From positions 33,244 to 97,243 of the forward strand of contig DATGGQ010000029.1 of the NCBI GenBank assembly GCA_035308445.1: 64,000 bases of DNA, written 5' to 3'. The position numbers and the translations under genes were made by a program. This stretch comes from Candidatus Limnocylindrales bacterium. Lineage in GTDB: Bacteria > Chloroflexota > Limnocylindria > Limnocylindrales > CSP1-4. Within the stretch, counting starts at the first letter, position 1. Every line of letters begins with the position of its first letter. Below the pieces are notes generated by a model, which had not been told where the DNA came from, searched no databases, and worked only from the letters and a program-made list of their open reading frames with translations. Below are positions 1 through 64,000 of the stretch, in pieces.

Positions 1-561
1 GCCGATCGACCCGGTCACGGGCGCCAGGTCCACGAGGGCGACCTTGTCGGGCTCCCTGGCCGCGATCGCGAGGGCCAGGTTGACCGCCACCGTCGTGGTG
101 CCGACGCCGCCCTTGGGCGAGAAGACGACGATGAGGCGACGGCCCTCGCGGCGGGTCGAGCTCACGACCGAGGTCGCCGGGCGGAGCTCCTTCGAGCGGC
201 GGAAGCGGAGGTCGAGAGCCTCGACCCGGGCGTCGAGCTCGCGCTCGTCGATCGGCCGGACCATGACGTCGTCCGCGCCCGCCTCGAGCAGCCGGATCCG
301 GTCCTCCACGCCGTCGCTCGGGCTGATCGCCAGGATCGGCTGCTCGGCAAGGGCGGGAATGGCTCGGATGTCGCGGCACACCGACGCGACGGTGCGCGGC
401 GCGGGGACGGCGTCGACCACGATGATCTGGTGCTCCGGGGCGATCCGGATGCCCTCGTCGGGATCCTCGACCCGGGTCAGGAAGCGGCTCTGCTGGGCCA
501 GGACGCGGGCAACCGCGTCGCTCGAGGCATCGCCGATCAGGAGGACGCGGGTGTCGGCCAC
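1..561 (-). CDS. REC (receiver) domain fused to a ParA/MinD-type P-loop ATPase (CpaE/TadZ-like architecture); only the 5' part is in the window, the gene continues past position 1
   Basis: Hand translation of the minus strand from GTG at 561 gives VADTRVLLIGD...IIVVDAVP...LEAGADDVMVRPIDERELDARV (receiver fold), then RLIVVFSPKGGVGTTTTAVNLALAIAA (deviant Walker A of ParA/CpaE ATPases). On its own strand it is preceded by a TATCCT box 7 nt from the start, with no Shine-Dalgarno (SD). Confidence 0.55.
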   Translation of the reverse strand, partial: MADTRVLLIGDASSDAVARVLAQQSRFLTRVEDPDEGIRIAPEHQIIVVDAVPAPRTVASVCRDIRAIPALAEQPILAISPSDGVEDRIRLLEAGADDVMVRPIDERELDARVEALDLRFRRSKELRPATSVVSSTRREGRRLIVVFSPKGGVGTTTVAVNLALAIAAREPDKVALVDLAPVTGSIG

Positions 562-564
562 GGC

Positions 565-640
565 GGGGAGGATACATCCGGCCCTCGGCGACGCCTTGCA
601 GCCGTTCGAGGAGGCCCGAAGGTCCCGTGGTATCCTCCCC
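565..640. promoter_or_regulatory. Divergent promoter region: perfect 11-bp inverted repeat GGGGAGGATAC (565-575) / GTATCCTCCCC (630-640). Each arm is a TATCCT -10-like box plus a C-rich discriminator; one arm faces the REC-ATPase gene (leaderless), the other faces rpsF
   Basis: The inverted repeat is read directly. The same TAT(A/C)CT+CCC motif recurs upstream of many operon-leading genes here. Confidence 0.35.
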
Positions 641-709
641 GGGTTGCCTTTCGGCTCCGCGTCGATCCGTCGACATCGGGGCATCCCCACTGGAAGGAGT
701 CATCCGGCC

Positions 710-1138
710 GTGCGCCGATACGAGCTCATGCTGGTCTTCCGTCCGGACGCGCCGGACGAACGCATCGCCGCGATCGTCGATCGCACCACCCGCCAGCTCA
801 CCGCCGCCGGCGGGCAGATCATCAAGGTCGCTCCGTGGGGCCGCCGTCGGCTGGCCTATCCGATCGAGCGCCACCGCGAGGGGTCGTACCACATCGTGGT
901 GTTCGAGGCGCCGCCCGAATCGATCGTCGAGCTCGAGCGAGGCCTCCTGATCACCGAGGAGGTCCTCCGGCACCTCGTCGTCCGCCAGGAGCGTCCGGCC
1001 CGGTCGCTGCGCGGGGGCGCCGCCGGCGCCGATGCCGACGAAGCGCCCTTGCCGTCCGCCGAGGACGAAGAGGAGGACGACGGCACCGAGCGGATCGACG
1101 AGTCCGAGAGCGAGGCGGCCCCGGCCGCGATCGACTGA
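710..1138 (+). CDS. rpsF: 30S ribosomal protein S6
   Basis: Translation MRRYELMLVFRPD...; GTG start at 710 preceded by GGAAGGAG at 692-699; acidic C-terminal tail. The upstream part of track ORF 44..1138 is non-coding read-through. Confidence 0.9.
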   Translation: MRRYELMLVFRPDAPDERIAAIVDRTTRQLTAAGGQIIKVAPWGRRRLAYPIERHREGSYHIVVFEAPPESIVELERGLLITEEVLRHLVVRQERPARSLRGGAAGADADEAPLPSAEDEEEDDGTERIDESESEAAPAAID

Positions 1139-1150
1139 GAGGTCTGACAG

Positions 1151-1594
1151 ATGGCACTCAGCAAGATCCAGATCATCGGCAACCTCGGTCGCGATCCCGA
1201 GCTCCGCTACACGCCGAACGGTCGCCCGGTGGCGACGTTCAGCGTCGCGGTCAACCAGTCCACGAAGAACCAGCAGACCGGCGAGTGGGTCGAGGCCACG
1301 GACTGGTTCCGGGTGAGCGTCTGGGGCGACCGGGCCGAGCGAGCCGCGGAGAACCTCCGCAAGGGCAGCCGCGTGTTCGTGGACGGCCGCTTCCGGACCC
1401 GCGAGTACGAGACCAACGACGGCCGCAAGGGCCTGTCGCTCGACGTCTCGGCCGACACGGTCCTCGGGCTCGACAAGCGCGAAGCCGCGGAGGGCACGTT
1501 CGCCGGCGCTCCCGCGGGCGCGGCCGGCAACGGCCCGTCCGGCCGCGCGCCGGGCGGCTTCGACGACACCGAGATCGACGAGCTTCCGTTCTGA
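1151..1594 (+). CDS. ssb: Single-stranded DNA-binding protein
   Basis: OB-fold sequence MALSKIQIIGNLGRDPELRYTP... with Gly-rich tail ending DDTEIDELPF (the acidic tip typical of SSB). Confidence 0.9.
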   Translation: MALSKIQIIGNLGRDPELRYTPNGRPVATFSVAVNQSTKNQQTGEWVEATDWFRVSVWGDRAERAAENLRKGSRVFVDGRFRTREYETNDGRKGLSLDVSADTVLGLDKREAAEGTFAGAPAGAAGNGPSGRAPGGFDDTEIDELPF

Positions 1595-1611
1595 CAGGAG
1601 ATCACTGACCC

Positions 1612-1884
1612 ATGCCCGCCCCATCCCGCTCCGCGCGCAAGCGCGACGACTTCTATCGCGACCGCCGCCGCCGGAAGGTCTGCGCCTTCTGCGCCGATAA
1701 GACCGTCCAGATCGACTACAAGGAGGTCAACCGCCTCCGCCGGTACCTCTCGGAGCGCGCCAAGATCGAGCCGCGCCGCAAGACCGGCACGTGCGCCGGC
1801 CACCAGCGCGAGCTGTCCGTCGCGCTGAAGCGCGCCCGCCACGTCGCCCTGCTCCCGTACGCCCCTGAGCATCTCCGCCCATAG
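1612..1884 (+). CDS. rpsR: 30S ribosomal protein S18
   Basis: Conserved CAFCADK...[43 protein letters not shown]; SD CAGGAG upstream. Confidence 0.9.
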
Positions 1885-1928
1885 GCTCGGCGGTTTGAGC
1901 CGGCCCTGACCACCGCGTCGGGCTCGCC

Positions 1929-2813
1929 GTGCTGATCGCGCTCGCCATGCTCGGCGGCGGCGTCGTCGCCGGCGTGTTCGGGTCGCTCCTCGGGCTGGGC
2001 GGCGGCATCCTGATCGTGCCGTTCCTCAGCCTCGGCTTCGGGCTGCCGGTCCGGGAGGCGGTCGGTGTCTCGCTCGTCTGCGTGATCGTGACGAGTGGCG
2101 CCTCGGCCGCGGTCTACCTCGATCGGCGGGTCGCGAACCTCCGGCTCGGGATGGTCCTCGAGCTGTTCACCGCGAGCGGCGCGGTGATCGGCGGCGCGAT
2201 CGCCTTCCTGATCGACGAGCAGCTCCTCGCCGGGCTGTTCACCCTGCTCCTCCTCTACACGATCGTGACGATGCTTCGCCGCCCGGCGTCGGCCCCGGCG
2301 CCGGAGCCGACGACCCTGCCGGAGAGCGGGCCGTCGGCGGCGACGGGGCCCGCCGCGCCGGCCCCGGCCGCGCCCATCGCGTCGGCGTCCGGCACGTTCC
2401 CGGCGTTCATTGCCGCCCTGTCGGGCCCGGGATACGCCGTCCGGAACCTGCGCCTCGGCACCGTCGGCGCCGTGTTCGCCGGCGTCATGTCGGCGCTCCT
2501 CGGCATCGGCGGCGGGCTCGTGAAGGTGCCGCTGATGCACCTGTTCATGAACGTCCCGCTGCGGGTGGCCACCGCGACGAGCAACCTGATGGTCGGCATC
2601 ACCGCCTCGACGAGCGCGATCGTCTACCTCCTGCGGGGCGGGATCGATCCGCTCGTCGCCGGGCCGACCGCGCTCGGCGTGTTCGTCGGCGCCGCGATCG
2701 GCTCGCGGGCCGCCCACCGGATCGACCTGCGGGTCCTCCGCCTGCTGTTCGTCGTCGTCCTCGCCTACACCGCGTTCGAGATGGCCCAGCGTGCCCTGGG
2801 GGCCGGCCAGTGA
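1929..2813 (+). CDS. TSUP/TauE-SafE family (DUF81) membrane transporter with a two-repeat architecture
   Basis: Two homologous polytopic halves (GSLLGLGGGILIVPFL / SALLGIGGGLVKVPLM) joined by a Pro/Ala linker; GTG start. Confidence 0.8.
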   Translation: MLIALAMLGGGVVAGVFGSLLGLGGGILIVPFLSLGFGLPVREAVGVSLVCVIVTSGASAAVYLDRRVANLRLGMVLELFTASGAVIGGAIAFLIDEQLLAGLFTLLLLYTIVTMLRRPASAPAPEPTTLPESGPSAATGPAAPAPAAPIASASGTFPAFIAALSGPGYAVRNLRLGTVGAVFAGVMSALLGIGGGLVKVPLMHLFMNVPLRVATATSNLMVGITASTSAIVYLLRGGIDPLVAGPTALGVFVGAAIGSRAAHRIDLRVLRLLFVVVLAYTAFEMAQRALGAGQ

Positions 2814-3169
2814 CCCGGACCGACGACCGGCGGCTCGAGGCGTCGATCGCCCGGCTCCTCACGATCGGGACCTACGTCTCCGTGGCCTTCATCGCGATCG
2901 GCGTGGTGGCGCTGTTCGCCACGGGCGTGTCGCCGCTGGACGCCGCGCCAGCCTTCGACCTCGGCCGGCTGCCGGGCGACCTCGTCGCGCTGCGGCCCGC
3001 CGGGTTCCTGTGGCTCGGGATCATCGGCGTAATCGCCACGCCGGCGTCGCGAGTGGCCGCGGCCCTGGTGGGCTACGCCCGGAGCGGAGAGCGACCGATG
3101 ATGCTCGTCTCGGTCCTGGTCCTCATCGTCATCGCGGTCGGCGTCGCGACGGGCGTTGCGGCGAGCTGA
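2810..3169 (+). CDS. DUF1634-type small membrane protein (the usual partner of DUF81 transporters)
   Basis: Two-TM 119-aa protein; GTGA overlap with the preceding DUF81 gene suggests translational coupling. Confidence 0.65.
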   Translation: MTRTDDRRLEASIARLLTIGTYVSVAFIAIGVVALFATGVSPLDAAPAFDLGRLPGDLVALRPAGFLWLGIIGVIATPASRVAAALVGYARSGERPMMLVSVLVLIVIAVGVATGVAAS

Positions 3170-3176
3170 GGACCGC

Positions 3177-4250
3177 GTGCTCGACCCCCTGATCCTCGTC
3201 GCCTCCTTCGCGATCATCCTGCTCGGCGCCGAGCTCTTCACGAACGGCATCGAGTGGTTCGGCCACCGGCTCGGGCTCGGGGAAGGCGCGGTCGGCAGCG
3301 TGCTCGCGGCCATCGGGACGGCGCTGCCCGAGACGACGATCCCCGTCGTCGCAATCCTCTTCTCGAGCGACCCGCACTCGAGCGAGGTGGGCCTCGGGGC
3401 GATCCTCGGCGCCCCGTTCATGCTCGGAACCCTCGCGATCGGGGTCACGGGCCTGGTCGTGTACCTGAACCGGAGCAGGCGCCCGACCGGCGAGGCCCTC
3501 GCGATCGACCGCTCCGTCGTGCTGGCCGACCTCGCCGGGTTCGTGCCGGCGTACGGCATCGCGATCGGTGCCGCCTTCCTGCCGATCGAGCCGACCTGGC
3601 CGAAGCTCATCGTCGCGGTCGTCCTCGTCGCGCTCTATGGCCGGTACGTGAAGCACCACTTCGACGCCGAGTCGACGATCGACGCCGAGGGCCTGAACCC
3701 GCTCCGGCTGCACCCGTTCGACATGCGCTTCTTCGGCGCCGACGCCGAATCGCCCCGGCTCCGGACGATCACGCTCCAGGTCATCGTGGCGGTCGTGGCG
3801 ATCGTCGTGGGAGCCGTCGCCTTCGTCACGGCCGTGTCCTCGATCGCGCACAGCCTCGGCGTGAGCGAGATCATCCTGGCCCTCATCGTCGCTCCGATCG
3901 CGACCGAGCTCCCGGAGGGCTTCAACGCCGTCCTCTGGATCCGCCAGGGCAAGGACACCCTGGCCGTCGGCAACATCACGGGGGCGATGGTCTTCCAGGC
4001 ATCGATCGCGACGGTCGTGGCCCTCGTCTTCGCGCCGACGGCGTGGTCGATCCAGCCCGGCACGGAGATCGCGTTCGCGTCGGCGGCGATCACGCTCCTG
4101 TCCGTCGCGGTGGTCTTCCGCCGCCTCGTGCGCCACGAGGGAGGCGGCGGCCTGCGCGCCCGGGGCCTGCTGCTCGGCGCCGTCTTCTACGCGGCCTACA
4201 TCGCTCTGGTTGCGTGGGACGTCGTCTCGGGAGCGGCGGCCGGACCCTGA
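3177..4250 (+). CDS. CaCA-family sodium/calcium (cation) antiporter, YrbG-like
   Basis: Polytopic protein with the two alpha-repeat motifs GTALPE and ATELPE. GTG at 3177 preferred; the track ORF starts at TTG 3156 inside the upstream gene. Confidence 0.8.
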   Translation: MLDPLILVASFAIILLGAELFTNGIEWFGHRLGLGEGAVGSVLAAIGTALPETTIPVVAILFSSDPHSSEVGLGAILGAPFMLGTLAIGVTGLVVYLNRSRRPTGEALAIDRSVVLADLAGFVPAYGIAIGAAFLPIEPTWPKLIVAVVLVALYGRYVKHHFDAESTIDAEGLNPLRLHPFDMRFFGADAESPRLRTITLQVIVAVVAIVVGAVAFVTAVSSIAHSLGVSEIILALIVAPIATELPEGFNAVLWIRQGKDTLAVGNITGAMVFQASIATVVALVFAPTAWSIQPGTEIAFASAAITLLSVAVVFRRLVRHEGGGGLRARGLLLGAVFYAAYIALVAWDVVSGAAAGP

Positions 4251-4348
4251 TCGACCCTCACGGGTAGGGCCGGAGGACCCGAAGGTCGCATCCGAGTCGC
4301 AGCCAAGTCACAGCCTGTCCGCATGCCGGCCCGGCCGAGGGCCACGCT

Positions 4349-4354
4349 TATACT
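4349..4354 (+). promoter_or_regulatory. Putative -10 box TATACT upstream of ilvE
   Basis: An AT-rich hexamer stands out against the GC background, about 25 nt before the start; member of the recurring TATACT-C motif. Confidence 0.3.
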
Positions 4355-4379
4355 CGGCCCACCCGCACGAGGTGTCCCG

Positions 4380-5384
4380 ATGCTCACCGAGAAGGCCAAG
4401 GCCGAGGCAGCCGCGAGCGCGACATCCGGTCCCGCGGACTCGCACGGCGCCCCGCCCCCTTCGACCGACGACCTCATCGCCTATTTCGAGGGCCAGTACG
4501 TCCCGCTGAAGGACGCGAAGGTCAGCATCATGACCCACGCGTTCATGTACGGGACCTCGACGTTCGAGGGCATCCGGGCCTACTGGAACCCGGACCACCG
4601 CGTCATGTACGGCCTGAAGGTCCAGGAGCACGTCCAGCGCATCCGCAAGAACGCGGCCATGCTGTTGATGACCGGGCTGCCGTCGGTCGACGAGCTCGTC
4701 CGCATCGTCGTCGAGACGATCCGCCGCAACGACTTCCAGCACGACTGCTACGTGCGGCCGGTCTTCTACAAGTCGTCGAAGGTCATCGGCGTCCGGCTCC
4801 ACAACCTCGAGCACGACTTCTGCGTGCTGTCGGTCCCGTTCGGCAACTACATCGACATCGAGCACGGCGTGCGGCTGATGACGTCCAGCTGGCGACGCAA
4901 TCGCGACGACGCCCTGCCGGCTCGCGGGAAGTTCGCCGGGGGCTACGTGAACATGGCCCTCCAGAAGTCCGAGGCCGAGATGAACGGCTTCGAGGAGGCC
5001 CTCGTCCTCACGAGCGACGGCAAGGCCAACGAGGCGTCGGCCGCGAACCTGTTCCTCGTCCGCGACGGCAAGATCATCACGCCGTCGGTCGCGGACGACA
5101 TCCTCGAGGGGATCACCCGGCTCGCGGTCTTCGAGCTGGCCGAGGCGCTCGGGATCCCGGTCGAGGTCCGGTCGATCGGCCGCTCGGAGGTGTACGTCGC
5201 CGACGAGATCTTCCTGTGCGGCACCGGGGTCCAGATGTCGCCGGTCGTCGAGGTCGACCACCGGCCGATCGGCTCGGGCCATGTCGGCCCGATCAGCCGC
5301 CAGCTGGCCGAGGCGTACTTCAATGCGGTCCGAGGCAACGACCCGCGCTTCGCCCACTGGCTCACGCTGATCCCGGCTCGCTGA
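4380..5384 (+). CDS. ilvE: Branched-chain amino acid aminotransferase (fold type IV PLP enzyme)
   Basis: MLTEKAK...YFEGQYVPLKDAKVSIMTHAFMYGTSTFEGIRAY...; ATG at 4380 preceded by CGAGGTG. The track ORF start at 4323 is probably upstream read-through. Confidence 0.85.
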   Translation: MLTEKAKAEAAASATSGPADSHGAPPPSTDDLIAYFEGQYVPLKDAKVSIMTHAFMYGTSTFEGIRAYWNPDHRVMYGLKVQEHVQRIRKNAAMLLMTGLPSVDELVRIVVETIRRNDFQHDCYVRPVFYKSSKVIGVRLHNLEHDFCVLSVPFGNYIDIEHGVRLMTSSWRRNRDDALPARGKFAGGYVNMALQKSEAEMNGFEEALVLTSDGKANEASAANLFLVRDGKIITPSVADDILEGITRLAVFELAEALGIPVEVRSIGRSEVYVADEIFLCGTGVQMSPVVEVDHRPIGSGHVGPISRQLAEAYFNAVRGNDPRFAHWLTLIPAR

Positions 5385-5403
5385 GGCCGCCTCGTTTGGT
5401 TCG

Positions 5404-5421
5404 CGCCCCGCGCCCGCGGGG
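5404..5421. terminator. GC-rich hairpin (GCCCCGCG..CGCGGGGC) between the convergent ilvE and LCP genes; possible bidirectional terminator
   Basis: Inverted repeat read in the sequence; no U-tract. Confidence 0.35.
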
Positions 5422-7224
5422 CTAGGGTTGTGGCGGCGGTGTGAGGTTCGGGGTGTTGTTCCCGGTGACGACGATGACGTCAACGTGGATCGACGGGTCG
5501 GTGACGGTCGCGATCGTGACCCCGAGGGCCTGCTGCAGGGCCTGGATCGTCAGGGGAATCCGGTCCTCCGCGCCGTTGTAGACGCGGATGACGGTCCCGG
5601 TGACGCCCGCCGGCGCGCGCTGGCCCGGGGCGGTCGCGGCCATGCCGAGGTAGTCGAGATAGCCGGCGACGTTCGACGCCTCCCCGTACTGGCCCGAGCC
5701 GTTCAGGACCCAGATCTGGGCGCCCTCCGAGGCGATCGCGTCGTGGGCTTGCTGGAAGTTCGGATTGACGACGAACGCTTCCTGGACGGCCTGTCGAATT
5801 CGCGCGACATTCGGGATGATGACGTAGCCCCGTGGATCGTTGCCGCCCTCGGCCTGGTAGAAGGGCGGCGTGAAGATCACCGAGCGGACAGAGGTCGGAT
5901 CAATCTGTGCGGCGAGGCCCATGAGCTGCGGGATCAGCTCGCGGGGAATGTCGGTCCGGACGTTCCTCGAAAGGGTTCCGAGGAGGTCGCTGACCCTGGG
6001 GAGCAGCGCCGGGATATTCACCTCGCGCCTCAGCGCGACGAGGATCCGTTGCTGCCTGGCCGCTCGGTCGAAGTCCGACGACCCATGCCGCGAGCGAACG
6101 TACTCCAGCGCCGTCGCGCCATCCATGTGTTGCGGGCCGCCGGGAATGTAGAGCCGGAGGTGACTCCCGGTCGGCGAAGGATAGGTGTCGTCCAGGACCG
6201 GCACCTCGACGTTGACCGTGACGCCGCCGAGATCGTCGACGACCTCCTGGAACCCCTGGAAATTCACTTCGATGAAGTACCGGATCCCGCCCGGGATCTG
6301 CAGGAGATTCGAGAGCATGGCCTTCAGGCCGCTGTAGCCCGGCCCGTTCTCGATCGTCTGGCCGTCGACGGTGATGTTCGGAAACCAGTCCGAACGCCGA
6401 CGGACGGTTGAGAACCAGGCGTTGACCTTCCCCTGGAAGGTCGGACCGAGTGCGGCTTCCGCTGGCCCTGGCGGGATCGGCACGTCCACCGTGTCCCGCG
6501 GGATCGAGAACAGCACGACTTGGTTCGACGTCGGGTCGATCGAGACCACGATCATCGTGTCGGTGTTGTGGGCCCCGTTCTGCTCGTCAGCCCCGATGAG
6601 CAGAATGTTCAGGCGGTCCTTGCCGTTCCACGGTGGGATCTGCGAGCTGGCTTCGGGCCCGAGCGTGCTGCTCGGCTCTGGCACGGGCGTATCGGATGCA
6701 TCAGCGCCGTTGGCCGGGCCTGACTGGTCGGGCCCGTTGCAGTTCGAGCCGTTGCCTCCGAACACGCAGGACAGCGAGCCGCTGACGAGCAGGTCGTAGC
6801 GGGCGACCGCGACGTGGGCGACGCTCATCACGAGGAGCACCGCGGCGAGGCCGGCGACCGACAGGATCGCGGTGCCTCGCGCCTGAGCCGACTTCGGGAA
6901 CGCCAGGCCGCGGCCAAGCGCCTGGGCGATGGCCCACGAGTCGACGATCGCCGCGGCCCTGTAGGCGAGGGCGACCAGGTTGGCGATGAAGAGGCCGGTG
7001 AGGAACCAGGTCTGGATCGCGAGGCCGGCGAGGTCGAACGCGTTCATCCGGACGACGATCCCGGCGATCAGCGCGCCGATGAGGATCGGCGGGGCCGCGA
7101 AGCCGAGTCCGCGGCGGTACGCGCCCAGGTAGACGTGCCCCAGCCCGGGGAAGAGCAGCGAGAGGAAGGCGGCCACGAACCCCGAGCGGCCTGCCCGCGG
7201 CGGCGTCTCGTGACCGGGCGGCAT
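5422..7224 (-). CDS. LCP-family (LytR-CpsA-Psr) cell-envelope phosphotransferase with a LytR_C domain, fused to an unusual N-terminal multipass membrane domain
   Basis: NTDTMIVVSIDPTSNQVVLFSIPRDT... is the LCP core. The N-terminal 160 aa contain 4 predicted TM segments with a TM2-domain-like FPGLGHVYLG motif. Start ATG at 7224; the rest of track ORF 5422..8253 is antisense read-through over ileS. Confidence 0.8.
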   Translation of the reverse strand: MPPGHETPPRAGRSGFVAAFLSLLFPGLGHVYLGAYRRGLGFAAPPILIGALIAGIVVRMNAFDLAGLAIQTWFLTGLFIANLVALAYRAAAIVDSWAIAQALGRGLAFPKSAQARGTAILSVAGLAAVLLVMSVAHVAVARYDLLVSGSLSCVFGGNGSNCNGPDQSGPANGADASDTPVPEPSSTLGPEASSQIPPWNGKDRLNILLIGADEQNGAHNTDTMIVVSIDPTSNQVVLFSIPRDTVDVPIPPGPAEAALGPTFQGKVNAWFSTVRRRSDWFPNITVDGQTIENGPGYSGLKAMLSNLLQIPGGIRYFIEVNFQGFQEVVDDLGGVTVNVEVPVLDDTYPSPTGSHLRLYIPGGPQHMDGATALEYVRSRHGSSDFDRAARQQRILVALRREVNIPALLPRVSDLLGTLSRNVRTDIPRELIPQLMGLAAQIDPTSVRSVIFTPPFYQAEGGNDPRGYVIIPNVARIRQAVQEAFVVNPNFQQAHDAIASEGAQIWVLNGSGQYGEASNVAGYLDYLGMAATAPGQRAPAGVTGTVIRVYNGAEDRIPLTIQALQQALGVTIATVTDPSIHVDVIVVTGNNTPNLTPPPQP

Positions 7225-7232
7225 CGCGGGTA

Positions 7233-7238
7233 GGATAG
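7233..7238 (-). promoter_or_regulatory. Putative -10 box TATCCT (minus strand) 7 nt upstream of the LCP ATG; leaderless-mRNA geometry
   Basis: The minus strand reads GCTATCCTACCCGCGATG; no SD. Confidence 0.35.
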
Positions 7239-7326
7239 CGGGACCGTCGGCGAGCGCATCGGAGCGCCTGGGAGGGCCGCTCCGAGGCGAGACTTCGACC
7301 CGGCCGGCCCCCCACAATGAGGTGAC

Positions 7327-10300
7327 ATGTTCCGTCCCGTACCCTCGCGCCCGGATCTCGTCGCGATGGAGCACGAGGTCCTCGCCACCTGGCACGAGCG
7401 GCGGACGTTCGCGAGGCTGCGGGCCCAGAACGCCGGCAACGCTCGCTGGAGCTTCCTGGACGGGCCGATCACGGCCAACAACCCGATGGGCGTCCACCAC
7501 GCCTGGGGCCGCGCCTACAAGGACCTGTTCCAGCGGTACCACGCGATGCTCGGCGAGGACCAGCGCTGGCAGAACGGCTTCGACTGCCAGGGCCTGTGGG
7601 TCGAGGTCAACGTCGAGCGGGACCTCGGCTTCACGAGCAAGCGTGACATCGAGGCCTACGGCATCGCTGAGTTCGTGAGCCTCTGCAAGCAGCGTGTCCT
7701 CGAGTTCGCGGCACGGCAGACCGAGCAGTCGATCCGGCTCGGGATGTGGATGGACTGGAACGATCCCCATGAGCTCCGCCGGCTCGGCGCCGGGCTCGCG
7801 GCGGATCCGGCCGCGACCGCGACGATCGCCGGTGTCGACGGCCCCGTGACCGACAGCGTCGAGATGCTCGTGGGTCGGCTCGGGATGCCCGAGGTCGGCG
7901 GCAGCTACTTCACGTTCAGCAACGAGAACAACGACCTGATCTGGGGCTTCCTGGCCGAATGCCACCGCCGGGGCTGGATCTACAAGGGCCACGACTCGAT
8001 GCCGTGGTGCCCCCGCTGCGGGACCGGCATCAGCCAGCACGAGATGACCGAGGGCTACCAGGATCGCGAGGACCCCGGGCTGACCGTCCGGTTCCCGCTG
8101 CTCGACCGGCCCGGCGAGGCCCTCCTCGTCTGGACGACGACGCCCTGGACCCTCGCCGCGAACGTCGCCGCGGCCGTCGGCGCGGACATCGAGTACGTCC
8201 GGATCCGGCAGGGCGACGGCACCTTCTGGCTCGCGAAGGGGACGCTCAGGCAATCGGTCCGGGGCCCGTTCGAGGTCCTGGAGTCAAGGCCTGGCCGGGA
8301 GCTGGTCGGCTGGCGCTACGCCGGCCCGTACGACACGCTGCCGGCGGTCGCCAGGGCATTCGAGGCCGGCGCCTCAGCCCTCGCCGCGGACCGGGCGTAC
8401 GAGCACCTCGTGGTGGCCTGGGACCTCGTCGGCGAGGAGGAGGGGACGGGCATCGTCCACATCGCGCCCGGGGCCGGCGCGGAGGACTTCCAGCTCGGCA
8501 AGTCCCTCGGCCTTCCGGTCATCGGCCCGATCGACGAGTCGGGCCGGTACTACGACGGGTTCGACTGGCTGACGGGGCGCGAGGCGTCCGCCGTGGCGGA
8601 GGAGATCGTCGACGACCTCGAGCGGCGCGGCTTCTTCTACCACCTCGAGCCGTATACCCACCGCTACCCGCACTGCTGGCGCTGCAACACGCCGCTGCTG
8701 TTCCGGCTCGTCGACGAGTGGTTCATCTCGATGGGCCCGGTCTACGACCGGCCGCGGGACCAGCTCACCACGGCCGAGGTCGACGCGAGCCTCCGCTACC
8801 AGATCATGGAGGTCGTCGATGGCATCCGCTGGATCCCGCCCTTCGGCTACGAGCGGGAGCTCGACTGGCTCCTGAACATGCACGACTGGATGATCAGCAA
8901 GAAGCGCTACTGGGGCCTGGCGCTGCCGATCTACGACTGCCAGGCGTGCGGCTCGTTCGACGTCATCGGCGGGCGGGAGGAGCTGCAGGGCCGGGCGATC
9001 GCCGGCTGGGCCGAGCTGGAGGGCCACACGCCGCATCGGCCCTATGTCGACGCGGTCGAGATCGCCTGCTCGTCCTGCGGCGAGCCAGTCCGCCGGATCC
9101 CGGATGTCGGTAACCCCTGGCTCGATGCGGGCATCGTCCCGTTCTCGACGCTCCACTTCCGGGAGGAGCCCGATTACTGGGCGAAGTGGTTCCCGGCCGA
9201 CTTCATCACCGAGAGCTTCCCGGGCCAGTTCCGGAACTGGTTCTACTCGATGCTGGCGATGTCGACGGTCCTGCGCCGCGAGCCGCCGTTCAGGACGATC
9301 TTCGGGTACGCCCTCGTATTCGGCGAGGACGGCCGGCAGATGCACAAGAGCTGGGGCAACGCGATCGAGTTCGACGAGGCCGCCGAGCGGATGGGCGTCG
9401 ACGTGATGCGCTGGATGTTCGCCAAGGCCCGGCCCGAGGACAACATCCTCTTCGGCTGGCACGCGGCCGACGAGGCCCGTCGCGAGCTGCTCGTCCTCTG
9501 GAACGTGTACCGGTTCTTCGTGGACCACGCGAACCTGTCCGGCTGGACGCCGAGCGATGGCATCGGCGCGGCGATCGACGCGGCCGGGGCGTGGCCGGCG
9601 CTCGACCGCTGGATCCTGTCCCGCGCCGCCGGACTGGCGGCCGACGCCGGGGAGCGCCTGGCGGACTACGACACCCTCGGGGCCACGCGACACGTCAGCG
9701 GCTTCATCGACGACCTGTCGACGTGGTACCTGCGGCGGTCCCGTGACCGGATGCGCGCAGGCGCGCCCGCTGGAGACCGGGGCGGGGCGCTCGCGACGCT
9801 TCACGCCGCGCTGCTCTCGCTCGTCCGGACGACCGCCCCGCTCCTGCCGTTCCTGAGCGACGCGATGTACCGGACCCTGGTCGAGCCGGTCGGCGACGAG
9901 CTGCCGGACAGCGTGCATCTCACCGAGTGGCCGGCGGACGTCATGCGGCCGCATCGCCAGCCCGAGCTCGAGGCGGCGATGGTCACGGTGCGCCGGGCCG
10001 TCGAGCTCGGGCGGACCCTCCGGTCGTCGGCCGGCATCCGCGTCCGCCAGCCGATCGCCCGGCTCTGGCTGTCGATCCCCGGCGGCTCGCTGCCGGACCA
10101 GGCCGCGCTGCTCGAGCTGCTCGCGGACGAGCTCAACGTCAGGCAGGTCGAGGTCATCGGCGACGAATCCGAGCTCGTCGAGCGGCGGGTGAAGCCGCTG
10201 CTGCCCAAGCTCGGGAAGCGGCTCGGCGCCGCGATCCCGGCCGTGATGGCGGCGGCGCGGGCCGGCGAGGCGACCTTCCGCGCCGACGGATCGGTCGAGC

Positions 10301-10698
10301 TCGCGGGCCAGGTCCTGGCTGCAGACGAGGTGGAGGTCCAGGCCACCCCGCGGCCGGGCACGGCCGTCGCGTCGGATGAAGGCCTGGTCGTCGTTATCGA
10401 CACGCAGCTGACCCCGGACCTCCTGGCCGAGGGCGACGCGCGAGAGATCCAACGAGCCGTCCAGGACCTCCGCCGGGACGCCGGCCTCGAGCTCGACGAC
10501 CGGATCGAGCTCTGGGTCTCGGGCCTCTCGCCGGCGGTCGCAGCCCACATGCCCTCGATCGCAGCCGAGGTCCTCGCCGATCGGGTCAGCCCGGACGTCG
10601 CGCCGACGGGCGACGGTGTCTTCCGGGGCTCGGTCGAGCTCACGGAGGGTCCGGCCAGCATCGCGTTTCGCCGGGTCACCGAGGCCGGTCGGGCATGA
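7327..10698 (+). CDS. ileS: Isoleucyl-tRNA synthetase (type 2, eukaryote/actinobacterial-like)
   Basis: 1123 aa; class I HIGH-region context (NNPMGVHHAWGR), KMSKS-like MHKSWGN, editing domain. Confidence 0.95.
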   Translation: MFRPVPSRPDLVAMEHEVLATWHERRTFARLRAQNAGNARWSFLDGPITANNPMGVHHAWGRAYKDLFQRYHAMLGEDQRWQNGFDCQGLWVEVNVERDLGFTSKRDIEAYGIAEFVSLCKQRVLEFAARQTEQSIRLGMWMDWNDPHELRRLGAGLAADPAATATIAGVDGPVTDSVEMLVGRLGMPEVGGSYFTFSNENNDLIWGFLAECHRRGWIYKGHDSMPWCPRCGTGISQHEMTEGYQDREDPGLTVRFPLLDRPGEALLVWTTTPWTLAANVAAAVGADIEYVRIRQGDGTFWLAKGTLRQSVRGPFEVLESRPGRELVGWRYAGPYDTLPAVARAFEAGASALAADRAYEHLVVAWDLVGEEEGTGIVHIAPGAGAEDFQLGKSLGLPVIGPIDESGRYYDGFDWLTGREASAVAEEIVDDLERRGFFYHLEPYTHRYPHCWRCNTPLLFRLVDEWFISMGPVYDRPRDQLTTAEVDASLRYQIMEVVDGIRWIPPFGYERELDWLLNMHDWMISKKRYWGLALPIYDCQACGSFDVIGGREELQGRAIAGWAELEGHTPHRPYVDAVEIACSSCGEPVRRIPDVGNPWLDAGIVPFSTLHFREEPDYWAKWFPADFITESFPGQFRNWFYSMLAMSTVLRREPPFRTIFGYALVFGEDGRQMHKSWGNAIEFDEAAERMGVDVMRWMFAKARPEDNILFGWHAADEARRELLVLWNVYRFFVDHANLSGWTPSDGIGAAIDAAGAWPALDRWILSRAAGLAADAGERLADYDTLGATRHVSGFIDDLSTWYLRRSRDRMRAGAPAGDRGGALATLHAALLSLVRTTAPLLPFLSDAMYRTLVEPVGDELPDSVHLTEWPADVMRPHRQPELEAAMVTVRRAVELGRTLRSSAGIRVRQPIARLWLSIPGGSLPDQAALLELLADELNVRQVEVIGDESELVERRVKPLLPKLGKRLGAAIPAVMAAARAGEATFRADGSVELAGQVLAADEVEVQATPRPGTAVASDEGLVVVIDTQLTPDLLAEGDAREIQRAVQDLRRDAGLELDDRIELWVSGLSPAVAAHMPSIAAEVLADRVSPDVAPTGDGVFRGSVELTEGPASIAFRRVTEAGRA

Positions 10699-11180
10699 CG
10701 GCCGGCGTGACGCGGCGTCCGCTCTGGGCCGCGTTCGCCGGGATTGCGATGGCGGTCATCGTGGCCGACCAGCTCACGAAGGCCTGGCTGACGTCGTCCC
10801 TCGCGCCGGGCCAGTCGGCCTCCGTCGTCGACGACCTCCTGCGACTCGTCTACTCCGAGAACGCCGGCGGCCTGTTCGGGCTGCTCCAGGGTCAGGCGGC
10901 CGCGTTCGCCGCGTTGTCGATCGGCGTCATGGCGCTCATCGTCCTGTGGCATGCGCGGTCGGGCCGGAGCCGCTACATCACGGTGACGCTCGGCCTGCTG
11001 CTCGGCGGGGCGATCGGCAACCTGCTCGACCGGGTCCGCTACGGCTACGTGGTCGACTTCGTCGATGCCGGGATCGGGACCGTGCGCTGGTACACGTTCA
11101 ACGTCGCGGACGCCTCGATCTCGCTGGCGCTCCTCCTGCTCCTCGCGGCGACGATCCGGCCGGCCCTCCTCGATGGCTGA
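10695..11180 (+). CDS. lspA: Lipoprotein signal peptidase (signal peptidase II)
   Basis: YSENAGGLFG, NLLDRV, FNVAD motifs; ATGA overlap with the ileS stop. Confidence 0.9.
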   Translation: MTAGVTRRPLWAAFAGIAMAVIVADQLTKAWLTSSLAPGQSASVVDDLLRLVYSENAGGLFGLLQGQAAAFAALSIGVMALIVLWHARSGRSRYITVTLGLLLGGAIGNLLDRVRYGYVVDFVDAGIGTVRWYTFNVADASISLALLLLLAATIRPALLDG

Positions 11181-12138
11181 CGCGGATCCGGGAGCGAGCG
11201 AGGGCCGGGTGCTGACCCTGACCGTGCCCGCGGCCGCCCGCCCGGGCCGGGCCGACCGCTTCGCGGCGGACCTGAGCGGCCTGAGTCGGAGCCACGTCCA
11301 GCGGCTCATCTCCGAGGATCGGCTCGCCGCCGGCGACCGGCCGCTGCGGGCGAACACGATCGTCGGCCCCGGCACCGTCCTCCGGCTCGAGATCCCGCCC
11401 ATCGTCGACGCTCGTCCGGCACCGCAGCCGGAGATCCCGGTCGACGTCGTGTACGAGGACGGCGACATCCTCATCGTCGACAAGCCCGCCGGGCTCGTCG
11501 TCCACCCGGCCCCCGGTCACGCGGCCGGCACGTTGGTGAATGCGCTGCTGGGTCGCGCTGGCCCGGAGGCGTTCGGTGGCATCGCCGGGGTCCGCCGCCC
11601 GGGCATCGTCCATCGCCTCGACCGGGACACGAGCGGCCTCCTGATGGTCGCCCGCCACGATGCCGCGCAGGCGTCGCTGATGGCCCAGCTGAAGGGGCGC
11701 CGCGTCAAGAAGACCTACCTGGCGCTGGTCCAGGGCGACGTCGCAGCCGCGGTCGGGCGGATCGAGGCGCCGATCGGGCGCGATCCGAGGCATCGCACCC
11801 GGATGGCGGTCGTCGAGGATGGCCGCCCGGCCACCACCGGCTACCGGGTCCGGGAACGCCTCGGCGGCTGGACGCTCCTCGAGCTCGACCTCGTGACGGG
11901 CCGGACCCACCAGATCCGGGTCCATCTCGCCGCGATCGGTCACCCCGTCGCGGGCGACCCCCTGTATGGCACCGGGACGTCCCGGCGCGGCCCCGACGGG
12001 CTCGAGCGGCCCTTCCTGCACTCCTGGCGGCTCGAGCTGACGTCGCCGTCGAGCGGTCGCCTGATCCGGGCCGAGGCGCCGCTGCCGGATGAGCTCGAGC
12101 GGGTCCTGCTGAGCCTGCGCGAGGCCGCCCCGCGATGA
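11173..12138 (+). CDS. rluD: RluA-family 23S rRNA pseudouridine synthase (RluD-like) with an S4 domain
   Basis: S4-like N-terminus, catalytic HRLDRDTSGLL, QIRVHL; start ATG 11173 overlapping the lspA stop. Confidence 0.85.
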   Translation: MADADPGASEGRVLTLTVPAAARPGRADRFAADLSGLSRSHVQRLISEDRLAAGDRPLRANTIVGPGTVLRLEIPPIVDARPAPQPEIPVDVVYEDGDILIVDKPAGLVVHPAPGHAAGTLVNALLGRAGPEAFGGIAGVRRPGIVHRLDRDTSGLLMVARHDAAQASLMAQLKGRRVKKTYLALVQGDVAAAVGRIEAPIGRDPRHRTRMAVVEDGRPATTGYRVRERLGGWTLLELDLVTGRTHQIRVHLAAIGHPVAGDPLYGTGTSRRGPDGLERPFLHSWRLELTSPSSGRLIRAEAPLPDELERVLLSLREAAPR

Positions 12139-12788
12139 CCGAGGCGCTTCCGCCCATGCCCCCCGCGATGGAGCCGACCGAGGCCGGCGCCCCGGGCGCG
12201 CTCCTCGTCATCGTGTCGGGGCCGTCCGGTGTCGGCAAGGACACCGTGATCGAGGCCCTCCGCCGGCGGCCCTCGGCGGCCGGCTACCACTACGTCGTCA
12301 CCTGCACGACGCGACCCCGCCGCCCGTATGAGATCGACGGGACGCACTACCACTTCCTCGACGAGGGCCGGTTCACGGCGCTCCGCGACGCCGGCGGACT
12401 CCTCGAGGCGAACGAAGTCCACGGCCACTGGTACGGGACGCCCCGAGACGAGGTCCGCGACGCGCTCGGGAACGGCGACGACGCGATCCTGAAGATCGAC
12501 GTCCAGGGCGCCGCGGTCGTGAAGCAGAAGGTCCCCGAGGCGCTGCTCGTATTCATCGTCCCGCCCTCGCTCGAGGACCTCTTCGGGCGCCTCCAGGCGC
12601 GAGCGACCGAGACGGCCGACGAGCTGGACATCCGCCAGCGCGACGCCGCCCTCGAGCTCTCGCGCCAGAAGGACTTCGACCACGTCGTGACGAACCTGAC
12701 CGGCCAGGTCGAGCGCACGGCGAAACGGATCGACGCGATCATCCGGGCCGAGAAGGCCGCCAATCCGGATCGCCGGACCCGGGTATGA
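12135..12788 (+). CDS. gmk: Guanylate kinase
   Basis: P-loop GPSGVGKDT, YHYVVTCTTRPRRPYEIDGTHYHF. Confidence 0.9.
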   Translation: MTEALPPMPPAMEPTEAGAPGALLVIVSGPSGVGKDTVIEALRRRPSAAGYHYVVTCTTRPRRPYEIDGTHYHFLDEGRFTALRDAGGLLEANEVHGHWYGTPRDEVRDALGNGDDAILKIDVQGAAVVKQKVPEALLVFIVPPSLEDLFGRLQARATETADELDIRQRDAALELSRQKDFDHVVTNLTGQVERTAKRIDAIIRAEKAANPDRRTRV

Positions 12789-15232
12789 CCGGCGGGCCCG
12801 ATCGCGTCTCGGTCGCGATCGACGCGGCGGGCGCGGCCGGCGCCCGGCCGTACACCTACCACGTGCCGCCGCGGCTCGGCCGCCTCGAGGCCGGCGAGGC
12901 CGTGCTCGTCGAGTTCGGGCGCCGGCAGGCCGTGGGGATCGTGCTCGGACCTGCGCCGGAGCCGGAAGCCGGCGTCGAGACGAAGCCGGTCGCCGACCGG
13001 ATCCGGGCCGACGGGCCGCTGCTGCCGGGCCTCGGGATGGCCTTGGCGGCGTGGATCTCGGCGCACTACCTCGCGCCGCCGGCGTTGACGCTGCGGGCGA
13101 TGCTCCCGCCCGGCCTGCTGGAGCGGCTCGAGCTCGTGGCGGAGCGGCGCCCCGAGCCGCCCGGCGACGGCGGGGAATCGGGCGCCCTCGACCCCGCCGA
13201 CACCGCGCTGCTCGACGCGCTCGGAGCCGGGCCGCGGGCCGTCCGGTTGCTGTCGGCGCCCGAGGGCCGGTCGGGCCTGCTGCGCCGCCTTCGAGCCCTC
13301 GAGGCGGACGGCCGCGTGGACCTCGACTGGACGCTCCTCGCCGCCGGCGTGGGGCCGCGCTACGTCCGCCAGGTTCGATTGGCGCCGCCCGCCGCAGGCG
13401 TGGGCGCATCTCAGAGGTCTCGGCTCGGCCCGCGGCAGGTCGCTGCCCTTGCCGAGCTGGGGGACGCCGCGGATGGAGTCCCGGCGCCCGAGCTCGCGGC
13501 CCGGCATGGCGGATCGGCCGTTTCCGGCCTGGTCCGGCGCGGCCTCGTGACCGTCGAGGCCCGGGAGGTGCCGCGACGTCCGCTCGCGGGCCGCGCCCCC
13601 GGCCGCCGCGGCGCGCGACCCGTCGGGTCCGACCTCAGCGCCGAGCAGGCCGCGGCCGTCGAGGCGATTCGCAGCGCGCTGCAGGCCGCGCGGGCAGGCG
13701 ACGACGCGGCGCGGCGGCCGATTCTCCTCGATGGCGCGACCGGCGGCGGCAAGACGGCGATCTACGCCGAGGCCATCGACCACGTGCTCGGGCTCGGCCG
13801 GCGAGCCCTCGTGCTCGTCCCGGAGATCGCGCTCGCCCTGCCGCTCGTGGATCGGCTCCGCGCCGACCTCGACGTCCGGGTCGCCATCCTCCACAGCGGG
13901 CTCGGGGACGGGGAGCGGGCCGACGAGTGGCGGCGGATCCGCGCCGGCGATGCCGACGTGGTCGTCGGGACCCGGCTCGGGATCCTCGCGCCCATCGAGG
14001 ACCTCGGGCTGGTCATCGTCGACGAGGAGCACGACCCGGGCTACAAGAGCGACCGGACGCCCCGGCTGCAGGCCCGAGACACCGCGATCGAGCTCGGCCG
14101 CCTGGCCGGCGCGGCGGTGGTCCTCGGGTCGGCGACCCCCTCGGTGGAGACGGAGGGCCGCGCTCGGGATGGCTCGTACGAGCGGGTCCGACTCCGGGTG
14201 CGCCTGTCCGGTGCGCCGCCGGCGGTGACGGTCATCGACCTCCGAGCGGAGCTGGCGGCGGGCAACACCGGGATGCTGTCGCGACCGCTGGCCGAGGCCA
14301 TCGCCGCGCTCGAGCCGCCGGACCAGGCGATCCTCGTGATGAACCGCCGCGGCACGGCGTCGGTCGTGCTGTGCCGGGACTGCGGCCACGTCCAGGCGTG
14401 CCCGGAGTGCGGCCGGCCGCTCGTCTACCACCAGGCCGGCGGAACGCTGCGCTGCCACCACTGCGGCCGGGCGACGCCGATGGCGACCCGCTGCCCGAAT
14501 TGCGGCTCGGCCCGGATCCGGTTCCTCGGCGGCGGCACGGAGCGCCTCGAGCGCGAGGTGCGCGACCGGTTCCCCGGACTTCGGGTCGGTCGCCTCGATC
14601 GCGACGTCGTCGAACGCAAGGGAGCGGCCGCGCGGGTCGTCGACGCGTTCGCCGACGGGCGGCTCGACGTCCTCGTCGGGACCAGCCTCGTCACGAAGGG
14701 CCTCGACATCCCGGCCGTGACGCTCGTCGGGGTCGTCTCGGCCGACATCGCCCTGAACCTGCCCGACGAGCGGGCGTCGGAGCGGACGTACCAGCTGCTG
14801 GCCCAGGCCGTCGGCCGGGCGGGCCGTGGCGACCGGCCCGGCGTCGCGTTCATCCAGACCTATCAGCCCGATCACCCTGCGATCGTCTCGGTCGCGACCG
14901 GGGACGCCGCCGCCTTCTACGACGCCGAGCTCGCGCTCCGAAGGCGGTTCCAGTCGCCGCCGTTCGGGCGGCTCGTGAAGCTGACCGTGGCCCTGCCGGA
15001 CCGGGCGGCGGCCGAGGCGGCCGGGCGCGACCTGGTGAGCGACCTGCGGGCCCGCGGCCGCGGGGCCGTCGATGTCGCCGGCCCGGCGCCGGCGTTCATC
15101 GCCCGCCGCGCCGAGCGCTGGCGCTTCAACGTCGTCCTCCGGGGGGCGGATCCGGTGGCCACCCTCGAGCTGCCGCCCGGGCCACCCGGTGCGCCGTGGT
15201 CGATCGACGTCGATCCCGAATCGCTGCTCTGA
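12785..15232 (+). CDS. priA: Primosomal protein N' (replication restart helicase)
   Basis: Walker A DGATGGGKT, DEEHD box, Cys-rich zinc motif CRDCGH...CPECG...CHHCG...CPNCG, VGTSLVTKGLD. Confidence 0.9.
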   Translation: MTGGPDRVSVAIDAAGAAGARPYTYHVPPRLGRLEAGEAVLVEFGRRQAVGIVLGPAPEPEAGVETKPVADRIRADGPLLPGLGMALAAWISAHYLAPPALTLRAMLPPGLLERLELVAERRPEPPGDGGESGALDPADTALLDALGAGPRAVRLLSAPEGRSGLLRRLRALEADGRVDLDWTLLAAGVGPRYVRQVRLAPPAAGVGASQRSRLGPRQVAALAELGDAADGVPAPELAARHGGSAVSGLVRRGLVTVEAREVPRRPLAGRAPGRRGARPVGSDLSAEQAAAVEAIRSALQAARAGDDAARRPILLDGATGGGKTAIYAEAIDHVLGLGRRALVLVPEIALALPLVDRLRADLDVRVAILHSGLGDGERADEWRRIRAGDADVVVGTRLGILAPIEDLGLVIVDEEHDPGYKSDRTPRLQARDTAIELGRLAGAAVVLGSATPSVETEGRARDGSYERVRLRVRLSGAPPAVTVIDLRAELAAGNTGMLSRPLAEAIAALEPPDQAILVMNRRGTASVVLCRDCGHVQACPECGRPLVYHQAGGTLRCHHCGRATPMATRCPNCGSARIRFLGGGTERLEREVRDRFPGLRVGRLDRDVVERKGAAARVVDAFADGRLDVLVGTSLVTKGLDIPAVTLVGVVSADIALNLPDERASERTYQLLAQAVGRAGRGDRPGVAFIQTYQPDHPAIVSVATGDAAAFYDAELALRRRFQSPPFGRLVKLTVALPDRAAAEAAGRDLVSDLRARGRGAVDVAGPAPAFIARRAERWRFNVVLRGADPVATLELPPGPPGAPWSIDVDPESLL

Positions 15233-15290
15233 CGGATCGCCGGCCCGGTCGTACGATTCCGTCCCAACACCCGCTTCCGAGGGACTCCCC

Positions 15291-15710
15291 ATGACCGACG
15301 ACATGCAGACCGACAAGACCGAGTCCGGCTCGGCCGCCGCCGACGAGACATTCGCGTGGAGCGCCGATCCCGAGTCGAGCTCGACCGCCGGCACCCAGGC
15401 CCGCGAGTGGCTCACCCAGCTCCAGGACATGATCCAGAACCTGGCCACGCAGGCCGCGCCCGTGATCCGCGAGGTCGGCATCAAGGCCGCCGAGCTGGCC
15501 GCGGTCGCCGGCGACAAGGCCGGGCCCGTCGCCCAGCGCGCCGCCGAGCTCACCGGCCAGGCCGGGCAGAAGCTCGCCGAGCGCTCGCGCGACCTCGCCG
15601 CGGAGCTCCGCAAGGATGCCGCCGCCGCGAAGGGCGCCGACGGCTCGAACGGCGCCGGCGGAACCGACGCTGAGACGGCCGAGGACAAGCCGACCGCCGA
15701 CGTCGCCTGA
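15291..15710 (+). CDS. Hypothetical Ala/Glu-rich protein (139 aa), probably helical
   Basis: ATG preceded by GAGGGA; low complexity and no recognisable family; inserted between priA and def. Confidence 0.45.
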   Translation: MTDDMQTDKTESGSAAADETFAWSADPESSSTAGTQAREWLTQLQDMIQNLATQAAPVIREVGIKAAELAAVAGDKAGPVAQRAAELTGQAGQKLAERSRDLAAELRKDAAAAKGADGSNGAGGTDAETAEDKPTADVA

Positions 15711-15786
15711 CGCCGAGGATCGGGCCTGAACGGCCCGGAACGCATCGAACCCAGGGCACCTGGCCGGGAGGCGGGTGCCCTGCCCG

Positions 15787-15792
15787 TATACT
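15787..15792 (+). promoter_or_regulatory. Putative -10 box TATACT 9 nt upstream of the def ATG (leaderless geometry)
   Basis: CCGTATACTCCCGCCGTCATG; no SD before the ATG. Confidence 0.35.
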
Positions 15793-15801
15793 CCCGCCGT
15801 C

Positions 15802-16335
15802 ATGAGCGTCCGCCCGATCCTGACCCTCGGCGACCCACGGCTGCGCCTGAAGGGCCAGCCGGTGGACAGCTTCGGGCGGTTCCTCGGCGGGCTCCTCGAT
15901 GACCTCACCCACACGATGCGCGACGCCCCGGGCGTCGGCCTCGCCGCGCCGCAGATCGGCGAGCCGCTCGCGGCCTGCGTGATCGAGGTCGAGCACCACC
16001 TGTTCGAGCTCGTGAACCCCAGGATCGTGCGGGGCCATGGCGACGATCGAGACCTCGAGGGCTGCCTCTCGATCCCCGGCTACGCCGCCTACGTGACCCG
16101 CCGCGAGAAGGTCTGGGTCGTGGCCCAGGACCGCCGCGGGCGGAGCCTCAAGCTCGCCGGCAGCGGGCTCCTCGGACGGGCCCTCCAGCACGAGCTCGAC
16201 CACCTCGACGGCAAGCTCTACATCGACTATCTCGAGTCGATGGACGAGCTCATCTCGGTCACCCCGGTGACCGACGATGACGACGAGGACGACGTCGAGG
16301 ACGAGGCACGGGTCCGAGCCCCGGCGCTGGCGTGA
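15802..16335 (+). CDS. def: Peptide deformylase
   Basis: Three motifs: GVGLAAPQIG, EGCLSIPG, QHELDHLDG. Acidic C-terminal tail. The alternative start at 15775 is less likely given the promoter geometry. Confidence 0.9.
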   Translation: MSVRPILTLGDPRLRLKGQPVDSFGRFLGGLLDDLTHTMRDAPGVGLAAPQIGEPLAACVIEVEHHLFELVNPRIVRGHGDDRDLEGCLSIPGYAAYVTRREKVWVVAQDRRGRSLKLAGSGLLGRALQHELDHLDGKLYIDYLESMDELISVTPVTDDDDEDDVEDEARVRAPALA

Positions 16336-17345
16336 CCGCGTCGCCGGCGGCCGACGCCGCGGCGACCGGCCCGGCCCGCACCATCTTCTTCGGCAGCGGC
16401 CCGTTCGCGGTCCCGATGCTGGCTGCCCTGCTCGAGCTGCCCGAGGTCGACGTGGTCGCGGTCGTCACCGTGCCCGACCGGCCGGCAGGACGCGGCCGGC
16501 TCCTCTCGTCGTCGCCGGTCGCCGTGGCGGCCGCGGGACGGAACCTGCGGCTCCTTCAGCCGGGGTCGATCCGGGATCCGAACGTCGCGGAGCAGCTGGC
16601 CGCGGAGCGGCCGACGCTCGGCGTCCTCGCCGACTACGGCCGGATCGTGCCGCCGGCCGTCCTCGAGATCCCGAAGCGAGGCTTCCTGAACGTCCATCCA
16701 TCGCTGCTGCCCCGGCATCGCGGCGCGTCTCCGATCCCCGCAGCCATCCTCGGCGGCGACACCGAGGCCGGGGTCACGATCATCGAGATGGATCCCGGCC
16801 TCGACACCGGGCCGATCGTCGCGTCCACGACGTTCCCGGTCCCGGCGAACGCCACCGCGCCCGAGGTCGAGCGGCGGGCTGCCGAGGTCGGGGCGGCCCT
16901 GCTCGCCCGGGTCGCGCCGGCCTGGATCCGCGGCGAGATCACGGCCCGCTCCCAGCCGGCGGACGGCGCCAGCCTGAGCCGCCCGCTCTCCCGCGAGGAC
17001 GGCCGGCTCGACGGATCCGAGGCGGCGGCCATCGCCGAGCGACGGATCCGAGCCTTCGATCCCTGGCCCGGGACCTTCATCGAGGCCGAGGTCGACGGCG
17101 GCATCGAGCGGGCTGCGATCCTCCGCGGGGCGGTCGCGGGCGGCGGGGACGGGGGTCAGGCAGGCACCCTCGTCGCGGATGGGTCGGGCCTGGCCCTCGA
17201 GACGATCGACGGTCGACTGCGGCTGCTGGACGTCAGGCCCGCGGGACGCGGGGCGATGACCGGCGCCGAGTGGCGTCGCGGCCGGCCCCAGCTGGTGGGT
17301 GCGAGCGTCGTCGCTCGACAGGCGCCCGCGGTGGCTCGGCCGTGA
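16332..17345 (+). CDS. fmt: Methionyl-tRNA formyltransferase
   Basis: IFFGSGPFAVP...LNVHPSLLPRHRGASPI formyltransferase core; GTGA-coupled to def. Confidence 0.9.
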   Translation: MTASPAADAAATGPARTIFFGSGPFAVPMLAALLELPEVDVVAVVTVPDRPAGRGRLLSSSPVAVAAAGRNLRLLQPGSIRDPNVAEQLAAERPTLGVLADYGRIVPPAVLEIPKRGFLNVHPSLLPRHRGASPIPAAILGGDTEAGVTIIEMDPGLDTGPIVASTTFPVPANATAPEVERRAAEVGAALLARVAPAWIRGEITARSQPADGASLSRPLSREDGRLDGSEAAAIAERRIRAFDPWPGTFIEAEVDGGIERAAILRGAVAGGGDGGQAGTLVADGSGLALETIDGRLRLLDVRPAGRGAMTGAEWRRGRPQLVGASVVARQAPAVARP

Positions 17346-18517
17346 CCGCGATCCGGCCCGGGATCGCGGGTGCGCCGCCCGAATCGATCGTGGCGTGGCT
17401 CGCCGAGCGGGCCGAACCGGCGTACCGGGCCGGCCAGATCATGGACGCCGTCTGGCGAAGCGACGCAGGGTCGGCCGCAGACGTCAAGGTCCTGCCCGCC
17501 GACCTGCGCGAAGCGGTCGACGAGGACTGGAGATGGCAGACCATCGACGCGACGGAGCGGGTCGTGAGCGACGGCGGCGCCACCGAGAAGTTCCTCCACC
17601 GGCTGTCGGACGGGACCGCGATCGAATCGGTCCTCATGCACTATCCGGCGGCGCCTGGGCGGCGCGAGCGCCACACCCTCTGCATCTCCAGCCAGGCCGG
17701 CTGCGCCGTCGGCTGCCCGTTCTGCGCCACGGGTGAGCTCGGCTTCGGCCGCGACCTCGCAACGGCCGAGATCGTCGACCAGGTCCGGTCCGCGGCCAGG
17801 ATCCTCGCGGCCGACGGCCGGCGCCTCACGAACATCGTGTTCATGGGGATGGGCGAGCCACTGTTGAACCTCGACCGGGTCCTCGAGGCCGTCGCCGCGC
17901 TCAACGACCCGAAGCGGTTCGGCCTCGGGGCCCGCCATATCACGGTCTCGACCTCTGGCGTGGTCCCGGGCGTCCGGCGCCTGACGGCGCTCGGGCCGCA
18001 GTTCACGCTCGCCGTCAGCCTGCACGCCGCCCGCGACCCGCTCCGCGACGTGCTCGTGCCGCTCAACCGGCGCTGGCCGGTGGCCGAGGTCGTCGCGGCC
18101 GCGCGTGACCATGCCCGCGCCACGGGCCGGCGCGTGAGCTACGAGGTCACGATGATCGACGGCGTGAACGACACCGACGTCGACGCCGACGCGATGGCCG
18201 GGCTGCTCGCGGGCGACCTCGTCCATGTCAACCTGATCCCGATGAATCCCGTCGCCCATACACCATGGACGGCGAGCCCGATGCCGGTCATCGAGCGGTT
18301 CGCCGCTCGTCTCGAGGCGAGGGGCATCCCGGTCACGATCCGGCGCAACCGCGGCCAGGAGGTCGGGGCGGCGTGCGGCCAGCTCGCCGCCCAACGCGCG
18401 GGCGAGCCGCCGGCGCCGGCCGTCGCCCGACGTCGCCGGCTGCTGGAGACCGCGAGCGCGGCCGCCCTCCGCGGCGAACGGAGCCACGATCCGATGCCGG
18501 CGGGCGTGGACGAATGA
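17342..18517 (+). CDS. rlmN: 23S rRNA/tRNA m2A methyltransferase RlmN (radical SAM)
   Basis: CISSQAGCAVGCPFCATG radical-SAM cluster motif and GMGEPLLN. The upstream part of track ORF 16277..18517 is read-through over fmt. Confidence 0.9.
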   Translation: MTAIRPGIAGAPPESIVAWLAERAEPAYRAGQIMDAVWRSDAGSAADVKVLPADLREAVDEDWRWQTIDATERVVSDGGATEKFLHRLSDGTAIESVLMHYPAAPGRRERHTLCISSQAGCAVGCPFCATGELGFGRDLATAEIVDQVRSAARILAADGRRLTNIVFMGMGEPLLNLDRVLEAVAALNDPKRFGLGARHITVSTSGVVPGVRRLTALGPQFTLAVSLHAARDPLRDVLVPLNRRWPVAEVVAAARDHARATGRRVSYEVTMIDGVNDTDVDADAMAGLLAGDLVHVNLIPMNPVAHTPWTASPMPVIERFAARLEARGIPVTIRRNRGQEVGAACGQLAAQRAGEPPAPAVARRRRLLETASAAALRGERSHDPMPAGVDE

Positions 18518-19521
18518 GCCCGACAGCGCCTCGGGCCGCGGCGCGGCGGCAGTGCCGGAGTCGCTCCGCCCCCGGAGCGACTCCGGGCCGAGCCCGGATC
18601 GCGGCGAGCATCCTCGACGCCGACCTCGGCAACCTCGCCCATGCCGTGAGCCGGGCCGAGCGCGAGGGCGCCGACCGCATCCATCTCGACGTCATGGATG
18701 GCCACTTCGTCCCGAACCTGACCTTCGGGCCGAAGACCATCGAGGCGCTCCGGCGGCGCACGCAGATCCCGTTCGATGCCCACCTGATGATCGCCAACCC
18801 GGGCCGATTCATCGACGAGTACCTCGACGCCGGCTGCGACTCGGTGACGATCCACGTCGAGGTCGACGAGCCGATCGAGCCGACCCTGCGAGCGATCCGC
18901 GCGGCCGGCCGGGCCGCCGGGCTGTGCGTGAAGCCGAAGACGCCGCTGACCGCTCTCGAGCCCTATCGCGAGCTCCTCGACATCGTCATGGTCATGACCG
19001 TCGAGCCGGGGTTCGGTGGCCAGGCCTTCATGGCCGACGTCGCCCGGGCCAAGCTCCTCGAGGCTCGGTCGTACCTCGCCCACAAGCTCCATGGCGCCGA
19101 GGTCCACGTCGATGGTGGCGTGAACCGGGAGACGGCCGAGCTGTGCGGCAGCCTCGGCGTCGACATCCTCGTCGTCGGCTCGGCCCTGTGGCTGAAGGGT
19201 CGCGACATGGCCCGCGAGATCCGCCTGGTCCGGTCGCTCGCGGACGAGGGCTACCAGTACGGCCTCAACGGCGGCGAGCCGCCCGCGCCCCGCGATCGGA
19301 TGGTGCTCTTCGGGACGTTCTCGAGGTCGGCGGCTCGAGCGCTCCGCATCGAGATCGAGGCAGCCGGCATCCCGGTCCTCCTGTTCCGCTCGGCCGACGA
19401 TCCGGCCGATCTGGACGACGACGCCCGGCGCTGGGACCTGCTCGTGCCAGCCTCGTCACAGGCCGCGGCGAAGGCCCGCTTCGGCCATCGGGGTGGCGCG
19501 CCGGCCGCGCGCCGGTCCTGA
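18514..19521 (+). CDS. rpe: Ribulose-phosphate 3-epimerase with an unusual ~90-aa C-terminal extension
   Basis: Rpe core IAASILDADLGNL...HLDVMDGHFVPNLTFG...DAHLMI...MTVEPGFGGQAF...VDGGVN. The ORF continues in frame for about 90 residues past the usual Rpe end (...YGLNGGEPPAPRDRMVLFGTFSRS...). Confidence 0.8.
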   Translation: MSPTAPRAAARRQCRSRSAPGATPGRARIAASILDADLGNLAHAVSRAEREGADRIHLDVMDGHFVPNLTFGPKTIEALRRRTQIPFDAHLMIANPGRFIDEYLDAGCDSVTIHVEVDEPIEPTLRAIRAAGRAAGLCVKPKTPLTALEPYRELLDIVMVMTVEPGFGGQAFMADVARAKLLEARSYLAHKLHGAEVHVDGGVNRETAELCGSLGVDILVVGSALWLKGRDMAREIRLVRSLADEGYQYGLNGGEPPAPRDRMVLFGTFSRSAARALRIEIEAAGIPVLLFRSADDPADLDDDARRWDLLVPASSQAAAKARFGHRGGAPAARRS

Positions 19522-19547
19522 GCCCCCGCCCAACCAAGGACGCCCGG

Positions 19548-19997
19548 ATGCGCGCGCTCCTGCAGCGGGTGACGAGCGCGTCGGTCAGCGTCGACGACGC
19601 GGAGATGGCGCGGATCGGACCGGGGCTGCTCGTCCTCGTCGGGGTCGGGCACACCGATGACGAGGCGACCGCGGTCGACCTGGCCCGGAAGGTCGCAGAG
19701 CTCCGGATCTTCGCCGACGAGGCCGGCCGCACGAACCGGTCGCTCCTGGACGTCGGTGGCGGCGCGCTCGTCGTAAGCCAGTTCACCCTCTTTGCCGACA
19801 CCCGTCGCGGGCGACGACCGGGGTTCACCGCCGCTGCGGGCCCCGACCAGGCCGAGGCGCTCTACCTGCGGTTCGCCGCGGCCCTGGGGGAGGCGGGCGT
19901 CGCCGAGGTCGGGCACGGCGTCTTCGGGGCGGAGATGCTCGTGGAGCTCGCGAACGACGGCCCGTTCACGGTCTGGCTGGATACCGAGGCCCCCTGA
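19548..19997 (+). CDS. dtd: D-aminoacyl-tRNA deacylase
   Basis: MRALLQRV...SQFTLFAD...GFTAAA...FGAEMLVELANDGPFTVWLD; SD AAGGA. The track ORF 18552..19997 is read-through. Confidence 0.9.
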   Translation: MRALLQRVTSASVSVDDAEMARIGPGLLVLVGVGHTDDEATAVDLARKVAELRIFADEAGRTNRSLLDVGGGALVVSQFTLFADTRRGRRPGFTAAAGPDQAEALYLRFAAALGEAGVAEVGHGVFGAEMLVELANDGPFTVWLDTEAP

Positions 19998-20019
19998 GGA
20001 GCCCCGCGAACGCTGGCCC

Positions 20020-20040
20020 GGCCCGCGGACCTAGCGGGCC
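20020..20040. terminator. Hairpin GGCCCGC-ggaccta-GCGGGCC between the convergent dtd and rpmB genes
   Basis: Perfect 7-bp stem read in the sequence; overlaps the rpmB stop; no U-tract. Confidence 0.3.
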
Positions 20041-20228
20041 TGCTTCATCTCCGTGCGGCGGCAGCGGGTGCAGACCAGCGCCTTCGTCGCGACGCCGTCG
20101 CGAACGATCGTGAACGACTGCAGGTTGGGCTGGTAGCGCCGATGGGCACGGACGCGGTTGGAGCCCGATGACTGGGGGTTGAAGCCACCCATCGAGACCT
20201 TGCCGCAGATCGCGCAGGAACGAGCCAT
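20031..20228 (-). CDS. rpmB: 50S ribosomal protein L28
   Basis: MARSCAICGK...NRVRAHRRYQPNLQ; SD GAGGA. The track ORF extends upstream of the likely ATG. Confidence 0.85.
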   Translation of the reverse strand: MARSCAICGKVSMGGFNPQSSGSNRVRAHRRYQPNLQSFTIVRDGVATKALVCTRCRRTEMKQAR

Positions 20229-20290
20229 GAGGGGTCCTCGGAACACGAGATCGAACGGGGAGAAGGGCCGGTTGGGCACCGGCGGGGCGG

Positions 20291-20297
20291 TACGATA
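20291..20297. promoter_or_regulatory. TACGAT / (reverse) TATCGT -10-like box in the divergent rpmB / asp23 intergenic region
   Basis: GGTACGATACCACGC; only AT-rich spot in the spacer. Confidence 0.25.
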
Positions 20298-20357
20298 CCA
20301 CGCAATCCCGACGGCCCGCGAGGACGGACCGATCGGTCCGACGAGGGAGCTGCCCGC

Positions 20358-20750
20358 TTGCCCGACGATCCCAGACCCGGCCGCGCCCTCGTGACCCGGC
20401 GCGCGATCGCCGACATCGTCCGCGGCGCGACGCTCCAGGCGTATGGGATCACCGGCTTCGCGGGCGGCGTGGCCCCCCGTGGCCTGCGAATCTCACTTCG
20501 GGGCGGCGGGCTGAGGATCTCGCTCCGGCTCAACGTCGCGAGCGGCCTGCCAATCGCCGAGGTGGCTCGGCAGCTCGACGCCTCGATCCGCCAGGAGATC
20601 CGGCACGCCCTCGGCCGGGAGGTCGATGCCCTGACGATCAAGGTCGCGCATCTCGAGGCGCATCCCGGCGGAACGCCACCGACGGCCCGGAAGCCGCGGG
20701 GCGCGATCGGCCCGACCGAGCTCGCCGGCAGCGGGACGGACGTGGCCTGA
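20358..20750 (+). CDS. Asp23/Gls24 (alkaline-shock, DUF322) family protein, YloU-like
   Basis: Asp23 fold signature with ITGF motif. Contains a small internal tandem duplication encoding GLRISLRGG-GLRISLRL. Pairs with the following DAK2 gene as yloU-yloV does. Confidence 0.75.
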   Translation: MPDDPRPGRALVTRRAIADIVRGATLQAYGITGFAGGVAPRGLRISLRGGGLRISLRLNVASGLPIAEVARQLDASIRQEIRHALGREVDALTIKVAHLEAHPGGTPPTARKPRGAIGPTELAGSGTDVA

Positions 20751-22528
20751 TGGCCCACCGGGCCTGCAACGGCGCGGGGCTCCTCGGTGCGTTCCGGGCG
20801 GCCGTCGCGAACCTCGAGGCCCACGTCGACGAGGTCAACGCGTTGAACGTCTTCCCAGTCCCCGACGGCGACACCGGCTCGAACATGCTGGCGACCGTCC
20901 GGGCTGCCCTCGCCGAGGCCGAGTCGCTCGGGCCGGACGCGCCGGCCGAGCGGGTCGCGGCGGCCGCGGCGTTCGGGGCGCTGATGGGCGCCCGTGGGAA
21001 CTCCGGGGTGATCACCAGCCAGATCCTGCGCGGCATCTCGGAGGGGCTGTCCGGCAAGGCACGGTTCAACACCCTCGACCTGGCAAGCGCGCTGGATGGC
21101 GGGACGAAGGCGGCCTACGGCGCCGTCGCGAAGCCGGTCGAAGGGACGATCCTCACGGTGGTCCGGGAGGCCTCGGACGCGGCCGTGAAGGCGGCGGAAC
21201 GCGAGCCCGATCTCGACGCGGTGCTGGCGGCGGCGGTCACCGCCGCAAAGCAGGCCGTCGCGAAGACGCCCAGCCTCCTCGCGATCCTGAAGGAGGCCGG
21301 GGTCGTCGATTCGGGCGGGCAGGGCCTGTTCCGGCTGTTCGAGGGCGCCCAGCGGTTCGTGCACGGCGAGGCCGGCCGCGGCATCACCGGCTTCGAGCCC
21401 GCGCCGATCCAGACACCGGCGGTAGCGGCGTCCTTCGCGCCGGCCGCGGCGACCGACGCCGAGGCGGGCGCCTTCGGCTTCGAGACGATGTTCGTGGCGA
21501 CGGCCCGTCCAGGCGAGACGCTCGACGTCGACGCGATTCGGGCCCACATCGACTCGATCGGCGAATCGGTCCTCGTGGCCGGCGATCGGCACGCGGTCAA
21601 GGTCCACGTCCATAACGAGCGGCCGGATCTCGTGCTCGCCTATGCGCTCGGGATCGGCGATCTCTCGAAGATCAGCGTCGAGAACCTCGACCAGCAGATC
21701 GACGCGGTTCGCGAACGACGGGCCGCGGACTTCGCCGGCTCCGCGCCGGTCGCGGGAGCGGCAACAGGAGCGTCAACAGGAGCGTCAACAGCAGGCCCCG
21801 GAGCCGCGGATGCTGGTCACGGTCCCGACGGCGGCAACGGCACGGGGCCGGCGGTGGCCGAGGCCGAGCTGGCGCCGCTCGCCGTCGTCGCGGTGGCCGC
21901 CGGCGAGGGCCTGGCCGCGATCTTCCGCGACTTCGGGGTGAGCCGGGTGGTGATCGGCGGTCAGGCCGCGAACCCGAGCACCGGCGAGCTCCTCGACGCC
22001 ATCCGGGCCGTCCACGCCCGCGAGGTCCTCGTCCTGCCGAACAACCCGAACGTCGTCCTCGCGGCCCGCCAGGTCGCGGCGATGGCGGACAGGCCCGTCC
22101 AGGTGGTGCCGACGCGGAACGCCGCCGAGGGCTTCGCCGCGCTCCTCGCTCTCGATCCCGAGCGAGACGCCGCCGACAACGTGACCGAGATGACGGCCGC
22201 GGGCCGCGGGATCCAGTCGCTATCGGTCACGGAGGCCGTCCGCGACGCGACGATCGGCGGACGGAAGGTCCGGAGGGGCCAGACGATCGCGCTGGATCCG
22301 GACGACGGGCTCGTCGCGGTGGCCGACGATCCGGCCGACGCGGTGATCGACGGCGTCCGGAGCCTGCACGAGGGCTACGAGCTGATCACGCTCTACTACG
22401 GCGACGGGGCGGACCTCGCGTCCGCGGAGGCGCTCGCCCGCCGGATCCACGAGATCGCGTCGGGCGCGGAGGTCGAGGTCGTCCATGGCGGCCAGCCGTA
22501 CTACCGCTACCTCATCTCGGCCGAGTAG
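20750..22528 (+). CDS. yloV: DAK2-domain fusion protein YloV
   Basis: N-terminal Dak2 domain (VFPVPDGDTGSNM...GARGNSGVITSQ) plus C-terminal DegV-like domain. 12-nt tandem repeat (acaggagcgtca x2) in the linker. Confidence 0.85.
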   Translation: MAHRACNGAGLLGAFRAAVANLEAHVDEVNALNVFPVPDGDTGSNMLATVRAALAEAESLGPDAPAERVAAAAAFGALMGARGNSGVITSQILRGISEGLSGKARFNTLDLASALDGGTKAAYGAVAKPVEGTILTVVREASDAAVKAAEREPDLDAVLAAAVTAAKQAVAKTPSLLAILKEAGVVDSGGQGLFRLFEGAQRFVHGEAGRGITGFEPAPIQTPAVAASFAPAAATDAEAGAFGFETMFVATARPGETLDVDAIRAHIDSIGESVLVAGDRHAVKVHVHNERPDLVLAYALGIGDLSKISVENLDQQIDAVRERRAADFAGSAPVAGAATGASTGASTAGPGAADAGHGPDGGNGTGPAVAEAELAPLAVVAVAAGEGLAAIFRDFGVSRVVIGGQAANPSTGELLDAIRAVHAREVLVLPNNPNVVLAARQVAAMADRPVQVVPTRNAAEGFAALLALDPERDAADNVTEMTAAGRGIQSLSVTEAVRDATIGGRKVRRGQTIALDPDDGLVAVADDPADAVIDGVRSLHEGYELITLYYGDGADLASAEALARRIHEIASGAEVEVVHGGQPYYRYLISAE

Positions 22529-22532
22529 GGGA

Positions 22533-24767
22533 GTGGCGGCGCCGAAGCCCTCGCCGGCATCGAAGCCCCGGCCCGTCCCGACGACGCCGGCCGAGCTCCT
22601 CGACGCGCCGATCGCCCGCTCCGGGTTGCCGGCCGCGCCGATCGTCGCGCGCGCCGGCCGGCGGATCGGCGTCTCGACGGTCCGTGACCTGCTGTTCCAC
22701 CTGCCGCGCCGGTACGACGACCTGCGGGAGATGCGACGACTCGGCGACCTGACGTGGACACCGGATGGTGAGGTCGTCTCCGCCCGGGTGGGCGTCCTGG
22801 AGCTTCGCGTCGAGCCGACGTTCCGGCGCCGTGTCCAGCGGACGATCGCCGTCCTCGAGGACGACACGGGGACGCTCACCGCCACGTGGTTCGGTCGGCG
22901 CTTCATCGAACGGCGGCTCAAGGCCGGCGACCAGGTCGTCGTCAGCGGTCGGTTGAAGCGCTTCGGGTCGCGGCTCATGCTCGACAACCCGGAGTTCCAG
23001 CGAGACGACGGCTCGGCCCTCCTGCACGCCGGCCGGATCGTGCCGGTCTACCGGCTCACCGCCGGGCTCACCGCGAACACCCTGCGTCGGACGATGCGAT
23101 CGGCGCTCGATCGGGCGGGCGACGAGTATCCCGAGTACCTCCCGGCCGAGCTCCGGGCGACGCGGTCCCTCCCGTCGATCGGCGATGCGCTCGAGGAGGC
23201 CCACTACCCGACGACGTTCGAACGCCGGGACGAAGCCCTGCGGCGGCTGGCGTTCGACGAGCTCCTCGCGCTCCAGGTCGGGATGGTGGGCCGTCGCCGG
23301 GATCGCGTCCACGAACGCGGCGCCGCGGTGACGGTCGACGATGCGGCCGACCGCCGGATTCGCGAGGCGATCGTCGCCGGTCTGCGGCACAAGGTCGGAC
23401 GCGACGTCGATCTGACCGTCGATCAGGACGCGGCGATCCGGGCGATCCGCGACGATCTCGCGCGGCCGACGCCGATGCTCCGGCTCCTCCAGGGCGACGT
23501 CGGCTCGGGCAAGACGGCGGTAGCGGCGTGGGCGCTCGCCGCGAGCGCGATGGCCGGCCGACAGGCAGCCCTGCTCGCCCCGACGGACCTCCTCGCCCGC
23601 CAGCACCAGCGAACGCTCGTGGAGCTCCTCGAGCCCCTCGGTCTGCCGGTCGAGCTGCTGACCGGCTCGCTGCGGGCCGGGGACGGCGAGCGGGTCCGGG
23701 AGCTCCTCGCGGGCGGGATGGCCCCGATCGTCGTCGGGACGCACGCCCTGATCTCGGAGTCGGTGGCCTTCGCGGACCTCGGCCTCGTGGTCATCGACGA
23801 GCAGCATCGGTTCGGCGTCGACCAGCGGTCAGCGCTGGAGGCGAAGGCCGCCGGCCGCGTCCCGCACGTCCTCCTGATGACCGCGACGCCGATCCCGCGG
23901 ACCCTCGGCCAGGTCCTGTACGCGGACCTCGACGTCGTCGACCTGCGAACGCCCCCAGCGGGCCGCATCCCGATCCGCACGGCGATCCGTGGCTCCGACG
24001 AGCTCGACCGCCTGTGGACGTTCGTCCGGGAGGAGGCGGCCCAGGGCCATCGCGCGTTCGTCGTCGTCCCGCTCATCACAGCCGATCCCGAGGCCGGGTC
24101 GGCCGACGGCGGCGAGGGCGACGCGGACGACGCCGACCTCGAAGCCTCGAGCGCGATCGCCGCCGAAGCCGAGGCCGCCAGGCTCACGGCCCTCCTGGCA
24201 CCGCTCCGGGTGGGGCTCGTCCATGGCCGGATGCGAGCCGCCGACCGGGACGCCGAGATGGCCCGGTTCCGCGACGGCGAGATCCAGGTGCTCGTCGGAA
24301 CGACCGTGGTCGAGGTTGGCGTCGACGTCCCCGAGGCGACGCTGATGATCGTCGAGGGGGCGGATCGGTTCGGCCTCGCGACCCTTCACCAGCTCCGGGG
24401 GCGGGTGGGGCGGGGGACGGCGGAGTCGTACTGCGTCCTGGTGTCCGACTCGACCGACGAGACGGCACGGGCCCGACTGCAGGCGATTCGCGACCTGCGC
24501 GACGGCTTCGAGCTTGCCGAGCGGGACTGGGAGCTGCGACGCGAAGGTGATGTCCTCGGCCTCGCCCAGAGCGGCCTGCCGCGGCTGCGGGTCGCGTCAC
24601 TCCAGCGCGAGGGCCATCGCGAGCTGGCGGTCCTCGCCCGCGAGACCGCCGAGGCGATCCTCGATGCCGATGGCCGCCTGCGACCGGGCCACGAGGCGCT
24701 GGCCCGCGAGCTGGCCCGCGGCTGGCTGGCCCGCGTGGCCGAAGCCGACCCGGCGGGGGCCGCGTGA
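22533..24767 (+). CDS. recG: ATP-dependent DNA helicase RecG
   Basis: Wedge domain, Walker A GDVGSGKT, DEQHRFGV, helicase C motifs. GTG at 22533 preceded by AGGGGAG; track start 22485 overlaps yloV. Confidence 0.9.
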   Translation: MAAPKPSPASKPRPVPTTPAELLDAPIARSGLPAAPIVARAGRRIGVSTVRDLLFHLPRRYDDLREMRRLGDLTWTPDGEVVSARVGVLELRVEPTFRRRVQRTIAVLEDDTGTLTATWFGRRFIERRLKAGDQVVVSGRLKRFGSRLMLDNPEFQRDDGSALLHAGRIVPVYRLTAGLTANTLRRTMRSALDRAGDEYPEYLPAELRATRSLPSIGDALEEAHYPTTFERRDEALRRLAFDELLALQVGMVGRRRDRVHERGAAVTVDDAADRRIREAIVAGLRHKVGRDVDLTVDQDAAIRAIRDDLARPTPMLRLLQGDVGSGKTAVAAWALAASAMAGRQAALLAPTDLLARQHQRTLVELLEPLGLPVELLTGSLRAGDGERVRELLAGGMAPIVVGTHALISESVAFADLGLVVIDEQHRFGVDQRSALEAKAAGRVPHVLLMTATPIPRTLGQVLYADLDVVDLRTPPAGRIPIRTAIRGSDELDRLWTFVREEAAQGHRAFVVVPLITADPEAGSADGGEGDADDADLEASSAIAAEAEAARLTALLAPLRVGLVHGRMRAADRDAEMARFRDGEIQVLVGTTVVEVGVDVPEATLMIVEGADRFGLATLHQLRGRVGRGTAESYCVLVSDSTDETARARLQAIRDLRDGFELAERDWELRREGDVLGLAQSGLPRLRVASLQREGHRELAVLARETAEAILDADGRLRPGHEALARELARGWLARVAEADPAGAA

Positions 24768-24788
24768 GCGGCGGCGCATGAGCGGCGC

Positions 24789-25406
24789 ATGAGCGGCGGG
24801 CCGGTGAAGGCACGTCCGCGGTCGGCCGGGCGCATCGTGGCGGGAAGTGCCCGAGGCCTTCGGCTCGAGGGCCCGCCGGGAGACACGCGGCCGATGGGCG
24901 ATCGGCTGAAGGAGGCGCTGTTCGCGATCCTCGAGCCGGCGCTCCCGGGCGCCGCCGTGCTCGATCTCTATGCCGGCAGCGGCGCCGGGGCACTGGAGGC
25001 GCTGTCGCGCGGGGCCGCCCGGGCCGTCCTCGTCGAGCGGAACGCCGGCGCGCTGGCCGCGATCACGAGGAACGTCGAGGCAACCCGGCTCGCCGGCCGG
25101 GCGACGATCCGACGGGCCGAGGTCGTGCCGTGGCTGCGGGGCCAGGCGGCGGCCGATGGGCCATTCGACGTCGTGCTGGTCGATCCGCCGTATGACGCCC
25201 CGACCGAGCTGACCGCGGCCCTGCGCGCCATCGCCGAGGCGGGACCCGGCCGGATCCTGTCGACAACCGGCACGCTCGTGGCCAAGCATCCTCGCCGCGA
25301 GGCGCTGCCGGCCCGAATCGGCCTGCTAGCATCCGCCCGCGAACGGCGCTTCGGCGAGTCCACGCTGACCTTCCTGCGCTGGGCGCCCGACCAGGAGTCC
25401 GCATGA
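24789..25406 (+). CDS. rsmD: 16S rRNA (guanine966-N2)-methyltransferase RsmD
   Basis: DLYAGSGAGALEALSRGA (SAM-binding) and DPPY motif. The start lies in an 11-nt tandem duplication that creates a 4-codon uORF. Confidence 0.85.
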   Translation: MSGGPVKARPRSAGRIVAGSARGLRLEGPPGDTRPMGDRLKEALFAILEPALPGAAVLDLYAGSGAGALEALSRGAARAVLVERNAGALAAITRNVEATRLAGRATIRRAEVVPWLRGQAAADGPFDVVLVDPPYDAPTELTAALRAIAEAGPGRILSTTGTLVAKHPRREALPARIGLLASARERRFGESTLTFLRWAPDQESA

Positions 25407-25894
25407 AGGTCGCGCTCTATCCCGGCTCGTTCGATCCGGTGACCGACGGCCACCTCGACGTCATCGCTCGCGCGCTCGCCGTGTTCGACGAGCTCGTCAT
25501 CGCGGTGCTGGCGAACCCACGCAAGAGCCCGCTCCTCGACGCCGAGGGGCGCGTCGCGGTCATCCACGACGCGCTGCGCGACGCCGGCCTGGCGGATCGG
25601 ACCCGGGTCACGACCTTCGACGGGCTCACGGTGGCGGCGGCGCACGCCAACCGGGCGACGTCGATCGTCCGTGGCCTGCGGGCCGTGTCCGACTTCGAGA
25701 CCGAGATGCAGCTGGCCCACAACAATCGGAAGCTCGCGCCCGATGTCGACACCGTCTTTTTCATGACCGCGGTCGAGCACGGGTTCGTGAGCTCGTCGCT
25801 CGTGAAGGAGATCGCCCAGCTCGGCGGGGACGTCTCGTCGATGGTCCCGGCCGCCGCGGTCCGGGCCCTCCGGGAGCGATTCGCGAGCGGCTGA
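25403..25894 (+). CDS. coaD: Phosphopantetheine adenylyltransferase
   Basis: MKVALYPGSFDPVTDGHLDVI... Confidence 0.9.
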   Translation: MKVALYPGSFDPVTDGHLDVIARALAVFDELVIAVLANPRKSPLLDAEGRVAVIHDALRDAGLADRTRVTTFDGLTVAAAHANRATSIVRGLRAVSDFETEMQLAHNNRKLAPDVDTVFFMTAVEHGFVSSSLVKEIAQLGGDVSSMVPAAAVRALRERFASG

Positions 25895-26021
25895 CGATCG
25901 CCGCTGGCCTCCCTCGCATGCCATAATCCGCGGCGACGGCAGCCCGCAGGTTCGAGGCCCTCCGCTGGACATCATCTTCCTCCTCGAGCGGCTCGAATCC
26001 CAGATCGCGACCGGCACGGCC

Positions 26022-26534
26022 GTGCCGATCACCGGCAAGGTCCTCGTCGACAAGGACGCGATCCTCGACCTCATCGACCAGCTTCGCGTGGCCATCCCCG
26101 AGGAGGTCAGCGCGGCGAAGCGCATCAACGCCGAAGGCGAGCGGATCATCGAGAAGGCCCACGACGAGTCGACCCGGATCGTGAGCCGGGCCCAGGAGCA
26201 GGCTGCGTTCCTCATCGGCGAGCGCGGCCTGACCGAGACGGCCCAGGCCGAGGGCCGCCGCATCGTCGAGCAGGCCGAGGACACCGCCGCCGGCATCCGT
26301 GGCGGCGCCGACGACTACGCCAACCAGATCCTCCAGGCGCTCGAGCAGGAGGTCGCGAAGGCGCTGGCCGGCATTCGCAAGGGGATCGAGGTCCTCGACG
26401 ATCGGAAGGCCGACCTCCGCGAGGTCGGACCCGGGGACGAGCGCAACGGATCGGATGACGCGTCCATGTACGACGCGCGGAGCGGCGCGGAGACGGACAC
26501 GCACGAGGGCAGCCGCTCGGCCGTCCCGCGGTGA
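26022..26534 (+). CDS. Hypothetical coiled-coil protein, ATP-synthase-subunit-b/FliH-like charged helical repeats; N-terminus uncertain
   Basis: In-frame protein-like sequence (LDIIFLLERLESQIATGTA) continues upstream of the first GTG with no canonical start codon. Confidence 0.45.
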   Translation: MPITGKVLVDKDAILDLIDQLRVAIPEEVSAAKRINAEGERIIEKAHDESTRIVSRAQEQAAFLIGERGLTETAQAEGRRIVEQAEDTAAGIRGGADDYANQILQALEQEVAKALAGIRKGIEVLDDRKADLREVGPGDERNGSDDASMYDARSGAETDTHEGSRSAVPR

Positions 26535-27088
26535 CCGTCGCGGCCCCGCTCACGTACCCGCTGGCCGGGCTGCTGGCCGAGCCATACGGGTCGACCCGCC
26601 GGTACGAGGTCCATGGCGTCACGCTGCGGCTGCCCGATGACCTGCGGCTGGCCTCACCAGTGGAGGGTCGCGTCGACGTCGCCCGGACGAACCGCGGCGT
26701 GCTCGTGCGCGCCAACCTCCGGACGACGATCGAGGGCTCGTGCTCGCGCTGCCTGCGTGATATCGAGGTGCCCATCGATGTCGCCCTCGACGAGGAGGTG
26801 CTGCCGAGCGTCGACCTCGCGACGGGTCTGCCGGTCGACAGCTCGGCCGAGCCCGATGTCGCCCGCCTCAGCGACCATCACGAGCTCGAGCTCGGGCCTC
26901 TCGTCGCCGAGGCCATCTCGCTCGCGGAGCCGATCGCTCCGCTGTGCGAGGCCCTCTGCCCGGGGCTCTGCCCGGACTGCGGCGAGCGCCTCGGACCCGG
27001 CCACCCGGCCCACCCGAACGACGAGATCGACCCGCGGCTCGAAGCCCTCCGGGGCTTCCCGGTCGACGACGACGGCGGGACCGGCTAG
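26531..27088 (+). CDS. yceD: YceD/DUF177 family protein (large ribosomal subunit accumulation)
   Basis: CxxC...CxxC motif (CSRCLRD...CPGLCPDCG); conserved position directly upstream of rpmF. Confidence 0.8.
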   Translation: MTVAAPLTYPLAGLLAEPYGSTRRYEVHGVTLRLPDDLRLASPVEGRVDVARTNRGVLVRANLRTTIEGSCSRCLRDIEVPIDVALDEEVLPSVDLATGLPVDSSAEPDVARLSDHHELELGPLVAEAISLAEPIAPLCEALCPGLCPDCGERLGPGHPAHPNDEIDPRLEALRGFPVDDDGGTG

Positions 27089-27156
27089 ACTCCGCCCTCG
27101 TCTCAAGTTCGCGACCTGCGGGTCGCTGCGTGCGCGCGAGAGGAGCAACACGGCTC

Positions 27157-27360
27157 ATGGGTGTGCCCAAGCGAAAGGTCTCCCACGCTCGCCAGGGAGA
27201 TCGGCGCGCCCACCTCGCGCTGGACCTCCCGCAGCTGGAGGAGTGCCCCCACTGCCACCAGCCGAAGCGAGCTCATCGGGCCTGCCCGAACTGTGGCTAC
27301 TACGGCGGCCGGCCGGTCCTCGAGCTGAAGCCCGCGAAGGAAGAGACCCCGTCCACCTAG
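27157..27360 (+). CDS. rpmF: 50S ribosomal protein L32
   Basis: MGVPKRKVSHARQGDRRAH...CPHCHQPKRAHRACPNCGYY; SD GAGAGGAG. Confidence 0.9.
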   Translation: MGVPKRKVSHARQGDRRAHLALDLPQLEECPHCHQPKRAHRACPNCGYYGGRPVLELKPAKEETPST

Positions 27361-27370
27361 ACTCCCGGAT

Positions 27371-28378
27371 GTGACATCCGAGGAAGCCGGCGCGGCATCG
27401 ATCCGCCTCGCCGTGGACGCGATGGGCGGCGACCACGGAGCCTCCGAGGTGGTCCCCGGCGCCCTCGATCACGCGGCCGCCCACCCCGAGGACAGACTCT
27501 TGCTCGTCGGCGACGAGGCCCGCATCCGCGAGCTCGCGCCGAGGCTCCCGGCCAACGTCTCGATCGTCCAGGCGTCGGAGGTCGTCGGCATGGACGAGCA
27601 CCCCGCGACCGCGGTCCGGCGGAAGCGCGACTCGTCGATCGTCGTCGCCTGCCAGCTCGTCCATCGCGGCGAGGCGGACGCCGTTGTCACCGCCGGACAT
27701 ACCGGCGCCGCGGTCGCCGCCGCGCTCTTCTCGATCGGCCGGCTGCCCGGGGTCGACCGGCCCGCACTCGCCGTCCAGATCGTCCGGCGCGGGACCCCAT
27801 TCGTGCTCCTCGACATCGGGGCGAACACGGACTCGACGCCCGAGAACCTCGCCCAATACGCGCGGATGGGCTCGATCTTCGCCGAGCAGGTCGTCGGCGT
27901 CCCGAACCCGCGCGTCGCGCTGCTCTCGATCGGCGAGGAGAAGGGCAAGGGCGACCAGCGGATCCAGCGGGCCACGGAGCTCCTCGACGAGTCGGGTCTC
28001 CGGTTCGTCGGGAACGTCGAGGGCAAGGACCTGCCGGGCGACATCGCCGATGTCGTGGTCACCGACGCCGTGGCCGGGAACGTCGTCGTGAAGTTCTTCG
28101 AGGGCCTGTCGCGCTTCATCTTCGATCTCTGGGCGGATGAGTTCCGGGGCTCGTGGCGCGGCCGCCTCGCGTACCTCCTCATGCGGCCCGGCATCGGCCG
28201 GATCCGGGCGGTGTTCGACTACGAGACGGCCGGCGGCTCGCCGCTCCTCGGCGTGAACAAGACCGTGATCATCACCCACGGCCGGGCCCGCCGGCGGATG
28301 ATCGGCTTCGCCTGCGCGGTCGCGGCCCAGACGGCCCGAACGCGCGTCCCGGAGCGGATCGCCGAGGCGCTCGGATGA
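27371..28378 (+). CDS. plsX: Phosphate acyltransferase PlsX
   Basis: AVDAMGGDHG...VVTAGHTGA...GNVEG. Confidence 0.9.
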   Translation: MTSEEAGAASIRLAVDAMGGDHGASEVVPGALDHAAAHPEDRLLLVGDEARIRELAPRLPANVSIVQASEVVGMDEHPATAVRRKRDSSIVVACQLVHRGEADAVVTAGHTGAAVAAALFSIGRLPGVDRPALAVQIVRRGTPFVLLDIGANTDSTPENLAQYARMGSIFAEQVVGVPNPRVALLSIGEEKGKGDQRIQRATELLDESGLRFVGNVEGKDLPGDIADVVVTDAVAGNVVVKFFEGLSRFIFDLWADEFRGSWRGRLAYLLMRPGIGRIRAVFDYETAGGSPLLGVNKTVIITHGRARRRMIGFACAVAAQTARTRVPERIAEALG

Positions 28379-28689
28379 CCGGCGGGCCGGACCTGACCGT
28401 CGACCGGCGGGTGATCGTCGAGGTCGCGCGTCAAGCGGCCCTCGAGGTGCCCGAGGTGCTCCGGATCGGACGAGGCGGCTCGGCGGTCCGTCGGCGCCTG
28501 TCCGGCGCGCCGATCAGCGTGAAGGTCCGGGATCGCGTCGTCGACGTCCGCGTCTGGCTGATCGCTCGCCCCGGCGCGGACCTCGTCGCCACGTCGGAGC
28601 GGGTCCGGACGACGGTCGGCGCGGCGATGGAGCGGCTCCTCGGCCTGCAGCTCGGCACGGTCACCGTCTACGTCGATGGCGTCGGGTAG
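28375..28689 (+). CDS. Second Asp23/Gls24 family protein, YqhY-like position before nusB
   Basis: Asp23 fold (VIVEVARQAALEVPEV...VTVYVDGV); ATGA-coupled to plsX. The track ORF 28153 start is upstream read-through. Confidence 0.7.
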   Translation: MTGGPDLTVDRRVIVEVARQAALEVPEVLRIGRGGSAVRRRLSGAPISVKVRDRVVDVRVWLIARPGADLVATSERVRTTVGAAMERLLGLQLGTVTVYVDGVG

Positions 28690-29203
28690 GTCGGCCTCCG
28701 ACCGGATCCGGTCGCTGCGGGCCGGTCGGCGGGTCGCCCTCGCCGCCGTGTACGAGGCCGAGTTCGGGCAACGGACCGCCTCGGCGATCCTCGAGCGGCA
28801 GCTGGCCGAGACCGAGGGCGACCCCGCGGCGGCCGAGCTGGCCCGCGAGATCGTCGGGATCGTCGTCGCGAATCGAGACCGCATCGACACCCGAATCGAG
28901 GCCGCGGCGCCCCAGTTCCCGGTCGTCCAGCTGGCTCGAATCGACCGCGCCCTCCTCCGATGTGGGGTAGGTGAGGTGCTACACTCCCGCACGCCGGCCC
29001 GGGTGGCGATCGCCGAGTGGGTCGAACTGGCACGGACCTACAGTGGGGACCCGATGCGGCGCCTCATGAACGGCGTCCTCGGGACCATCTCGCGAGAGAC
29101 CTCAGGCGTCCCGGAATCGACACCCAGCTCCGAGGAGGGAGTCAGTGGCCACGACCTACGACAGGCTCAAGAAGATCGTCGTCGAGCAGCTCGGCGTCGA
29201 TGA
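28676..29203 (+). CDS. nusB: Transcription antitermination factor NusB, apparent C-terminal read-through into acpP
   Basis: [11 protein letters not shown]...[15 protein letters not shown]...[10 protein letters not shown]. The first stop lies 59 nt inside acpP in another frame. Confidence 0.7.
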
Positions 29204-29381
29204 GGACGAGGTCAAGCCCGAGGCCTCGTTCGTCGACGACCTGAACGCCGACTCGCTCGACCTCGTCGAGCTGATCATGAGCCTCGAGGAAGAGTTCCAG
29301 ACCGAGATCTCCGACGAGGACGCCGAGAAGATCCGGACCGTGGGCGACGCCGTCGAATACATCGACGAGCGGACGAGCTGA
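29145..29381 (+). CDS. acpP: Acyl carrier protein
   Basis: [14 protein letters not shown] (phosphopantetheine site); GTG preceded by GGAGGGAG. Confidence 0.9.
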
Positions 29382-29420
29382 GGCGCCCACCTCAGCCAGC
29401 CTGCCGACCTCCCCGAGCGC

Positions 29421-30197
29421 GTGGACCGGGCCGAGCTCCTCGCCGAGCGGCTCGGCCTCCCGATCCGGGACCATCGTCTCCTCGCCCAGGCCCTGACCCA
29501 CACCTCCTGGTTGCACGAGCATCCCGGCGAGGTGGCCGGGCACAACGAACGGCTCGAGTTCCTCGGTGATGCCGTCGTGAACCTCGCGATCAGCCAGGCC
29601 CTCTTCGAGCGCCACCCCGACGATGACGAGGGGCTGCTGTCCGTGCGTCGCGCCGCGATCGTCAGCTCGGTCGGGCTGGCGGCCCTGGCCGAGCGGATCG
29701 GGCTCGGTGACGACCTCGCGATCGGCGAGGGCGAGCTCCAGCGAGACGGCCGGCACCGACCGTCGATCCTCGCCTCAACGTTCGAGGCGGTCGCCGGAGC
29801 GCTGGCCCTCGACCTTGGCTGGGAGCCGACCCGGGCCTGGATCGTCCGTGTCGCGTCGCCCGAGATCGACGCAGGCCTGCCGCCCGACGACCTGAAGAGC
29901 CCGAAGAGCCGGCTCCAGGAGGAGACGCAGAAGGCCCTCGGGGAGCGCCCCGAGTACCGGCTCCTGGAGGCGGTCGGTCCCGATCACGAGAAGGTCTTCC
30001 GGGTCGAGGTCGTCGTGGGCGACGAGGTCCTGGGCATGGGCGTCGGCGGCTCTCGCCGGCTGGCCGAGACCGCGGCCGCAGCGGAGGCCGTTGAGGTTCT
30101 CGCGGCGCGGAGCGCAGAGGACGAGCCGGTGCTCGCCGAACCGGCGCTCGCCGAGCCGACGCTCGCCGAGCAGGCCCCGAGCGGTGGTGACCGATGA
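29421..30197 (+). CDS. rnc: Ribonuclease III
   Basis: Catalytic signature ERLEFLGDAV; C-terminal dsRBD. Confidence 0.9.
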   Translation: MDRAELLAERLGLPIRDHRLLAQALTHTSWLHEHPGEVAGHNERLEFLGDAVVNLAISQALFERHPDDDEGLLSVRRAAIVSSVGLAALAERIGLGDDLAIGEGELQRDGRHRPSILASTFEAVAGALALDLGWEPTRAWIVRVASPEIDAGLPPDDLKSPKSRLQEETQKALGERPEYRLLEAVGPDHEKVFRVEVVVGDEVLGMGVGGSRRLAETAAAAEAVEVLAARSAEDEPVLAEPALAEPTLAEQAPSGGDR

Positions 30198-33100
30198 ACG
30201 GCGCGTCGCGGCTGCTGTCGGTCCGGCTCCAGGGCTTCAAGTCGTTCGCCGAGCGGACCCACGTCGAGTTCGGGCCCGGCATCAGCGCGGTCGTCGGCCC
30301 GAACGGCTCGGGCAAGAGCAACCTCGCCGACGCGCTGCGCTGGGCGCTCGGCGAGCAGGGCCGCGCGCTCCGCTCGCGAAAGGCCGAGGACGTGATCTGG
30401 GCCGGGTCGGAGGGTCGCGCCGCCCTCGGCATGGCCGACGTCCAGCTCGTGGTCGACAACGCCGACGGGCTCTTGCCGATCGAGTACGGGGTGGTGGAGC
30501 TCGGCCGCCGCCTGTACCGCTCGGGCGAGAACGACTACCTGCTCAACCGTCAACGGATCCGGCTGCGCGACCTCGTCGACCTGCTCGACGCCGCCCATCT
30601 CGCCGACAACGCGTTCCTGTTCATCGGCCAGGGGATGGTCGATCAGGCCCTGGCGCTCCGGCCCGAGGAGCGTCGGCCGCTCTTCGAGGAGGTGGCCGGG
30701 GTCCGGCGCCACGAGCGCCGGCGGCGGCGCGCTGAGGAGCAGCTCGCCGAGTCGGAGGCGAACCTCGCCCGCGTCGAGGACATCCTCGGCGAGCTTCGGC
30801 CGCAGGTCCGCCGGCTCGCGGCGCAGGCCGAGCAGCAGGCGTCGCGGCGCAGCGCCGGGGACGAGCTGGCCGAGACGGTGCTGGCCCTGAGCCAGGCCCG
30901 GTGGCACGCCGCCGGGGCGCGAATCGTCGCTGCCGAACGGGCCGATGCCACGACGCGCCGGGCGCTGGCCGACGCGATGGGCGAGCTCGAGGCCCGCGAG
31001 GCTGCCGTGGGCGCCGTCGCGGCCGAGCTCGCCGGACGGAGCGCGGCGGAGGCGGAGCGACGGGTGGCGCTCGATGCCGCCACGCGGGCCCGGACCGAGG
31101 TGCGCATCCGCGTCGGCTCGATCGGGTCCGAGCTGGCGGCAATCGCCCGAGAGGTGGAGCGGCTCGGCGTGGAGCGCCCGGCACTCGAGGCGGAGCTGGC
31201 TCGGGCGGCGGCGATCATCTCCCGCGCTCCCGTCGAGACCGATCCGGGGCTCGAGGCCGACCTCGATCGCGCCGAAGCCGAGCTGGCGGAGGCGGTCGGC
31301 CAGCCGGCCGGCGCCGACCGGGGCGTCGGGGCGGCCGACGACGCCGTGATCCGTCGCCTGGAGGCGGCTCGCCGATCGGAGGTCGACGCGGCGCGGCGAC
31401 GACTGGGCGATGCCCAACGAACGGCGGCCGCGGAGGCCACGCGCGCGGCCGGGGCCGATGCGCTCGGCGTCTCGGCCCGCGCCGAGGCTGCGGCCACGGC
31501 TGCGACCGTCGGGGCGGCGTCGGCCGACCTCGCGGCGGCTCGCGCCCGGCGTCAGGCGCTGGAACGCGAAGCCTCGGAGCTCACGGCGGCCCGTGCTACC
31601 GCCGATCGGACCGCGGTCGCCGACCAATCGGCGATCGCCGCGACGCGGGGTCGCCTCGCGGCCGCGGAGCAGACCGTCGCCGCCGTCGAAGGTGACGCCT
31701 TCGTCACCGCCGCGCTGGCCCGCGGCGGCCGTCGCCTCGATGCCGAGATCGTCGTCGAGCCGGACCTGCGCCTGGCCGTCCGGGCCGCGCTCGCCGGCCT
31801 CGGACGCGCGGTCGTGGTTTCGAGGTCGCAGGTCGCCGGCCTCGCCCGCGAGCGAGGCTCGGCCATCGTCGAGGAGGCGGTGGCGCGACCGGTCGGGGGA
31901 TCGGGGCACGAGACCGCCGACGTGGATGCGTTCCTGACCGCAGTCAGCGCCCGGGGCGGCGGTCGGCTCGCCGACGCCATCCGACGCGACGATCGCGGCG
32001 CCGCTCGGCGCCTGCTGGCGCGGGTCGCCTGGATTCCGGAGCTCGCCGACGGCCTGGCGCTGCAGGCCGAGCTGCCGCCGGGTTGGCTCCTCGTGACGCG
32101 GGACGGGCATGGCATCGTGGCGGACGTCGTGGTCCGGCTCGGCGCGTCGGACGAGGCCGCGGACGCCCGGGCAGAGGTCGAGCGACTCCGGACGCAGCTG
32201 CGAGCGGCGACCGCGGCGGCCGAAGCGACGCGCTCCGCCGCCTCGGCGGCGGCGGCGACGCTCACCCAGCGCATCGCGCAGCTCGACGAGGCCAGACTGG
32301 CCGAAGCCGCGGCGGCCGGCGCGCAACGGCGCGCCGAGGAGGTGGCGCGCGTGGCCGCCGCGCGAGCCGAGGCGGCGGCTCGCGAGGCCGCCTGGCTGAC
32401 CGCCCAGTCGAATCGCCTGGCGGCGGAGGTCGAACGCCTGCACGCGTCGCTCGCGGAGCTCGAGCCGGCGTCGGCGGCCGAGGCGTCGGCGGCCGAGGTG
32501 GGAACGGCGGCCGACAGATCGGGCCGCGGCACACCGACGTCGGGACCCGCACCGTCGACGCGCAACCGCGTTGCGGCGCTTCGAGCCACTCGCGACCGGC
32601 TGGCCGCGCTCGTCGGCGAGGGGGAGGCCCGGCGCAGAGCCGCGGAGCGAGAGCTTGCCGCGGCGGAAGCCTCGATCGCGCTCGGTCGCTCCCGGCTGCT
32701 GACCATCGAGGCGACGGCGGTCGAGGTTGCCGAGCGTGAAGCCCGCCTCGAGCTCGAGCGGACCCAGGCCGAGCACGAGCTCGCTGCGGCCGTCGCGCTC
32801 GAGGGCGAGGCCCGCCTGGCGCTCGACGAGCTCATCCGGCAGGATGCGGCCGATCGGGAGCGCCTCGCCGAGGCGGAGCGGGACGCCGGCCGGGCACGCG
32901 AGGCGGTCGCCGCGGCCCAGGCGGCCGCCCAGGCCAGCGAGCGCGAGTCGCTCGAGGCTCGGCTCGGGCTCGAGGCGATCCGAGAGCAGGCGCTCGTCGA
33001 GCTCGCCGGGCTCGGGCCTCTCGGACTCCATCACCTCCGGCTCGCGGCCGGCCTCGCCGAAGCCATCGCCCCCGACGAGGATGTCGACGAGGCGCAGCTG

Positions 33101-33910
33101 GCCGAGGCCCTCGATGCGGCGGCGAGGGCCTGGCTGGCGAACGAGCCACCGGACGCCCCGACCCCGTCGCGCCTCGGGACCCTCCGAAGGCGGTTCCACG
33201 AGCTGGGCGCCGGTAACCCGTTCGCCCAGGAGGAATACGGCGAGGTCAAGGCCCGCCTCGACGGCCTCGAGACCCAGCGGTCCGACCTCCAGGGCGCGCT
33301 CGACCGCACGCGGACCCTGATCGTCGAGCTTGACCAGCTCATCACGACGCAGTTCCGGACGACCTTCGCGTCGCTCGAACGGGCCTTCGAAGGGCGCTTC
33401 CGCCAGCTGTTCGGTGGCGGCTACGCGAAGCTCTCGCTCACGGACCCGGCCGACCTGTCAGCAACGGGCGTCGAGATCGTCGCCCGGCCACCAGGCAAGA
33501 AGCCCCAGCCACTGGCCATGCTGTCGGGCGGCGAGCGGGCGCTGACGGCGGTCGCGCTCCTCTTCGCGATGCTGGAGGTCCGGCCCGTCCCGTTCTGCGT
33601 CCTCGACGAGGTCGACGCGGCGCTCGACGAGGCGAACATCGGCCGGTTCACCGACGCGCTCCGGGAGCTGTCCGCGCGGACGCAGTGCATCGTGATCACG
33701 CACAACCGCGGCACGATCGAGGTCGCCGACGCGCTGTACGGCGTCACCGTCGGCGAGGACTCGGTGAGCCGGGTCATCAGCCTCCGGCTGGAGGAGGCGG
33801 CCGGCATCGCCGAAAGGGTGGCGGCCGGCGCCGTCGCACATCAGGCTGCCGGAACGGCGATCGAGGCCGAGCCGGGGATCGAAGCCGAGCCGAGCCAGGT
33901 CGCGGGTTGA
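30194..33910 (+). CDS. smc: Chromosome segregation protein SMC
   Basis: N-terminal Walker A GPNGSGKSN; long Ala/Glu/Arg coiled coils; C-terminal LSGGERALTAVALLFA...LDEVDAALD. Confidence 0.9.
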   Translation: MNGASRLLSVRLQGFKSFAERTHVEFGPGISAVVGPNGSGKSNLADALRWALGEQGRALRSRKAEDVIWAGSEGRAALGMADVQLVVDNADGLLPIEYGVVELGRRLYRSGENDYLLNRQRIRLRDLVDLLDAAHLADNAFLFIGQGMVDQALALRPEERRPLFEEVAGVRRHERRRRRAEEQLAESEANLARVEDILGELRPQVRRLAAQAEQQASRRSAGDELAETVLALSQARWHAAGARIVAAERADATTRRALADAMGELEAREAAVGAVAAELAGRSAAEAERRVALDAATRARTEVRIRVGSIGSELAAIAREVERLGVERPALEAELARAAAIISRAPVETDPGLEADLDRAEAELAEAVGQPAGADRGVGAADDAVIRRLEAARRSEVDAARRRLGDAQRTAAAEATRAAGADALGVSARAEAAATAATVGAASADLAAARARRQALEREASELTAARATADRTAVADQSAIAATRGRLAAAEQTVAAVEGDAFVTAALARGGRRLDAEIVVEPDLRLAVRAALAGLGRAVVVSRSQVAGLARERGSAIVEEAVARPVGGSGHETADVDAFLTAVSARGGGRLADAIRRDDRGAARRLLARVAWIPELADGLALQAELPPGWLLVTRDGHGIVADVVVRLGASDEAADARAEVERLRTQLRAATAAAEATRSAASAAAATLTQRIAQLDEARLAEAAAAGAQRRAEEVARVAAARAEAAAREAAWLTAQSNRLAAEVERLHASLAELEPASAAEASAAEVGTAADRSGRGTPTSGPAPSTRNRVAALRATRDRLAALVGEGEARRRAAERELAAAEASIALGRSRLLTIEATAVEVAEREARLELERTQAEHELAAAVALEGEARLALDELIRQDAADRERLAEAERDAGRAREAVAAAQAAAQASERESLEARLGLEAIREQALVELAGLGPLGLHHLRLAAGLAEAIAPDEDVDEAQLAEALDAAARAWLANEPPDAPTPSRLGTLRRRFHELGAGNPFAQEEYGEVKARLDGLETQRSDLQGALDRTRTLIVELDQLITTQFRTTFASLERAFEGRFRQLFGGGYAKLSLTDPADLSATGVEIVARPPGKKPQPLAMLSGGERALTAVALLFAMLEVRPVPFCVLDEVDAALDEANIGRFTDALRELSARTQCIVITHNRGTIEVADALYGVTVGEDSVSRVISLRLEEAAGIAERVAAGAVAHQAAGTAIEAEPGIEAEPSQVAG

Positions 33911-33975
33911 CCCGAGATCCAACCGAGTCGACGGCGAGCCTCGAGCCCGGCGTCGAACGAAGCCGGGGCGGCTTC

Positions 33976-34848
33976 ATGGCCCGGATCCGCGGGCTCCTGG
34001 GCGGGGGCTCGATCTCGGCCGAGACCTGGGAGGACGTCGAGGAGGCGCTGGTCGCCGGGGACGTCGGGGCGGGTCTGGCCGCCGAGGTCGTCGACCGAGC
34101 CCGCGCCCGTCGGGACGCCCCGTCGGCGACGGCCGCGGTCGAGGCGGAGCTGCGGGCCGTCCTCGAAGGCCCGGACACGCCGTCGGCAGCCACCGGGTCG
34201 GACGCGCTCGCGACAACGGCGACGCCGCGCGTCATCCTCGTCGTCGGGGTGAACGGCACGGGCAAGACCACGACGATCGGCAAGCTGGCCCATGCGGAGC
34301 ACGTCGCCGGCAGGCGCGTGATCCTCGCGGCCGCCGACACGTTCCGAGCGGCGGCCATCGAGCAGCTCCGGATCTGGGCGGAGCGAACGGGCGCGGAGGT
34401 CGTCGCCCATGCCCCCGGCGCCGACCCGGGCGCCGTCGTGTTCGACGCCCTCGACGCGGCGGTCGCGCGCGGCGCGAACACCGTCATCGTCGACACGGCC
34501 GGCCGACTGCACACGAAGTCGAACCTGATGGACGAGCTCGCGAAGATCCGCCGCGTCGTCGATCGCCGAATCCCTGGAGCGCGGCCGGAGACCCTGTTCG
34601 TCCTCGACGCGACGACCGGCCAGAACGGCCTCGCCCAGGCCGTCGCCTTCCACGACGCGGTGGGCCTGACCGGCATCGTCCTGACGAAGCTCGACTCGAC
34701 GGCCCGCGGCGGGATCGTCTTCGCGATCGCCGAGCGGCTCGGGGTGCCGGTCCGGTACGTCGGGGTCGGGGAGCGGGCCGAGGACCTCGCGCCGTTCGAT
34801 CCCGCCGCCTTCGTCGCCGCGCTCTTCGCGGAGCGACCGGCGGCGTGA
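33976..34848 (+). CDS. ftsY: Signal recognition particle receptor FtsY (short form, NG domain only)
   Basis: GVNGTGKTT, DTAGR, TKLDSTARGG. The track ORF 33685 start is read-through over the smc 3' end. Confidence 0.9.
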   Translation: MARIRGLLGGGSISAETWEDVEEALVAGDVGAGLAAEVVDRARARRDAPSATAAVEAELRAVLEGPDTPSAATGSDALATTATPRVILVVGVNGTGKTTTIGKLAHAEHVAGRRVILAAADTFRAAAIEQLRIWAERTGAEVVAHAPGADPGAVVFDALDAAVARGANTVIVDTAGRLHTKSNLMDELAKIRRVVDRRIPGARPETLFVLDATTGQNGLAQAVAFHDAVGLTGIVLTKLDSTARGGIVFAIAERLGVPVRYVGVGERAEDLAPFDPAAFVAALFAERPAA

Positions 34849-35741
34849 GGCGGTCGCCGGCCGGCGCCGCCGCGGTCGTCCTCGGGGCGCTGCTGAGCCT
34901 CGCGCTGGCCGGCTGTCTCGGCGGGACACCGTCCGCGACCCCGGTCGGGTCGCTGGACGTCGGTCCGACCCCGACCGTCACCGTCTACACGCCGGGCACG
35001 AGTGGCTGGATCGAGGGCTTCGTCGTGACGCTCAATCGGGCGACCGCGACGCTGGACGCGAAGGGTGGCCCGGTCGACGTCATCCTCACCTTCGAGAACA
35101 CCGGCACCGACGACGCGACCCCCGACTCGCCGATCCAGCTCACGTCCGGGGCGGCGACGTTCGACGTCCCGCACGAGGTCGACATGCCCGACATCGCGGC
35201 CGGCGGCTTCGCCGAGGTGCGGCTCGAGTTCCAGGTCCTCGGCCAGGCCTCGATCGACGACGGTGTCCTGCAGATCGGCCGCATCTCCGACCACGACATC
35301 GCCCTGCCGCTCGTTCCGGATCCGGCCCGGACCGTGACGCTGCAGCCCGTCGAGACCGACATCGCCGGCGCCGGGCGCGGCGGCAGCTTCCGGACGACGC
35401 TCCACCACGTCGAGATCCGTTGGGACCTGCCCGACTACCACGACGAACTGCCGCTCGGGACGGAGGCGCTGACGATCACGTACGACGTCACGAACCTCGG
35501 CGGGTTCGCCGGCGGCGCGCCCTTCACCGCCGACAACGTCCAGCTCCGGCTGCCCGACGGGACCCTGCTGTCACCACGCCAGGACGGCCACAGCCAGACG
35601 ATCGTGCTCATCGGTGCCGGCAAGACGGCGAACGGCATCTTGTCGCGGTTCGAGATCCCGAACGGGACGACGGGTAGGCTCGCCCTCGTCGTCACCGCCG
35701 GGACCACCGCCAAGGCGCTGCCGTTCACGATCGGGCCGTAA
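34845..35741 (+). CDS. Predicted lipoprotein (lipobox LAGC) with two tandem beta-rich domains
   Basis: Signal peptide plus LAGC|LGG; two weakly similar halves; inserted between ftsY and ffh; GTGA-coupled to ftsY. Confidence 0.6.
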   Translation: MRRSPAGAAAVVLGALLSLALAGCLGGTPSATPVGSLDVGPTPTVTVYTPGTSGWIEGFVVTLNRATATLDAKGGPVDVILTFENTGTDDATPDSPIQLTSGAATFDVPHEVDMPDIAAGGFAEVRLEFQVLGQASIDDGVLQIGRISDHDIALPLVPDPARTVTLQPVETDIAGAGRGGSFRTTLHHVEIRWDLPDYHDELPLGTEALTITYDVTNLGGFAGGAPFTADNVQLRLPDGTLLSPRQDGHSQTIVLIGAGKTANGILSRFEIPNGTTGRLALVVTAGTTAKALPFTIGP

Positions 35742-35778
35742 GTTCGGCTCCGCATGGTCGCTCGGCGAGGTGCCGGGC

Positions 35779-35784
35779 TACACT
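35779..35784 (+). promoter_or_regulatory. Putative -10 box TACACT upstream of ffh
   Basis: GGGCTACACTGCCCC; motif family member. Confidence 0.25.
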
Positions 35785-35868
35785 GCCCCGGCCGATTGCG
35801 CCAGAACCCGCGCATGGCCGCGACGCGACGCGTCGCCAGTCATCGGGTCGAGGAGTCTGTCCTTCCAC

Positions 35869-37206
35869 GTGTTCGATCAGCTCAGCGAGCGCCTCCGCCG
35901 GTCCCTTGCCGCGCTGACGGGCCACGGCCGGGTCTCCGAGGCCGATGTCGACACGGCGATGCGCGAGATCCGCCTCGCGCTCCTCGAGGCCGATGTCAAC
36001 TTCAAGGTCGTCAGGGAGTTCACGGCCCGCGTTCGCGAGCGGGCGGTGGGCGCCGAGATCCTCCAGAGCCTGACCGCCGGCCAGCAGATCGTGAAGATCG
36101 TCAACGACGAGCTCACGGCGACGCTCGGCGCGGGCGACACGACGTTCCACCTGCAGGGCAACCCGGCGATCGTCGCGCTCGTCGGGCTGCAGGGCTCGGG
36201 CAAGACGACGAGCGCGGCGAAGCTCGCCCGCCACGTCGTGCGATTGGGGCGCCGCCCGTTGCTCGTTGCAGCCGACCCGTATCGACCCGCCGCGGCCGAT
36301 CAGCTCCAGGCGCTCGGCAAGGCGCTGGACATCCCCGTCCATCGGGCGAAGGACGGCACGCCGGTCGTCGAGATCGCCCGCGGCTCGCTCGAGGCCGCCC
36401 GCCGGCTCACCCGCGACACGATCATCCTCGACACCGCGGGCCGGCTCACGGTCGATGACGCCCTGATGGCCGAGATCCGGGCGATCGACGCCGCGGTGCA
36501 CCCAGTCGAGACGCTCCTCGTCGTGGACGCGATGACCGGCCAGGAGTCGGTGGCGGTGGCCCAGGCGTTCGCGGCCGCGGTGCCGGTGACCGGCCTGATC
36601 CTCACGAAGATCGACGGCGACGCCCGCGGCGGCGCGGCGCTCTCGATCGCGGCTGTCAGCGGGATCGGGGTGAAGTTCCTCGGAACCGGCGAGAAGACCG
36701 ACGCGCTCGAGGCGTTCCACCCGGATCGCCTGGCCGGCCGCATCCTCGGCATGGGCGACGTCCTGACGCTCGTCGAGCGGGCCCAGGAGCACGTTGACGC
36801 GACGTCGGCCGCCAGGCTCGAGCAGAAGCTCCGGAAGGCCGAGTTCACCCTCGAGGACTTCCTCGACCAGCTCCAGCAGGTCCAGAAGATAGGCCCGATC
36901 GGCCAGCTGGTCTCGATGATCCCCGGCATGAGCTCGATCGCCAACGACGCCCAGGCCGCTGTCGACCGGGGCGACCTGAGGCGGACCGAGGCGATCATCC
37001 GGTCGATGACGATCCAGGAGCGGCGCGAGCCCGCGATCCTGACCGGCTCGCGCCGGCGCCGAATCGCCGGCGGATCGGGGACATCGCTCGCGGATGTCAA
37101 CCGGCTCGTCAAGCAGTTCGGCGACATGCAGCGGGTGATGAAGCAGCTCGCCGGGATGCGGGGCCGGCCCGGCCTGCCCGCCGGGCTCATGGGTCGCGGT
37201 CGATGA
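35869..37206 (+). CDS. ffh: Signal recognition particle protein Ffh
   Basis: MFDQLSERL..., GLQGSGKTT, DTAGRL, TKIDGDARGG, Met-rich M domain. GTG at 35869 with AGGAG 13 nt upstream. Confidence 0.9.
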   Translation: MFDQLSERLRRSLAALTGHGRVSEADVDTAMREIRLALLEADVNFKVVREFTARVRERAVGAEILQSLTAGQQIVKIVNDELTATLGAGDTTFHLQGNPAIVALVGLQGSGKTTSAAKLARHVVRLGRRPLLVAADPYRPAAADQLQALGKALDIPVHRAKDGTPVVEIARGSLEAARRLTRDTIILDTAGRLTVDDALMAEIRAIDAAVHPVETLLVVDAMTGQESVAVAQAFAAAVPVTGLILTKIDGDARGGAALSIAAVSGIGVKFLGTGEKTDALEAFHPDRLAGRILGMGDVLTLVERAQEHVDATSAARLEQKLRKAEFTLEDFLDQLQQVQKIGPIGQLVSMIPGMSSIANDAQAAVDRGDLRRTEAIIRSMTIQERREPAILTGSRRRRIAGGSGTSLADVNRLVKQFGDMQRVMKQLAGMRGRPGLPAGLMGRGR

Positions 37207-38981
37207 CGAGCGAGCCGTCGATGGAGCCGACGTCCGAGCCAGCTCCCGCCGAGATCGCCGCCCCGACCCGCCCGAGCCCGACCGGGGCCGTCGGGGCCTC
37301 GCCCGGCCGATGGGCGGTTGCGGCCGTCATCGCCGCCGCGGCGGTCGTCGTCGCGGCGGGCGGCGCGATCCTGCTCGGGAGCCGACCCACGCCGGAAGCC
37401 CTGTCGTATGTGCCGGGTGATGCGGCCGTCGTCGCTGAGCTCCGGCCCGACCTCCCCGGCGACCAGCTCGAGAAGGTCGGCAACTTCCTCGCCCATTTCC
37501 CGGGCTTCAAGGACCAGTCCACGCTGAGCCAGAAGCTCGATGAGACGTTCGCCCGGCTGACGCGGAGCGCGTCGGACGGCTCCGTCGACTACCAGACCCA
37601 GGTCAAGCCGTGGATCGCCGGGCCGCTCTTCGCCGCGGCCTCGATCGGGGCCCAGGATTCGGGCGGCCGCTCGGGAGACGTCGTGCTGGTCGCCTCCACG
37701 GACGGGACCGCGAGCTGCGCGGCGGTGATCCAGGGCACGACCTCGACCGAGACCGATCAGGGCGTCGCGATCGTAACGTCCTCGGACGGGACGATGGCCT
37801 GCGCACTCCAGGATCGCTACGGCCTGCTCGGGACGCCGGCGATGGTCAGGGCCGCGCTCGATGCCCATGCCAGCCACACCGGCATGGACACGGTCGAGCA
37901 GTACCGGACCGCCCGCGACACGCTCGGCGGCGACCGGCTGGCGACGCTGTACGTCTCGAAGGCCGGGATCGAGGCCGGCGCCCTGCCGAGCGACCTCCCC
38001 TCGGCCATGCCGCTGGCCTCGGGCGACGTGGCCGCGGCGCTCGCCCGCGTCCCTGACTGGGCGATGGCCGGCATCAGCACCGAGGACGACGCGGTCGTGG
38101 CAGATCTCGTGACCGCGCCGCTGCCCGACGCGACGCCGGCCGCGAGCGGTTCGCCGCTGCCGACGCTGCCGCCGGCCCGCGCCAGCCGGATCGCGCCGCT
38201 GCTGCCCTCCGGGACGATCGCCCTGGCCGAGAACCACGGAACGGGCGTCAGCGTCGAACGGGCGATCGCCCAGCTCCAGGCCGATCCCCGGGCGGGGGCG
38301 GCGCTCGGGTCCGTCCAGTCGGCCCTCGGCTTGCTCGGCGGCGTCGACGGGCTCGTCGGCTGGGTGGACGACCTCGGGGTCGCGGTCGTGCCGGACGGCA
38401 GCTCGGCGACGGGCGGGGCGGTCCTGCTGGCCGTCGACGAGGCCACGGCAGCGGCGAAGGCGGGCCAGCTCAAGAGCCTCGTCGGCCTGCTGGCGCTCGG
38501 TGGCAAGGCCACGGTCTCCACGGAGACGATCGATGGCGTCGAGGTCACCCTCGTCGAGGTGGACGACGTCCAGTCGCTCGTCCAGAGCGTCGGTGGCGCT
38601 GGCGGCGCCACATCCATCCCGAGCCCGGCCCTGCCGGCCGGGACAACCATCAAGCTCGCGCTCGCCTCGCGTGGCCAGGCGGTGCTCGTGGGCTCGGAGT
38701 CGTTCGTCCGCCAGGTGCTCGACACGAAGGCCGGCGCGAGCCTGGCCGATGCCCCCGCCTACCAGCACGCCCTGTCACGGGCCTTCGCCCAGAACGTCGG
38801 CCAGGTCTACGTGGCGGCCGCGCCGCTCATGACCCTCGCGACCGGCTCGATGCCGGACGCCGACAGGGCGAGCTTCAGCACGAACGTGGAGCCGTACCTG
38901 GCACCGTTCGATGCCGTCATGGTCACCACGACGCTGGATCACGGCGCCGTTCGCGTGCGCCTCGTGGCCACCGTCCAGTAA
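37203..38981 (+). CDS. Large hypothetical membrane-anchored/exported protein (592 aa); N-terminal TM then Ala/Gly/Ser/Thr-rich extracytoplasmic region (DUF3352-like?)
   Basis: Single N-terminal hydrophobic helix (WAVAAVIAAAAVVVAAGGAILLG); no catalytic motifs; inserted between ffh and rpsP. Confidence 0.55.
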   Translation: MTSEPSMEPTSEPAPAEIAAPTRPSPTGAVGASPGRWAVAAVIAAAAVVVAAGGAILLGSRPTPEALSYVPGDAAVVAELRPDLPGDQLEKVGNFLAHFPGFKDQSTLSQKLDETFARLTRSASDGSVDYQTQVKPWIAGPLFAAASIGAQDSGGRSGDVVLVASTDGTASCAAVIQGTTSTETDQGVAIVTSSDGTMACALQDRYGLLGTPAMVRAALDAHASHTGMDTVEQYRTARDTLGGDRLATLYVSKAGIEAGALPSDLPSAMPLASGDVAAALARVPDWAMAGISTEDDAVVADLVTAPLPDATPAASGSPLPTLPPARASRIAPLLPSGTIALAENHGTGVSVERAIAQLQADPRAGAALGSVQSALGLLGGVDGLVGWVDDLGVAVVPDGSSATGGAVLLAVDEATAAAKAGQLKSLVGLLALGGKATVSTETIDGVEVTLVEVDDVQSLVQSVGGAGGATSIPSPALPAGTTIKLALASRGQAVLVGSESFVRQVLDTKAGASLADAPAYQHALSRAFAQNVGQVYVAAAPLMTLATGSMPDADRASFSTNVEPYLAPFDAVMVTTTLDHGAVRVRLVATVQ

Positions 38982-39016
38982 GGTTCGCAGCTCAACAGAG
39001 GAGGAGTCAGCCGCCC

Positions 39017-39271
39017 ATGGCCGTTCGCATTCGACTCACGCGCGTCGGCGCGACGAAGCAGCCCGCCTACCGGGTCGTCGTCGCCGATTCCCGGAGCGCC
39101 CGGGACAGCCGATCGCTCGAGACGATCGGGCATTACAACCCGCGGACCGATCCGGTCGAGCTCCGCATCGACGCGGACCGAGCCAAGGCCTGGCTTGCGA
39201 AGGGCGCCCTCCCGACCGAGACCGTCGCCCGGCTCCTCCGGAACGCGGGCGTCATGCCCGCGGGAAAGTAG
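39017..39271 (+). CDS. rpsP: 30S ribosomal protein S16
   Basis: MAVRIRLTRVGATKQPAYRVVVADSRSARD; SD AGAGGAGG. Confidence 0.9.
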   Translation: MAVRIRLTRVGATKQPAYRVVVADSRSARDSRSLETIGHYNPRTDPVELRIDADRAKAWLAKGALPTETVARLLRNAGVMPAGK

Positions 39272-39278
39272 GGCGGCG

Positions 39279-39512
39279 ATGGCTGCGAAGGACCTGGTCG
39301 AGTACGTCGCCCGCTCGCTCGTCGACGACCCCGACGCGGTGAAGGTCACCGAGGTCGAGGAGGAGGACGGGACCGTCATCGAGCTGCATGTCGCCGAGGA
39401 CGACATGGGCAAGGTCATCGGTCGGAACGGCAGCGTCGCCAAGGCGCTGCGCACCCTGCTGAAGGTCACGGCCGCCCGCGAAGGTGGCTCGGTCACGCTC
39501 GAGATCCTCTGA
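39279..39512 (+). CDS. KH-domain RNA-binding protein (UPF0109/YlqC)
   Basis: MGKVIGRNGSVAKALRTLL is a KH GXXG loop; conserved position between rpsP and rimM. Confidence 0.85.
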   Translation: MAAKDLVEYVARSLVDDPDAVKVTEVEEEDGTVIELHVAEDDMGKVIGRNGSVAKALRTLLKVTAAREGGSVTLEIL

Positions 39513-40137
39513 GCCGGGCTCGCCCGCGGCCGGCCCCACGCGGCTGGTCGTCGGGCGCGTCCGCGGCGTCCACGGCCTCCGCGGGCTCGTCCGCGTCGAG
39601 GTCCTGACCGACCGGCCGGAGGATCGATTCGCGCCCGGCGTCGTGCTGTACCGCGAGGGCAATGACACGCCGCTGACCGTTGAGAGCGCAGCCCCGATCG
39701 AGGACGGGCCGGGCTGGCGGATCGGGTTCCGGGAGGTCCGGGACCGGACAGCGGCCGATCGCCTCCGACTCGCGTATCTCGAGGTCGCGGTCGACTGCCA
39801 GGCGGAGCTCGCCCCCGGCCAGGCGTTCTGGCACGAGGTCGTCGGATCGCCGGTGACCGGCGTCGACGGGCGGCTGCTCGGCCACGTGGCCGACATCTAC
39901 CGCGCCGGCGAGACCGAGGTGTACGTCGTTCGGGGCGGCCCGGTCGGCGAGTTCGACCTGCCGGCCGTCGCCGGGATCATCCGGACGTTCGACCCCCGCG
40001 GCAACGGGATCGCCGTCGACGAGGCCGCCCTCGATCTCGGCGGTCGCGCGGTCGATCGCCCGCCTCGGCCGGGGCGCAGGGCCCCGCGATGGTCCCGCCA
40101 TGGGAAGGGCGGCCCGCGCGGTGAGGCGTCGACGTGA
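39484..40137 (+). CDS. rimM: 16S rRNA processing protein RimM (start uncertain)
   Basis: LVVGRVRGVHGLRGLVRVE... with PRC barrel. The GTG at 39484 overlaps the KH gene; the true start may be a non-canonical codon nearer LVVGRV. Confidence 0.8.
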   Translation: MARSRSRSSEPGSPAAGPTRLVVGRVRGVHGLRGLVRVEVLTDRPEDRFAPGVVLYREGNDTPLTVESAAPIEDGPGWRIGFREVRDRTAADRLRLAYLEVAVDCQAELAPGQAFWHEVVGSPVTGVDGRLLGHVADIYRAGETEVYVVRGGPVGEFDLPAVAGIIRTFDPRGNGIAVDEAALDLGGRAVDRPPRPGRRAPRWSRHGKGGPRGEAST

Positions 40138-40859
40138 CGCTCGAGATCGACGTCGTCACGCTCTTTCCGGCCATCCTCGAAGCGCCGCTGGCGGAGAGCA
40201 TCCCGGGCCGGATCCGGGAGCAGGGGCTGGCCTCGATCCGGCTGCACGACCTGCGCCAGTGGGGCCTCGGTCGGCATCGCAGCGTCGACGACACGCCCTA
40301 CGGCGGCGGTGCGGGGATGGTGCTCCGCCCGGAGCCGGTCGCGGCGGCGATCGACGCGCTCCGGCGCCCGGGCTCGACGGCCATCCTCCTCGACCCTGGT
40401 GGCCGACGCTTCGATCAGGCGACGGCCCGCGACCTGGCGGTCCGCGAGCACCTCGTGCTCGTCTGCCCGCGCTACGAGGGCGTCGACGAGCGGATCCGCG
40501 GCCTCGTCGATCTCGAGCTCTCGATCGGCGACTACGTCCTCACGGGCGGCGAGATCCCCGCTCTCGTCGTCATCGACGCCGTCATCCGGCTGCTGCCGGG
40601 CGCGATCGACGCTGCCTCGACGGTCGAGGAATCGTTCGTCCATGGACTGCTCGAGTATCCGCAGTACACGCGACCGCCCGAGTTCCGGGGTGAGACGGTG
40701 CCCGACGTCCTGGTCGGCGGCAACCACGAGGCGATCCGGCGCTGGCGGCTCGAGGCGTCGCTGCGCCGGACGTCCGAGCACCGACCCGACCTGCTCGAAG
40801 GCCGCCCGTCGACGCGGGAGGAGGCCCGGCTCCTCCGGGACCTCGCCGAGGAGGGGTAA
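40134..40859 (+). CDS. trmD: tRNA (guanine37-N1)-methyltransferase
   Basis: SPOUT knot motifs: [30 protein letters not shown]. Confidence 0.9.
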
Positions 40860-40864
40860 GGGGG

Positions 40865-40882
40865 CCGGCTCGTGCGAGCCGG
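40865..40882 (+). terminator. Hairpin CCGGCTCG-tg-CGAGCCGG 6 nt after the trmD stop
   Basis: 8-bp inverted repeat read in the sequence. Confidence 0.3.
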
Positions 40883-40892
40883 AGCCCGTGCT

Positions 40893-40898
40893 ATAGTC
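40893..40898 (+). promoter_or_regulatory. Putative -10 box TATAGT upstream of rplS (L19 leader)
   Basis: GTGCTATAGTCCACCGCC. Confidence 0.25.
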
Positions 40899-40978
40899 CA
40901 CCGCCGGCTCTCGAGCCGACCCCAATCGACCCCATCCTGCGCGGCCGACGGCTGCGCCCAGCAGGGAATCCGAACCTC

Positions 40979-41329
40979 GTGAACGTCCTCGACCAGATCG
41001 TCGCCGAACAGATCCGGACCGACCTGCCGGAGCTCGCGCCGGGCGACACCGTCCGCGTCGCCGCCCGCGTCGTCGAGGGCGGCAAGGAGCGGGTCCAGGT
41101 CTTCGAGGGGACCGTCATGCGGCTTCGCGGCGGTGGGATCGCCCGCTCGATCACGGTCCGCAAGATCTCGAGCGGCGTCGGCGTCGAGCGCACGTTCAAG
41201 GTCAACAGCCCGCGGATCGACAAGATCGACGTCGTCCGCCACGGCCAGGTCCGCCGAGCCCAGCTGTACTACCTCCGAGACCGGGTCGGCAAGGCCGCGA
41301 CGCTGCGGGAGCGGCGCGGCAAGTCCTGA
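40979..41329 (+). CDS. rplS: 50S ribosomal protein L19
   Basis: GDTVRV...[12 protein letters not shown]...[12 protein letters not shown]...SPRIDKIDV. Confidence 0.9.
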
Positions 41330-41364
41330 CCCCGGCGGCGGCGCCCTGCCGCCGCGGGTACCCT

Positions 41365-42150
41365 GTGGACCCGATGACGGTCCGCGTCCCGACGCTCCGG
41401 TATGAACGTGGCCTGTGGCGAACCGGCGCCGAGCGCATCGTCGGCGTGGACGAGGTCGGCGTGGCGCCGACGAGCGGCGCGGTCGTCGCCGCGGCAGTCG
41501 TCATCCGGCCGAACAGCCACCGCATCCCCGGTGTCCGGGACTCCAAGACGCTGTCGGCCCAGCAGCGCGACCGCCTCGCCCCACTCATCCGGCGCAGGGC
41601 CGTGGCGGTCGGCATCGGGGCGGCGTCCGTGGCCGAGATCGACCGGCTCAACATCTACCACGCCACGCATCTGGCGATGCGGCGGGCGATCGCCCGGATC
41701 GGCGGCCATGACCACGTGCTCGTCGATGGCAACCGGATCGCCGGGTTCGAGCAGGCGGTCGGGCCGTACACGGCGATCGTCGACGGCGACGCGAAGTGCT
41801 ACACGATCGCCTGCGCCTCGGTGGTGGCCAAGGTGGTCCGCGACCGGATGATGGCCCTGCTCGCGGCGCGCTACCCCGGCTACGGCTGGGAGCGCAACCA
41901 GGGCTATGCGACGCTCGAGCACCGGAAGGCGGTCCGGGCGCTCGGGTTGACGCCGTTCCACCGCCGCAGCTTCCTGGCCCTGCAGCGCACGCTGGCCGGC
42001 GACCAGCTGCCCCTCGACCTGTTCGAGGAGGGCGCGACGATCCTCGACCAGGCGACCGACCTGGCCGACGGCCTGAGCCTGATCGGCGTCGAGGCGGCCG
42101 CCGCGGAGGCGGTCGCCGGCTGGGAGGGTGAGGTCGCGGCTCCGGCCTGA
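41365..42150 (+). CDS. rnhB: Ribonuclease HII
   Basis: GVDEVG, catalytic DSK, conserved HLAMRRAI. Confidence 0.85.
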   Translation: MDPMTVRVPTLRYERGLWRTGAERIVGVDEVGVAPTSGAVVAAAVVIRPNSHRIPGVRDSKTLSAQQRDRLAPLIRRRAVAVGIGAASVAEIDRLNIYHATHLAMRRAIARIGGHDHVLVDGNRIAGFEQAVGPYTAIVDGDAKCYTIACASVVAKVVRDRMMALLAARYPGYGWERNQGYATLEHRKAVRALGLTPFHRRSFLALQRTLAGDQLPLDLFEEGATILDQATDLADGLSLIGVEAAAAEAVAGWEGEVAAPA

Positions 42151-42204
42151 TCGGCCGGCATCCCGGATAAGCCGGCGACAAGCGGGGCGCCGCATCGTCA
42201 GGCG

Positions 42205-42567
42205 GTGCGGACGGCGGCCCAGCGGCTCGGTGACACGGCCGAGGACCTCGTTGCCCGGCATCTGGCCGCGGCCGGCTGGACGATCCTCGACCGGAACGTG
42301 CGCGTGGGCAGGCGCGAGCTCGACCTGATCGCGATCGATCCCGGCCCGCCGCGTGCGCTCGTCTTTGTCGAGGTCCGCTGGCGGGCGCGACGCGACTACG
42401 GGCTCCCCGAAGAGACGGTGGATCATCGAAAGCGAGCCCGCCTCCGTGCCGCGGCGTCCGAGCTCGTGTCGCGCGGCGGGCCGGCCCTGCCGAGGCTGCC
42501 GCCGCGCTTCGACCTCGTCGTGGTCGAGCCGGGCCACCGGTTCCGCCATCACCGGGCGGCACTCTGA
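42205..42567 (+). CDS. yraN: YraN-family (UPF0102) predicted endonuclease
   Basis: GEDLVARHL...GWTIL.RN.R....ELDLIA......VFVEVR. Confidence 0.8.
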   Translation: MRTAAQRLGDTAEDLVARHLAAAGWTILDRNVRVGRRELDLIAIDPGPPRALVFVEVRWRARRDYGLPEETVDHRKRARLRAAASELVSRGGPALPRLPPRFDLVVVEPGHRFRHHRAAL

Positions 42568-42588
42568 GGGCTCCGTTCGAGCGTGGTG

Positions 42589-42594
42589 TACACT
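42589..42594 (+). promoter_or_regulatory. Putative -10 box TACACT beginning a ~200-nt structured rpsB leader
   Basis: GTGTACACTCCGCCGG; the long GC-rich 5' UTR is compatible with S2 autoregulation. Confidence 0.25.
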
Positions 42595-42795
42595 CCGCCG
42601 GACCTCGAAACCGGCGCCGCGCTCACAGCACCGGCGGGAGGTCGAGGTCACGCCCGCGCCGAGCGGCGCGGAGCTCACACGCGGATCGTTCCGACCGGGA
42701 CGGTGCCGAGCGGGATCGGGGCGAGAGCCTCGGGACCGACGGCCCCCGGCGACGGGATCCGCGGAGGTACAACCGAACAGGAGGTTCCCCCTACC

Positions 42796-43767
42796 GTGCC
42801 GTCGATCTCGATGCGGCAGCTGCTCGAGGCCGGAGTCCACTTCGGCCACCAGACCCGCCGCTGGAATCCCAAGATGCGCCCGTTCATCTACGCGGAGCGC
42901 AACGGGATCCACATCATCGATCTCGCCCAGACGAGCTCCCGGCTCGAGGTCGCCCTCGACTTCGTCCGCGAGACGGTCGCCCGCGGCGACGTCGTCCTCT
43001 TCATCGGGACGAAGAAGCAGGCCCAGGAGCCGGTCGCCCAGGAGGCGACCCGGGCCGGCATGCCGTACGTGAACCGCCGCTGGCTCGGCGGGATGCTGAC
43101 GAACTTCGTGACAATCAAGAAGCGGATCGGCCTGCTGGAGCAGCTCGAGGCCCGGCAGCAGGCCGGCGACCTCGACCGCCTGCCGAAGAAGGAGGCGGCG
43201 AAGCTCACGGAAGAGCTCGTCAAGCTGCAGGCCACGCTCGGTGGCATCCGCAAGATGAAACGTCTGCCCGGCGCCGTGTTCATCGTCGACCCGCATCGCG
43301 AGCGGATCGCCGTCACCGAGGCGAACAAGCTCGAGATCCCGGTGGTCGGGACCGGCGACACGAACGTCGACCCGGACGAGCTCGACTACATCATCCCGGC
43401 GAACGACGACGCGATCCGGGCGATCCGGTTGCTCTGCTCGCTGGTGGCCGAGGCAGCCCTCGAGGGCGCCCAGGAGCGGGCGCAGCGAGCGATCGAGCCC
43501 GAGCCCGAGCCGATGCTCGAGGAGACGGCCTACGACGACGCCCAGGCGAGCGATGAGCTCGTCGCCGCGCTCGCCGGCGGCGGGGCCCTCAGCTTCGCGC
43601 CCGACGACGACGAGGATCTCCTGCCCGGCGGCCCGGCCGCGGCGGAGGACGGCGCGACGACCCCCGAAGACGGCGTGGCGACGCCCGAGGACATCGCCGC
43701 CGAGCTGGCGCGCGAGGCGGCCGAGACGGCCGAGGAGCCGACGGCGGCCGGCGAGGCAGGGCGATGA
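42796..43767 (+). CDS. rpsB: 30S ribosomal protein S2 with a ~100-aa acidic C-terminal extension
   Basis: [22 protein letters not shown]...; GTG at 42796 with AGGAGG 12 nt upstream. The track start 42583 is leader read-through. Confidence 0.9.
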
Positions 43768-44372
43768 CCGTGGCCACGCCGATCACGGCGGACATGGTCC
43801 GCGAGCTCCGCGAGCAGAGCGGCGCGGGGATGATGGACTGCAAGCGCGCCCTCACCGAGGCCGACGGCGACGTCGAGAAGGCCACGCTGATCCTGCGCGA
43901 GCGGGGGATGGCGGCGGCCAGCAAGAAGGCCGGCCGGGAGGCTCGCGAGGGCCTCATCGGCAGCTACATCCACACGGGCGGTCGCGTCGGCGTGCTCATC
44001 GAGGTCAATTGCGAGACCGACTTCGTGGCTCGGACCGACGGGTTCCAGAAGCTCGTCCGCGATCTCGCGATCCAGGTCGCCGGCCTCTCGCCGCTGTACG
44101 TCGACGTCGAGTCCGTCCCGGCGGCGGACCTCGAGACGAAGCGCGCCGAGCTCGCTGCCGACCCGGCGACCGCGGCGAAGCCGGCCGAGATCCGCGAGAA
44201 GATCGTCGACGGGCAGCTGAAGAAGTGGTTCAAGGAGGTCGTGCTCTACGAGCAGGTCTTCCGCGACGAGGAGCGGACAGTCCGCGAGCTGATCACCGAG
44301 CAGATCGCGACGATCGGCGAGAACATCCGCGTCCGCCGGTTCAGCCGGTTCGCCCTCGGGGAGGAGCTGTGA
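43764..44372 (+). CDS. tsf: Elongation factor Ts (short form)
   Basis: [19 protein letters not shown] (UBA-like N-terminus), [17 protein letters not shown]. Confidence 0.9.
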
Positions 44373-45163
44373 GCGACGCCCCCACCGCGACGACGGTGGT
44401 TCGTTCGGACGCGTCCGGATCCGGCACCGCCGAGCGGCCGCGCTATGACCGGATCCTGCTGAAGCTGTCGGGCGAGGCCCTCCTCGGTGAGCGGTCGTAT
44501 GGCGTCGACCCGAAGTTCTGCGCCTTCATCGCCCGCCAGGTGGCGGATGTCCAGCGCCGTGGCGTCCAGATCGGGATCGTAGTCGGCGGCGGCAACATCT
44601 TCCGAGGGCTCGCCGCATCGGCGACGGGCATGGACCGCGCGACCGGCGACTACATCGGCATGCTCGCGACGGTGATGAACGGGCTGGCCCTCCAGGACGC
44701 GGTCGAGCGAGCGGGGATCCCGACCCGGGTCATGAGCGCCATCGCCATGAACGAGATCGCCGAGCCGTACATCCGGCGGCGGGCGGTCCGGCACCTCGAG
44801 AAGGGCCGGGTCGTCATCTTCGTCGCCGGGACCGGCAACCCGTACTTCACGACCGACACCGCGGCCGCGCTGCGCGCGGTCGAGATCGGGGCAAAGGTCC
44901 TCATGAAGGCCACGAAGGTCGACGGCGTCTACGATGCCGACCCGATGACCGTGCCCGGCGCCCGGCGCTTCGAGCGGCTCGAGTACTCGGACCTGCTCCG
45001 CGACCAGCTGAAGGTCCTCGACGGCGCTGCCGTGTCGCTGTGCATGGAGAACGACCTCCCGATCGTCGTCTTCGACCTGAACCAGCCCGACAACATCGCC
45101 CGGGTGGCCGACGGCGAGCCCGTCGGCACGCTGATCGCCGGCCCCGGCACCGGCGGCCGCTGA
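44369..45163 (+). CDS. pyrH: Uridylate kinase
   Basis: [43 protein letters not shown] at 44369 with GGGAGGAG. The track ORF 43553 start is read-through. Confidence 0.9.
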
Positions 45164-45717
45164 TGGCCGAGCCCATCGACTCGACCGATCACAAGATGGC
45201 GCGGGCCGTCGAGGTGATGGAGCGCGACTTCGGCGCGATTCGGACTGGGCGGGCCTCGACCGGGCTCGTCGAGCGGATCACGATCGACTACTACGGGACC
45301 CAGACGCCCCTCAACCAGCTAGCCGGAATCAGTGTCCCGGAGCCGCACCAGATCGTCATCCAGCCGTGGGATCGCAGCGCGCTCAGCGCCATTGAGCGGG
45401 CGATCATCAAGAGCGACCTGGGCCTGACGCCGAACGTCGACGGGAACGTCGTCCGGCTCAACATCCCGACCCTGACCGAGGAACGTCGGCACGATCTGGT
45501 GCGGGTCGTGCACAAGCGGATGGAGGAGGCCCGGGTCGAGATCCGGAACCTCCGCCGCGAGGCCCACGACCAGCTGAAGCGCCAGGAGCGCGACGGCGAC
45601 CTCAGCGCGGACGAAGGGCGTCGGCTCATGGACGTGCTCCAGAAGACGACCGACCGCCACATCGAGGCGGTGGACCGCGTCGGTGCGGCAAAGGAACAGG
45701 AGGTCCTCGAGGTCTAG
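45163..45717 (+). CDS. frr: Ribosome recycling factor
   Basis: FGAIRTGRAS...VIQPWD...NIPTLTEERR; TGATG overlap with pyrH. Confidence 0.9.
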   Translation: MAEPIDSTDHKMARAVEVMERDFGAIRTGRASTGLVERITIDYYGTQTPLNQLAGISVPEPHQIVIQPWDRSALSAIERAIIKSDLGLTPNVDGNVVRLNIPTLTEERRHDLVRVVHKRMEEARVEIRNLRREAHDQLKRQERDGDLSADEGRRLMDVLQKTTDRHIEAVDRVGAAKEQEVLEV

Positions 45718-46502
45718 TGGCTCGAGCGCCGCTCGTCCGGCCAACCGACGCGCCACCCCGGGCCCACGAGCCCGACCCCGCCGTCGACCGCCGCGACGCG
45801 GCCGAGGCCCTCGGCCGCGCGGAGCTCCCGCGCCACGTCGCGATCATCATGGACGGCAACCGCCGCTGGGCCCGCGCCCGCGGCGTGCCCGAGCTCGACG
45901 GCCACGCCGCCGGGGTCGAGGCGATCCGCGGCCTGCTCCGGCACGCAGTCCGCCGCGGCATCCAGGTCCTGACGCTGTACGCCTTCAGCCGCGAGAACTG
46001 GGCCCGCACCGACGAGGAGGTCGTCGGGCTGTTCCGGCTGCTCGAGGCGGCCATCCGCTCGGAGACCGCGGAGCTGCAGACCCAGGGCGTCAACGTTCGG
46101 CTCCTCGGCCGGCTCGACGAGCTCCCACCGGAGACGCGCCGCTCGATCCAGTCCGCCCTCGACGCCACCGCCGCGGGCGATAGGCTGATCCTCAACGTCG
46201 CATTCAACTACGCCGGCCGGACCGAGCTCGTCGACGCGATCCGGCGGATCGTCCGGGCGGGCATCCCCGCCGACCGGATCGACGAATCGACGGTCGCGGC
46301 GGCGCTCTACACGGGAGACCTGCCGGACCCGGACCTCGTGATCCGGACCGGCGGCGAGCAGCGCCTCTCGAACTTCCTGATCTGGCAGTCGGCCTACGCC
46401 GAGCTGCTCACGACCGAGACGCTCTGGCCCGACTTCGGCCCGGACAGCCTGGACGACGCGCTCGCCGAGTACGCGACGCGGACCCGCCGCTTCGGTCGCT
46501 GA
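45717..46502 (+). CDS. uppS: Undecaprenyl (isoprenyl) diphosphate synthase
   Basis: HVAIIMDGNRRWA, conserved context AFSRENWAR, LSNFLIWQSAYAEL. Confidence 0.9.
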   Translation: MARAPLVRPTDAPPRAHEPDPAVDRRDAAEALGRAELPRHVAIIMDGNRRWARARGVPELDGHAAGVEAIRGLLRHAVRRGIQVLTLYAFSRENWARTDEEVVGLFRLLEAAIRSETAELQTQGVNVRLLGRLDELPPETRRSIQSALDATAAGDRLILNVAFNYAGRTELVDAIRRIVRAGIPADRIDESTVAAALYTGDLPDPDLVIRTGGEQRLSNFLIWQSAYAELLTTETLWPDFGPDSLDDALAEYATRTRRFGR

Positions 46503-46520
46503 TCGCGACCGCCGCCCGAC

Positions 46521-47351
46521 ATGCTGCGTGATCGCGCCCGGAGCGCGGCGATCCTCATCCCGCCGCTCCTCGTCGCGCTCTGGTTCGGCGAGCCGTGGAT
46601 CGCCCTCGTGGTCATCGTCGTCATCCTGCTCGCGGCCGTGGAGGCGTTCCGCCTCCTGTCAGCGGCTGGCCACGCGTCCTTCCCGACGCTCGGCGCGGTG
46701 CTCGCGATGGTCGTCGGGCTCGGGGACTCCGTCCGAGCCCTGTCGGGCGGCAGCGGCCTGCTGCTCCTCGGGGCCGGCGTCGTGCTCGTCGGGGTGGCCG
46801 CCGTCACGCGACCCGATCCGCGTGAAGGACTGGCGGCCTTCATGTCGACGATATCTGCCGCCCTGTACGTCGGCCTGCTGGGCTACGTCGACCGTCTGGC
46901 GAACGCGGGACCGTCGATCGACGCCACCGCCCCCCTGGGCTGGCTGGGCGCCGGCCGGGCCTGGGTCCTCATCCTGCTGCTCGCGGTCTGGACGTATGAC
47001 ACCGCCGCGTACTTCGTCGGACAGCGGTTCGGCCGGCGCCACTTCATCCCGCACATCTCGCCCGGCAAGACGGTCGAGGGCACGGTCGGCGGGCTGGTGG
47101 CCGCTGTCGTGGTCTGCGCGATCCTCGTGGCCGCGATCGGGCACTCGCTCGTCGCCGGCGCGCTGCTCGGTCTCGTCATCGGCTGCGCCGCCCAGGCCGG
47201 CGACCTCGTCGAGTCGATGCTCAAGCGCGCCGCGGGCGCGAAGGAGTCGGGAAGGCTGATCCCGGGCCACGGCGGCATGCTCGATCGGGTCGATTCGTTC
47301 CTGTTCGCGGCGCCGATCGCCTTCCTGTATGTCATCGCCGCGTTCCACTGA
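46521..47351 (+). CDS. cdsA: Phosphatidate cytidylyltransferase
   Basis: Polytopic; C-terminal signature SMLKRAAGAKESGRLIPGHGGMLDRVDS. Confidence 0.85.
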   Translation: MLRDRARSAAILIPPLLVALWFGEPWIALVVIVVILLAAVEAFRLLSAAGHASFPTLGAVLAMVVGLGDSVRALSGGSGLLLLGAGVVLVGVAAVTRPDPREGLAAFMSTISAALYVGLLGYVDRLANAGPSIDATAPLGWLGAGRAWVLILLLAVWTYDTAAYFVGQRFGRRHFIPHISPGKTVEGTVGGLVAAVVVCAILVAAIGHSLVAGALLGLVIGCAAQAGDLVESMLKRAAGAKESGRLIPGHGGMLDRVDSFLFAAPIAFLYVIAAFH

Positions 47352-48591
47352 CGGCCCGCCCGTCGGCGTCGCCGTTCTCGGCTCCACCGGCTCGATCGGC
47401 CGCCAGGCGATCGACGTCCTGGCCGGCAACGCTCGGTTCCGCGTCGTCGCGCTGGCGGCCGGCACGAACGCCGACCAGCTCGTCGAGCAGGCCCACCGCC
47501 TCCGGCCGGCGGCCGTCGCCGTGGCGGCACCGCGCTCCGGGCTCGCGCTGGAGGAGCGCCTCCCGCTCGGTACCGACGTCGAGCGCGGCGAGGACGCCCT
47601 GGTCGCGCTGGCCACGCGGCCGGACGTCGAGATCGTCCTGGTCGCCACCGGCGGGGTCGTGAGCCTGCGGCCCGTGCTGGCCGCCCTCGAGGCGGGCAAG
47701 GTCGTCGCGACGGCCAACAAGGAGACGCTGGTCGCGGGCGGGCATCTCGTGATGCCCCTGGCGCGTCGACGCGCGGCGGAGCGCGCGTCGATCGACCCCC
47801 GGGATCCGCTGGCCTCGCCGCTCGGCTGGCTGCGGCCGATCGACTCGGAGCACTCCGCAATCTGGCAGTGCCTGGTCGGCGAGGACCTCGCCCGCGTCGA
47901 CCGGCTGATCCTCACGGCATCCGGCGGGCCGTTCCTCGATCTCCCAGCCGAGGCCTTTGCCTCGATCACCCCGGCCGAGGCCCTCCGCCATCCGACGTGG
48001 ACGATGGGCCGCAAGATCACGATCGACAGCGCGACCCTCGCGAACAAGGGCCTGGAGGTCATCGAGGCCCACTGGCTGTACGATGCCCCGTACGAGGCGA
48101 TCGACGTCGTGATCCATCCGCAATCGATCGTCCATTCCGCCGTCCGCTTCTCCGACGGCTCCCTGAAGGCCCAGCTGGGCTCACCGGACATGCGCCTGCC
48201 GATCCAGTACGCCCTGACCCACCCCGATCGCGGACCCGCCGTGTCGCCGGCACCCGACCTCGCCGACGTCGGCCGGCTGGACTTCCGTGCCCCGGACGAG
48301 GCGCGATTCCCGGCGCTGCGGATCGCCCGCGAGGCGGGTCGGATCGGGCCATGGGCAACGACCGCGCTCATCGCCGCTGATGAGATCGCGGTGGAGCGGT
48401 TCCTCGCCGGGAGCCTCGACTTCCCGGGGATCCCGCAACTCCTCGAGGACGCGGTCGGACGATTTGGTCGAACACGCCGCACGGATCCGACTGTCGCCGA
48501 GCTGGTGAGCCTCGACGCCGAGGTCCGGGCACGCTACGCCGAGCCGGACCCGGCGCACGGACGGGGCCGGCGAAGGACTCGGCCCCATTGA
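47329..48591 (+). CDS. dxr: 1-deoxy-D-xylulose 5-phosphate reductoisomerase
   Basis: [34 protein letters not shown]. The ATG at 47329 overlaps the cdsA 3' end by 23 nt, so the start is uncertain. Confidence 0.85.
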
Positions 48592-49694
48592 TGGACTACG
48601 GCAGCGCGCTCGTCGCCCTCATCCTCTTCATCGTGGTCGTCGGCGGCCTCGTCCTCGTCCACGAGGTAGGCCACTACCTCATCGCGAGGGCGTTCGGCAT
48701 CCGGGTCCTCGAGTTCGGCGTCGGCTTCCCGCCACGGGCAAGGATCCTGCGGGCCCGGGGCGAGACGCTCTGGACGCTCAACTGGCTGCCGATCGGCGGC
48801 TTCGTCCGGCTCGAGGGCGAGGACGGCGACGGGGCGGGCGATCCGCGGTCGTTCGCGGCCCAGCGGCTGCCGAGGCAAGTCGCGGTGCTCGTCGCCGGCG
48901 TCCTGATGAACGTCGTGCTGGCGTTCGTGCTGTTCGTCGGGATCGCCTGGCTCGCAACGCCGGTGGTCGGTGTCGCGATCCCGTCGGTCCAGCCGAATTC
49001 GCCGGCCTCGGGAGCCGGGCTCGTGGCCGGCGACGCCATCGTCGGGCTGAACGGCCGGACGTACGACCTGTACAGCGACTCGGACATCCTCTCGACGCTC
49101 CACGCCAGCGCCGGCCAGACCATCACGCTGACGATCCGGCATGCGGACGGCACGACCGCCGACGTCACGGTCACGCTCCGCCCAGCGAGCCAGGTCGACG
49201 AGACCCATGGCGCGCTCGGGATCGCCGCCACGCCGACCCACCCGTTCGAGGCAGTCTTTCTCAACCAGTACGACAGCCGGCCGCTCGGCGACGCGCTGGC
49301 GATCGGCGCCGCGGAGCTGCCACGCTGGGCCGGCCTGGTCGTATCGGGACTTGGCGACCTCGTCCACAGCATCGTCACGAACCCCTCGGCGCCGCCGCCG
49401 GCATCCGGCCCGATCGGCATCGCCGTCACGCTCGGCCAGGTCTTCGGCGAGACGGGGGTGATCGGCGTCCTGCTGCTCGCGGCCGTGCTCTCGATCAACC
49501 TTGCCGTCGTGAACATCCTGCCGTTCCCGCCGCTCGACGGCGGCCGGATCCTCGTCCTCGTCCTGAAGCGACTGGCCGGCCGCCGGATCAGCCTCCGGGC
49601 GGAACGGCTCACCTACGCGATCGGGTTCGTGATCCTCATCGGCTTCGTGATCTGGATCTCCGGCTTCGACATCAGCGGGCACCCGAGCCCGTGA
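48588..49694 (+). CDS. rseP: RIP (site-2) zinc metalloprotease RseP
   Basis: HEVGHY zinc motif, PDZ domain, [17 protein letters not shown]. Confidence 0.85.
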
Positions 49695-50986
49695 GCGCCG
49701 GCGTCCCCGATCCGAACCGCCTGAAGCCGCGCCGTCGGGCCACGCCCTCGGTCGACGTCGGCGGCGTGCTCGTGGGGAGCGCCCATCCCGTCGTCGTCCA
49801 GTCGATGACGAACACGGACACGGCCGACGCCGACGCCACCGCGATCCAGGTCGCGCGGCTCGCCCACGCCGGCAGCCAGCTCGTCCGCGTCACCGTGAAC
49901 AACGACGCCGCGGCGAAGGCGGTGCCGGAGATCCGCCGCAAGCTCGACGACCTCGGCGTCGGCGTGCCGGTCATCGGCGACTTCCACTACAACGGCCACC
50001 AGCTCCTGACCGAGCATCCGGCGATGGCCCGCGCCCTCGCGAAGTACCGGATCAACCCCGGCAACGTCGGCGCGAAGCGACACGACGAGCACTTCCAGAC
50101 GATCGTCCGGGTCGCGATCGACAACGACAAGCCCGTCCGGATCGGGGTCAACTGGGGCTCGCTCGACCAGGGGCTCCTGACCGATCTCATGAACGAGAAC
50201 GCAAAGCTGGCCGAGCCACGCGACGCGCGGGAGGTGCTGATCGAGGCGATCGTCCAGTCGGCGACCCGATCGGCGGAGCTGGCCGAGGCGACCGGCCTCC
50301 GGCACGATCGCATCATCCTCTCGGCCAAGGTGTCGGGGGTCCGCGATCTCGTCGACGTGTACCGGATCCTGGCTCGCCAGACCGACCTGCCGCTGCACCT
50401 CGGGCTGACCGAGGCGGGCATGGGCATGAAGGGCATCGTGGCGTCGACCGCCGGGCTGGCGATCCTGCTCGAGGAGGGGATCGGGGACACGATCCGCGTC
50501 TCGCTGACGCCGGCCCCGGGCGGCGACCGCGAGGAGGAGGTCCGCGTCGCCCAGCAGGTCCTGCAGTCGATGGGCCTCCGGGCGTTCCTGCCCCAGGTGT
50601 CGGCCTGCCCAGGCTGTGGCCGCACGACGTCGACGTTCTTCCAGGAGATGGCCGAGCAGGTCCAGGGCTATCTCCGCGACCGGATGCCGGAGTGGCGAGA
50701 GACCCATCCCGGCGTCGAGGAGCTCACCGTGGCCGTCATGGGCTGCGTCGTGAACGGGCCGGGCGAATCGAAGCATGCGGACATCGGGATCTCGCTGCCG
50801 GGCACGTTCGAGGAGCCGGTCGCCCCCGTGTTCATCGACGGCCGGCTGGACCGGACGCTCCGGGGCGACGGCCTCGTGGCCGAGTTCACCGACATCCTCG
50901 AGGACTACGTCGATCGGCGCTTCCCGGCGACGGGTGGCGGCGGGGCGGGGGTCAGCGACCGAGGAGGAGCAGCAGCCCGCAGATGA
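49691..50986 (+). CDS. ispG: 4-hydroxy-3-methylbut-2-enyl diphosphate synthase (flavodoxin type)
   Basis: [16 protein letters not shown] cluster ligands, [11 protein letters not shown]. Gly-rich C-terminal tail overlaps the convergent gene. Confidence 0.9.
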
Positions 50987-51609
50987 TCGCGAGGCCCGCG
51001 GCGGCGAACGCCGGGGTCATGATCCGGAAGGTCAGCCGGCGGAGGGTCACCCCGCCGTGGCGAGTCCGATACTCGGCGTCCAGCCGGAGGCTGTCGGCCA
51101 TGGACTGGACACGACGCGGGGCGCCGTGGACCTGGCGGAGCCGGGCAATCTCGGCGCGGTGCGCGGCCACCGTCCCGGCGACCGTCGTGTCGACGTACCG
51201 GGCGACGTAGTCGGGCCGGTCGATGACCTCGCCGCGCGGGTAGTTCGTCTGCAGCCAGGCCCAGTCGGCGAACGCCGTGTAGCAGGCCATCAGGGCGGGG
51301 AGGAGCCGCATCGGCACGACCGCGACGTAGGTCTCGCCGGTCTCGTCGGCCCAGGTCCACTCGAACCGCCGCCCTCCGTCCGGCAGGACGATCGTCCGCT
51401 CGCCGATCCGGTGGAATCCGAGCGCCTCCAGCTGGTCGAGGACGTGGGCGACGGGGGTGGCGGCGGGATCTCCAGTGGGCCGGCGTCGGCCAGCCGGCGC
51501 GTCTTCGATCCGGCATAGATCGCCCACGCCCGCATGGCCGGCGGCACGAACCGGAGCAGCAGCAGGATGGCCAGGGCGAGCCCTGCGAGCTCGAGCGTCC
51601 GTTCGGGCA
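50952..51609 (-). pseudogene. Probable frameshifted gene for a ~219-aa bitopic membrane protein (N-terminal and C-terminal TM helices), in the slot where rimP normally sits
   Basis: Frame B (from ATG 51609) gives MPERTLELAGLALAILLLLRFVPPAMRAWAIYAG... and then degenerates into Pro/Ser junk. Frame A (ending 50952) is protein-like from ...VAHVLDQLEALGFHRIGER... to a C-terminal TM ([22 protein letters not shown]). The two frames switch near a CCGCCGCCACCCCCG run at about 51470-51500. On its strand a TACGAT box lies 8 nt before ATG 51609. Confidence 0.35.
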
Positions 51610-51635
51610 TCGGGCGGCATCGTACGCGGTCGGGT

Positions 51636-51641
51636 GTATAC
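51636..51641 (+). promoter_or_regulatory. Putative -10 box TATACT of the nusA-infB operon leader
   Basis: GGGTGTATACTCCCGGGG; motif family member. Confidence 0.35.
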
Positions 51642-51668
51642 TCCCGGGGAGCTCGAATGGCCGCCTCG

Positions 51669-51698
51669 ATACGTGGGTGACCCCCACGTATTTTTTTC
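51669..51698 (+). terminator. Intrinsic terminator (9-bp stem ATACGTGGG/CCCACGTAT plus T7 run) inside the nusA 5' leader; likely NusA-responsive attenuator
   Basis: Hairpin followed by TTTTTTT read directly. This is the only long T-run in a strongly GC-rich window; it lies 50 nt upstream of the nusA ATG and about 30 nt downstream of the putative -10. Confidence 0.6.
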
Positions 51699-51749
51699 GG
51701 CGGCGATGGATCGGACACACGACGCTGACGACTGGAGGGCGGCACGACC

Positions 51750-52967
51750 ATGAGTCGGGATTTCGTCGGCGCCCTCCTCCAGCTGAATGCCGAGAAGCAG
51801 GTTCCCCGTGAGCAGCTGATCCGGACGGTGGAGGAGGCCATCGCGATGGCCTATCGCCGGATCGCGAACGAAGAGGACATCCACGTCCAGATCAACGGCG
51901 ACACCGGCGGCATCCGTGTGTACCGCGCCCGCTGGGCGGTCGACGAGGTCGAGGACCCGCTGACCCAGTTCAGCCTCGATGAGGCCCGGGCCATCAAACC
52001 CGACGTCCAGCGCGGCGAGCTCGTCGAGACGGAGCAGCTCGACGGCGAGGCGTTCGGCCGGATCGGCGCCCAGACCGCGAAGCAGGTCGTGCTGCAGCGC
52101 CTCCGCGAGGCGGAGCGCGACGTCGTCTTCGACCAGTTCGCGAGCCGCGAGGGCGAGCTCGTGAACGGCACGGTCAACCGCGTCGAGCCGCGGGCGATCA
52201 TCCTCGACATGGGCAAGGGCGTCGAGGCGATCCTCGCCACGACCGAGCAGAGCCCCCTCGAGCACTACCGCATCGGCCAGAACGTCAAGGCCTACGTCCT
52301 CGAGGTCCGCCGCACGCCGCGCGGGCCGGCGCTCTTCGTGAGCCGGACGCACAAGGGCTTCCTGAAGCGCCTGTTCGAGCTCGAGGTTCCCGAGATCCAC
52401 AACGGCACCGTCGAAATCCGGGCGATCGCCCGCGAGGCGGGCAGCCGCTCGAAGGTCGCGGTCGGCTCGCGTCAGGAGGGGCTCGACCCGGTCGGCGCGA
52501 CGGTCGGCCAGCGCGGCGCGCGAGTCCAGGCCGTCGTCGCCGAGCTCGGCGGGGAGAAGATCGACGTCATCCCGTGGAGCGAGGACCCGTCCCAGTTTGT
52601 CGCCAACGCGCTCTCGCCGGCGCAGGTCCTGTCCGTGGACATCGACCAGGAGCACCGGATCGCGAACGTGACGGTGCCCGAGCGGATGCTGTCGCTCGCG
52701 ATCGGCCGAGAGGGCCAGAACGCGCGGCTCGCCGCCCGCCTCACGGGCTGGCGCATCGACATCCGCAGCGATGTGTCGGTTGCCGAGGCGAAGGCCGCCG
52801 CCGCTGCGGCCGCAGCGGCCCCGAGCGTCGAGCCCGCGATCGAGCCGCCGTCGAACAGCAAGGCCCCGGCCGAGGCGGCGGAGGCTTCTGACAGTGCGGC
52901 CGCGCCGGCGCCCAGGAAGCGGGCCAGCCGTGCCAAGGCCAAGGCATCGGAAGAGGTGTCGTCGTAG
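51750..52967 (+). CDS. nusA: Transcription termination/antitermination factor NusA
   Basis: N-terminal domain, S1, two KH domains (AIGREGQNARLAARLTGWRIDI); Ala/Lys-rich C-terminal tail; SD GGAGGG. Confidence 0.9.
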   Translation: MSRDFVGALLQLNAEKQVPREQLIRTVEEAIAMAYRRIANEEDIHVQINGDTGGIRVYRARWAVDEVEDPLTQFSLDEARAIKPDVQRGELVETEQLDGEAFGRIGAQTAKQVVLQRLREAERDVVFDQFASREGELVNGTVNRVEPRAIILDMGKGVEAILATTEQSPLEHYRIGQNVKAYVLEVRRTPRGPALFVSRTHKGFLKRLFELEVPEIHNGTVEIRAIAREAGSRSKVAVGSRQEGLDPVGATVGQRGARVQAVVAELGGEKIDVIPWSEDPSQFVANALSPAQVLSVDIDQEHRIANVTVPERMLSLAIGREGQNARLAARLTGWRIDIRSDVSVAEAKAAAAAAAAAPSVEPAIEPPSNSKAPAEAAEASDSAAAPAPRKRASRAKAKASEEVSS

Positions 52968-52981
52968 GCGCCGGAGCCGCG

Positions 52982-53266
52982 GTGGCGGCCCGTCCCCGTC
53001 GCCCCACGACCCGATCGTGCGTGGCCTGCCGAACGTCGCGCGACAAGCGCGAGCTCCTGCGGGTCGTCCGAACGCCGGCCGGCGAGGTGCGTCTCGATCC
53101 CACGGGGCGGCTGAACGGCCGCGGCGCATACGTGGATTCCAACCCGGCCTGCATCGACGGCGCCGTCGATCGCGGCCTGCTGGCGCGCGCCCTCGAGACC
53201 GACCTGCCGGCCGGCCTCCGAGCGGACCTGCTCGCCGCCACCGGAGGCAGCCATGGCCAGGAGTAG
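52982..53266 (+). CDS. ylxR: YlxR-family (DUF448) RNA-binding protein
   Basis: RSCVACRTSRDKRELLRVV...GRGAYV signature; conserved position between nusA and infB. Confidence 0.8.
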   Translation: MAARPRRPTTRSCVACRTSRDKRELLRVVRTPAGEVRLDPTGRLNGRGAYVDSNPACIDGAVDRGLLARALETDLPAGLRADLLAATGGSHGQE

Positions 53267-55154
53267 GAGCGGCACCCGCGGCCGACGCGGACCCCGCAAG
53301 CCCCAGCGCCGCGACGGCGCCTTCCAGCAGGCGGCCGTGCAGGTCGCCGATCCGCGCGAGCGCGGCGCGGTCGAGCTGCCGCCGACCATCACGGTCAAGG
53401 AGCTGGCCGAGCTGCTGAGCGTCAACCCGGCGGACGTGATCCGGGAGCTGATCAAGAGCGGCATCTTCGCAACGATCAACCAGCTCATCGATCGAGACAC
53501 CGCCTCGCTCGTGGCCGGCGAGCTCGGCTATGAGGTCGCCGAGCCCCAGGCCGTCTCGTCGACGAACGGCGAGGATCGATCCGAGGCGCCATCGGAGGCG
53601 GTCAAGGAGGCGCTCTTCACCGAGGAGGACGGCGCCGACCTCGTGACGCGTGCCCCGATCGTGACCGTCATGGGCCACGTCGATCACGGCAAAACGAGCC
53701 TCCTCGACGCGATCCGCAAGACCGAGGTCGCGGCGGGGGAGCGGGGTGGCATCACCCAGCACATCGGCGCGAGCGAGGTCCATCGCGGCGACCGCCGGGT
53801 CGTGTTCCTCGACACCCCCGGCCACGAGGCCTTCACGGCGATGCGGGCCCGCGGTGCGAAGGTCACCGACGTGGCCGTCGTCGTCGTCGCCGCCGACGAC
53901 GGGGTAATGCCCCAGACCCTCGAAGCGATCAGCCACGCGAAGGCCGCCCAGGTCCCGATCATCGTGGCCCTCAACAAGATCGACAAGCCGGATGCCAACC
54001 CGGACCGGGTGAAGACCGACCTCACCGAGGCCGGGGTCGTCATCGAGGAGTACGGCGGTGACACGCCACTCGTGCCCGTCTCGGCACGGACGGGCGTCGG
54101 GCTCGACGACCTCGTCGACATGATCCTGCTCGTCTCGGACCTGCAGGAGCTGAAGGCCAACCCGAAGCGGGCGGCGATCGGCACGATCGTCGAGGCTCGG
54201 ATGGACAAGGGCCGTGGTCCCGTGGCGACGGCGCTGGTCCAGACCGGGACGCTCCGCGTCGGCGACGTCATCGTCGTGGGCGAGACGTTCGGCCGCGTCC
54301 GGGCGCTCGAGAACGAGCACGGCAAGCGCGTCTCGAAGGCCGGCCCCGCGACGCCGGTCGTCGTGCTCGGCCTGTCCGAGGTCCCGGAGGCTGGCGACAT
54401 CCTGCGCGTCGTCGCCGACGAGAAGGCCGCCCGGACGATGGTCGAGGCCCGCCGGGCCGAGCTTGCCTCGAAGGGCGGCGAGGGGAGCGGCCGGGCGACG
54501 CTCGAGGACCTGTACCGCCAGATCCAGGCGGGCCAGGCGAAGGAGCTTCGGATCATCCTCAAGGCCGACGTCTCGGGCTCGCTCGGCGCGATCCGCCATG
54601 CGCTCGAGCAGCTCCCGACCGACGAGGTGAAGCTGAACATCCTCCACGAGGGTGCCGGCGAGATCAGCGACAACGACATCCTGCTGGCCTCGGCGTCGAA
54701 CGCCATCGTCGTCGGCTTCAACACGTCCATCAGCGACACGGCCCGCCGGGCCGCCGCTCAGGAGAAGGTCGACGTTCGCCTGTACGACATCATCTACCAG
54801 CTCACCGACGACATCACCAAGGCCCTCGGCGGCATGCTCGAGCCCGAGCAGGTCGAGGTGGTCGAGGGTCGGGCCGAGGTGCGCCAGCTCATCAAGGTCG
54901 GCAAGAGCACCGTCATCGCGGGCTCGTACGTGACGGACGGCCGCATCGTCCGCGGCGGGGCACGCATCTGGCGCGGCGGCAAGGTCATCGCGACGGACCG
55001 GATCGAGTCGCTGCGCCGCTTCCGCGACGACGTCCGCGAGGTCCAGACCGGCTTCGAGTGCGGCATCGGCCTGGCCGGCTTCAGCGACCTCGAAGAAGGC
55101 GACATCATCGAGTGCTTCACGTCGCAGACCGTCAGCCGGTCCCTGACGGCCTGA
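53253..55154 (+). CDS. infB: Translation initiation factor IF-2 (short N-terminus)
   Basis: GHVDHGKTSLLD, DTPGHEAF, NKIDK G-domain motifs; C-terminal beta-barrel domains. Confidence 0.95.
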   Translation: MARSRSGTRGRRGPRKPQRRDGAFQQAAVQVADPRERGAVELPPTITVKELAELLSVNPADVIRELIKSGIFATINQLIDRDTASLVAGELGYEVAEPQAVSSTNGEDRSEAPSEAVKEALFTEEDGADLVTRAPIVTVMGHVDHGKTSLLDAIRKTEVAAGERGGITQHIGASEVHRGDRRVVFLDTPGHEAFTAMRARGAKVTDVAVVVVAADDGVMPQTLEAISHAKAAQVPIIVALNKIDKPDANPDRVKTDLTEAGVVIEEYGGDTPLVPVSARTGVGLDDLVDMILLVSDLQELKANPKRAAIGTIVEARMDKGRGPVATALVQTGTLRVGDVIVVGETFGRVRALENEHGKRVSKAGPATPVVVLGLSEVPEAGDILRVVADEKAARTMVEARRAELASKGGEGSGRATLEDLYRQIQAGQAKELRIILKADVSGSLGAIRHALEQLPTDEVKLNILHEGAGEISDNDILLASASNAIVVGFNTSISDTARRAAAQEKVDVRLYDIIYQLTDDITKALGGMLEPEQVEVVEGRAEVRQLIKVGKSTVIAGSYVTDGRIVRGGARIWRGGKVIATDRIESLRRFRDDVREVQTGFECGIGLAGFSDLEEGDIIECFTSQTVSRSLTA

Positions 55155-55193
55155 GGTGACGCGCCGCGACCTGAGCGCTCCCGGGGTGTCCCG

Positions 55194-55613
55194 ATGACCC
55201 AGCGCACGGACCGGATCGACGAGCAGCTCAGGCAGGAGATCGGGGCGATCCTGGCCCGCGAGATCAGCGACCCGCGGATCGGCTTCGCGACGGTGACCGA
55301 CGTCGAGACCGTACCGGACCTTAGCCACGCGAAGGTCTGGATCAGCGTCATCGGCCAGCCCGCCGAGCGCCGGGAGACGGCTCGCGCCCTGACCCATGCG
55401 CTGCCGTACATCCGGCGGCAGCTCGGCTCGCGCCTGCACCTCCGCCGGATCCCGGAGCTGCACCTTGAGCTGGACGAGACCGCGGAACGGGGGACACGGG
55501 TCCTCAAGCTGATCGAGGAGCTCGAGGCCGGCCGGACACCGGACGAGCAGGTGACGGCGGGCGAGACCCTGCCGACGCCGGTGAAGCGGATCCAGCACGA
55601 GGGCGACGCGTGA
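55194..55613 (+). CDS. rbfA: Ribosome-binding factor A
   Basis: RIDEQLRQEIGAILAREISDPRIGFATVTDVE... Confidence 0.9.
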   Translation: MTQRTDRIDEQLRQEIGAILAREISDPRIGFATVTDVETVPDLSHAKVWISVIGQPAERRETARALTHALPYIRRQLGSRLHLRRIPELHLELDETAERGTRVLKLIEELEAGRTPDEQVTAGETLPTPVKRIQHEGDA

Positions 55614-56626
55614 CGATCGACCTCGGGCCGTGGCTCGGCGAGGTCCCGGAGCGGGCCGCCGAGCGGATCGCGGCCGGCCGGCGCGTCCTCATCGCCAGCC
55701 ACGAGAACCCCGACGCGGACACCCTCGGGGCGGCGCTCGGGGTCGCGGCAATCGTCGAGCAGCACGGCGGACGCACGCAGCTGCTGTGCGCCGACACCAT
55801 CCCGCCGCTGTACGACTTCCTGCGCGGGGTCGAGCGGTTCCGGACCGACCCGGATCCGGAATTCGGGCCCGACCTGCTCGTCGTCTGCGACTGCGGCGCC
55901 CTGGACCGCCTCGGCAGCCTCGGCGAACGCCAGGCGACGCTGTTCGCGAGCCTGCCGCGGGTCATCGTCGACCACCACGCCTCGAACACGGAGGGCGGGG
56001 CGGACGACTGGGTCGATCCGCAGGCCGCGGCGACGTGCGAGATGGTGGCGCTGCTCGCGGCTAAGCTGGCCGTGCCGCTCGACTCGGGCGGCGGCGCCCT
56101 CGCCACGGCGCTCATGGCCGGCGTGGTGATGGACACCGCGACTTTCGCCCACCCAAATGCGACGCCGCGGACGCTGGCGGTGTCGGCCGCGCTCGTCGAC
56201 GCGGGCGCACCGCTGGCGGACATCTCCCGCCGGCTCTACCGCTCGAAGCCGGACGCCCAGCTGAAGCTCCTCGGCCGGGCGCTGCATCGGCTCGAGACGG
56301 CGGCCGACGGGCGGATCGTCTGGTCGACGCTGCGGACCGCCGATCACGCCGAGACGGGGGCGCTGCCGTCCCACTCGGAGGGCATCATCGACCTCCTCTC
56401 GCAGTCGGAGACCGCCGAGGTCGCCATCCTCTTCAAGGAGGTCGACGCGAGCTCGACGCGGGTGTCGGTCCGGACGCGAGACGGCGGCCTCGACGCCACC
56501 CGCCTGACCGGTGCCTTCGGCGGGGGCGGTCACGCTCGGGCCGCCGGCGCGACGGTGCGGGCCGCGCTGCCCGACGCCGAGCGCCAGGTCCTCGCCGAGG
56601 CCGAGCGCCTCCTCGCCGCGGGCTGA
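55610..56626 (+). CDS. nrnA: DHH-family bifunctional oligoribonuclease / pAp phosphatase NrnA
   Basis: HENPDADTLGAA (DHH motif I), DHH at VIVDHHASN, C-terminal DHHA1 GGGH. Confidence 0.85.
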   Translation: MTIDLGPWLGEVPERAAERIAAGRRVLIASHENPDADTLGAALGVAAIVEQHGGRTQLLCADTIPPLYDFLRGVERFRTDPDPEFGPDLLVVCDCGALDRLGSLGERQATLFASLPRVIVDHHASNTEGGADDWVDPQAAATCEMVALLAAKLAVPLDSGGGALATALMAGVVMDTATFAHPNATPRTLAVSAALVDAGAPLADISRRLYRSKPDAQLKLLGRALHRLETAADGRIVWSTLRTADHAETGALPSHSEGIIDLLSQSETAEVAILFKEVDASSTRVSVRTRDGGLDATRLTGAFGGGGHARAAGATVRAALPDAERQVLAEAERLLAAG

Positions 56627-56629
56627 CCC

Positions 56630-57562
56630 GTGCCCCAGCCTCGGACGAGCCGGATGAGCGGCGTCCTCGTTGTCGCGAAGCCCGCCGGTCCCACCTCGCA
56701 CGACGTCGTGGCGCTCGTCCGGCGACTGGCGGCGTCGAAGCGGATCGGGCACGGCGGCACGCTCGATCCGTTCGCCTCGGGCGTCCTGCCGCTGTTCCTC
56801 GGCGGGGCGACGCGGCTCGTGGAATACCACCTCGGCGACCCGAAGACCTACCGCGCGACGATCTGCTTCGGCGCCTCGTCGACGACCGACGACCTCGACG
56901 GCGAGCTGACGCCGGTCACTGGACCCGTGCTCGGTCGGGGTCAACTGGAGAACGCCCTGTCGGGCTTCCTGGGAGTGCAGCTCCAGCGGCCGCCGGCGTA
57001 TTCGGCCGTCCAGGTCGGCGGGCGGCGGGCCTATGCGATGGCCCGAGCGGGGGAGACGCCGACCCTGAGCCCTCGCGAGGTCACGATCCACGCGCTCCGG
57101 CTCGTCGACTGGGACGACGCCGACCAGAGCCGGCCCGTGGCGATCGTCGAGGTCGAATGCTCCGCGGGCACCTACGTCCGCGCTCTCGCCCGGGACCTCG
57201 GGGCGCGCCTCGGGTCGGGTGCGTACCTGTGCGGCCTCGTGCGCACGGCCTCGGGGCCGTTCAGCCTCGATGACGCGCGCCCGCTCGACGCGATCCGTGA
57301 GGCGGCGGCATCGGGCGGCGCCGATGCCATCCAGGCCATGCTGCTGCCGTCGGACACCGGGCTCGACGCGATCCCCGCGCTCCGGCTGACGGACGCCGAG
57401 GTGGCCGACGCGACGATGGGCCGCTACTTCCGACCGGAGGCCGGGGTCGGCGGGGTTCCGGCCGCCGGCCCGGTGCGGCTCCAGGATCCTCGCGGCCGGA
57501 TCGTGGGCATGGGCCGGCTGGACGGCCGCCGGATCGTGCCCGACAAGATGCTCGTGTCGTGA
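56630..57562 (+). CDS. truB: tRNA pseudouridine(55) synthase
   Basis: [17 protein letters not shown]...GHGGTLDP... (catalytic Asp), PUA-like C-terminus. Confidence 0.9.
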
Positions 57563-58344
57563 AGGTCGTCCACGGCGTCGAGGCGCTCGAGCCCGCCGAC
57601 GGGCGCCTCTTCGTCGTCGTCGGGGTGTTCGACGGCCTCCATGTCGGGCACGCCTATCTCCTCGACGAGCTTCGGAAGGCCGCGATTCAGGCCGGGGCCC
57701 GACCGGCTGTCATCACCTTCGACCACCATCCCGACGAGGTCATCAGGGGGGCCGCGCCGCCACTCCTCTGCGATCCCGAGGAGCGCCTCGAGCGCCTGCA
57801 GATGGCGGGGGTCGAGGTCACCGTCGTCCAGACCTTCGACGTCGCCCTGCGCATGACGCCGTTCGAGGCATTCGTGCGGCGGATCGCCGACCGGGTCGAT
57901 CTCGCCGGCGTCCTGATGACGCCGGAGTCGGCGTTCGGCCACGACCGCGGCGGCACGCCGGAGACCGTGGCGGCCCTGGGTCGAACGCTCGGCTACGACG
58001 TGGTCGTCGTGCCCCAGTTCGAGCTCGACGGTCGGCCGGTTCGGAGCTCGGACATCCGGGCGGCGATCGCGACCGGGGACCTTCGGGAAGCCGAGCACCT
58101 GCTGGGCCGCCCGATGTCGGTCGTCGGCGAGGTCTCGCGGGCCCTTCGGGATGCCACGGTGCTGGGCTTCGGGCTGCCGGTCGTCCTGCCACCCGCCGGC
58201 CGCTACGAAGCTGTCGTGACGTCGCCCGGCGGCGCGATTCGAGAGCGCACCATCGAGGTCGACGGCACGATCCTCCAGATCACGCCGGCCATTCCGGCTC
58301 GGGTCGGGGACCGCCTCGTCGTGTCGCCGCGGGGGCCCGCCTGA
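57559..58344 (+). CDS. ribF: FAD synthetase RibF-like (FMN adenylyltransferase domain intact; C-terminal riboflavin-kinase domain short and degenerate)
   Basis: [17 protein letters not shown] nucleotidyltransferase motif. Only 261 aa versus the usual ~310. The kinase region lacks the GxxRGR..GFPTAN signature (reads [15 protein letters not shown]). Confidence 0.75.
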
Positions 58345-58377
58345 TCGTCGTCGCGTGCGCGATCACGGTTCGACTGC

Positions 58378-58383
58378 TATCCT
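58378..58383 (+). promoter_or_regulatory. Putative -10 box TATCCT upstream of rpsO
   Basis: GCTATCCTCCGCCGG; the same TATCCTCC core as at rpsF and the LCP gene. Confidence 0.3.
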
Positions 58384-58442
58384 CCGCCGGTCTAAGTTTC
58401 AAGATTCAGGAACCAACGAACACGTTCGTGTCGGAGGACCGA

Positions 58443-58712
58443 GTGCCGCTCGCGCCTGCAGGCAAGCAGGAGATCATCACCGAGTACGCCATCATCGATG
58501 GCGACACGGGCTCGCCGGAAGTCCAGATCGCCCTCCTCACGGAGCGGATCCGAGGGCTGACCGAGCATCTCCGCAGCTTTCCCAAGGACAACCATTCGCG
58601 TCGCGGCCTCCTCAAGCTCGTCGGTCAGCGCCGGCGCCTGCTCGCGTATCTCGTGAAGAAGGACGCCACGCGCTACCGGGCCGTCATCGGACGGCTCGGA
58701 CTTCGCCGCTAG
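58443..58712 (+). CDS. rpsO: 30S ribosomal protein S15
   Basis: KQEIITEYA...[17 protein letters not shown]....KD.HSRRGLL..V..RRRLL.YL. GTG at 58443 with GGAGG 5 nt upstream is preferred over the track start 58428. Confidence 0.85.
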
Positions 58713-58715
58713 CCC

Positions 58716-58808
58716 GCACCAGCGAGCCCGGGTGCGCCCGGGCGGTGCCGCAGGCCAGCTCGTAGATCGGCCCGCACACAGGTCGGCGCCTCCTCCGCGA
58801 CCAGGAGG
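58716..58808 (+). promoter_or_regulatory. rpsO-pnp intercistronic leader: stem-loop GCACC..CCCGGG-tgcg-CCCGGG..GGTGC (58716-58748), then anti-SD CCTCCTCC (58789-58796) able to pair with the pnp SD AGGAGG (58803-58808)
   Basis: Inverted repeats read directly. The architecture matches the RNase III-processed, PNPase-autoregulated pnp leader known in other bacteria. Confidence 0.45.
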
Positions 58809-58819
58809 AAACCAACTTC

Positions 58820-61411
58820 GTGTCCACCATCGTGGAGACCCAGCTTCGTGGCCGCACGGTCACGATCGAGACCGGCAAGCTCGCGATGCTCGCCGGCGGC
58901 TCCGTCACCGTCCGTCTCGGTGACACCGTCGTGCTCGGCACGGCGAATCGCTCCGACCCGAGGCCCGGGCTCGACTTCTTCCCGCTCACGGTCGACTTCG
59001 AGGAGCGGATGTACGCCGCGGGCAAGATCCCGGGCGGCTTCATCAAGCGCGAGGGCCGTAGCAGCGAGGGTGCCATCCTCGCCGCGCGCCTGACCGACCG
59101 GCCGATCCGTCCGCTCTTCCCCGACGGCTACAAGGACGATGTCCAGGTCGTGATCACGGTCCTCTCGACCGATCAGCAGAACGATCCCGACGTCCTCGGC
59201 ACGGTGGCCGCCTCGGCCGCGCTGACCCTCAGCGAGATCCCGTTCCTCGGCCCGGTCGGCGCGGTTCGCGTCGGCCGCGTGGACGGCGAGCTCATCGCCA
59301 ACCCGACATTCGACGAGCTCAAGGAGTCGGACCTCGACCTGATCGTCTCGGGCACCCGGGACGCGATCATGATGGTCGAGGCGGGCGCGAAGCTCCTGCC
59401 CGAGGACGTCATGGCCGAGGCCATCCTCTTCGGCCACCGGGCCCTCCAGCCCCTGATCGACATCCAGGAGGACCTGCAGAAGCAGGTCGGCAAGGCCAAG
59501 AAGACCGGCTACCTCGAGCCGGGGACCGACTCGGTGCTGGCGTTCGTCGACGCGTTCGAGTCCGGCAAGGACCTCGTCGTCGTCGACGTCGAGACCACGG
59601 GTGTCGACACCTCGCTGGCCGATCTCGTCGAGGTTGCCGGCGTCCGGATCCGGAAGGGCAAGATCGCCGACCGCTGGTCGAGCCTCGTCAAGCCCGCCCG
59701 CCCGATCGTCGGCCACCAGCTCCACGGGCTGACCGATGCCGACGTCGCGAAGGCGCCGTCCGCGGCCGTGGCCGCCGGGCAGCTGCTCGAATGGGCCGGT
59801 GACGCGACGCTCGTCGGCCACAACGTCGGGTTCGACCTCGGGTTCATCGCCGAGGCCATCGGCGGCCGCGAGTTCGCCGCGGGCACCTACCTCGACACGC
59901 TCGTGCTGGCTCGCGACGGGTATCCGACGGGCCCCGACGCCTACAAGCTGACCGACCTCTCGCGATTCTTCGGGATCGAGCTCCAGGCCAACCATCGGGC
60001 CGCGCCCGACGCCGAGGCCACGGCCGAGCTCGTGCTGAAGATCGGCGCGGACCTGCCGGGCCGGATCAAGGCCCTGAAGGCCGGCATCGCCGACTCGATC
60101 CGCCAGCAGAAGGCGGACCCGGCGAAGGCCAAGGCGACCTTCGAGGCGGCGCGCCGGACGGCGCGCGTGAGCAAGAGCCTCTCCGGGCTCGTCCACAAGA
60201 AGGTCGTCCGCGCGCTCGTCCTCGGTGAGGGCGTCAGGATGGACGGCCGCGCGCTCGACGAGATCCGGCCGATCTCCGTCGAGGTCGGGCTGCTGCCGCG
60301 AGCCCACGGCTCCGGCCTCTTCACCCGCGGCCAGACCCAGGCGCTGACGATCGCCACGCTCGGGCCGTCATCGGACGTCCAGCGGATCGACACGATCAGC
60401 CCGGAGACCGAGAAGCGCTACATCCATCACTACAATATGCCGCCCTACAGCACCGGCGAGAACAAGCCGATGCGAGGTCCCGGGCGGCGCGAGATCGGTC
60501 ACGGCAACCTGGCCGAGCGGGCCCTCGTCCCGGTGCTTCCGAGCGCCGAGGAGTTCCCGTACGTGATCCGGCTCGTGTCGGAGTGCGTGACGTCGAACGG
60601 CTCGACCTCGATGGCCTCGACCTGCGGCTCGACGCTCGCCCTGATGGACGCCGGCGTGCCGATCAAGGCACCGGTCGCCGGCGCGGCGATGGGGCTCGTC
60701 ATGGAGGCCGATGGCACGTTCGCGGTCCTGACCGACATCCTCGGCAAGGAGGATGCGTTCGGGGACATGGACTTCAAGGTCACCGGGACCCGCGACGGGA
60801 TCACCGCGCTCCAGATGGACATCAAGGTCCGGGGCATCAGCGAGGCCGTCATCCGGCAGGGGCTCTCGAAGGCCCTGACCGCCCGTCTGGCGATCCTCGA
60901 CAAGATGGTGGCGGTCCTGCCCGAGGCGCGCGAGGAGATGTCCTCCTTCGCGCCGCGGATCATCACGATCAAGATCAACCCCGAGAAGATCCGGGACATC
61001 ATCGGCAAGGGTGGCTCGATGATCCGGAAGATCCAGGAGGAGACGGGCACCGAGATCAACGTCGAGGACGACGGCACGGTCGAGATCGCCGCGGTGAGCG
61101 GCGAGAACTCGCGCAAGGCGATCAACTGGATCGAGAGCCTGACGCGCGAGGTCGAGATCGGCGCCCTGTACCTGGGCAAGGTCACCCGGATCATGTCCTT
61201 CGGGGCGTTCGTCGAGATCCTGCCGGGCAAGGAAGGCCTCGTCCGGATCGGCGAGCTCGCCGACTACCACGTTCCGACCGTCGAGGACGTCGTGTCTGTC
61301 GGCGACGAGGTGATGGTCGTGGTCATCGAGGTCGACCGGCAGGGCCGGATCAACCTCAGCCGGAAGGCCGCGATGCAGCGCCACCTGGCGAAGGAGCCGG
61401 TCGCCGGCTGA
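58820..61411 (+). CDS. pnp: Polyribonucleotide nucleotidyltransferase (PNPase) with an inserted DEDDh (DnaQ/Orn/RNase T-like) 3'-5' exonuclease domain (about aa 250-420) inside the alpha-helical linker domain
   Basis: PH1 (FFPLTVDFEERMYAAGKIPGGF), PH2 (LPRAHGSGLFTRGQTQAL...), KH and S1 are all present. An extra ~170 aa carries Exo I VVVDVETTG, Exo II LVGHNVGFDLGFI and Exo III HRAAPDAEATAEL, and aligns along its length with DnaQ epsilon. Confidence 0.9.
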   Translation: MSTIVETQLRGRTVTIETGKLAMLAGGSVTVRLGDTVVLGTANRSDPRPGLDFFPLTVDFEERMYAAGKIPGGFIKREGRSSEGAILAARLTDRPIRPLFPDGYKDDVQVVITVLSTDQQNDPDVLGTVAASAALTLSEIPFLGPVGAVRVGRVDGELIANPTFDELKESDLDLIVSGTRDAIMMVEAGAKLLPEDVMAEAILFGHRALQPLIDIQEDLQKQVGKAKKTGYLEPGTDSVLAFVDAFESGKDLVVVDVETTGVDTSLADLVEVAGVRIRKGKIADRWSSLVKPARPIVGHQLHGLTDADVAKAPSAAVAAGQLLEWAGDATLVGHNVGFDLGFIAEAIGGREFAAGTYLDTLVLARDGYPTGPDAYKLTDLSRFFGIELQANHRAAPDAEATAELVLKIGADLPGRIKALKAGIADSIRQQKADPAKAKATFEAARRTARVSKSLSGLVHKKVVRALVLGEGVRMDGRALDEIRPISVEVGLLPRAHGSGLFTRGQTQALTIATLGPSSDVQRIDTISPETEKRYIHHYNMPPYSTGENKPMRGPGRREIGHGNLAERALVPVLPSAEEFPYVIRLVSECVTSNGSTSMASTCGSTLALMDAGVPIKAPVAGAAMGLVMEADGTFAVLTDILGKEDAFGDMDFKVTGTRDGITALQMDIKVRGISEAVIRQGLSKALTARLAILDKMVAVLPEAREEMSSFAPRIITIKINPEKIRDIIGKGGSMIRKIQEETGTEINVEDDGTVEIAAVSGENSRKAINWIESLTREVEIGALYLGKVTRIMSFGAFVEILPGKEGLVRIGELADYHVPTVEDVVSVGDEVMVVVIEVDRQGRINLSRKAAMQRHLAKEPVAG

Positions 61412-61433
61412 TCCGTTCGGACCGCAGACAGGC

Positions 61434-61462
61434 GAAGACCCCGGCCGACGGCCGGGGTCTTC
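61434..61462 (+). terminator. Terminator-like hairpin GAAGACCCCGGCC-gac-GGCCGGGGTCTTC 22 nt after the pnp stop
   Basis: Perfect 13-bp inverted repeat followed by TTCCGATTCG (weak U-tract). Confidence 0.6.
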
Positions 61463-61764
61463 CGATTCGCAAGGCTCGCGCGGCCGTGCATGGGCGGGGG
61501 ATGGCCGAGCTCGAGGATCCGGCGGTGGCGTGTCTGCCAACGGAATCCCAGGCGGTCGTGCTGCGACCGTCGGGCCCCGGGTGCGGTCCCTCGCCGAACG
61601 AGTCCCGGCCGACTGCTTGTCGTCGGCACGGGGATGCGGGCATCGGGCAGAAGCTTCGTGTCCCGTGACCGCCTCGGAGTCGTTTGTCAGGACCGCCGGT
61701 GCGGGCGGACGACCCGGCCGGAGCGATCAGCCGTCGGTGCCGGCGGACGGCCCGGTCGGAGGCG

Positions 61765-62418
61765 TCAGGCCGCCACGGCGGCCTCCGGCGCGACGTGGGC
61801 GGTGATCGCCAGCATGTTGCCGTCGGGGTCGTCGAAGAACGCGAGCCACTCCTCGACGCCGGTGGCGTCGTGCTTGAAGATCATGTGCGGCGCCTGCCTG
61901 AAGTCGATGCCCCGCCCGGTGAGCTCGGCATGGGCCGCATGGATATCCGGGACGAGGAAGTACAGGACCGAGCTTGGCCGCCACTTCTCGTCGCCGACGG
62001 CGTGGATGTAGAGGCGGACGCCGCCACAGTCGAAGAACACGAGGTCGCCGAACCGGAAGACCTCGGGCAGCTTCAGGACGTCGCGGTACCACGCCTCGGT
62101 CGCGGCAGCGTCGCGGGCGTAGAGGGAGACCTGGCCCAGCGGGCCGAGTTGGACCGGTTCGGACATGGTTCGGCCCCTCCTCGAGGCCATGGCGCTAGTC
62201 GACGGGAAGCCGGGCCAGGCGCGCAGGGCGGTCGTGCCCTCCACGCCGAGCTTGCCGGCGATGTTCCGCAGGTGGTAGCGAACGCCGTACTCGCTGATGC
62301 CCCGCATCGCCGCGATCGTTCGGCGAGTGAGGCCGTGGCGGTACATGTCGAGCACGGACCACTCGGTCGGCGTCAGGACGTCCGGGTGCGGCGGCCGGCC
62401 TCGGGATCGACGTGCCAT
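61765..62418 (-). CDS. LuxR/GerE-type HTH domain (N-terminal) fused to a VOC/glyoxalase-bleomycin-resistance domain; possible internal start for a stand-alone VOC protein at 62166
   Basis: LTPTEWSVLDMYRHGLTRRTIAAMRGISEYGVRYHLRNIAGKLGV matches the GerE HTH. The C-terminal half (VSLYARDAAATEAWYRDVLKL...VRLYIHA...GNMLAI) is a VOC fold. An in-frame ATG at 62166 is preceded by GAGGAGGGG. Confidence 0.7.
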   Translation of the reverse strand: MARRSRGRPPHPDVLTPTEWSVLDMYRHGLTRRTIAAMRGISEYGVRYHLRNIAGKLGVEGTTALRAWPGFPSTSAMASRRGRTMSEPVQLGPLGQVSLYARDAAATEAWYRDVLKLPEVFRFGDLVFFDCGGVRLYIHAVGDEKWRPSSVLYFLVPDIHAAHAELTGRGIDFRQAPHMIFKHDATGVEEWLAFFDDPDGNMLAITAHVAPEAAVAA

Positions 62419-62490
62419 GGCGGCAGCCTAACGGGGGCGGGGGCGATTTTCCCTCCCCCCGTCGGGGACGGTCCGGGAGTGGGCCGCTGG

Positions 62491-62496
62491 TATACT
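62491..62496 (+). promoter_or_regulatory. Putative -10 box TATACT upstream of asd
   Basis: CTGGTATACTCGCCGCC in the divergent intergenic region. Confidence 0.3.
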
Positions 62497-62543
62497 CGCC
62501 GCCGTGCCCGGATGACCTCGAAGCCCTGCGGAGCCATGCCCGG

Positions 62544-63668
62544 ATGAACCAGCGAAGATCCCTCCGCATCGCCGTCGTCGGTGCCACCGGCCTGGTGGGC
62601 CGGACGATGATCCAGGTGCTGTCCGAGCACGGGCACGACCCGCAGGCCCTCCTGCTGCTGACGTCCGCTCGATCGGCCGGCCAGGTCGTGGCGCTCCCGG
62701 GCGAGGCGACCGCCACCTGCCGCGAGGCGACCGCCGAGGCCTTCGAGGACGTCGACGTCGCGCTGTTCAGCGCCGGGGCGGGAGTCTCCCGCGAGCTCGC
62801 CCCGCGGGCGGTGGAGCGAGGCGCGACCGTCATCGACAACTCGAGCGCGTGGCGGATGGATCCCGCGGTGCCGCTCGTCGTCCAGCAGGTCAACCCCGAC
62901 GACCTCGAGGCCCACGAAGGGATCATCGCGAACCCGAACTGCTCGACGATGCAGCTCGCGCCGGTCCTGATGGCCCTCCGGGACGCCGTCGGGCTCGAGC
63001 GCGTGATCGTCGACACGTACCAGTCCGTCTCGGGCACCGGCGCGGAGGCGGTGGCCGAGCTCGAGGCTCAGGTCGCGGCTCACGTCGCGGGGGCGGCGAT
63101 GACGGCCTCGATCTACCCCCATCCGATCGCCTTCAACGCCCTCCCGGAGATCGACGTCTTCCGGGAAGACGGCTACTCCCAGGAGGAGTGGAAGGTCGTC
63201 CAGGAGAGCCGCAAGATCCTCCACCTGCCCGACCTGGCCGTGTCCTGCACGGCCGTCCGCGTCCCGGTGTTCGTCGGCCACTCCGAGGCCGTCCACGTGG
63301 AGACGAGGCGACCGATCAGCCCGGCCCAGGCGCGGGAGCTGTTGACGGCCGTGCCGGGCGTGGTCATCCGCGACGATCCGAGCGCCCACGAGTACCCGCT
63401 CGCAGCCGACGCTGCCGGAACCGACGACATCGTCGTCGGCCGGATCCGGCGCGATGCCTCCCTGCCCGAGGGACTCGGGCTCGCCATGTGGATCGTCGCC
63501 GATAACGTCCGCGTCGGCGCGGCCACGAACGCCGTCGGCCTCGCGGAGACCCTCGTGACGCGCGGCTGGGTCGTGCCTCGCAGCCGGCGCGAGACGAAGG
63601 TCGAGACGGCCGCCGCCCGGCGCGCGCGGAAGCCCTCCACGCCCGTCGCCGAGAGCGTGGCTCGTTGA
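62544..63668 (+). CDS. asd: Aspartate-semialdehyde dehydrogenase
   Basis: IAVVGATGLVGR, catalytic NPNCST, basic C-terminal tail. The track start 62412 is upstream read-through. Confidence 0.9.
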   Translation: MNQRRSLRIAVVGATGLVGRTMIQVLSEHGHDPQALLLLTSARSAGQVVALPGEATATCREATAEAFEDVDVALFSAGAGVSRELAPRAVERGATVIDNSSAWRMDPAVPLVVQQVNPDDLEAHEGIIANPNCSTMQLAPVLMALRDAVGLERVIVDTYQSVSGTGAEAVAELEAQVAAHVAGAAMTASIYPHPIAFNALPEIDVFREDGYSQEEWKVVQESRKILHLPDLAVSCTAVRVPVFVGHSEAVHVETRRPISPAQARELLTAVPGVVIRDDPSAHEYPLAADAAGTDDIVVGRIRRDASLPEGLGLAMWIVADNVRVGAATNAVGLAETLVTRGWVVPRSRRETKVETAAARRARKPSTPVAESVAR

Positions 63669-64000
63669 CCCCGGAGGAACGACGCCGCGAGCTCGACGCG
63701 ATCGCCGCGGAGGTCCGTGCCTGCACCCGCTGTCGCCTCCACGCGACGCGGATGAACGCCGTTCCCGGGGAGGGCGAGCCCGAGACGGAGGTCGTCTTCG
63801 TCGGCGAAGGACCCGGGTTCAACGAGGACCGCCTCGGCCGGCCGTTCGTCGGCCGGGCCGGAGACCTGCTCGTCAAGCTGCTTGCCGCGCTCGGCTGGCG
63901 GCGGAGCGAGGTGTTCATCACGAACGTCGTGAAGTGCCGGCCACCCGAGAACCGCGATCCGGAGCCCGATGAGATCGCGGCCTGCCTGCCGTACCTGCGG
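63665..64000 (+). CDS. Family-4 uracil-DNA glycosylase (Fe-S, SPO1-polymerase-related UDG); 3' end beyond the window
   Basis: CTRCRLHATR...VPGEGEP...VVFVGEGPGFNEDRLGRPFVGRAGDLL; TTGA overlap with the asd stop. Confidence 0.8.
   Translation, partial: MTPEERRRELDAIAAEVRACTRCRLHATRMNAVPGEGEPETEVVFVGEGPGFNEDRLGRPFVGRAGDLLVKLLAALGWRRSEVFITNVVKCRPPENRDPEPDEIAACLPYLR

Follow-up and report, generated by a model that had tools for sequence, protein, structure and literature searches.

The nusA operon described here lies in a 64-kb stretch of DNA (the window, 72.5% G+C) from Candidatus Limnocylindrales (Chloroflexota, Limnocylindria). The NusA protein encoded in the window matches an NCBI entry from a Candidatus Limnocylindrales MAG with 100% identity. 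The operon has the order nusA-ylxR-infB-rbfA, and its leader lies directly 5' of nusA. The leader features and the operon genes are listed below by window position.

51634-51642, plus strand: promoter -10 region GTG-TATACT, with the hexamer TATACT at 51637-51642
51649-51658, plus strand: predicted transcript start (about 51649-51650) and A-rich single-stranded 5' tail GAGCUCGAAU
51659-51665, plus strand: leader box GGCCGC(C), which forms the 5' side of outer helix P1; no variation in columns G-GCCGC across 93 non-redundant leaders
51668-51692, plus strand: terminator hairpin P2 with 10 pairs (GATACGTGGG/CCCACGTATT), -14 kcal/mol, covering the core 51671-51689
51689-51697, plus strand: U-rich tract UAUUUUUUU, with seven T (T7) at 51691-51697
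51699-51704, plus strand: 3' strand of P1, GGCGGC, which pairs with the box in the minimum-energy fold
51734-51738, plus strand: Shine-Dalgarno GGAGG of nusA, read from the sequence and kept 5' of the start codon in relatives
51750-52967, plus strand: nusA, the first operon gene, ATG at 51750; open reading frame with Pfam domains NusA_N, S1 and NusA-like KH (KH_5)
52982-53266, plus strand: ylxR, open reading frame with the Pfam YlxR domain
53253-55154, plus strand: infB, open reading frame with the Pfam IF-2 domain
55194-55613, plus strand: rbfA, open reading frame named by operon order alone

The last 14 nt of ylxR (ending at 53266) are also the first of infB (starting at 53253), an overlap suggestive of translational coupling inside the operon. 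A 1548-aa open frame on the minus strand (window 50952-55598) runs antisense to nusA, ylxR and infB. It is the usual stop-codon-poor artefact of DNA with 72% G+C and not a gene. The gene rimP is absent from the nusA operon of this lineage. The interval between the leader and nusA is too short for a rimP gene, and tblastn with E. coli RimP, a weak test, gave no match in the window or in 200 related loci.

The promoter was examined together with those of the relatives. The first-pass annotation had reported a TATACT box resembling a -10 element at 51636. The box is real, and only its position needed correction: 51636 is the preceding G and the hexamer occupies 51637-51642. A TATACT-like hexamer was found in 196 of 197 relatives, 14-17 nt 5' of the GGCCGC box, and the -10 region took its usual form, GTGTATACT, in 138 of the 197. 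The -35 motif TTGnnn was enriched in relatives only at a spacer of 17 bp. There, 38% matched at 4 or more of 6 positions, compared with 3% or less at offsets outside 17-18. The window's own -35 is poor (GCGGCA, 51614-51619). These results support the earlier claim of a promoter upstream of the hairpin, since a promoter-like element stands there at a fixed distance. Judged by the spacing from the -10 box, the transcript probably starts at about 51649-51650. The 5' tail has the consensus nnAAnnnAAC before the box and was unpaired in the minimum-energy folds. The sequence from the U tract to the start codon varies and spans 41-117 nt; no second nusA promoter was conserved in it.

Between ispG and the nusA leader, a stretch of about 660 bp (50952-51613) carries a divergent ORF on the minus strand. 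Pfam gave no match to this ORF, and none of the 200 related loci, in which ispG often adjoins the leader directly, contains a homologue. Its reading frame appears to shift near 51470, with an N-terminal hydrophobic segment in one frame and the remainder in another. The stretch may be a lineage-specific insertion, a pseudogene or a high-G+C ORF artefact. It is unique to the window among the loci compared, and it displaces the -35 region of the nusA promoter.

The P2 core consists of ACGTGGG (51671-51677), the loop TGACC (51678-51682) and CCCACGT (51683-51689). The hairpin lies 58 nt 5' of the nusA ATG and about 30 nt 3' of TATACT. Its folding energy corresponds to z = -4.7 against shuffled sequences. 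The z-score of the whole 141-nt intergenic region was -0.1, and therefore the local element alone is exceptional. It had been described as a 9-bp stem followed immediately by TTTTTTT. Both the hairpin and T7 are present, with the amendment that the first T closes the 9-bp stem, so that six T follow it. The U tract of the window is nearly perfect, with a single interruption (A at position 2). From its position, the attenuated RNA is predicted to end at about 51696-51699.

The T run was also said to be the only long one in a GC-rich window, which proved right: T7 is the only run of at least 7 T in 64 kb, with 0.05 expected at 72.5% G+C. Two T runs of at least 5 occur in the 64 kb, and besides T7 there is one A/T homopolymer of that length. 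When 60 kb of the window was scanned for terminators (1-40000 and 44001-64000), five sites combined a hairpin with a T run, a smaller number than shuffled DNA gave. The nusA leader hairpin was the only strong terminator-like site among them; the other four had 5-6 pairs and were no commoner than in shuffles. Most transcripts of the lineage apparently end by means other than canonical terminators, with the nusA leader as the exception. The 19-mer ACGTGGGTGACCCCCACGT occurs once in the window, where 0.04 matches would be expected with up to 3 mismatches allowed. No second leader copy was detected in the window, either by pattern search or by the covariance model with filters off.

Two samples of relatives were used to follow the element. 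The genome sample held one genome per species and gave 80 loci, almost all of them named Chloroflexota or Limnocylindria, with NusA 69-98% identical. The metagenome sample consisted of contigs with an exact match to the 19-mer ACGTGGGTGACCCCCACGT, of which there were at least 120. A search for homologues of the NusA protein returned only close relatives, so that the comparison covers this lineage. The core 10-mer GTGGGTGACC was present 5' of nusA in all 79 genome loci that include the leader, and the tract after it stays U-rich, so a lack of conservation in relatives, which would have counted against the element, was not seen. Among the matches listed, 119 of 120 metagenome contigs carried the 19-mer 41-117 nt 5' of the nusA start (MSRDFVGALL...), with NusA identity down to 53% and G+C down to 61%. 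The sole exception among them (L127) has the 19-mer in a coding-like stretch that lacks a U tract and a GGCCGC box, and looks like a chance match. We found no mention of the 10-mer in this sense in the literature searched.

A covariance model built from 93 non-redundant leaders matched all 79 loci with 45-77 bits. In the window it picked out a single site, which scored 72.8 bits, and the runner-up reached 14 bits. T runs were rare around nusA in the relatives as well: of the 51 runs of at least 6 T in 498 kb of genome loci (both strands), 49 were the leader tract. Altogether, the hairpin and its 9-nt U-rich tract were kept 5' of nusA in about 200 relatives, which bears out the earlier placement of a terminator in the 5' leader of the nusA operon.

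Different parts of the leader are conserved to different degrees. Of the eight P2 pairs, four to five are constant throughout sets of 93 and 77 distinct leaders, and most of the other pairs deviate in only 1-6 sequences. Seven core pairs and the loop show little or no variation; where a change does occur, which is rare, it is mostly a wobble pair or a loop insertion. The linker between the GGCCGC box and the hairpin measures 2-10 nt. In 176 unique leaders, the 9 nt after the stem contain 7.5 U on average, and position 10 is U in 12%. Tract positions 1, 3, 5 and 6 are U in 95-100%, while positions 2 and 4 are variable. C occupies position 4 in 36% of relatives, and bases other than U are common at positions 2 and 7-9. 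Downstream of the 3' strand of P1, an unconserved spacer of 30-100 nt leads to GGAGG and the start codon. Covariation of the hairpin had been proposed as a check. The hairpin is strongly conserved, but its stem and loop are near-invariant rather than covarying, a point that the first-pass annotation had missed. The element is under strong purifying selection.

Two irregularities were observed among the relatives. In 13 loci (L083, L095, L114, L115, L135, L142, L143, L162, L165, L173, L179, L188 and L193) the spacer between the terminator and nusA is about 100-117 nt long and has G+C-rich internal complementarity; this subgroup may have an additional clade-specific leader structure. One metagenome contig (L187) carries the leader motif twice, together with two further chance copies of the 10-mer. 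Its two leader copies differ by small indels, and this looks like an artefact of assembly or long-read error and not a true duplication.

The neighbourhood of the leader bears on whether the terminator serves nusA or the genes before it. A constitutive insulator would block read-through from rseP-ispG and fix a low output from a strong nusA promoter without feedback. Such a role would suit the 132 relatives that have ispG upstream in the same orientation, in some cases only about 60 nt away from the hairpin (range 60-6535 nt), and also the almost perfect U tract of the window, which is like that of strong terminators. However, a conserved promoter lies between ispG and the hairpin, so nusA transcripts must cross the hairpin. 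The element also stays with nusA where ispG is distant or absent (in 16 loci ispG is absent within 1400 nt), and in the window the 660-bp insert separates the two. An insulator would need neither an invariant stem and loop nor the GUGGG...CCCAC signature of the leader family described below. We regard a purely constitutive insulator as quite improbable. Across about 200 relatives the element travels with nusA, whatever the upstream gene.

The GGCCGC box can pair with the segment after the U tract to form the outer helix P1. That 3' segment is variable among leaders (CGGCGGC, GAGCGGCC, CGGACCGGCC or UCGGGGUC). In 176 unique leaders, pairing of the box with the first 14 nt beyond the U tract gave a mean duplex energy of -13.8 kcal/mol, compared with -7.0 kcal/mol for the next 14 nt and -9.9 kcal/mol for shuffles. 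A duplex of -8 kcal/mol or better was available in 97% of leaders, versus 37.5% for the next 14 nt. In a fixed register, 59-62% of the alignment cells pair; this value is low because the register shifts between subfamilies. One P1 pair covaries (C:G, U:A and U:G). In the minimum-energy folds of three divergent read-through leaders P1 encloses P2, with the U tract in an internal loop. The closest relative (L001) is without P1. These results give P1 moderate support, mainly by energetics. The first-pass annotation had overlooked this outer helix.

The 3' strand of P1 is transcribed only past the termination point, and therefore P1 can form only in read-through RNA and is no antiterminator. No competing antiterminator was visible in the alignment or the folds: in the terminated RNA the hairpin is retained at minimum energy, with no competition from the weak 5' hairpin. 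P1 also bears on the idea that the leader encodes an independent trans-acting sRNA of about 50 nt whose place next to nusA is only a matter of synteny. A promoter and a terminator of its own would fit an sRNA, as would the high sequence conservation including the single-stranded 5' part. However, pairing of the segment after the tract back to the box makes sense only in read-through RNA, no second nusA promoter is conserved between the tract and the start codon, and the element belongs to a known family of cis-acting leaders. An independent sRNA therefore seems very improbable.

Several other uses of the leader were considered and rejected. Pairing of a CCUCC-like box with the nusA ribosome-binding site, as an anti-Shine-Dalgarno, reached -11.9 kcal/mol, but shuffles gave -11.3 kcal/mol, so the value reflects composition; moreover, CUCC is missing from several subfamilies. 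A leader peptide (AUG GCC GCC UCG AUA CGU GGG UGA in the window) was dismissed, as most relatives have AAC for the AUG and the frame differs where an AUG is present. For a pseudoknot between the loop UGACC and the GGCCG box, the 5-nt loop cannot span the helix; both partners are invariant, so covariation is uninformative. The 5' tail GAGCUCGAAUGG (in relatives AACUGAACGG) resembles only loosely the RNA AGAA/CUCAAUA bound by the KH domains of M. tuberculosis NusA (PMC1635273); this likeness was not rejected but retained as a lead.

A leader of this kind has been described in other phyla. Naville and Gautheret reported the 'rimP-leader' as the most ubiquitous attenuator: in the leader of rimP-nusA-infB they described a short, highly conserved terminator whose GGG...CCC stem is followed by a run of U (Naville & Gautheret 2010, Genome Biol 11:R97; PMC2965389). 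The rimP-leader is without an antiterminator. From this and the conserved stem they proposed a sequence-specific termination or antitermination protein, with NusA as the best candidate, and they also considered feedback by RimP, an operon product other than NusA (PMC2965389). Their supplementary list shows the core (A)GUGGG-loop-CCCRC(U) followed by a U tract in Cyanobacteria, Clostridia, Bacilli, Alphaproteobacteria and Deltaproteobacteria; a term search of the supplements returned Dehalococcoides as the only Chloroflexota (PMC2965389). We found that GTGGG..CCCRC matches 30 of 55 published leaders, and a relaxed form 40 of 55. GTGGG-TGACC-CCCAC in the window fits this signature. When TTT was added to it, the signature matched the window once on both strands, at the nusA leader.

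The element resembles the rimP-leader in several respects. It is positioned in the 5' leader of a nusA/infB operon, 3' of the promoter. Its 5' arm is G-rich and its 3' arm C-rich, with the GUGGG...CCCRC core and the U stretch directly after. It has neither an antiterminator nor a large aptamer-like conserved element, and its stem is kept by sequence and not by covariation. There are also differences. Here the operon does not include rimP, and nusA is the first gene after the leader. Where the published 'GGGc...gCCC' has an inner c:g pair, this hairpin has a U/C mismatch, a 19-nt stem and loop are near-invariant across a class, and an invariant GGCCGC box with an outer helix enclosing the terminator is added. 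On signature and position, we take the element to be the Limnocylindria member of the pan-bacterial rimP-leader family. The attenuator reading of the first-pass annotation gains from this comparison, because the hairpin bears the GUGGG...CCCAC and U-tract signature of the published rimP/nusA-operon leader attenuator.

The same comparison helps to judge a DNA-level explanation, in which ACGTGGG-N5-CCCACGT is an operator bound by a dimeric repressor 3' of the promoter. Both arms are invariant and do not covary, as in a protein-bound palindrome. Several observations speak against an operator. The asymmetric central TGACC is invariant as well, and only one flank carries a preserved U-rich tract, whose exact sequence varies. 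The P1 complementarity on either side of the hairpin belongs to the RNA level, and the motif occurs once per locus, only at nusA (among the matches listed). Across phyla, the hairpin and U signature recurs with other loops and stem extensions. A DNA operator is thus hardly credible as the function of the element.

The leader was also compared with better known nusA-operon leaders. A search of 50500-52500 against Rfam at a permissive threshold (E up to 10) returned nothing relevant. Rfam RF01770 'rimP' (Gammaproteobacteria; gathering score 47 bits) scores 102 bits on the E. coli leader and does not match the window. The E. coli metY-rimP-nusA-infB leader is alike in having GGG/CCC terminator hairpins and U tracts 5' of the operon. 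It differs in that a tRNA gene is followed by two hairpins in tandem, first CCCCG...CGGGG and next GGGC...GCCC, where the Limnocylindria leader has a single terminator hairpin. In E. coli, NusA represses its own operon (Plumbridge 1985 and Nakamura 1985, as cited in PMC2965389).

In B. subtilis, NusA-stimulated termination in its own leader provides autoregulation (Mondal 2016, as cited in PMC12288461), and an intrinsic terminator in the leader likewise governs transcription entering nusA. That autoregulation was shown experimentally, whereas ours is deduced from sequence, and the two leaders are compared here by description only. The B. subtilis operon begins with rimP (ylxS) and its leader is about 180 nt long (PMC2965389), versus about 100 nt here. 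NusA-dependent terminators of B. subtilis are described as having a weak hairpin or distal interruptions of the U tract (PMC8060035, citing Mondal 2016). Many relatives of the window do have interrupted tracts, but the window itself, with its tract UAUUUUUUU and its hairpin of -14 kcal/mol, is not obviously weak. With a fairly stable hairpin and a near-perfect tract, the window terminator looks strong and factor-independent, unlike the weak NusA-dependent type of B. subtilis.

Both NusA and IF2 are among the core factors of transcription and translation. In its normal function, NusA stimulates hairpin-dependent termination. Taken together, the evidence points, with a probability of roughly 0.78, to a transcription attenuator of the rimP-leader family in the leader of nusA-ylxR-infB-rbfA, with negative feedback by NusA as the proposed mode. 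The first-pass annotation had likewise proposed NusA autoregulation, and its reading is supported in all the parts on which sequence comparison can decide. We infer termination at this site, NusA as the effector and the role of P1. RNA polymerase would start about 7 nt after TATACT and transcribe the A-rich tail and the GGCCGC box, followed by the hairpin ACGUGGG-UGACC-CCCACGU and the 9-nt U-rich tract. Some polymerases would release an RNA of about 50 nt at about 51696-51699, and the remainder would continue into nusA. Since no antiterminator competes with the hairpin and the stem keeps its sequence instead of covarying, the share of polymerases that read through would most likely depend on a protein that acts on the hairpin and on the paused polymerase. 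The best candidate for this protein would be NusA: more NusA would give more termination and less nusA mRNA. In the read-through RNA, the segment after the U tract would pair with the GGCCGC box to form P1, giving a two-tier 5' hairpin of about -28 kcal/mol, and P1 may stabilise or mark the full-length mRNA.

The identity of the effector is where the attenuator reading meets its main rival. The attenuator may be real and be read by another RNA-binding operon product (candidates are YlxR/RnpM, RbfA and IF2) or by a dedicated factor; either would recognise the GGCCGC box together with the hairpin. All three conserved parts, the stem, the loop and the box, are kept across NusA divergence down to 53% identity (among the matches listed), which speaks for sequence-specific recognition. 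The near-total invariance of stem and loop exceeds the needs of NusA's known hairpin contacts and counts against NusA. The genes ylxR, infB and rbfA lie directly 3' of nusA. Naville and Gautheret, too, thought of feedback by RimP and not only by NusA (PMC2965389). However, NusA alone has experimental feedback evidence on such a leader in other bacteria, as far as the sources cited above report, and it works at hairpin-dependent terminators by its normal function. No data were found linking YlxR, RbfA or IF2 to this leader RNA. An effector other than NusA is thus unlikely.

A more speculative proposal concerns what the hairpin and the box do together. The 19-nt hairpin and the GGCCGC box might form a protein-binding platform, for NusA S1-KH or for another operon product, in a two-state leader. 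In the terminated state the box would be free and the factor bound; in the read-through state P1 would sequester the box, and the mRNA would be stable and translatable. We consider this a tentative idea, rather doubtful at present. If it were true, GUGGG...CCCAC would be the long-sought recognition element of the factor, and the leader, at about 50 nt, would be a clean and minimal model for learning how the most widespread attenuator in bacteria is read. In the literature searched, no factor reading the GUGGG...CCCAC hairpin has been established since 2010.

Returning to the attenuator as a NusA feedback element of the rimP-leader family, what appears new here is a lineage-specific member without rimP, with a near-invariant stem and loop, a GGCCGC box and a P1 clamp. 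It extends the attenuator to an uncultivated high-G+C class of Chloroflexota. The leader signal stands out there because canonical U-tract terminators are otherwise almost absent, both in the 64-kb window and in about 500 kb around nusA in its relatives. The element is retained even where the operon is without rimP, and it is in this sense independent of rimP. The approximately 200 leaders form a natural mutagenesis set, in which the 19-mer, the GGCCGC box and U at positions 1, 3, 5 and 6 are fixed, and the rest of the tract, the 3' strand of P1 and the spacer to the start codon are free to drift. This natural variation makes binding and termination experiments straightforward to design. The element is also a candidate for a new Rfam family or a seed extension, and a candidate marker for the starts of nusA operons in Limnocylindria MAGs.

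What the first reader, a model, noticed from the sequence alone, without database searches (positions are those of the whole stretch)
59570..60085. PNPase carrying an embedded DEDDh (DnaQ/Orn-like) 3'-5' exonuclease domain
The pnp ORF is continuous for 863 aa, about 150 aa longer than canonical PNPases. The extra segment is not a linker. It has all three DEDDh motifs (VVVDVETTG; LVGHNVGFDLGFI; HRAAPDAEATAEL) and aligns along its whole length with the DNA pol III epsilon / oligoribonuclease fold. It sits where the PNPase all-alpha domain normally lies, between the two RNase PH cores, with PH1, PH2, KH and S1 intact. This would combine a phosphorolytic and a hydrolytic 3'-5' exo(ribo)nuclease in one polypeptide, possibly a built-in nanoRNase finishing PNPase products, or a DNA/RNA proofreading activity. 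I am not aware of a described PNPase with this architecture.
Basis: partly seen in the sequence, partly recalled or inferred. Interest (0 to 1): 0.9.

Follow-up and report, generated by a model that had tools for sequence, protein, structure and literature searches.

The report
PNPase with built-in DEDDh exonuclease domain
The housekeeping RNA-degrading enzyme PNPase of one class of soil and freshwater bacteria (Chloroflexota, Limnocylindria) carries a second, apparently active nuclease domain of the DNA-polymerase-proofreading type. This joins two different 3'-end-chewing chemistries in one protein, an architecture I found described in no paper or solved structure.

Summary
ORF 58820..61411 (+) is an uninterrupted 863-aa pnp gene in its usual place after rpsO. 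It has both RNase PH cores, KH and S1, plus a ~160-aa RNase_T/DEDDh domain (Pfam 80 bits, aa 253-404).

It is not an assembly artefact:
- All 120 best database homologues have it.
- All 80 species-level genomes returned have it, all Limnocylindria/Chloroflexota apart from a few probably mis-binned contigs.
- It is always in frame, 158-162 aa long, and co-diverges with the PNPase core.

The five DEDDh catalytic residues and the PNPase active-site residues are invariant, while the insert as a whole drifts to ~50 % identity.

- The helical domain is retained. The DEDDh domain is nested at its N-terminal edge, on the ring face opposite KH/S1.
- The insert is of the monomeric epsilon/PolC/DinG type, not Orn-like. 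An intact NrnA-type nanoRNase gene sits in the same conserved gene cluster, which weakens the "built-in nanoRNase" idea.

The most likely function is a second, hydrolytic 3'-5' exonuclease site working alongside phosphorolysis. The substrate (RNA or DNA) is not decided. No paper or PDB entry found describes this architecture, so it is a new variant of a known kind.

The parts
58820..61411 (+). pnp CDS, 863 aa plus stop. PNPase with a nested DEDDh domain. GTG start, with AGGAGG upstream.
   Evidence: TIGR03591 scores 945 bits (cut-off 525).
58820..59509 (+). First RNase PH-like core (PH1), aa 1-230.
   Evidence: RNase_PH, RNase_PH_C 144-208; alignment to 5yjj, residues 4-227.
59528..59563 (+). 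Helix aa 237-248 just before the insert. Probably the first helix of the PNPase helical domain, or a linker helix.
   Evidence: AF2 secondary structure, pLDDT about 85-92. The assignment to the helical domain is an inference.
59576..60031 (+). DEDDh (RNase_T/DnaQ-like) 3'-5' exonuclease domain, aa 253-404.
   Evidence: PF00929, 80 bits. PolC, DinG, DnaQ and epsilon chains. Foldseek probability 1.0 to DinG/PolC/epsilon exonuclease domains.
59576..59602 (+). Exo I motif VVVDVETTG. D256 and E258 are invariant.
   Evidence: 121 of 121 sequences; 48 of 48.
59810..59848 (+). Exo II motif LVGHNVGFDLGFI. D339 is invariant.
59993..60031 (+). Exo III-epsilon motif HRAAPDAEATAEL. H392 is invariant. D397 is invariant except for one D-to-H homologue.
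60032..60229 (+). Retained PNPase helical domain, aa 405-470. The helix 394-429 runs on without a break from the last DEDDh helix, followed by helices 434-448 and 452-470.
   Evidence: PF03726, 20.9 bits (below the 24.6 cut-off), aa 445-477 matching profile 48-80 of 81; pLDDT 86-96. PNPase profile position 234 resumes at aa 401.
60260..60919 (+). Second RNase PH-like core (PH2) with the phosphorolytic active site. R556, R557, H561, S595, T596, S597, D645, D651 and K653 are all invariant.
60962..61135 (+). KH domain, aa 715-772.
61151..61366 (+). S1 domain, aa 778-849.
58428..58712 (+). rpsO (ribosomal protein S15), the canonical upstream neighbour of pnp.
   Evidence: The rpsO-pnp pairing is kept in 74 related loci.
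55610..56626 (+). NrnA-type DHH/DHHA1 phosphoesterase gene in the same conserved cluster. This is context that bears on the nanoRNase hypothesis.
   Evidence: DHH and GGGH motifs. TM1595, Rv2837c and NrnA at E 1e-34 to 1e-39; present in 47 loci.

Best explanation
This is the single, housekeeping PNPase of Limnocylindria (Chloroflexota). [quoted passage not shown]

Shown:
- The domain is in frame and of fixed length.
- It is inherited together with the core.
- It is under purifying selection, and all five metal-binding/general-base residues are kept.
- The phosphorolytic site is also intact.

Inferred:
- The protein is a bifunctional 3'-5' exonuclease with three phosphorolytic (Pi-dependent, NDP-producing) sites inside the ring.
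- It also has three hydrolytic (Mg2+-dependent, NMP-producing) sites. These are held rigidly on the ring face opposite KH/S1, beside the side pore that the helical domain forms to the PH2 active site.

Most likely (inferred) the hydrolytic site acts on RNA 3' ends that PNPase handles poorly:
- short 3' overhangs next to structure,
- short end-products,
- PNPase-made tails,
- or any 3' end when phosphate is limiting.

This would make it a covalent counterpart of the PNPase + RNase D degradosome, or of the exosome ring + Rrp6/Rrp44.
For: Architecture:
- establish the domain order.
- The protein matches the PNPase equivalog and sits at the rpsO-pnp locus.

Not an artefact:
- All 120 best clusters from JGI, ENA and NCBI carry PF00929.
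- All 80 GTDB species loci show the fusion in frame. Some contigs are up to 3.1 Mb.

Single family:
- An exhaustive HMMER search of 1.84 billion representatives gives only one full-length fusion cluster (P0121, 68 % identical) plus fragments.

Catalytic conservation:
- D256, E258, D339 and H392 are invariant in all 121 close homologues; D397 is D in 120 of the 121. All five are invariant in the 48 full-length coding sequences.
- The mean pairwise identity of the insert is only 0.69, and falls to 0.50.
- P0121 and a divergent 'HRGLADAE' sub-lineage also keep these residues.

Selection (NG86 dN/dS):
- 0.40 for the insert
- 0.69 for the linker
- 0.53 for the helical domain
- 0.19 for the PH cores

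Co-inheritance:
- Insert and core distances correlate at r = 0.72, Mantel p = 0.001.
- Insert length is 158-162 aa.

Fold and rigidity:
- The insert+helices model has pLDDT 89 and pTM 0.86.
- A continuous helix 394-429 joins the DEDDh domain to the helical domain.
- The best fold matches are the DinG, PolC and epsilon exonuclease domains.

Position:
- In E. coli PNPase the helical domain lies on the torus face opposite S1/KH and lines a pore to the active site (PMC2723993).

Precedents:
- PNPase and the DEDD enzyme RNase D share the Caulobacter degradosome, and the authors note the Rrp6/exosome parallel (PMC4245959).
- PNPase does not readily degrade 2-5 nt RNAs (PMC10570053).
Against: - No activity data exist.
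- The closest characterised relatives of the insert are DNA-directed: PolC and epsilon proofreading, ExoX, Cas2-DEDDh, and DinG. B. subtilis DinG prefers ssDNA and cuts ssRNA only with Mn2+ (PMC12525004).
- An NrnA-type nanoRNase is encoded in the same cluster, so a finishing enzyme for short oligonucleotides already exists.
- The full-length model is poor outside PH1/DEDDh/helices (mean pLDDT 66), and no coordinates or trimer model were available. The distance and orientation of the DEDDh site relative to the channel are therefore not measured.
- dN/dS of the insert is about twice that of the cores.
- I could not inventory the other exoribonucleases in these genomes.
Confidence: 0.55

Rival explanations
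1. The DEDDh domain is a DNA, or RNA:DNA-hybrid, 3'-5' exonuclease. It would extend the known moonlighting role of PNPase in DNA repair and recombination, by trimming ssDNA 3' ends or removing R-loop RNA, rather than serving bulk RNA decay.
For: - The nearest sequence and fold relatives are DNA enzymes: PolC-exo, DinG-exo, epsilon, ExoX and Cas2-DEDDh.
- The next-best relatives in the 1.84-billion-protein search are DEDDh domains fused to GIY-YIG/UVR, DinG helicase, FAN1/VRR-NUC, UvrD and PolC, at 33-48 % identity.
- PNPase itself degrades and extends ssDNA and takes part in repair in B. subtilis and E. coli (PMC2709576, PMC3241651, PMC5379764).
Against: - The host protein is the canonical RNA-decay PNPase at the rpsO-pnp locus, with intact KH/S1 RNA-binding domains.
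- The sugar specificity of DEDDh enzymes cannot be read from sequence, and several of them (RNase T, DinG) cut both DNA and RNA.
- No DNA-repair genes are linked to the locus. The conserved cluster is nusA-infB-nrnA-truB-ribF-rpsO-pnp-asd.
Confidence: 0.22
2. It is a built-in nanoRNase in the first reader's sense: the DEDDh domain works like oligoribonuclease and degrades the 2-5 nt limit products of PNPase to mononucleotides.
For: - PNPase leaves short oligonucleotides that need a separate enzyme (PMC10570053).
- The domain sits next to the pore that leads to the PH2 active site.
Against: - The insert does not match Orn. There is no Orn or RNase T chain in the PDB sequence search at E<=1e-3, and no Orn in the top 50 fold matches. 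Its NCBIfam hits are DinG, PolC and epsilon types.
- Orn and RNase T are obligate homodimers whose partner subunit completes the substrate site (my own knowledge). That is hard to reconcile with a three-fold-symmetric PNPase ring.
- A complete NrnA/Rv2837c/TM1595-type gene with DHH and GGGH motifs lies in the same cluster and is conserved with the fusion in 47 loci.
Confidence: 0.12
3. It is a catalytically silent structural or regulatory insert. The DEDDh fold would be kept only as a nucleic-acid- or nucleotide-binding or scaffolding module on the helical domain.
For: - The insert evolves faster than the PH, KH and S1 domains (dN/dS 0.40 against 0.16-0.20).
- One homologue (P0109) has D397H.
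Against: - All five catalytic residues are invariant in the 48 full-length coding sequences from the species-level genome set.
- Four of the five are invariant in all 121 close homologues, and D397 in 120 of them.
- All of this holds although the domain diverges to 50 % identity.
- Besides the five catalytic residues, further motif positions are invariant: T259 T260; G298 Q300 H302 G303; G333 H334 G337 F338 F342; Y357 D359 T360; R393 A398 T401 A402.
- Apparently degenerate database entries turned out to be frameshifted gene calls.
Confidence: 0.06
4. It is an assembly or binning artefact: a chimeric join of a pnp gene and a dnaQ-like gene.
For: None found. Only the general caution that this window comes from a metagenome-type assembly.
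Against: - The same in-frame architecture is found in 120 protein clusters from JGI, ENA and NCBI and in 80 independent genome assemblies, with contigs up to 3.1 Mb.
- There is no GC discontinuity.
- Insert and core co-diverge.
Confidence: 0.01

Closest known systems
Canonical bacterial PNPase (TIGR03591 / NF008805; e.g. E. coli 3GCM/3CDI, S. epidermidis 5YJJ, C. crescentus 4AM3)
   Same: - The domain order is PH1 - helical - PH2 - KH - S1.
- It scores above the equivalog cut-offs.
- It is about 55-60 % identical to PDB PNPases in the cores.
- The phosphorolytic active-site residues are invariant.
- It shows rpsO-pnp synteny.
   Different: - It carries about 156-160 extra residues forming a DEDDh exonuclease domain nested at the start of the helical domain.
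- None of the solved PNPases matched by the sequence and fold searches has such a domain.
Monomeric DnaQ-like DEDDh exonuclease domains embedded in larger proteins: PolC exonuclease domain (9QPC, 2P1J), S. aureus and B. subtilis DinG N-terminal exonuclease (8ZEF), Cas2-DEDDh/Cas-DnaQ (8FY9, 8H2F), Pol III epsilon (1J53, 2GUI)
   Same: - It has the same fold and the Exo I/II/III-epsilon motifs.
- It is 24-33 % identical, with Foldseek probability 1.0.
- Like PolC-exo, it is a domain nested inside another domain of a host enzyme.
   Different: - The host is an RNA phosphorylase, not a DNA polymerase, helicase or Cas protein.
- It scores far below the cut-offs of every one of those NCBIfam families.
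- Its substrate is unknown.
Caulobacter crescentus RNA degradosome (RNase E scaffold + PNPase + RNase D), and eukaryotic exosome Exo9 + Rrp6/Rrp44
   Same: A PNPase-like PH ring works together with a hydrolytic exoribonuclease. RNase D and Rrp6 are DEDD-superfamily enzymes (PMC4245959). In the exosome the hydrolytic Rrp44 sits on the ring face opposite the S1/KH cap (my own knowledge). That is the same face as the helical domain here.
   Different: - Those partnerships are non-covalent and use DEDDy (RNase D, Rrp6) or RNB (Rrp44) enzymes.
- Here a DEDDh domain is covalently nested in the ring subunit, and the ring keeps its own phosphorolytic activity.
- The resemblance is functional analogy only. 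Membership is not claimed.
Oligoribonuclease (Orn) and RNase T
   Same: They belong to the same Pfam family (PF00929) and are DEDDh enzymes. RNase T appears from rank 14 in the fold search.
   Different: - There is no significant sequence match to Orn or RNase T chains.
- Those enzymes are homodimers (my own knowledge).
- A separate NrnA-type enzyme is encoded nearby.

Membership tests
Polynucleotide phosphorylase (PNPase; TIGR03591/NF008805) | The whole protein scores above the curated equivalog cut-off. | tested here: met
   945.4 bits against 525.05 (TIGR03591), and 944.5 against 471 (NF008805). The match comes in two stretches around the insert.
Polynucleotide phosphorylase (PNPase; TIGR03591/NF008805) | Two RNase PH-like cores followed by KH and S1 domains. 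| tested here: met
   RNase_PH x2, RNase_PH_C x2, KH_1 and S1, all above their gathering scores.
Polynucleotide phosphorylase (PNPase; TIGR03591/NF008805) | An all-alpha helical domain between PH1 and PH2 (PF03726). | tested here: inconclusive
   PF03726 scores 20.9 bits, below the 24.6 cut-off, and only for profile positions 48-80. Some homologues do carry a PF03726 hit (P0083, P0108, P0116). AF2 gives confident helices at 237-248 and 394-470. The length bookkeeping fits a retained domain of about 70 aa.
Polynucleotide phosphorylase (PNPase; TIGR03591/NF008805) | Phosphorolytic active-site residues in PH2: the RR..H motif, the S-T-S phosphate site, and the two metal-binding Asp plus Lys. | tested here: met
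   R556, R557, H561, S595, T596, S597, D645, D651 and K653 are invariant in 48 of 48 sequences. The motifs align with 5yjj.
Polynucleotide phosphorylase (PNPase; TIGR03591/NF008805) | Homotrimeric ring with a central channel. | not testable with these tools
   Only a monomer model was available, without coordinates.
DEDDh / DnaQ-like 3'-5' exonuclease superfamily (Pfam RNase_T, PF00929) | The HMM score is above the gathering score over the full domain length. | tested here: met
   80.2 bits against 24, covering profile positions 1-163 of 164.
DEDDh / DnaQ-like 3'-5' exonuclease superfamily (Pfam RNase_T, PF00929) | The four acidic residues (Exo I D and E, Exo II D, Exo III D) and the Exo III-epsilon His are present and conserved in homologues. 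| tested here: met
   D256, E258, D339, H392 and D397 are invariant, with one D397H among 121 sequences.
DEDDh / DnaQ-like 3'-5' exonuclease superfamily (Pfam RNase_T, PF00929) | An RNase H-like alpha/beta fold superposable on solved DEDDh domains. | tested here: met
   pLDDT 89; probability 1.0, TM-score (normalised to the target) 0.73-0.79 to the DnaQ, epsilon and PolC-exo domains.
DEDDh / DnaQ-like 3'-5' exonuclease superfamily (Pfam RNase_T, PF00929) | Metal-dependent 3'-5' exonuclease activity. | not testable with these tools
   This needs biochemistry.
DNA polymerase III epsilon subunit (dnaQ; TIGR01406/TIGR00573) | The score is above the family cut-off. | tested here: not met
   58.7-60.6 bits against 222.7 (TIGR01406), and 59.1 against 71.5 (TIGR00573).
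Oligoribonuclease (Orn) | Sequence similarity to Orn. | tested here: not met
   no Orn chain at E<=1e-3 in the PDB sequence search; the 25 best of 28 NCBIfam families contain no Orn model; no Orn in the top 50 fold matches.
Oligoribonuclease (Orn) | A homodimer in which the partner subunit completes the dinucleotide/5'-phosphate binding site. | not testable with these tools
   It seems unlikely in a three-fold ring. This is an inference from my own knowledge of the Orn and RNase T dimers.
NrnA-type DHH/DHHA1 nanoRNase (neighbour gene 55610..56626) | DHH plus DHHA1 domains, the DHH and GGGH motifs, and full-length similarity to characterised NrnA/Rv2837c/TM1595. | tested here: met
   both Pfam domains; DHH and GGGGH present; E 8.8e-39 to TM1595, 7e-34 to Rv2837c/NrnA.
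NrnA-type DHH/DHHA1 nanoRNase (neighbour gene 55610..56626) | The NCBIfam NrnA equivalog cut-off. | tested here: not met
   80.7 bits against 350. It is the best hit, but well below the cut-off.

The most novel reading that the evidence does not exclude
The Limnocylindria PNPase is a single-polypeptide bacterial analogue of the eukaryotic exosome. RNA captured by KH/S1 and threaded through the PH ring could be routed either to the internal phosphorolytic sites or onward to three hydrolytic DEDDh sites fixed on the exit face. That would give phosphate-independent decay, or decay past structure and to completion, without a degradosome scaffold. In these bacteria it might substitute for the usual hydrolytic exoribonucleases (RNase R/II, RNase T/D).
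Probability: 0.25. Interest if true: 0.8.

Novelty: new variant of a known kind. Interest (0 to 1): 0.62.

Why it matters
PNPase is one of the most conserved and most studied RNA-decay enzymes. None of the solved structures matched here has an additional catalytic domain, and I know of no described bacterial PNPase that has one.

A clade-wide PNPase carrying a second, hydrolytic nuclease site would matter in three ways:
1. It shows that the helical domain, whose role is still unclear, can serve as a platform for a new catalytic module next to the active-site pore.
2. It offers a natural, covalent model for how phosphorolytic PH rings cooperate with DEDD-type hydrolases. That question is otherwise studied in the exosome/Rrp6 and the Caulobacter degradosome.
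3. It concerns an abundant but uncultured soil and freshwater class, so it changes how RNA turnover (or PNPase-linked DNA repair) should be annotated there.

Databases currently name these proteins inconsistently, as either "polyribonucleotide nucleotidyltransferase" or "DNA polymerase III epsilon subunit family exonuclease".

Tried and rejected
- Misassembly or chimera: rejected.
- Degenerate or inactive insert: the apparently degenerate database representatives (P0154, P0158, P0169, P0230, P0145, P0146, P0159, P0160) switch between good alignment and Arg/Pro/Ser-rich sequence. They are frameshifted gene calls, not decayed domains.
- Independent PNPase-DEDDh fusions in other lineages: none among the best 150 of 23,564 hits. 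Candidates with a DEDDh at a similar position or of similar length (P0162, P0183, P0212 and others) are GIY-YIG, FAN1/VRR-NUC, DinG, PolC and UvrD proteins. More divergent independent fusions cannot be excluded.
- The afdb50 fold library, meant to look for the architecture in UniProt/AFDB, was not available.
- A structured or autoregulatory pnp leader: the rpsO-pnp intergenic fold is no better than shuffles (z = -0.16). There were no Rfam hits in the whole window.
- A second DEDDh paralogue in the window or in the flanks of the 80 loci: none.
- Literature: seven full-text searches for a described PNPase-DEDD fusion found nothing relevant.
- dN/dS values are NG86 estimates in very GC-rich, codon-biased genes. 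Only the relative ranking between domains is used.
- A genome-wide inventory of the other exoribonucleases in these MAGs could not be made, because the tools return only +/-10 kb around a match.


Full report
**1. What is in the sequence**

Between 58820 and 61411 on the + strand there is one uninterrupted reading frame of 863 codons. It lies in a conserved cluster: nusA (51750-52967), infB (53253-55154), a DHH/DHHA1 gene (55610-56626), truB (56630-57562), ribF (57559-58344) and rpsO (58428-58712), with asd further downstream (62412-63668).

Pfam finds the following, all above their gathering scores:
- RNase_PH twice and RNase_PH_C twice
- KH_1 (aa 715-772)
- S1 (aa 778-849)
- between the two PH cores, RNase_T/PF00929 at aa 253-404 (80.2 bits, E 3.3e-22, profile positions 1-163 of 164)

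The NCBIfam PNPase equivalogs score 945 bits against cut-offs of 525 and 471. The match is split in two, and the profile resumes at position 234 at aa 401.

Compared with S. epidermidis PNPase (5yjj), 226 residues face 70, so about 156 residues are extra. GC content is flat across the insert.

**2. Not an artefact, and how far it extends**

- All 120 best matches in the 5.8-billion-protein collection are 855-871 aa long apart from one partial entry (837 aa), are 80-100 % identical, and carry PF00929 together with the PNPase domains. They come from JGI, ENA and NCBI. NCBI names them for 'Candidatus Limnocylindrales' or Chloroflexota.
- A scan of one genome per GTDB species returned the permitted maximum of 80 loci. 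All 80 contain the DEDDh-plus-helical segment over its full length, and in all of them it lies inside a pnp gene.
- Some of these contigs are 1-3 Mb. In a handful of 'MFD' bin assemblies the gene is broken by scattered frameshifts.
- The labels are Limnocylindria, Limnocylindrales or Chloroflexota. This is a class of Chloroflexota.
- Three short contigs sit in bins called Polarisedimenticolia, Patescibacteria and Verrucomicrobiia. That is probably mis-binning.
- An exhaustive HMMER search with aa 200-500 against 1.84 billion representatives clustered at 50 % identity found only 44 proteins at E<=1e-30. One is a full-length fusion (P0121, 864 aa, 68 % identical overall, 53 % in the insert). The rest are fragments of the same family.
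- The next-best hits are DEDDh domains of other multidomain proteins, at 33-48 % identity: triple-DEDD-GIY-YIG-UVR, DinG, PolC, FAN1/VRR-NUC-DEDDh and UvrD-DEDDh.

So this is one family, confined as far as can be seen to one class, and there it is the canonical pnp. The rpsO-pnp pairing is kept in 74 loci and the wider cluster in about 40-50.

**3. Is the domain alive?**

- In 121 close homologues, D256, E258, D339 and H392 are invariant and D397 is D in 120. The exception is P0109, with D397H.
- In 48 full-length coding sequences from different species, all five are invariant. So are the PNPase active-site residues R556, R557, H561, S595, T596, S597, D645, D651 and K653.
- The insert as a whole has a mean pairwise identity of 0.69 and diverges to 0.50.
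- Apart from the catalytic residues, its invariant positions fall mostly in the segments typical of epsilon-like enzymes:
  - T259 T260
  - G298 Q300 H302 G303
  - G333 H334 G337 F338 F342
  - Y357 D359 T360
  - R393 A398 T401 A402
- P0121 and a divergent 'HRGLADAE' sub-lineage also keep the catalytic set.
- Database entries that looked degenerate are frameshifted gene calls.

Relative NG86 dN/dS values:

| Region | dN/dS |
|---|---|
| PH1 | 0.19 |
| PH2 | 0.20 |
| KH+S1 | 0.16 |
| Insert | 0.40 |
| Helical domain | 0.53 |
| Pre-insert linker | 0.69 |

The absolute values are unreliable in such GC-rich genes. The ranking says that the insert is more constrained than the genuine helical domain around it.

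Insert and core distances correlate (r = 0.72, Mantel p = 0.001), and the insert length is 158-162 aa. This points to one ancient acquisition followed by vertical inheritance.

**4. Where it sits**

The full-length AlphaFold model is mediocre overall (pLDDT 66, from a shallow alignment). It is confident for PH1, the DEDDh domain and the helices after it (pLDDT 85-96). A separate model of aa 236-470 has pLDDT 89 and pTM 0.86.

The order of elements is:
- helix 237-248
- three residues
- the DEDDh alpha/beta domain (252-393)
- a 36-residue helix (394-429) that carries on from the Exo III helix without a break
- helices 434-448 and 452-470
- PH2

PF03726, the PNPase helical-domain model, matches aa 445-477 weakly (20.9 bits, below its 24.6 cut-off). 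It is recorded for some homologues.

So the helical domain is retained. The DEDDh domain is nested at its N-terminal edge with short, apparently rigid connections.

In E. coli PNPase the helical domain lies on the face of the torus opposite S1/KH. It forms part of a pore that gives a second route to the active site (PMC2723993). By inference, three DEDDh domains decorate that face of the trimer. I could not obtain coordinates or a trimer model, so the orientation of the DEDDh active site is not known.

**5. What kind of DEDDh domain**

- By sequence, the solved relatives are PolC exonuclease (9qpc, 2p1j), S. aureus DinG exonuclease (8zef), Cas-associated DnaQ/Cas2-DEDDh (8h18, 8fy9), ExoX and epsilon. 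No Orn or RNase T chain passes E 1e-3.
- NCBIfam gives the same picture. Every one of those families is far below its cut-off, so the insert is a member of none of them.
- By fold, the order is DinG, PolC, Cas-DnaQ, epsilon and ExoX. RNase T and TREX follow. Orn is not in the top 50.
- These nearest relatives act as monomeric domains, whereas Orn and RNase T are homodimers (my own knowledge). A monomeric type is what one would expect on a three-fold ring.

**6. Function**

What is shown is a conserved, apparently catalytically competent hydrolytic 3'-5' exonuclease domain, fixed to a fully competent phosphorolytic PNPase.

My preferred reading (confidence about 0.55) is cooperation on RNA 3' ends. 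PNPase does not readily degrade 2-5 nt RNAs (PMC10570053). A distributive DEDDh site on the exit face could trim what the ring leaves, or act when phosphate is limiting.

Precedents are non-covalent. PNPase and the DEDD enzyme RNase D share the Caulobacter degradosome, and those authors draw the parallel with Rrp6 on the exosome (PMC4245959).

The specific nanoRNase version (about 0.12) is weakened for three reasons:
- The insert is not Orn-like.
- A full-length NrnA/Rv2837c/TM1595-type DHH-DHHA1 gene with DHH and GGGH motifs lies five genes upstream.
- That gene is conserved with the fusion in 47 loci.

The main rival (about 0.22) is a role on DNA or R-loops:
- The nearest relatives of the insert are DNA enzymes.
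- B. subtilis DinG's DEDD domain prefers ssDNA and the RNA strand of hybrids, and cuts ssRNA only with Mn2+ (PMC12525004).
- PNPase itself has documented roles in DNA repair (PMC2709576, PMC3241651, PMC5379764).

A silent structural insert (about 0.06) and an artefact (about 0.01) are unlikely.

**7. Novelty**

- None of the solved PNPase chains matched by the sequence and fold searches contains such a domain.
- Seven full-text searches found no description of a PNPase-DEDD fusion.
- The sequences are already in public databases, but under inconsistent names ('polyribonucleotide nucleotidyltransferase' or 'DNA polymerase III epsilon subunit family exonuclease').

I rate it a new variant of a known kind: two well-known catalytic modules in an undescribed, clade-wide combination, within a central RNA-decay enzyme.

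Interest is 0.62. The architecture is solid and would surprise a specialist. The mechanism and the substrate are still open, and the finding is confined to an uncultured lineage.

Noticed in passing
window 55610-56626 (+): A 338-aa DHH/DHHA1 protein lies between infB and truB. It has DHH and GGGGH motifs and is homologous over its full length to T. maritima TM1595, M. tuberculosis Rv2837c and NrnA (E 1e-34 to 1e-39). It scores far below the NCBIfam NrnA equivalog cut-off (80.7 bits against 350). It is conserved in 47 of the related loci.
   Followed up: yes
window 57559-58344 (+): The ribF ORF is only 261 aa and hits only the FAD synthetase domain (PF06574, aa 15-164). No riboflavin-kinase domain passes E<=0.001. 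It may be a monofunctional or divergent RibF.
   Followed up: no
window 61765-62418 (-): A 217-aa ORF combines a LuxR/GerE helix-turn-helix domain with a glyoxalase/VOC domain. It lies between pnp and asd. A counterpart was found in only 1 of the 80 related loci (L062), so this slot is variable.
   Followed up: partly
L015, L073, L074, L077 (ribF to rpsO); L005, L015, L022, L031 (pnp to asd): The conserved cluster nusA-infB-DHH-truB-ribF-rpsO-pnp-asd is interrupted in some species by about 5-6 kb between ribF and rpsO, or by several kb between pnp and asd. The content of these stretches was not examined.
   Followed up: no
L012, L024, L045; protein P0002: Short contigs carrying this Limnocylindria-type pnp are filed in MAGs labelled Polarisedimenticolia, Patescibacteria group, Verrucomicrobiia and Binatia. 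This is probably binning contamination rather than horizontal transfer, since they are 56-87 % identical to the window protein.
   Followed up: partly
proteins P0145, P0146, P0154, P0158, P0159, P0160, P0169, P0230: Several cluster representatives in the 50 %-identity library are frameshifted translations of this gene. They contain Arg/Pro/Ser-rich out-of-frame stretches. In a superficial survey they could be mistaken for degenerate variants.
   Followed up: yes
protein P0109 (close homologue, on a 44 kb contig): This is the only homologue seen with a substitution at a catalytic position (D397H in the Exo III motif, HRAGPHAEATA). It could be a sequencing error or a real inactive variant.
   Followed up: no
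window 50952-55598 (-), 54794-57091 (-), 58709-60307 (-): Very long antisense ORFs (1548, 765 and 532 aa) overlap nusA/infB, the DHH gene/truB, and pnp. Their translations are Arg/Pro/Gly-rich. They are most likely stop-poor reading frames of 70-75 % GC DNA, not genes.
   Followed up: no
window 58713-58819 (+): The rpsO-pnp intergenic region has an AGGAGG Shine-Dalgarno sequence 13 nt before the GTG start. Its predicted fold is no more stable than shuffled controls (z = -0.16). There is no Rfam match anywhere in the 64 kb window.
   Followed up: yes
L055, about 11705 (aa 804 equivalent): There is one in-frame stop inside the S1 domain of the pnp gene of a co-assembled MAG (binchicken_co31_244). 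It was not examined further.
   Followed up: no
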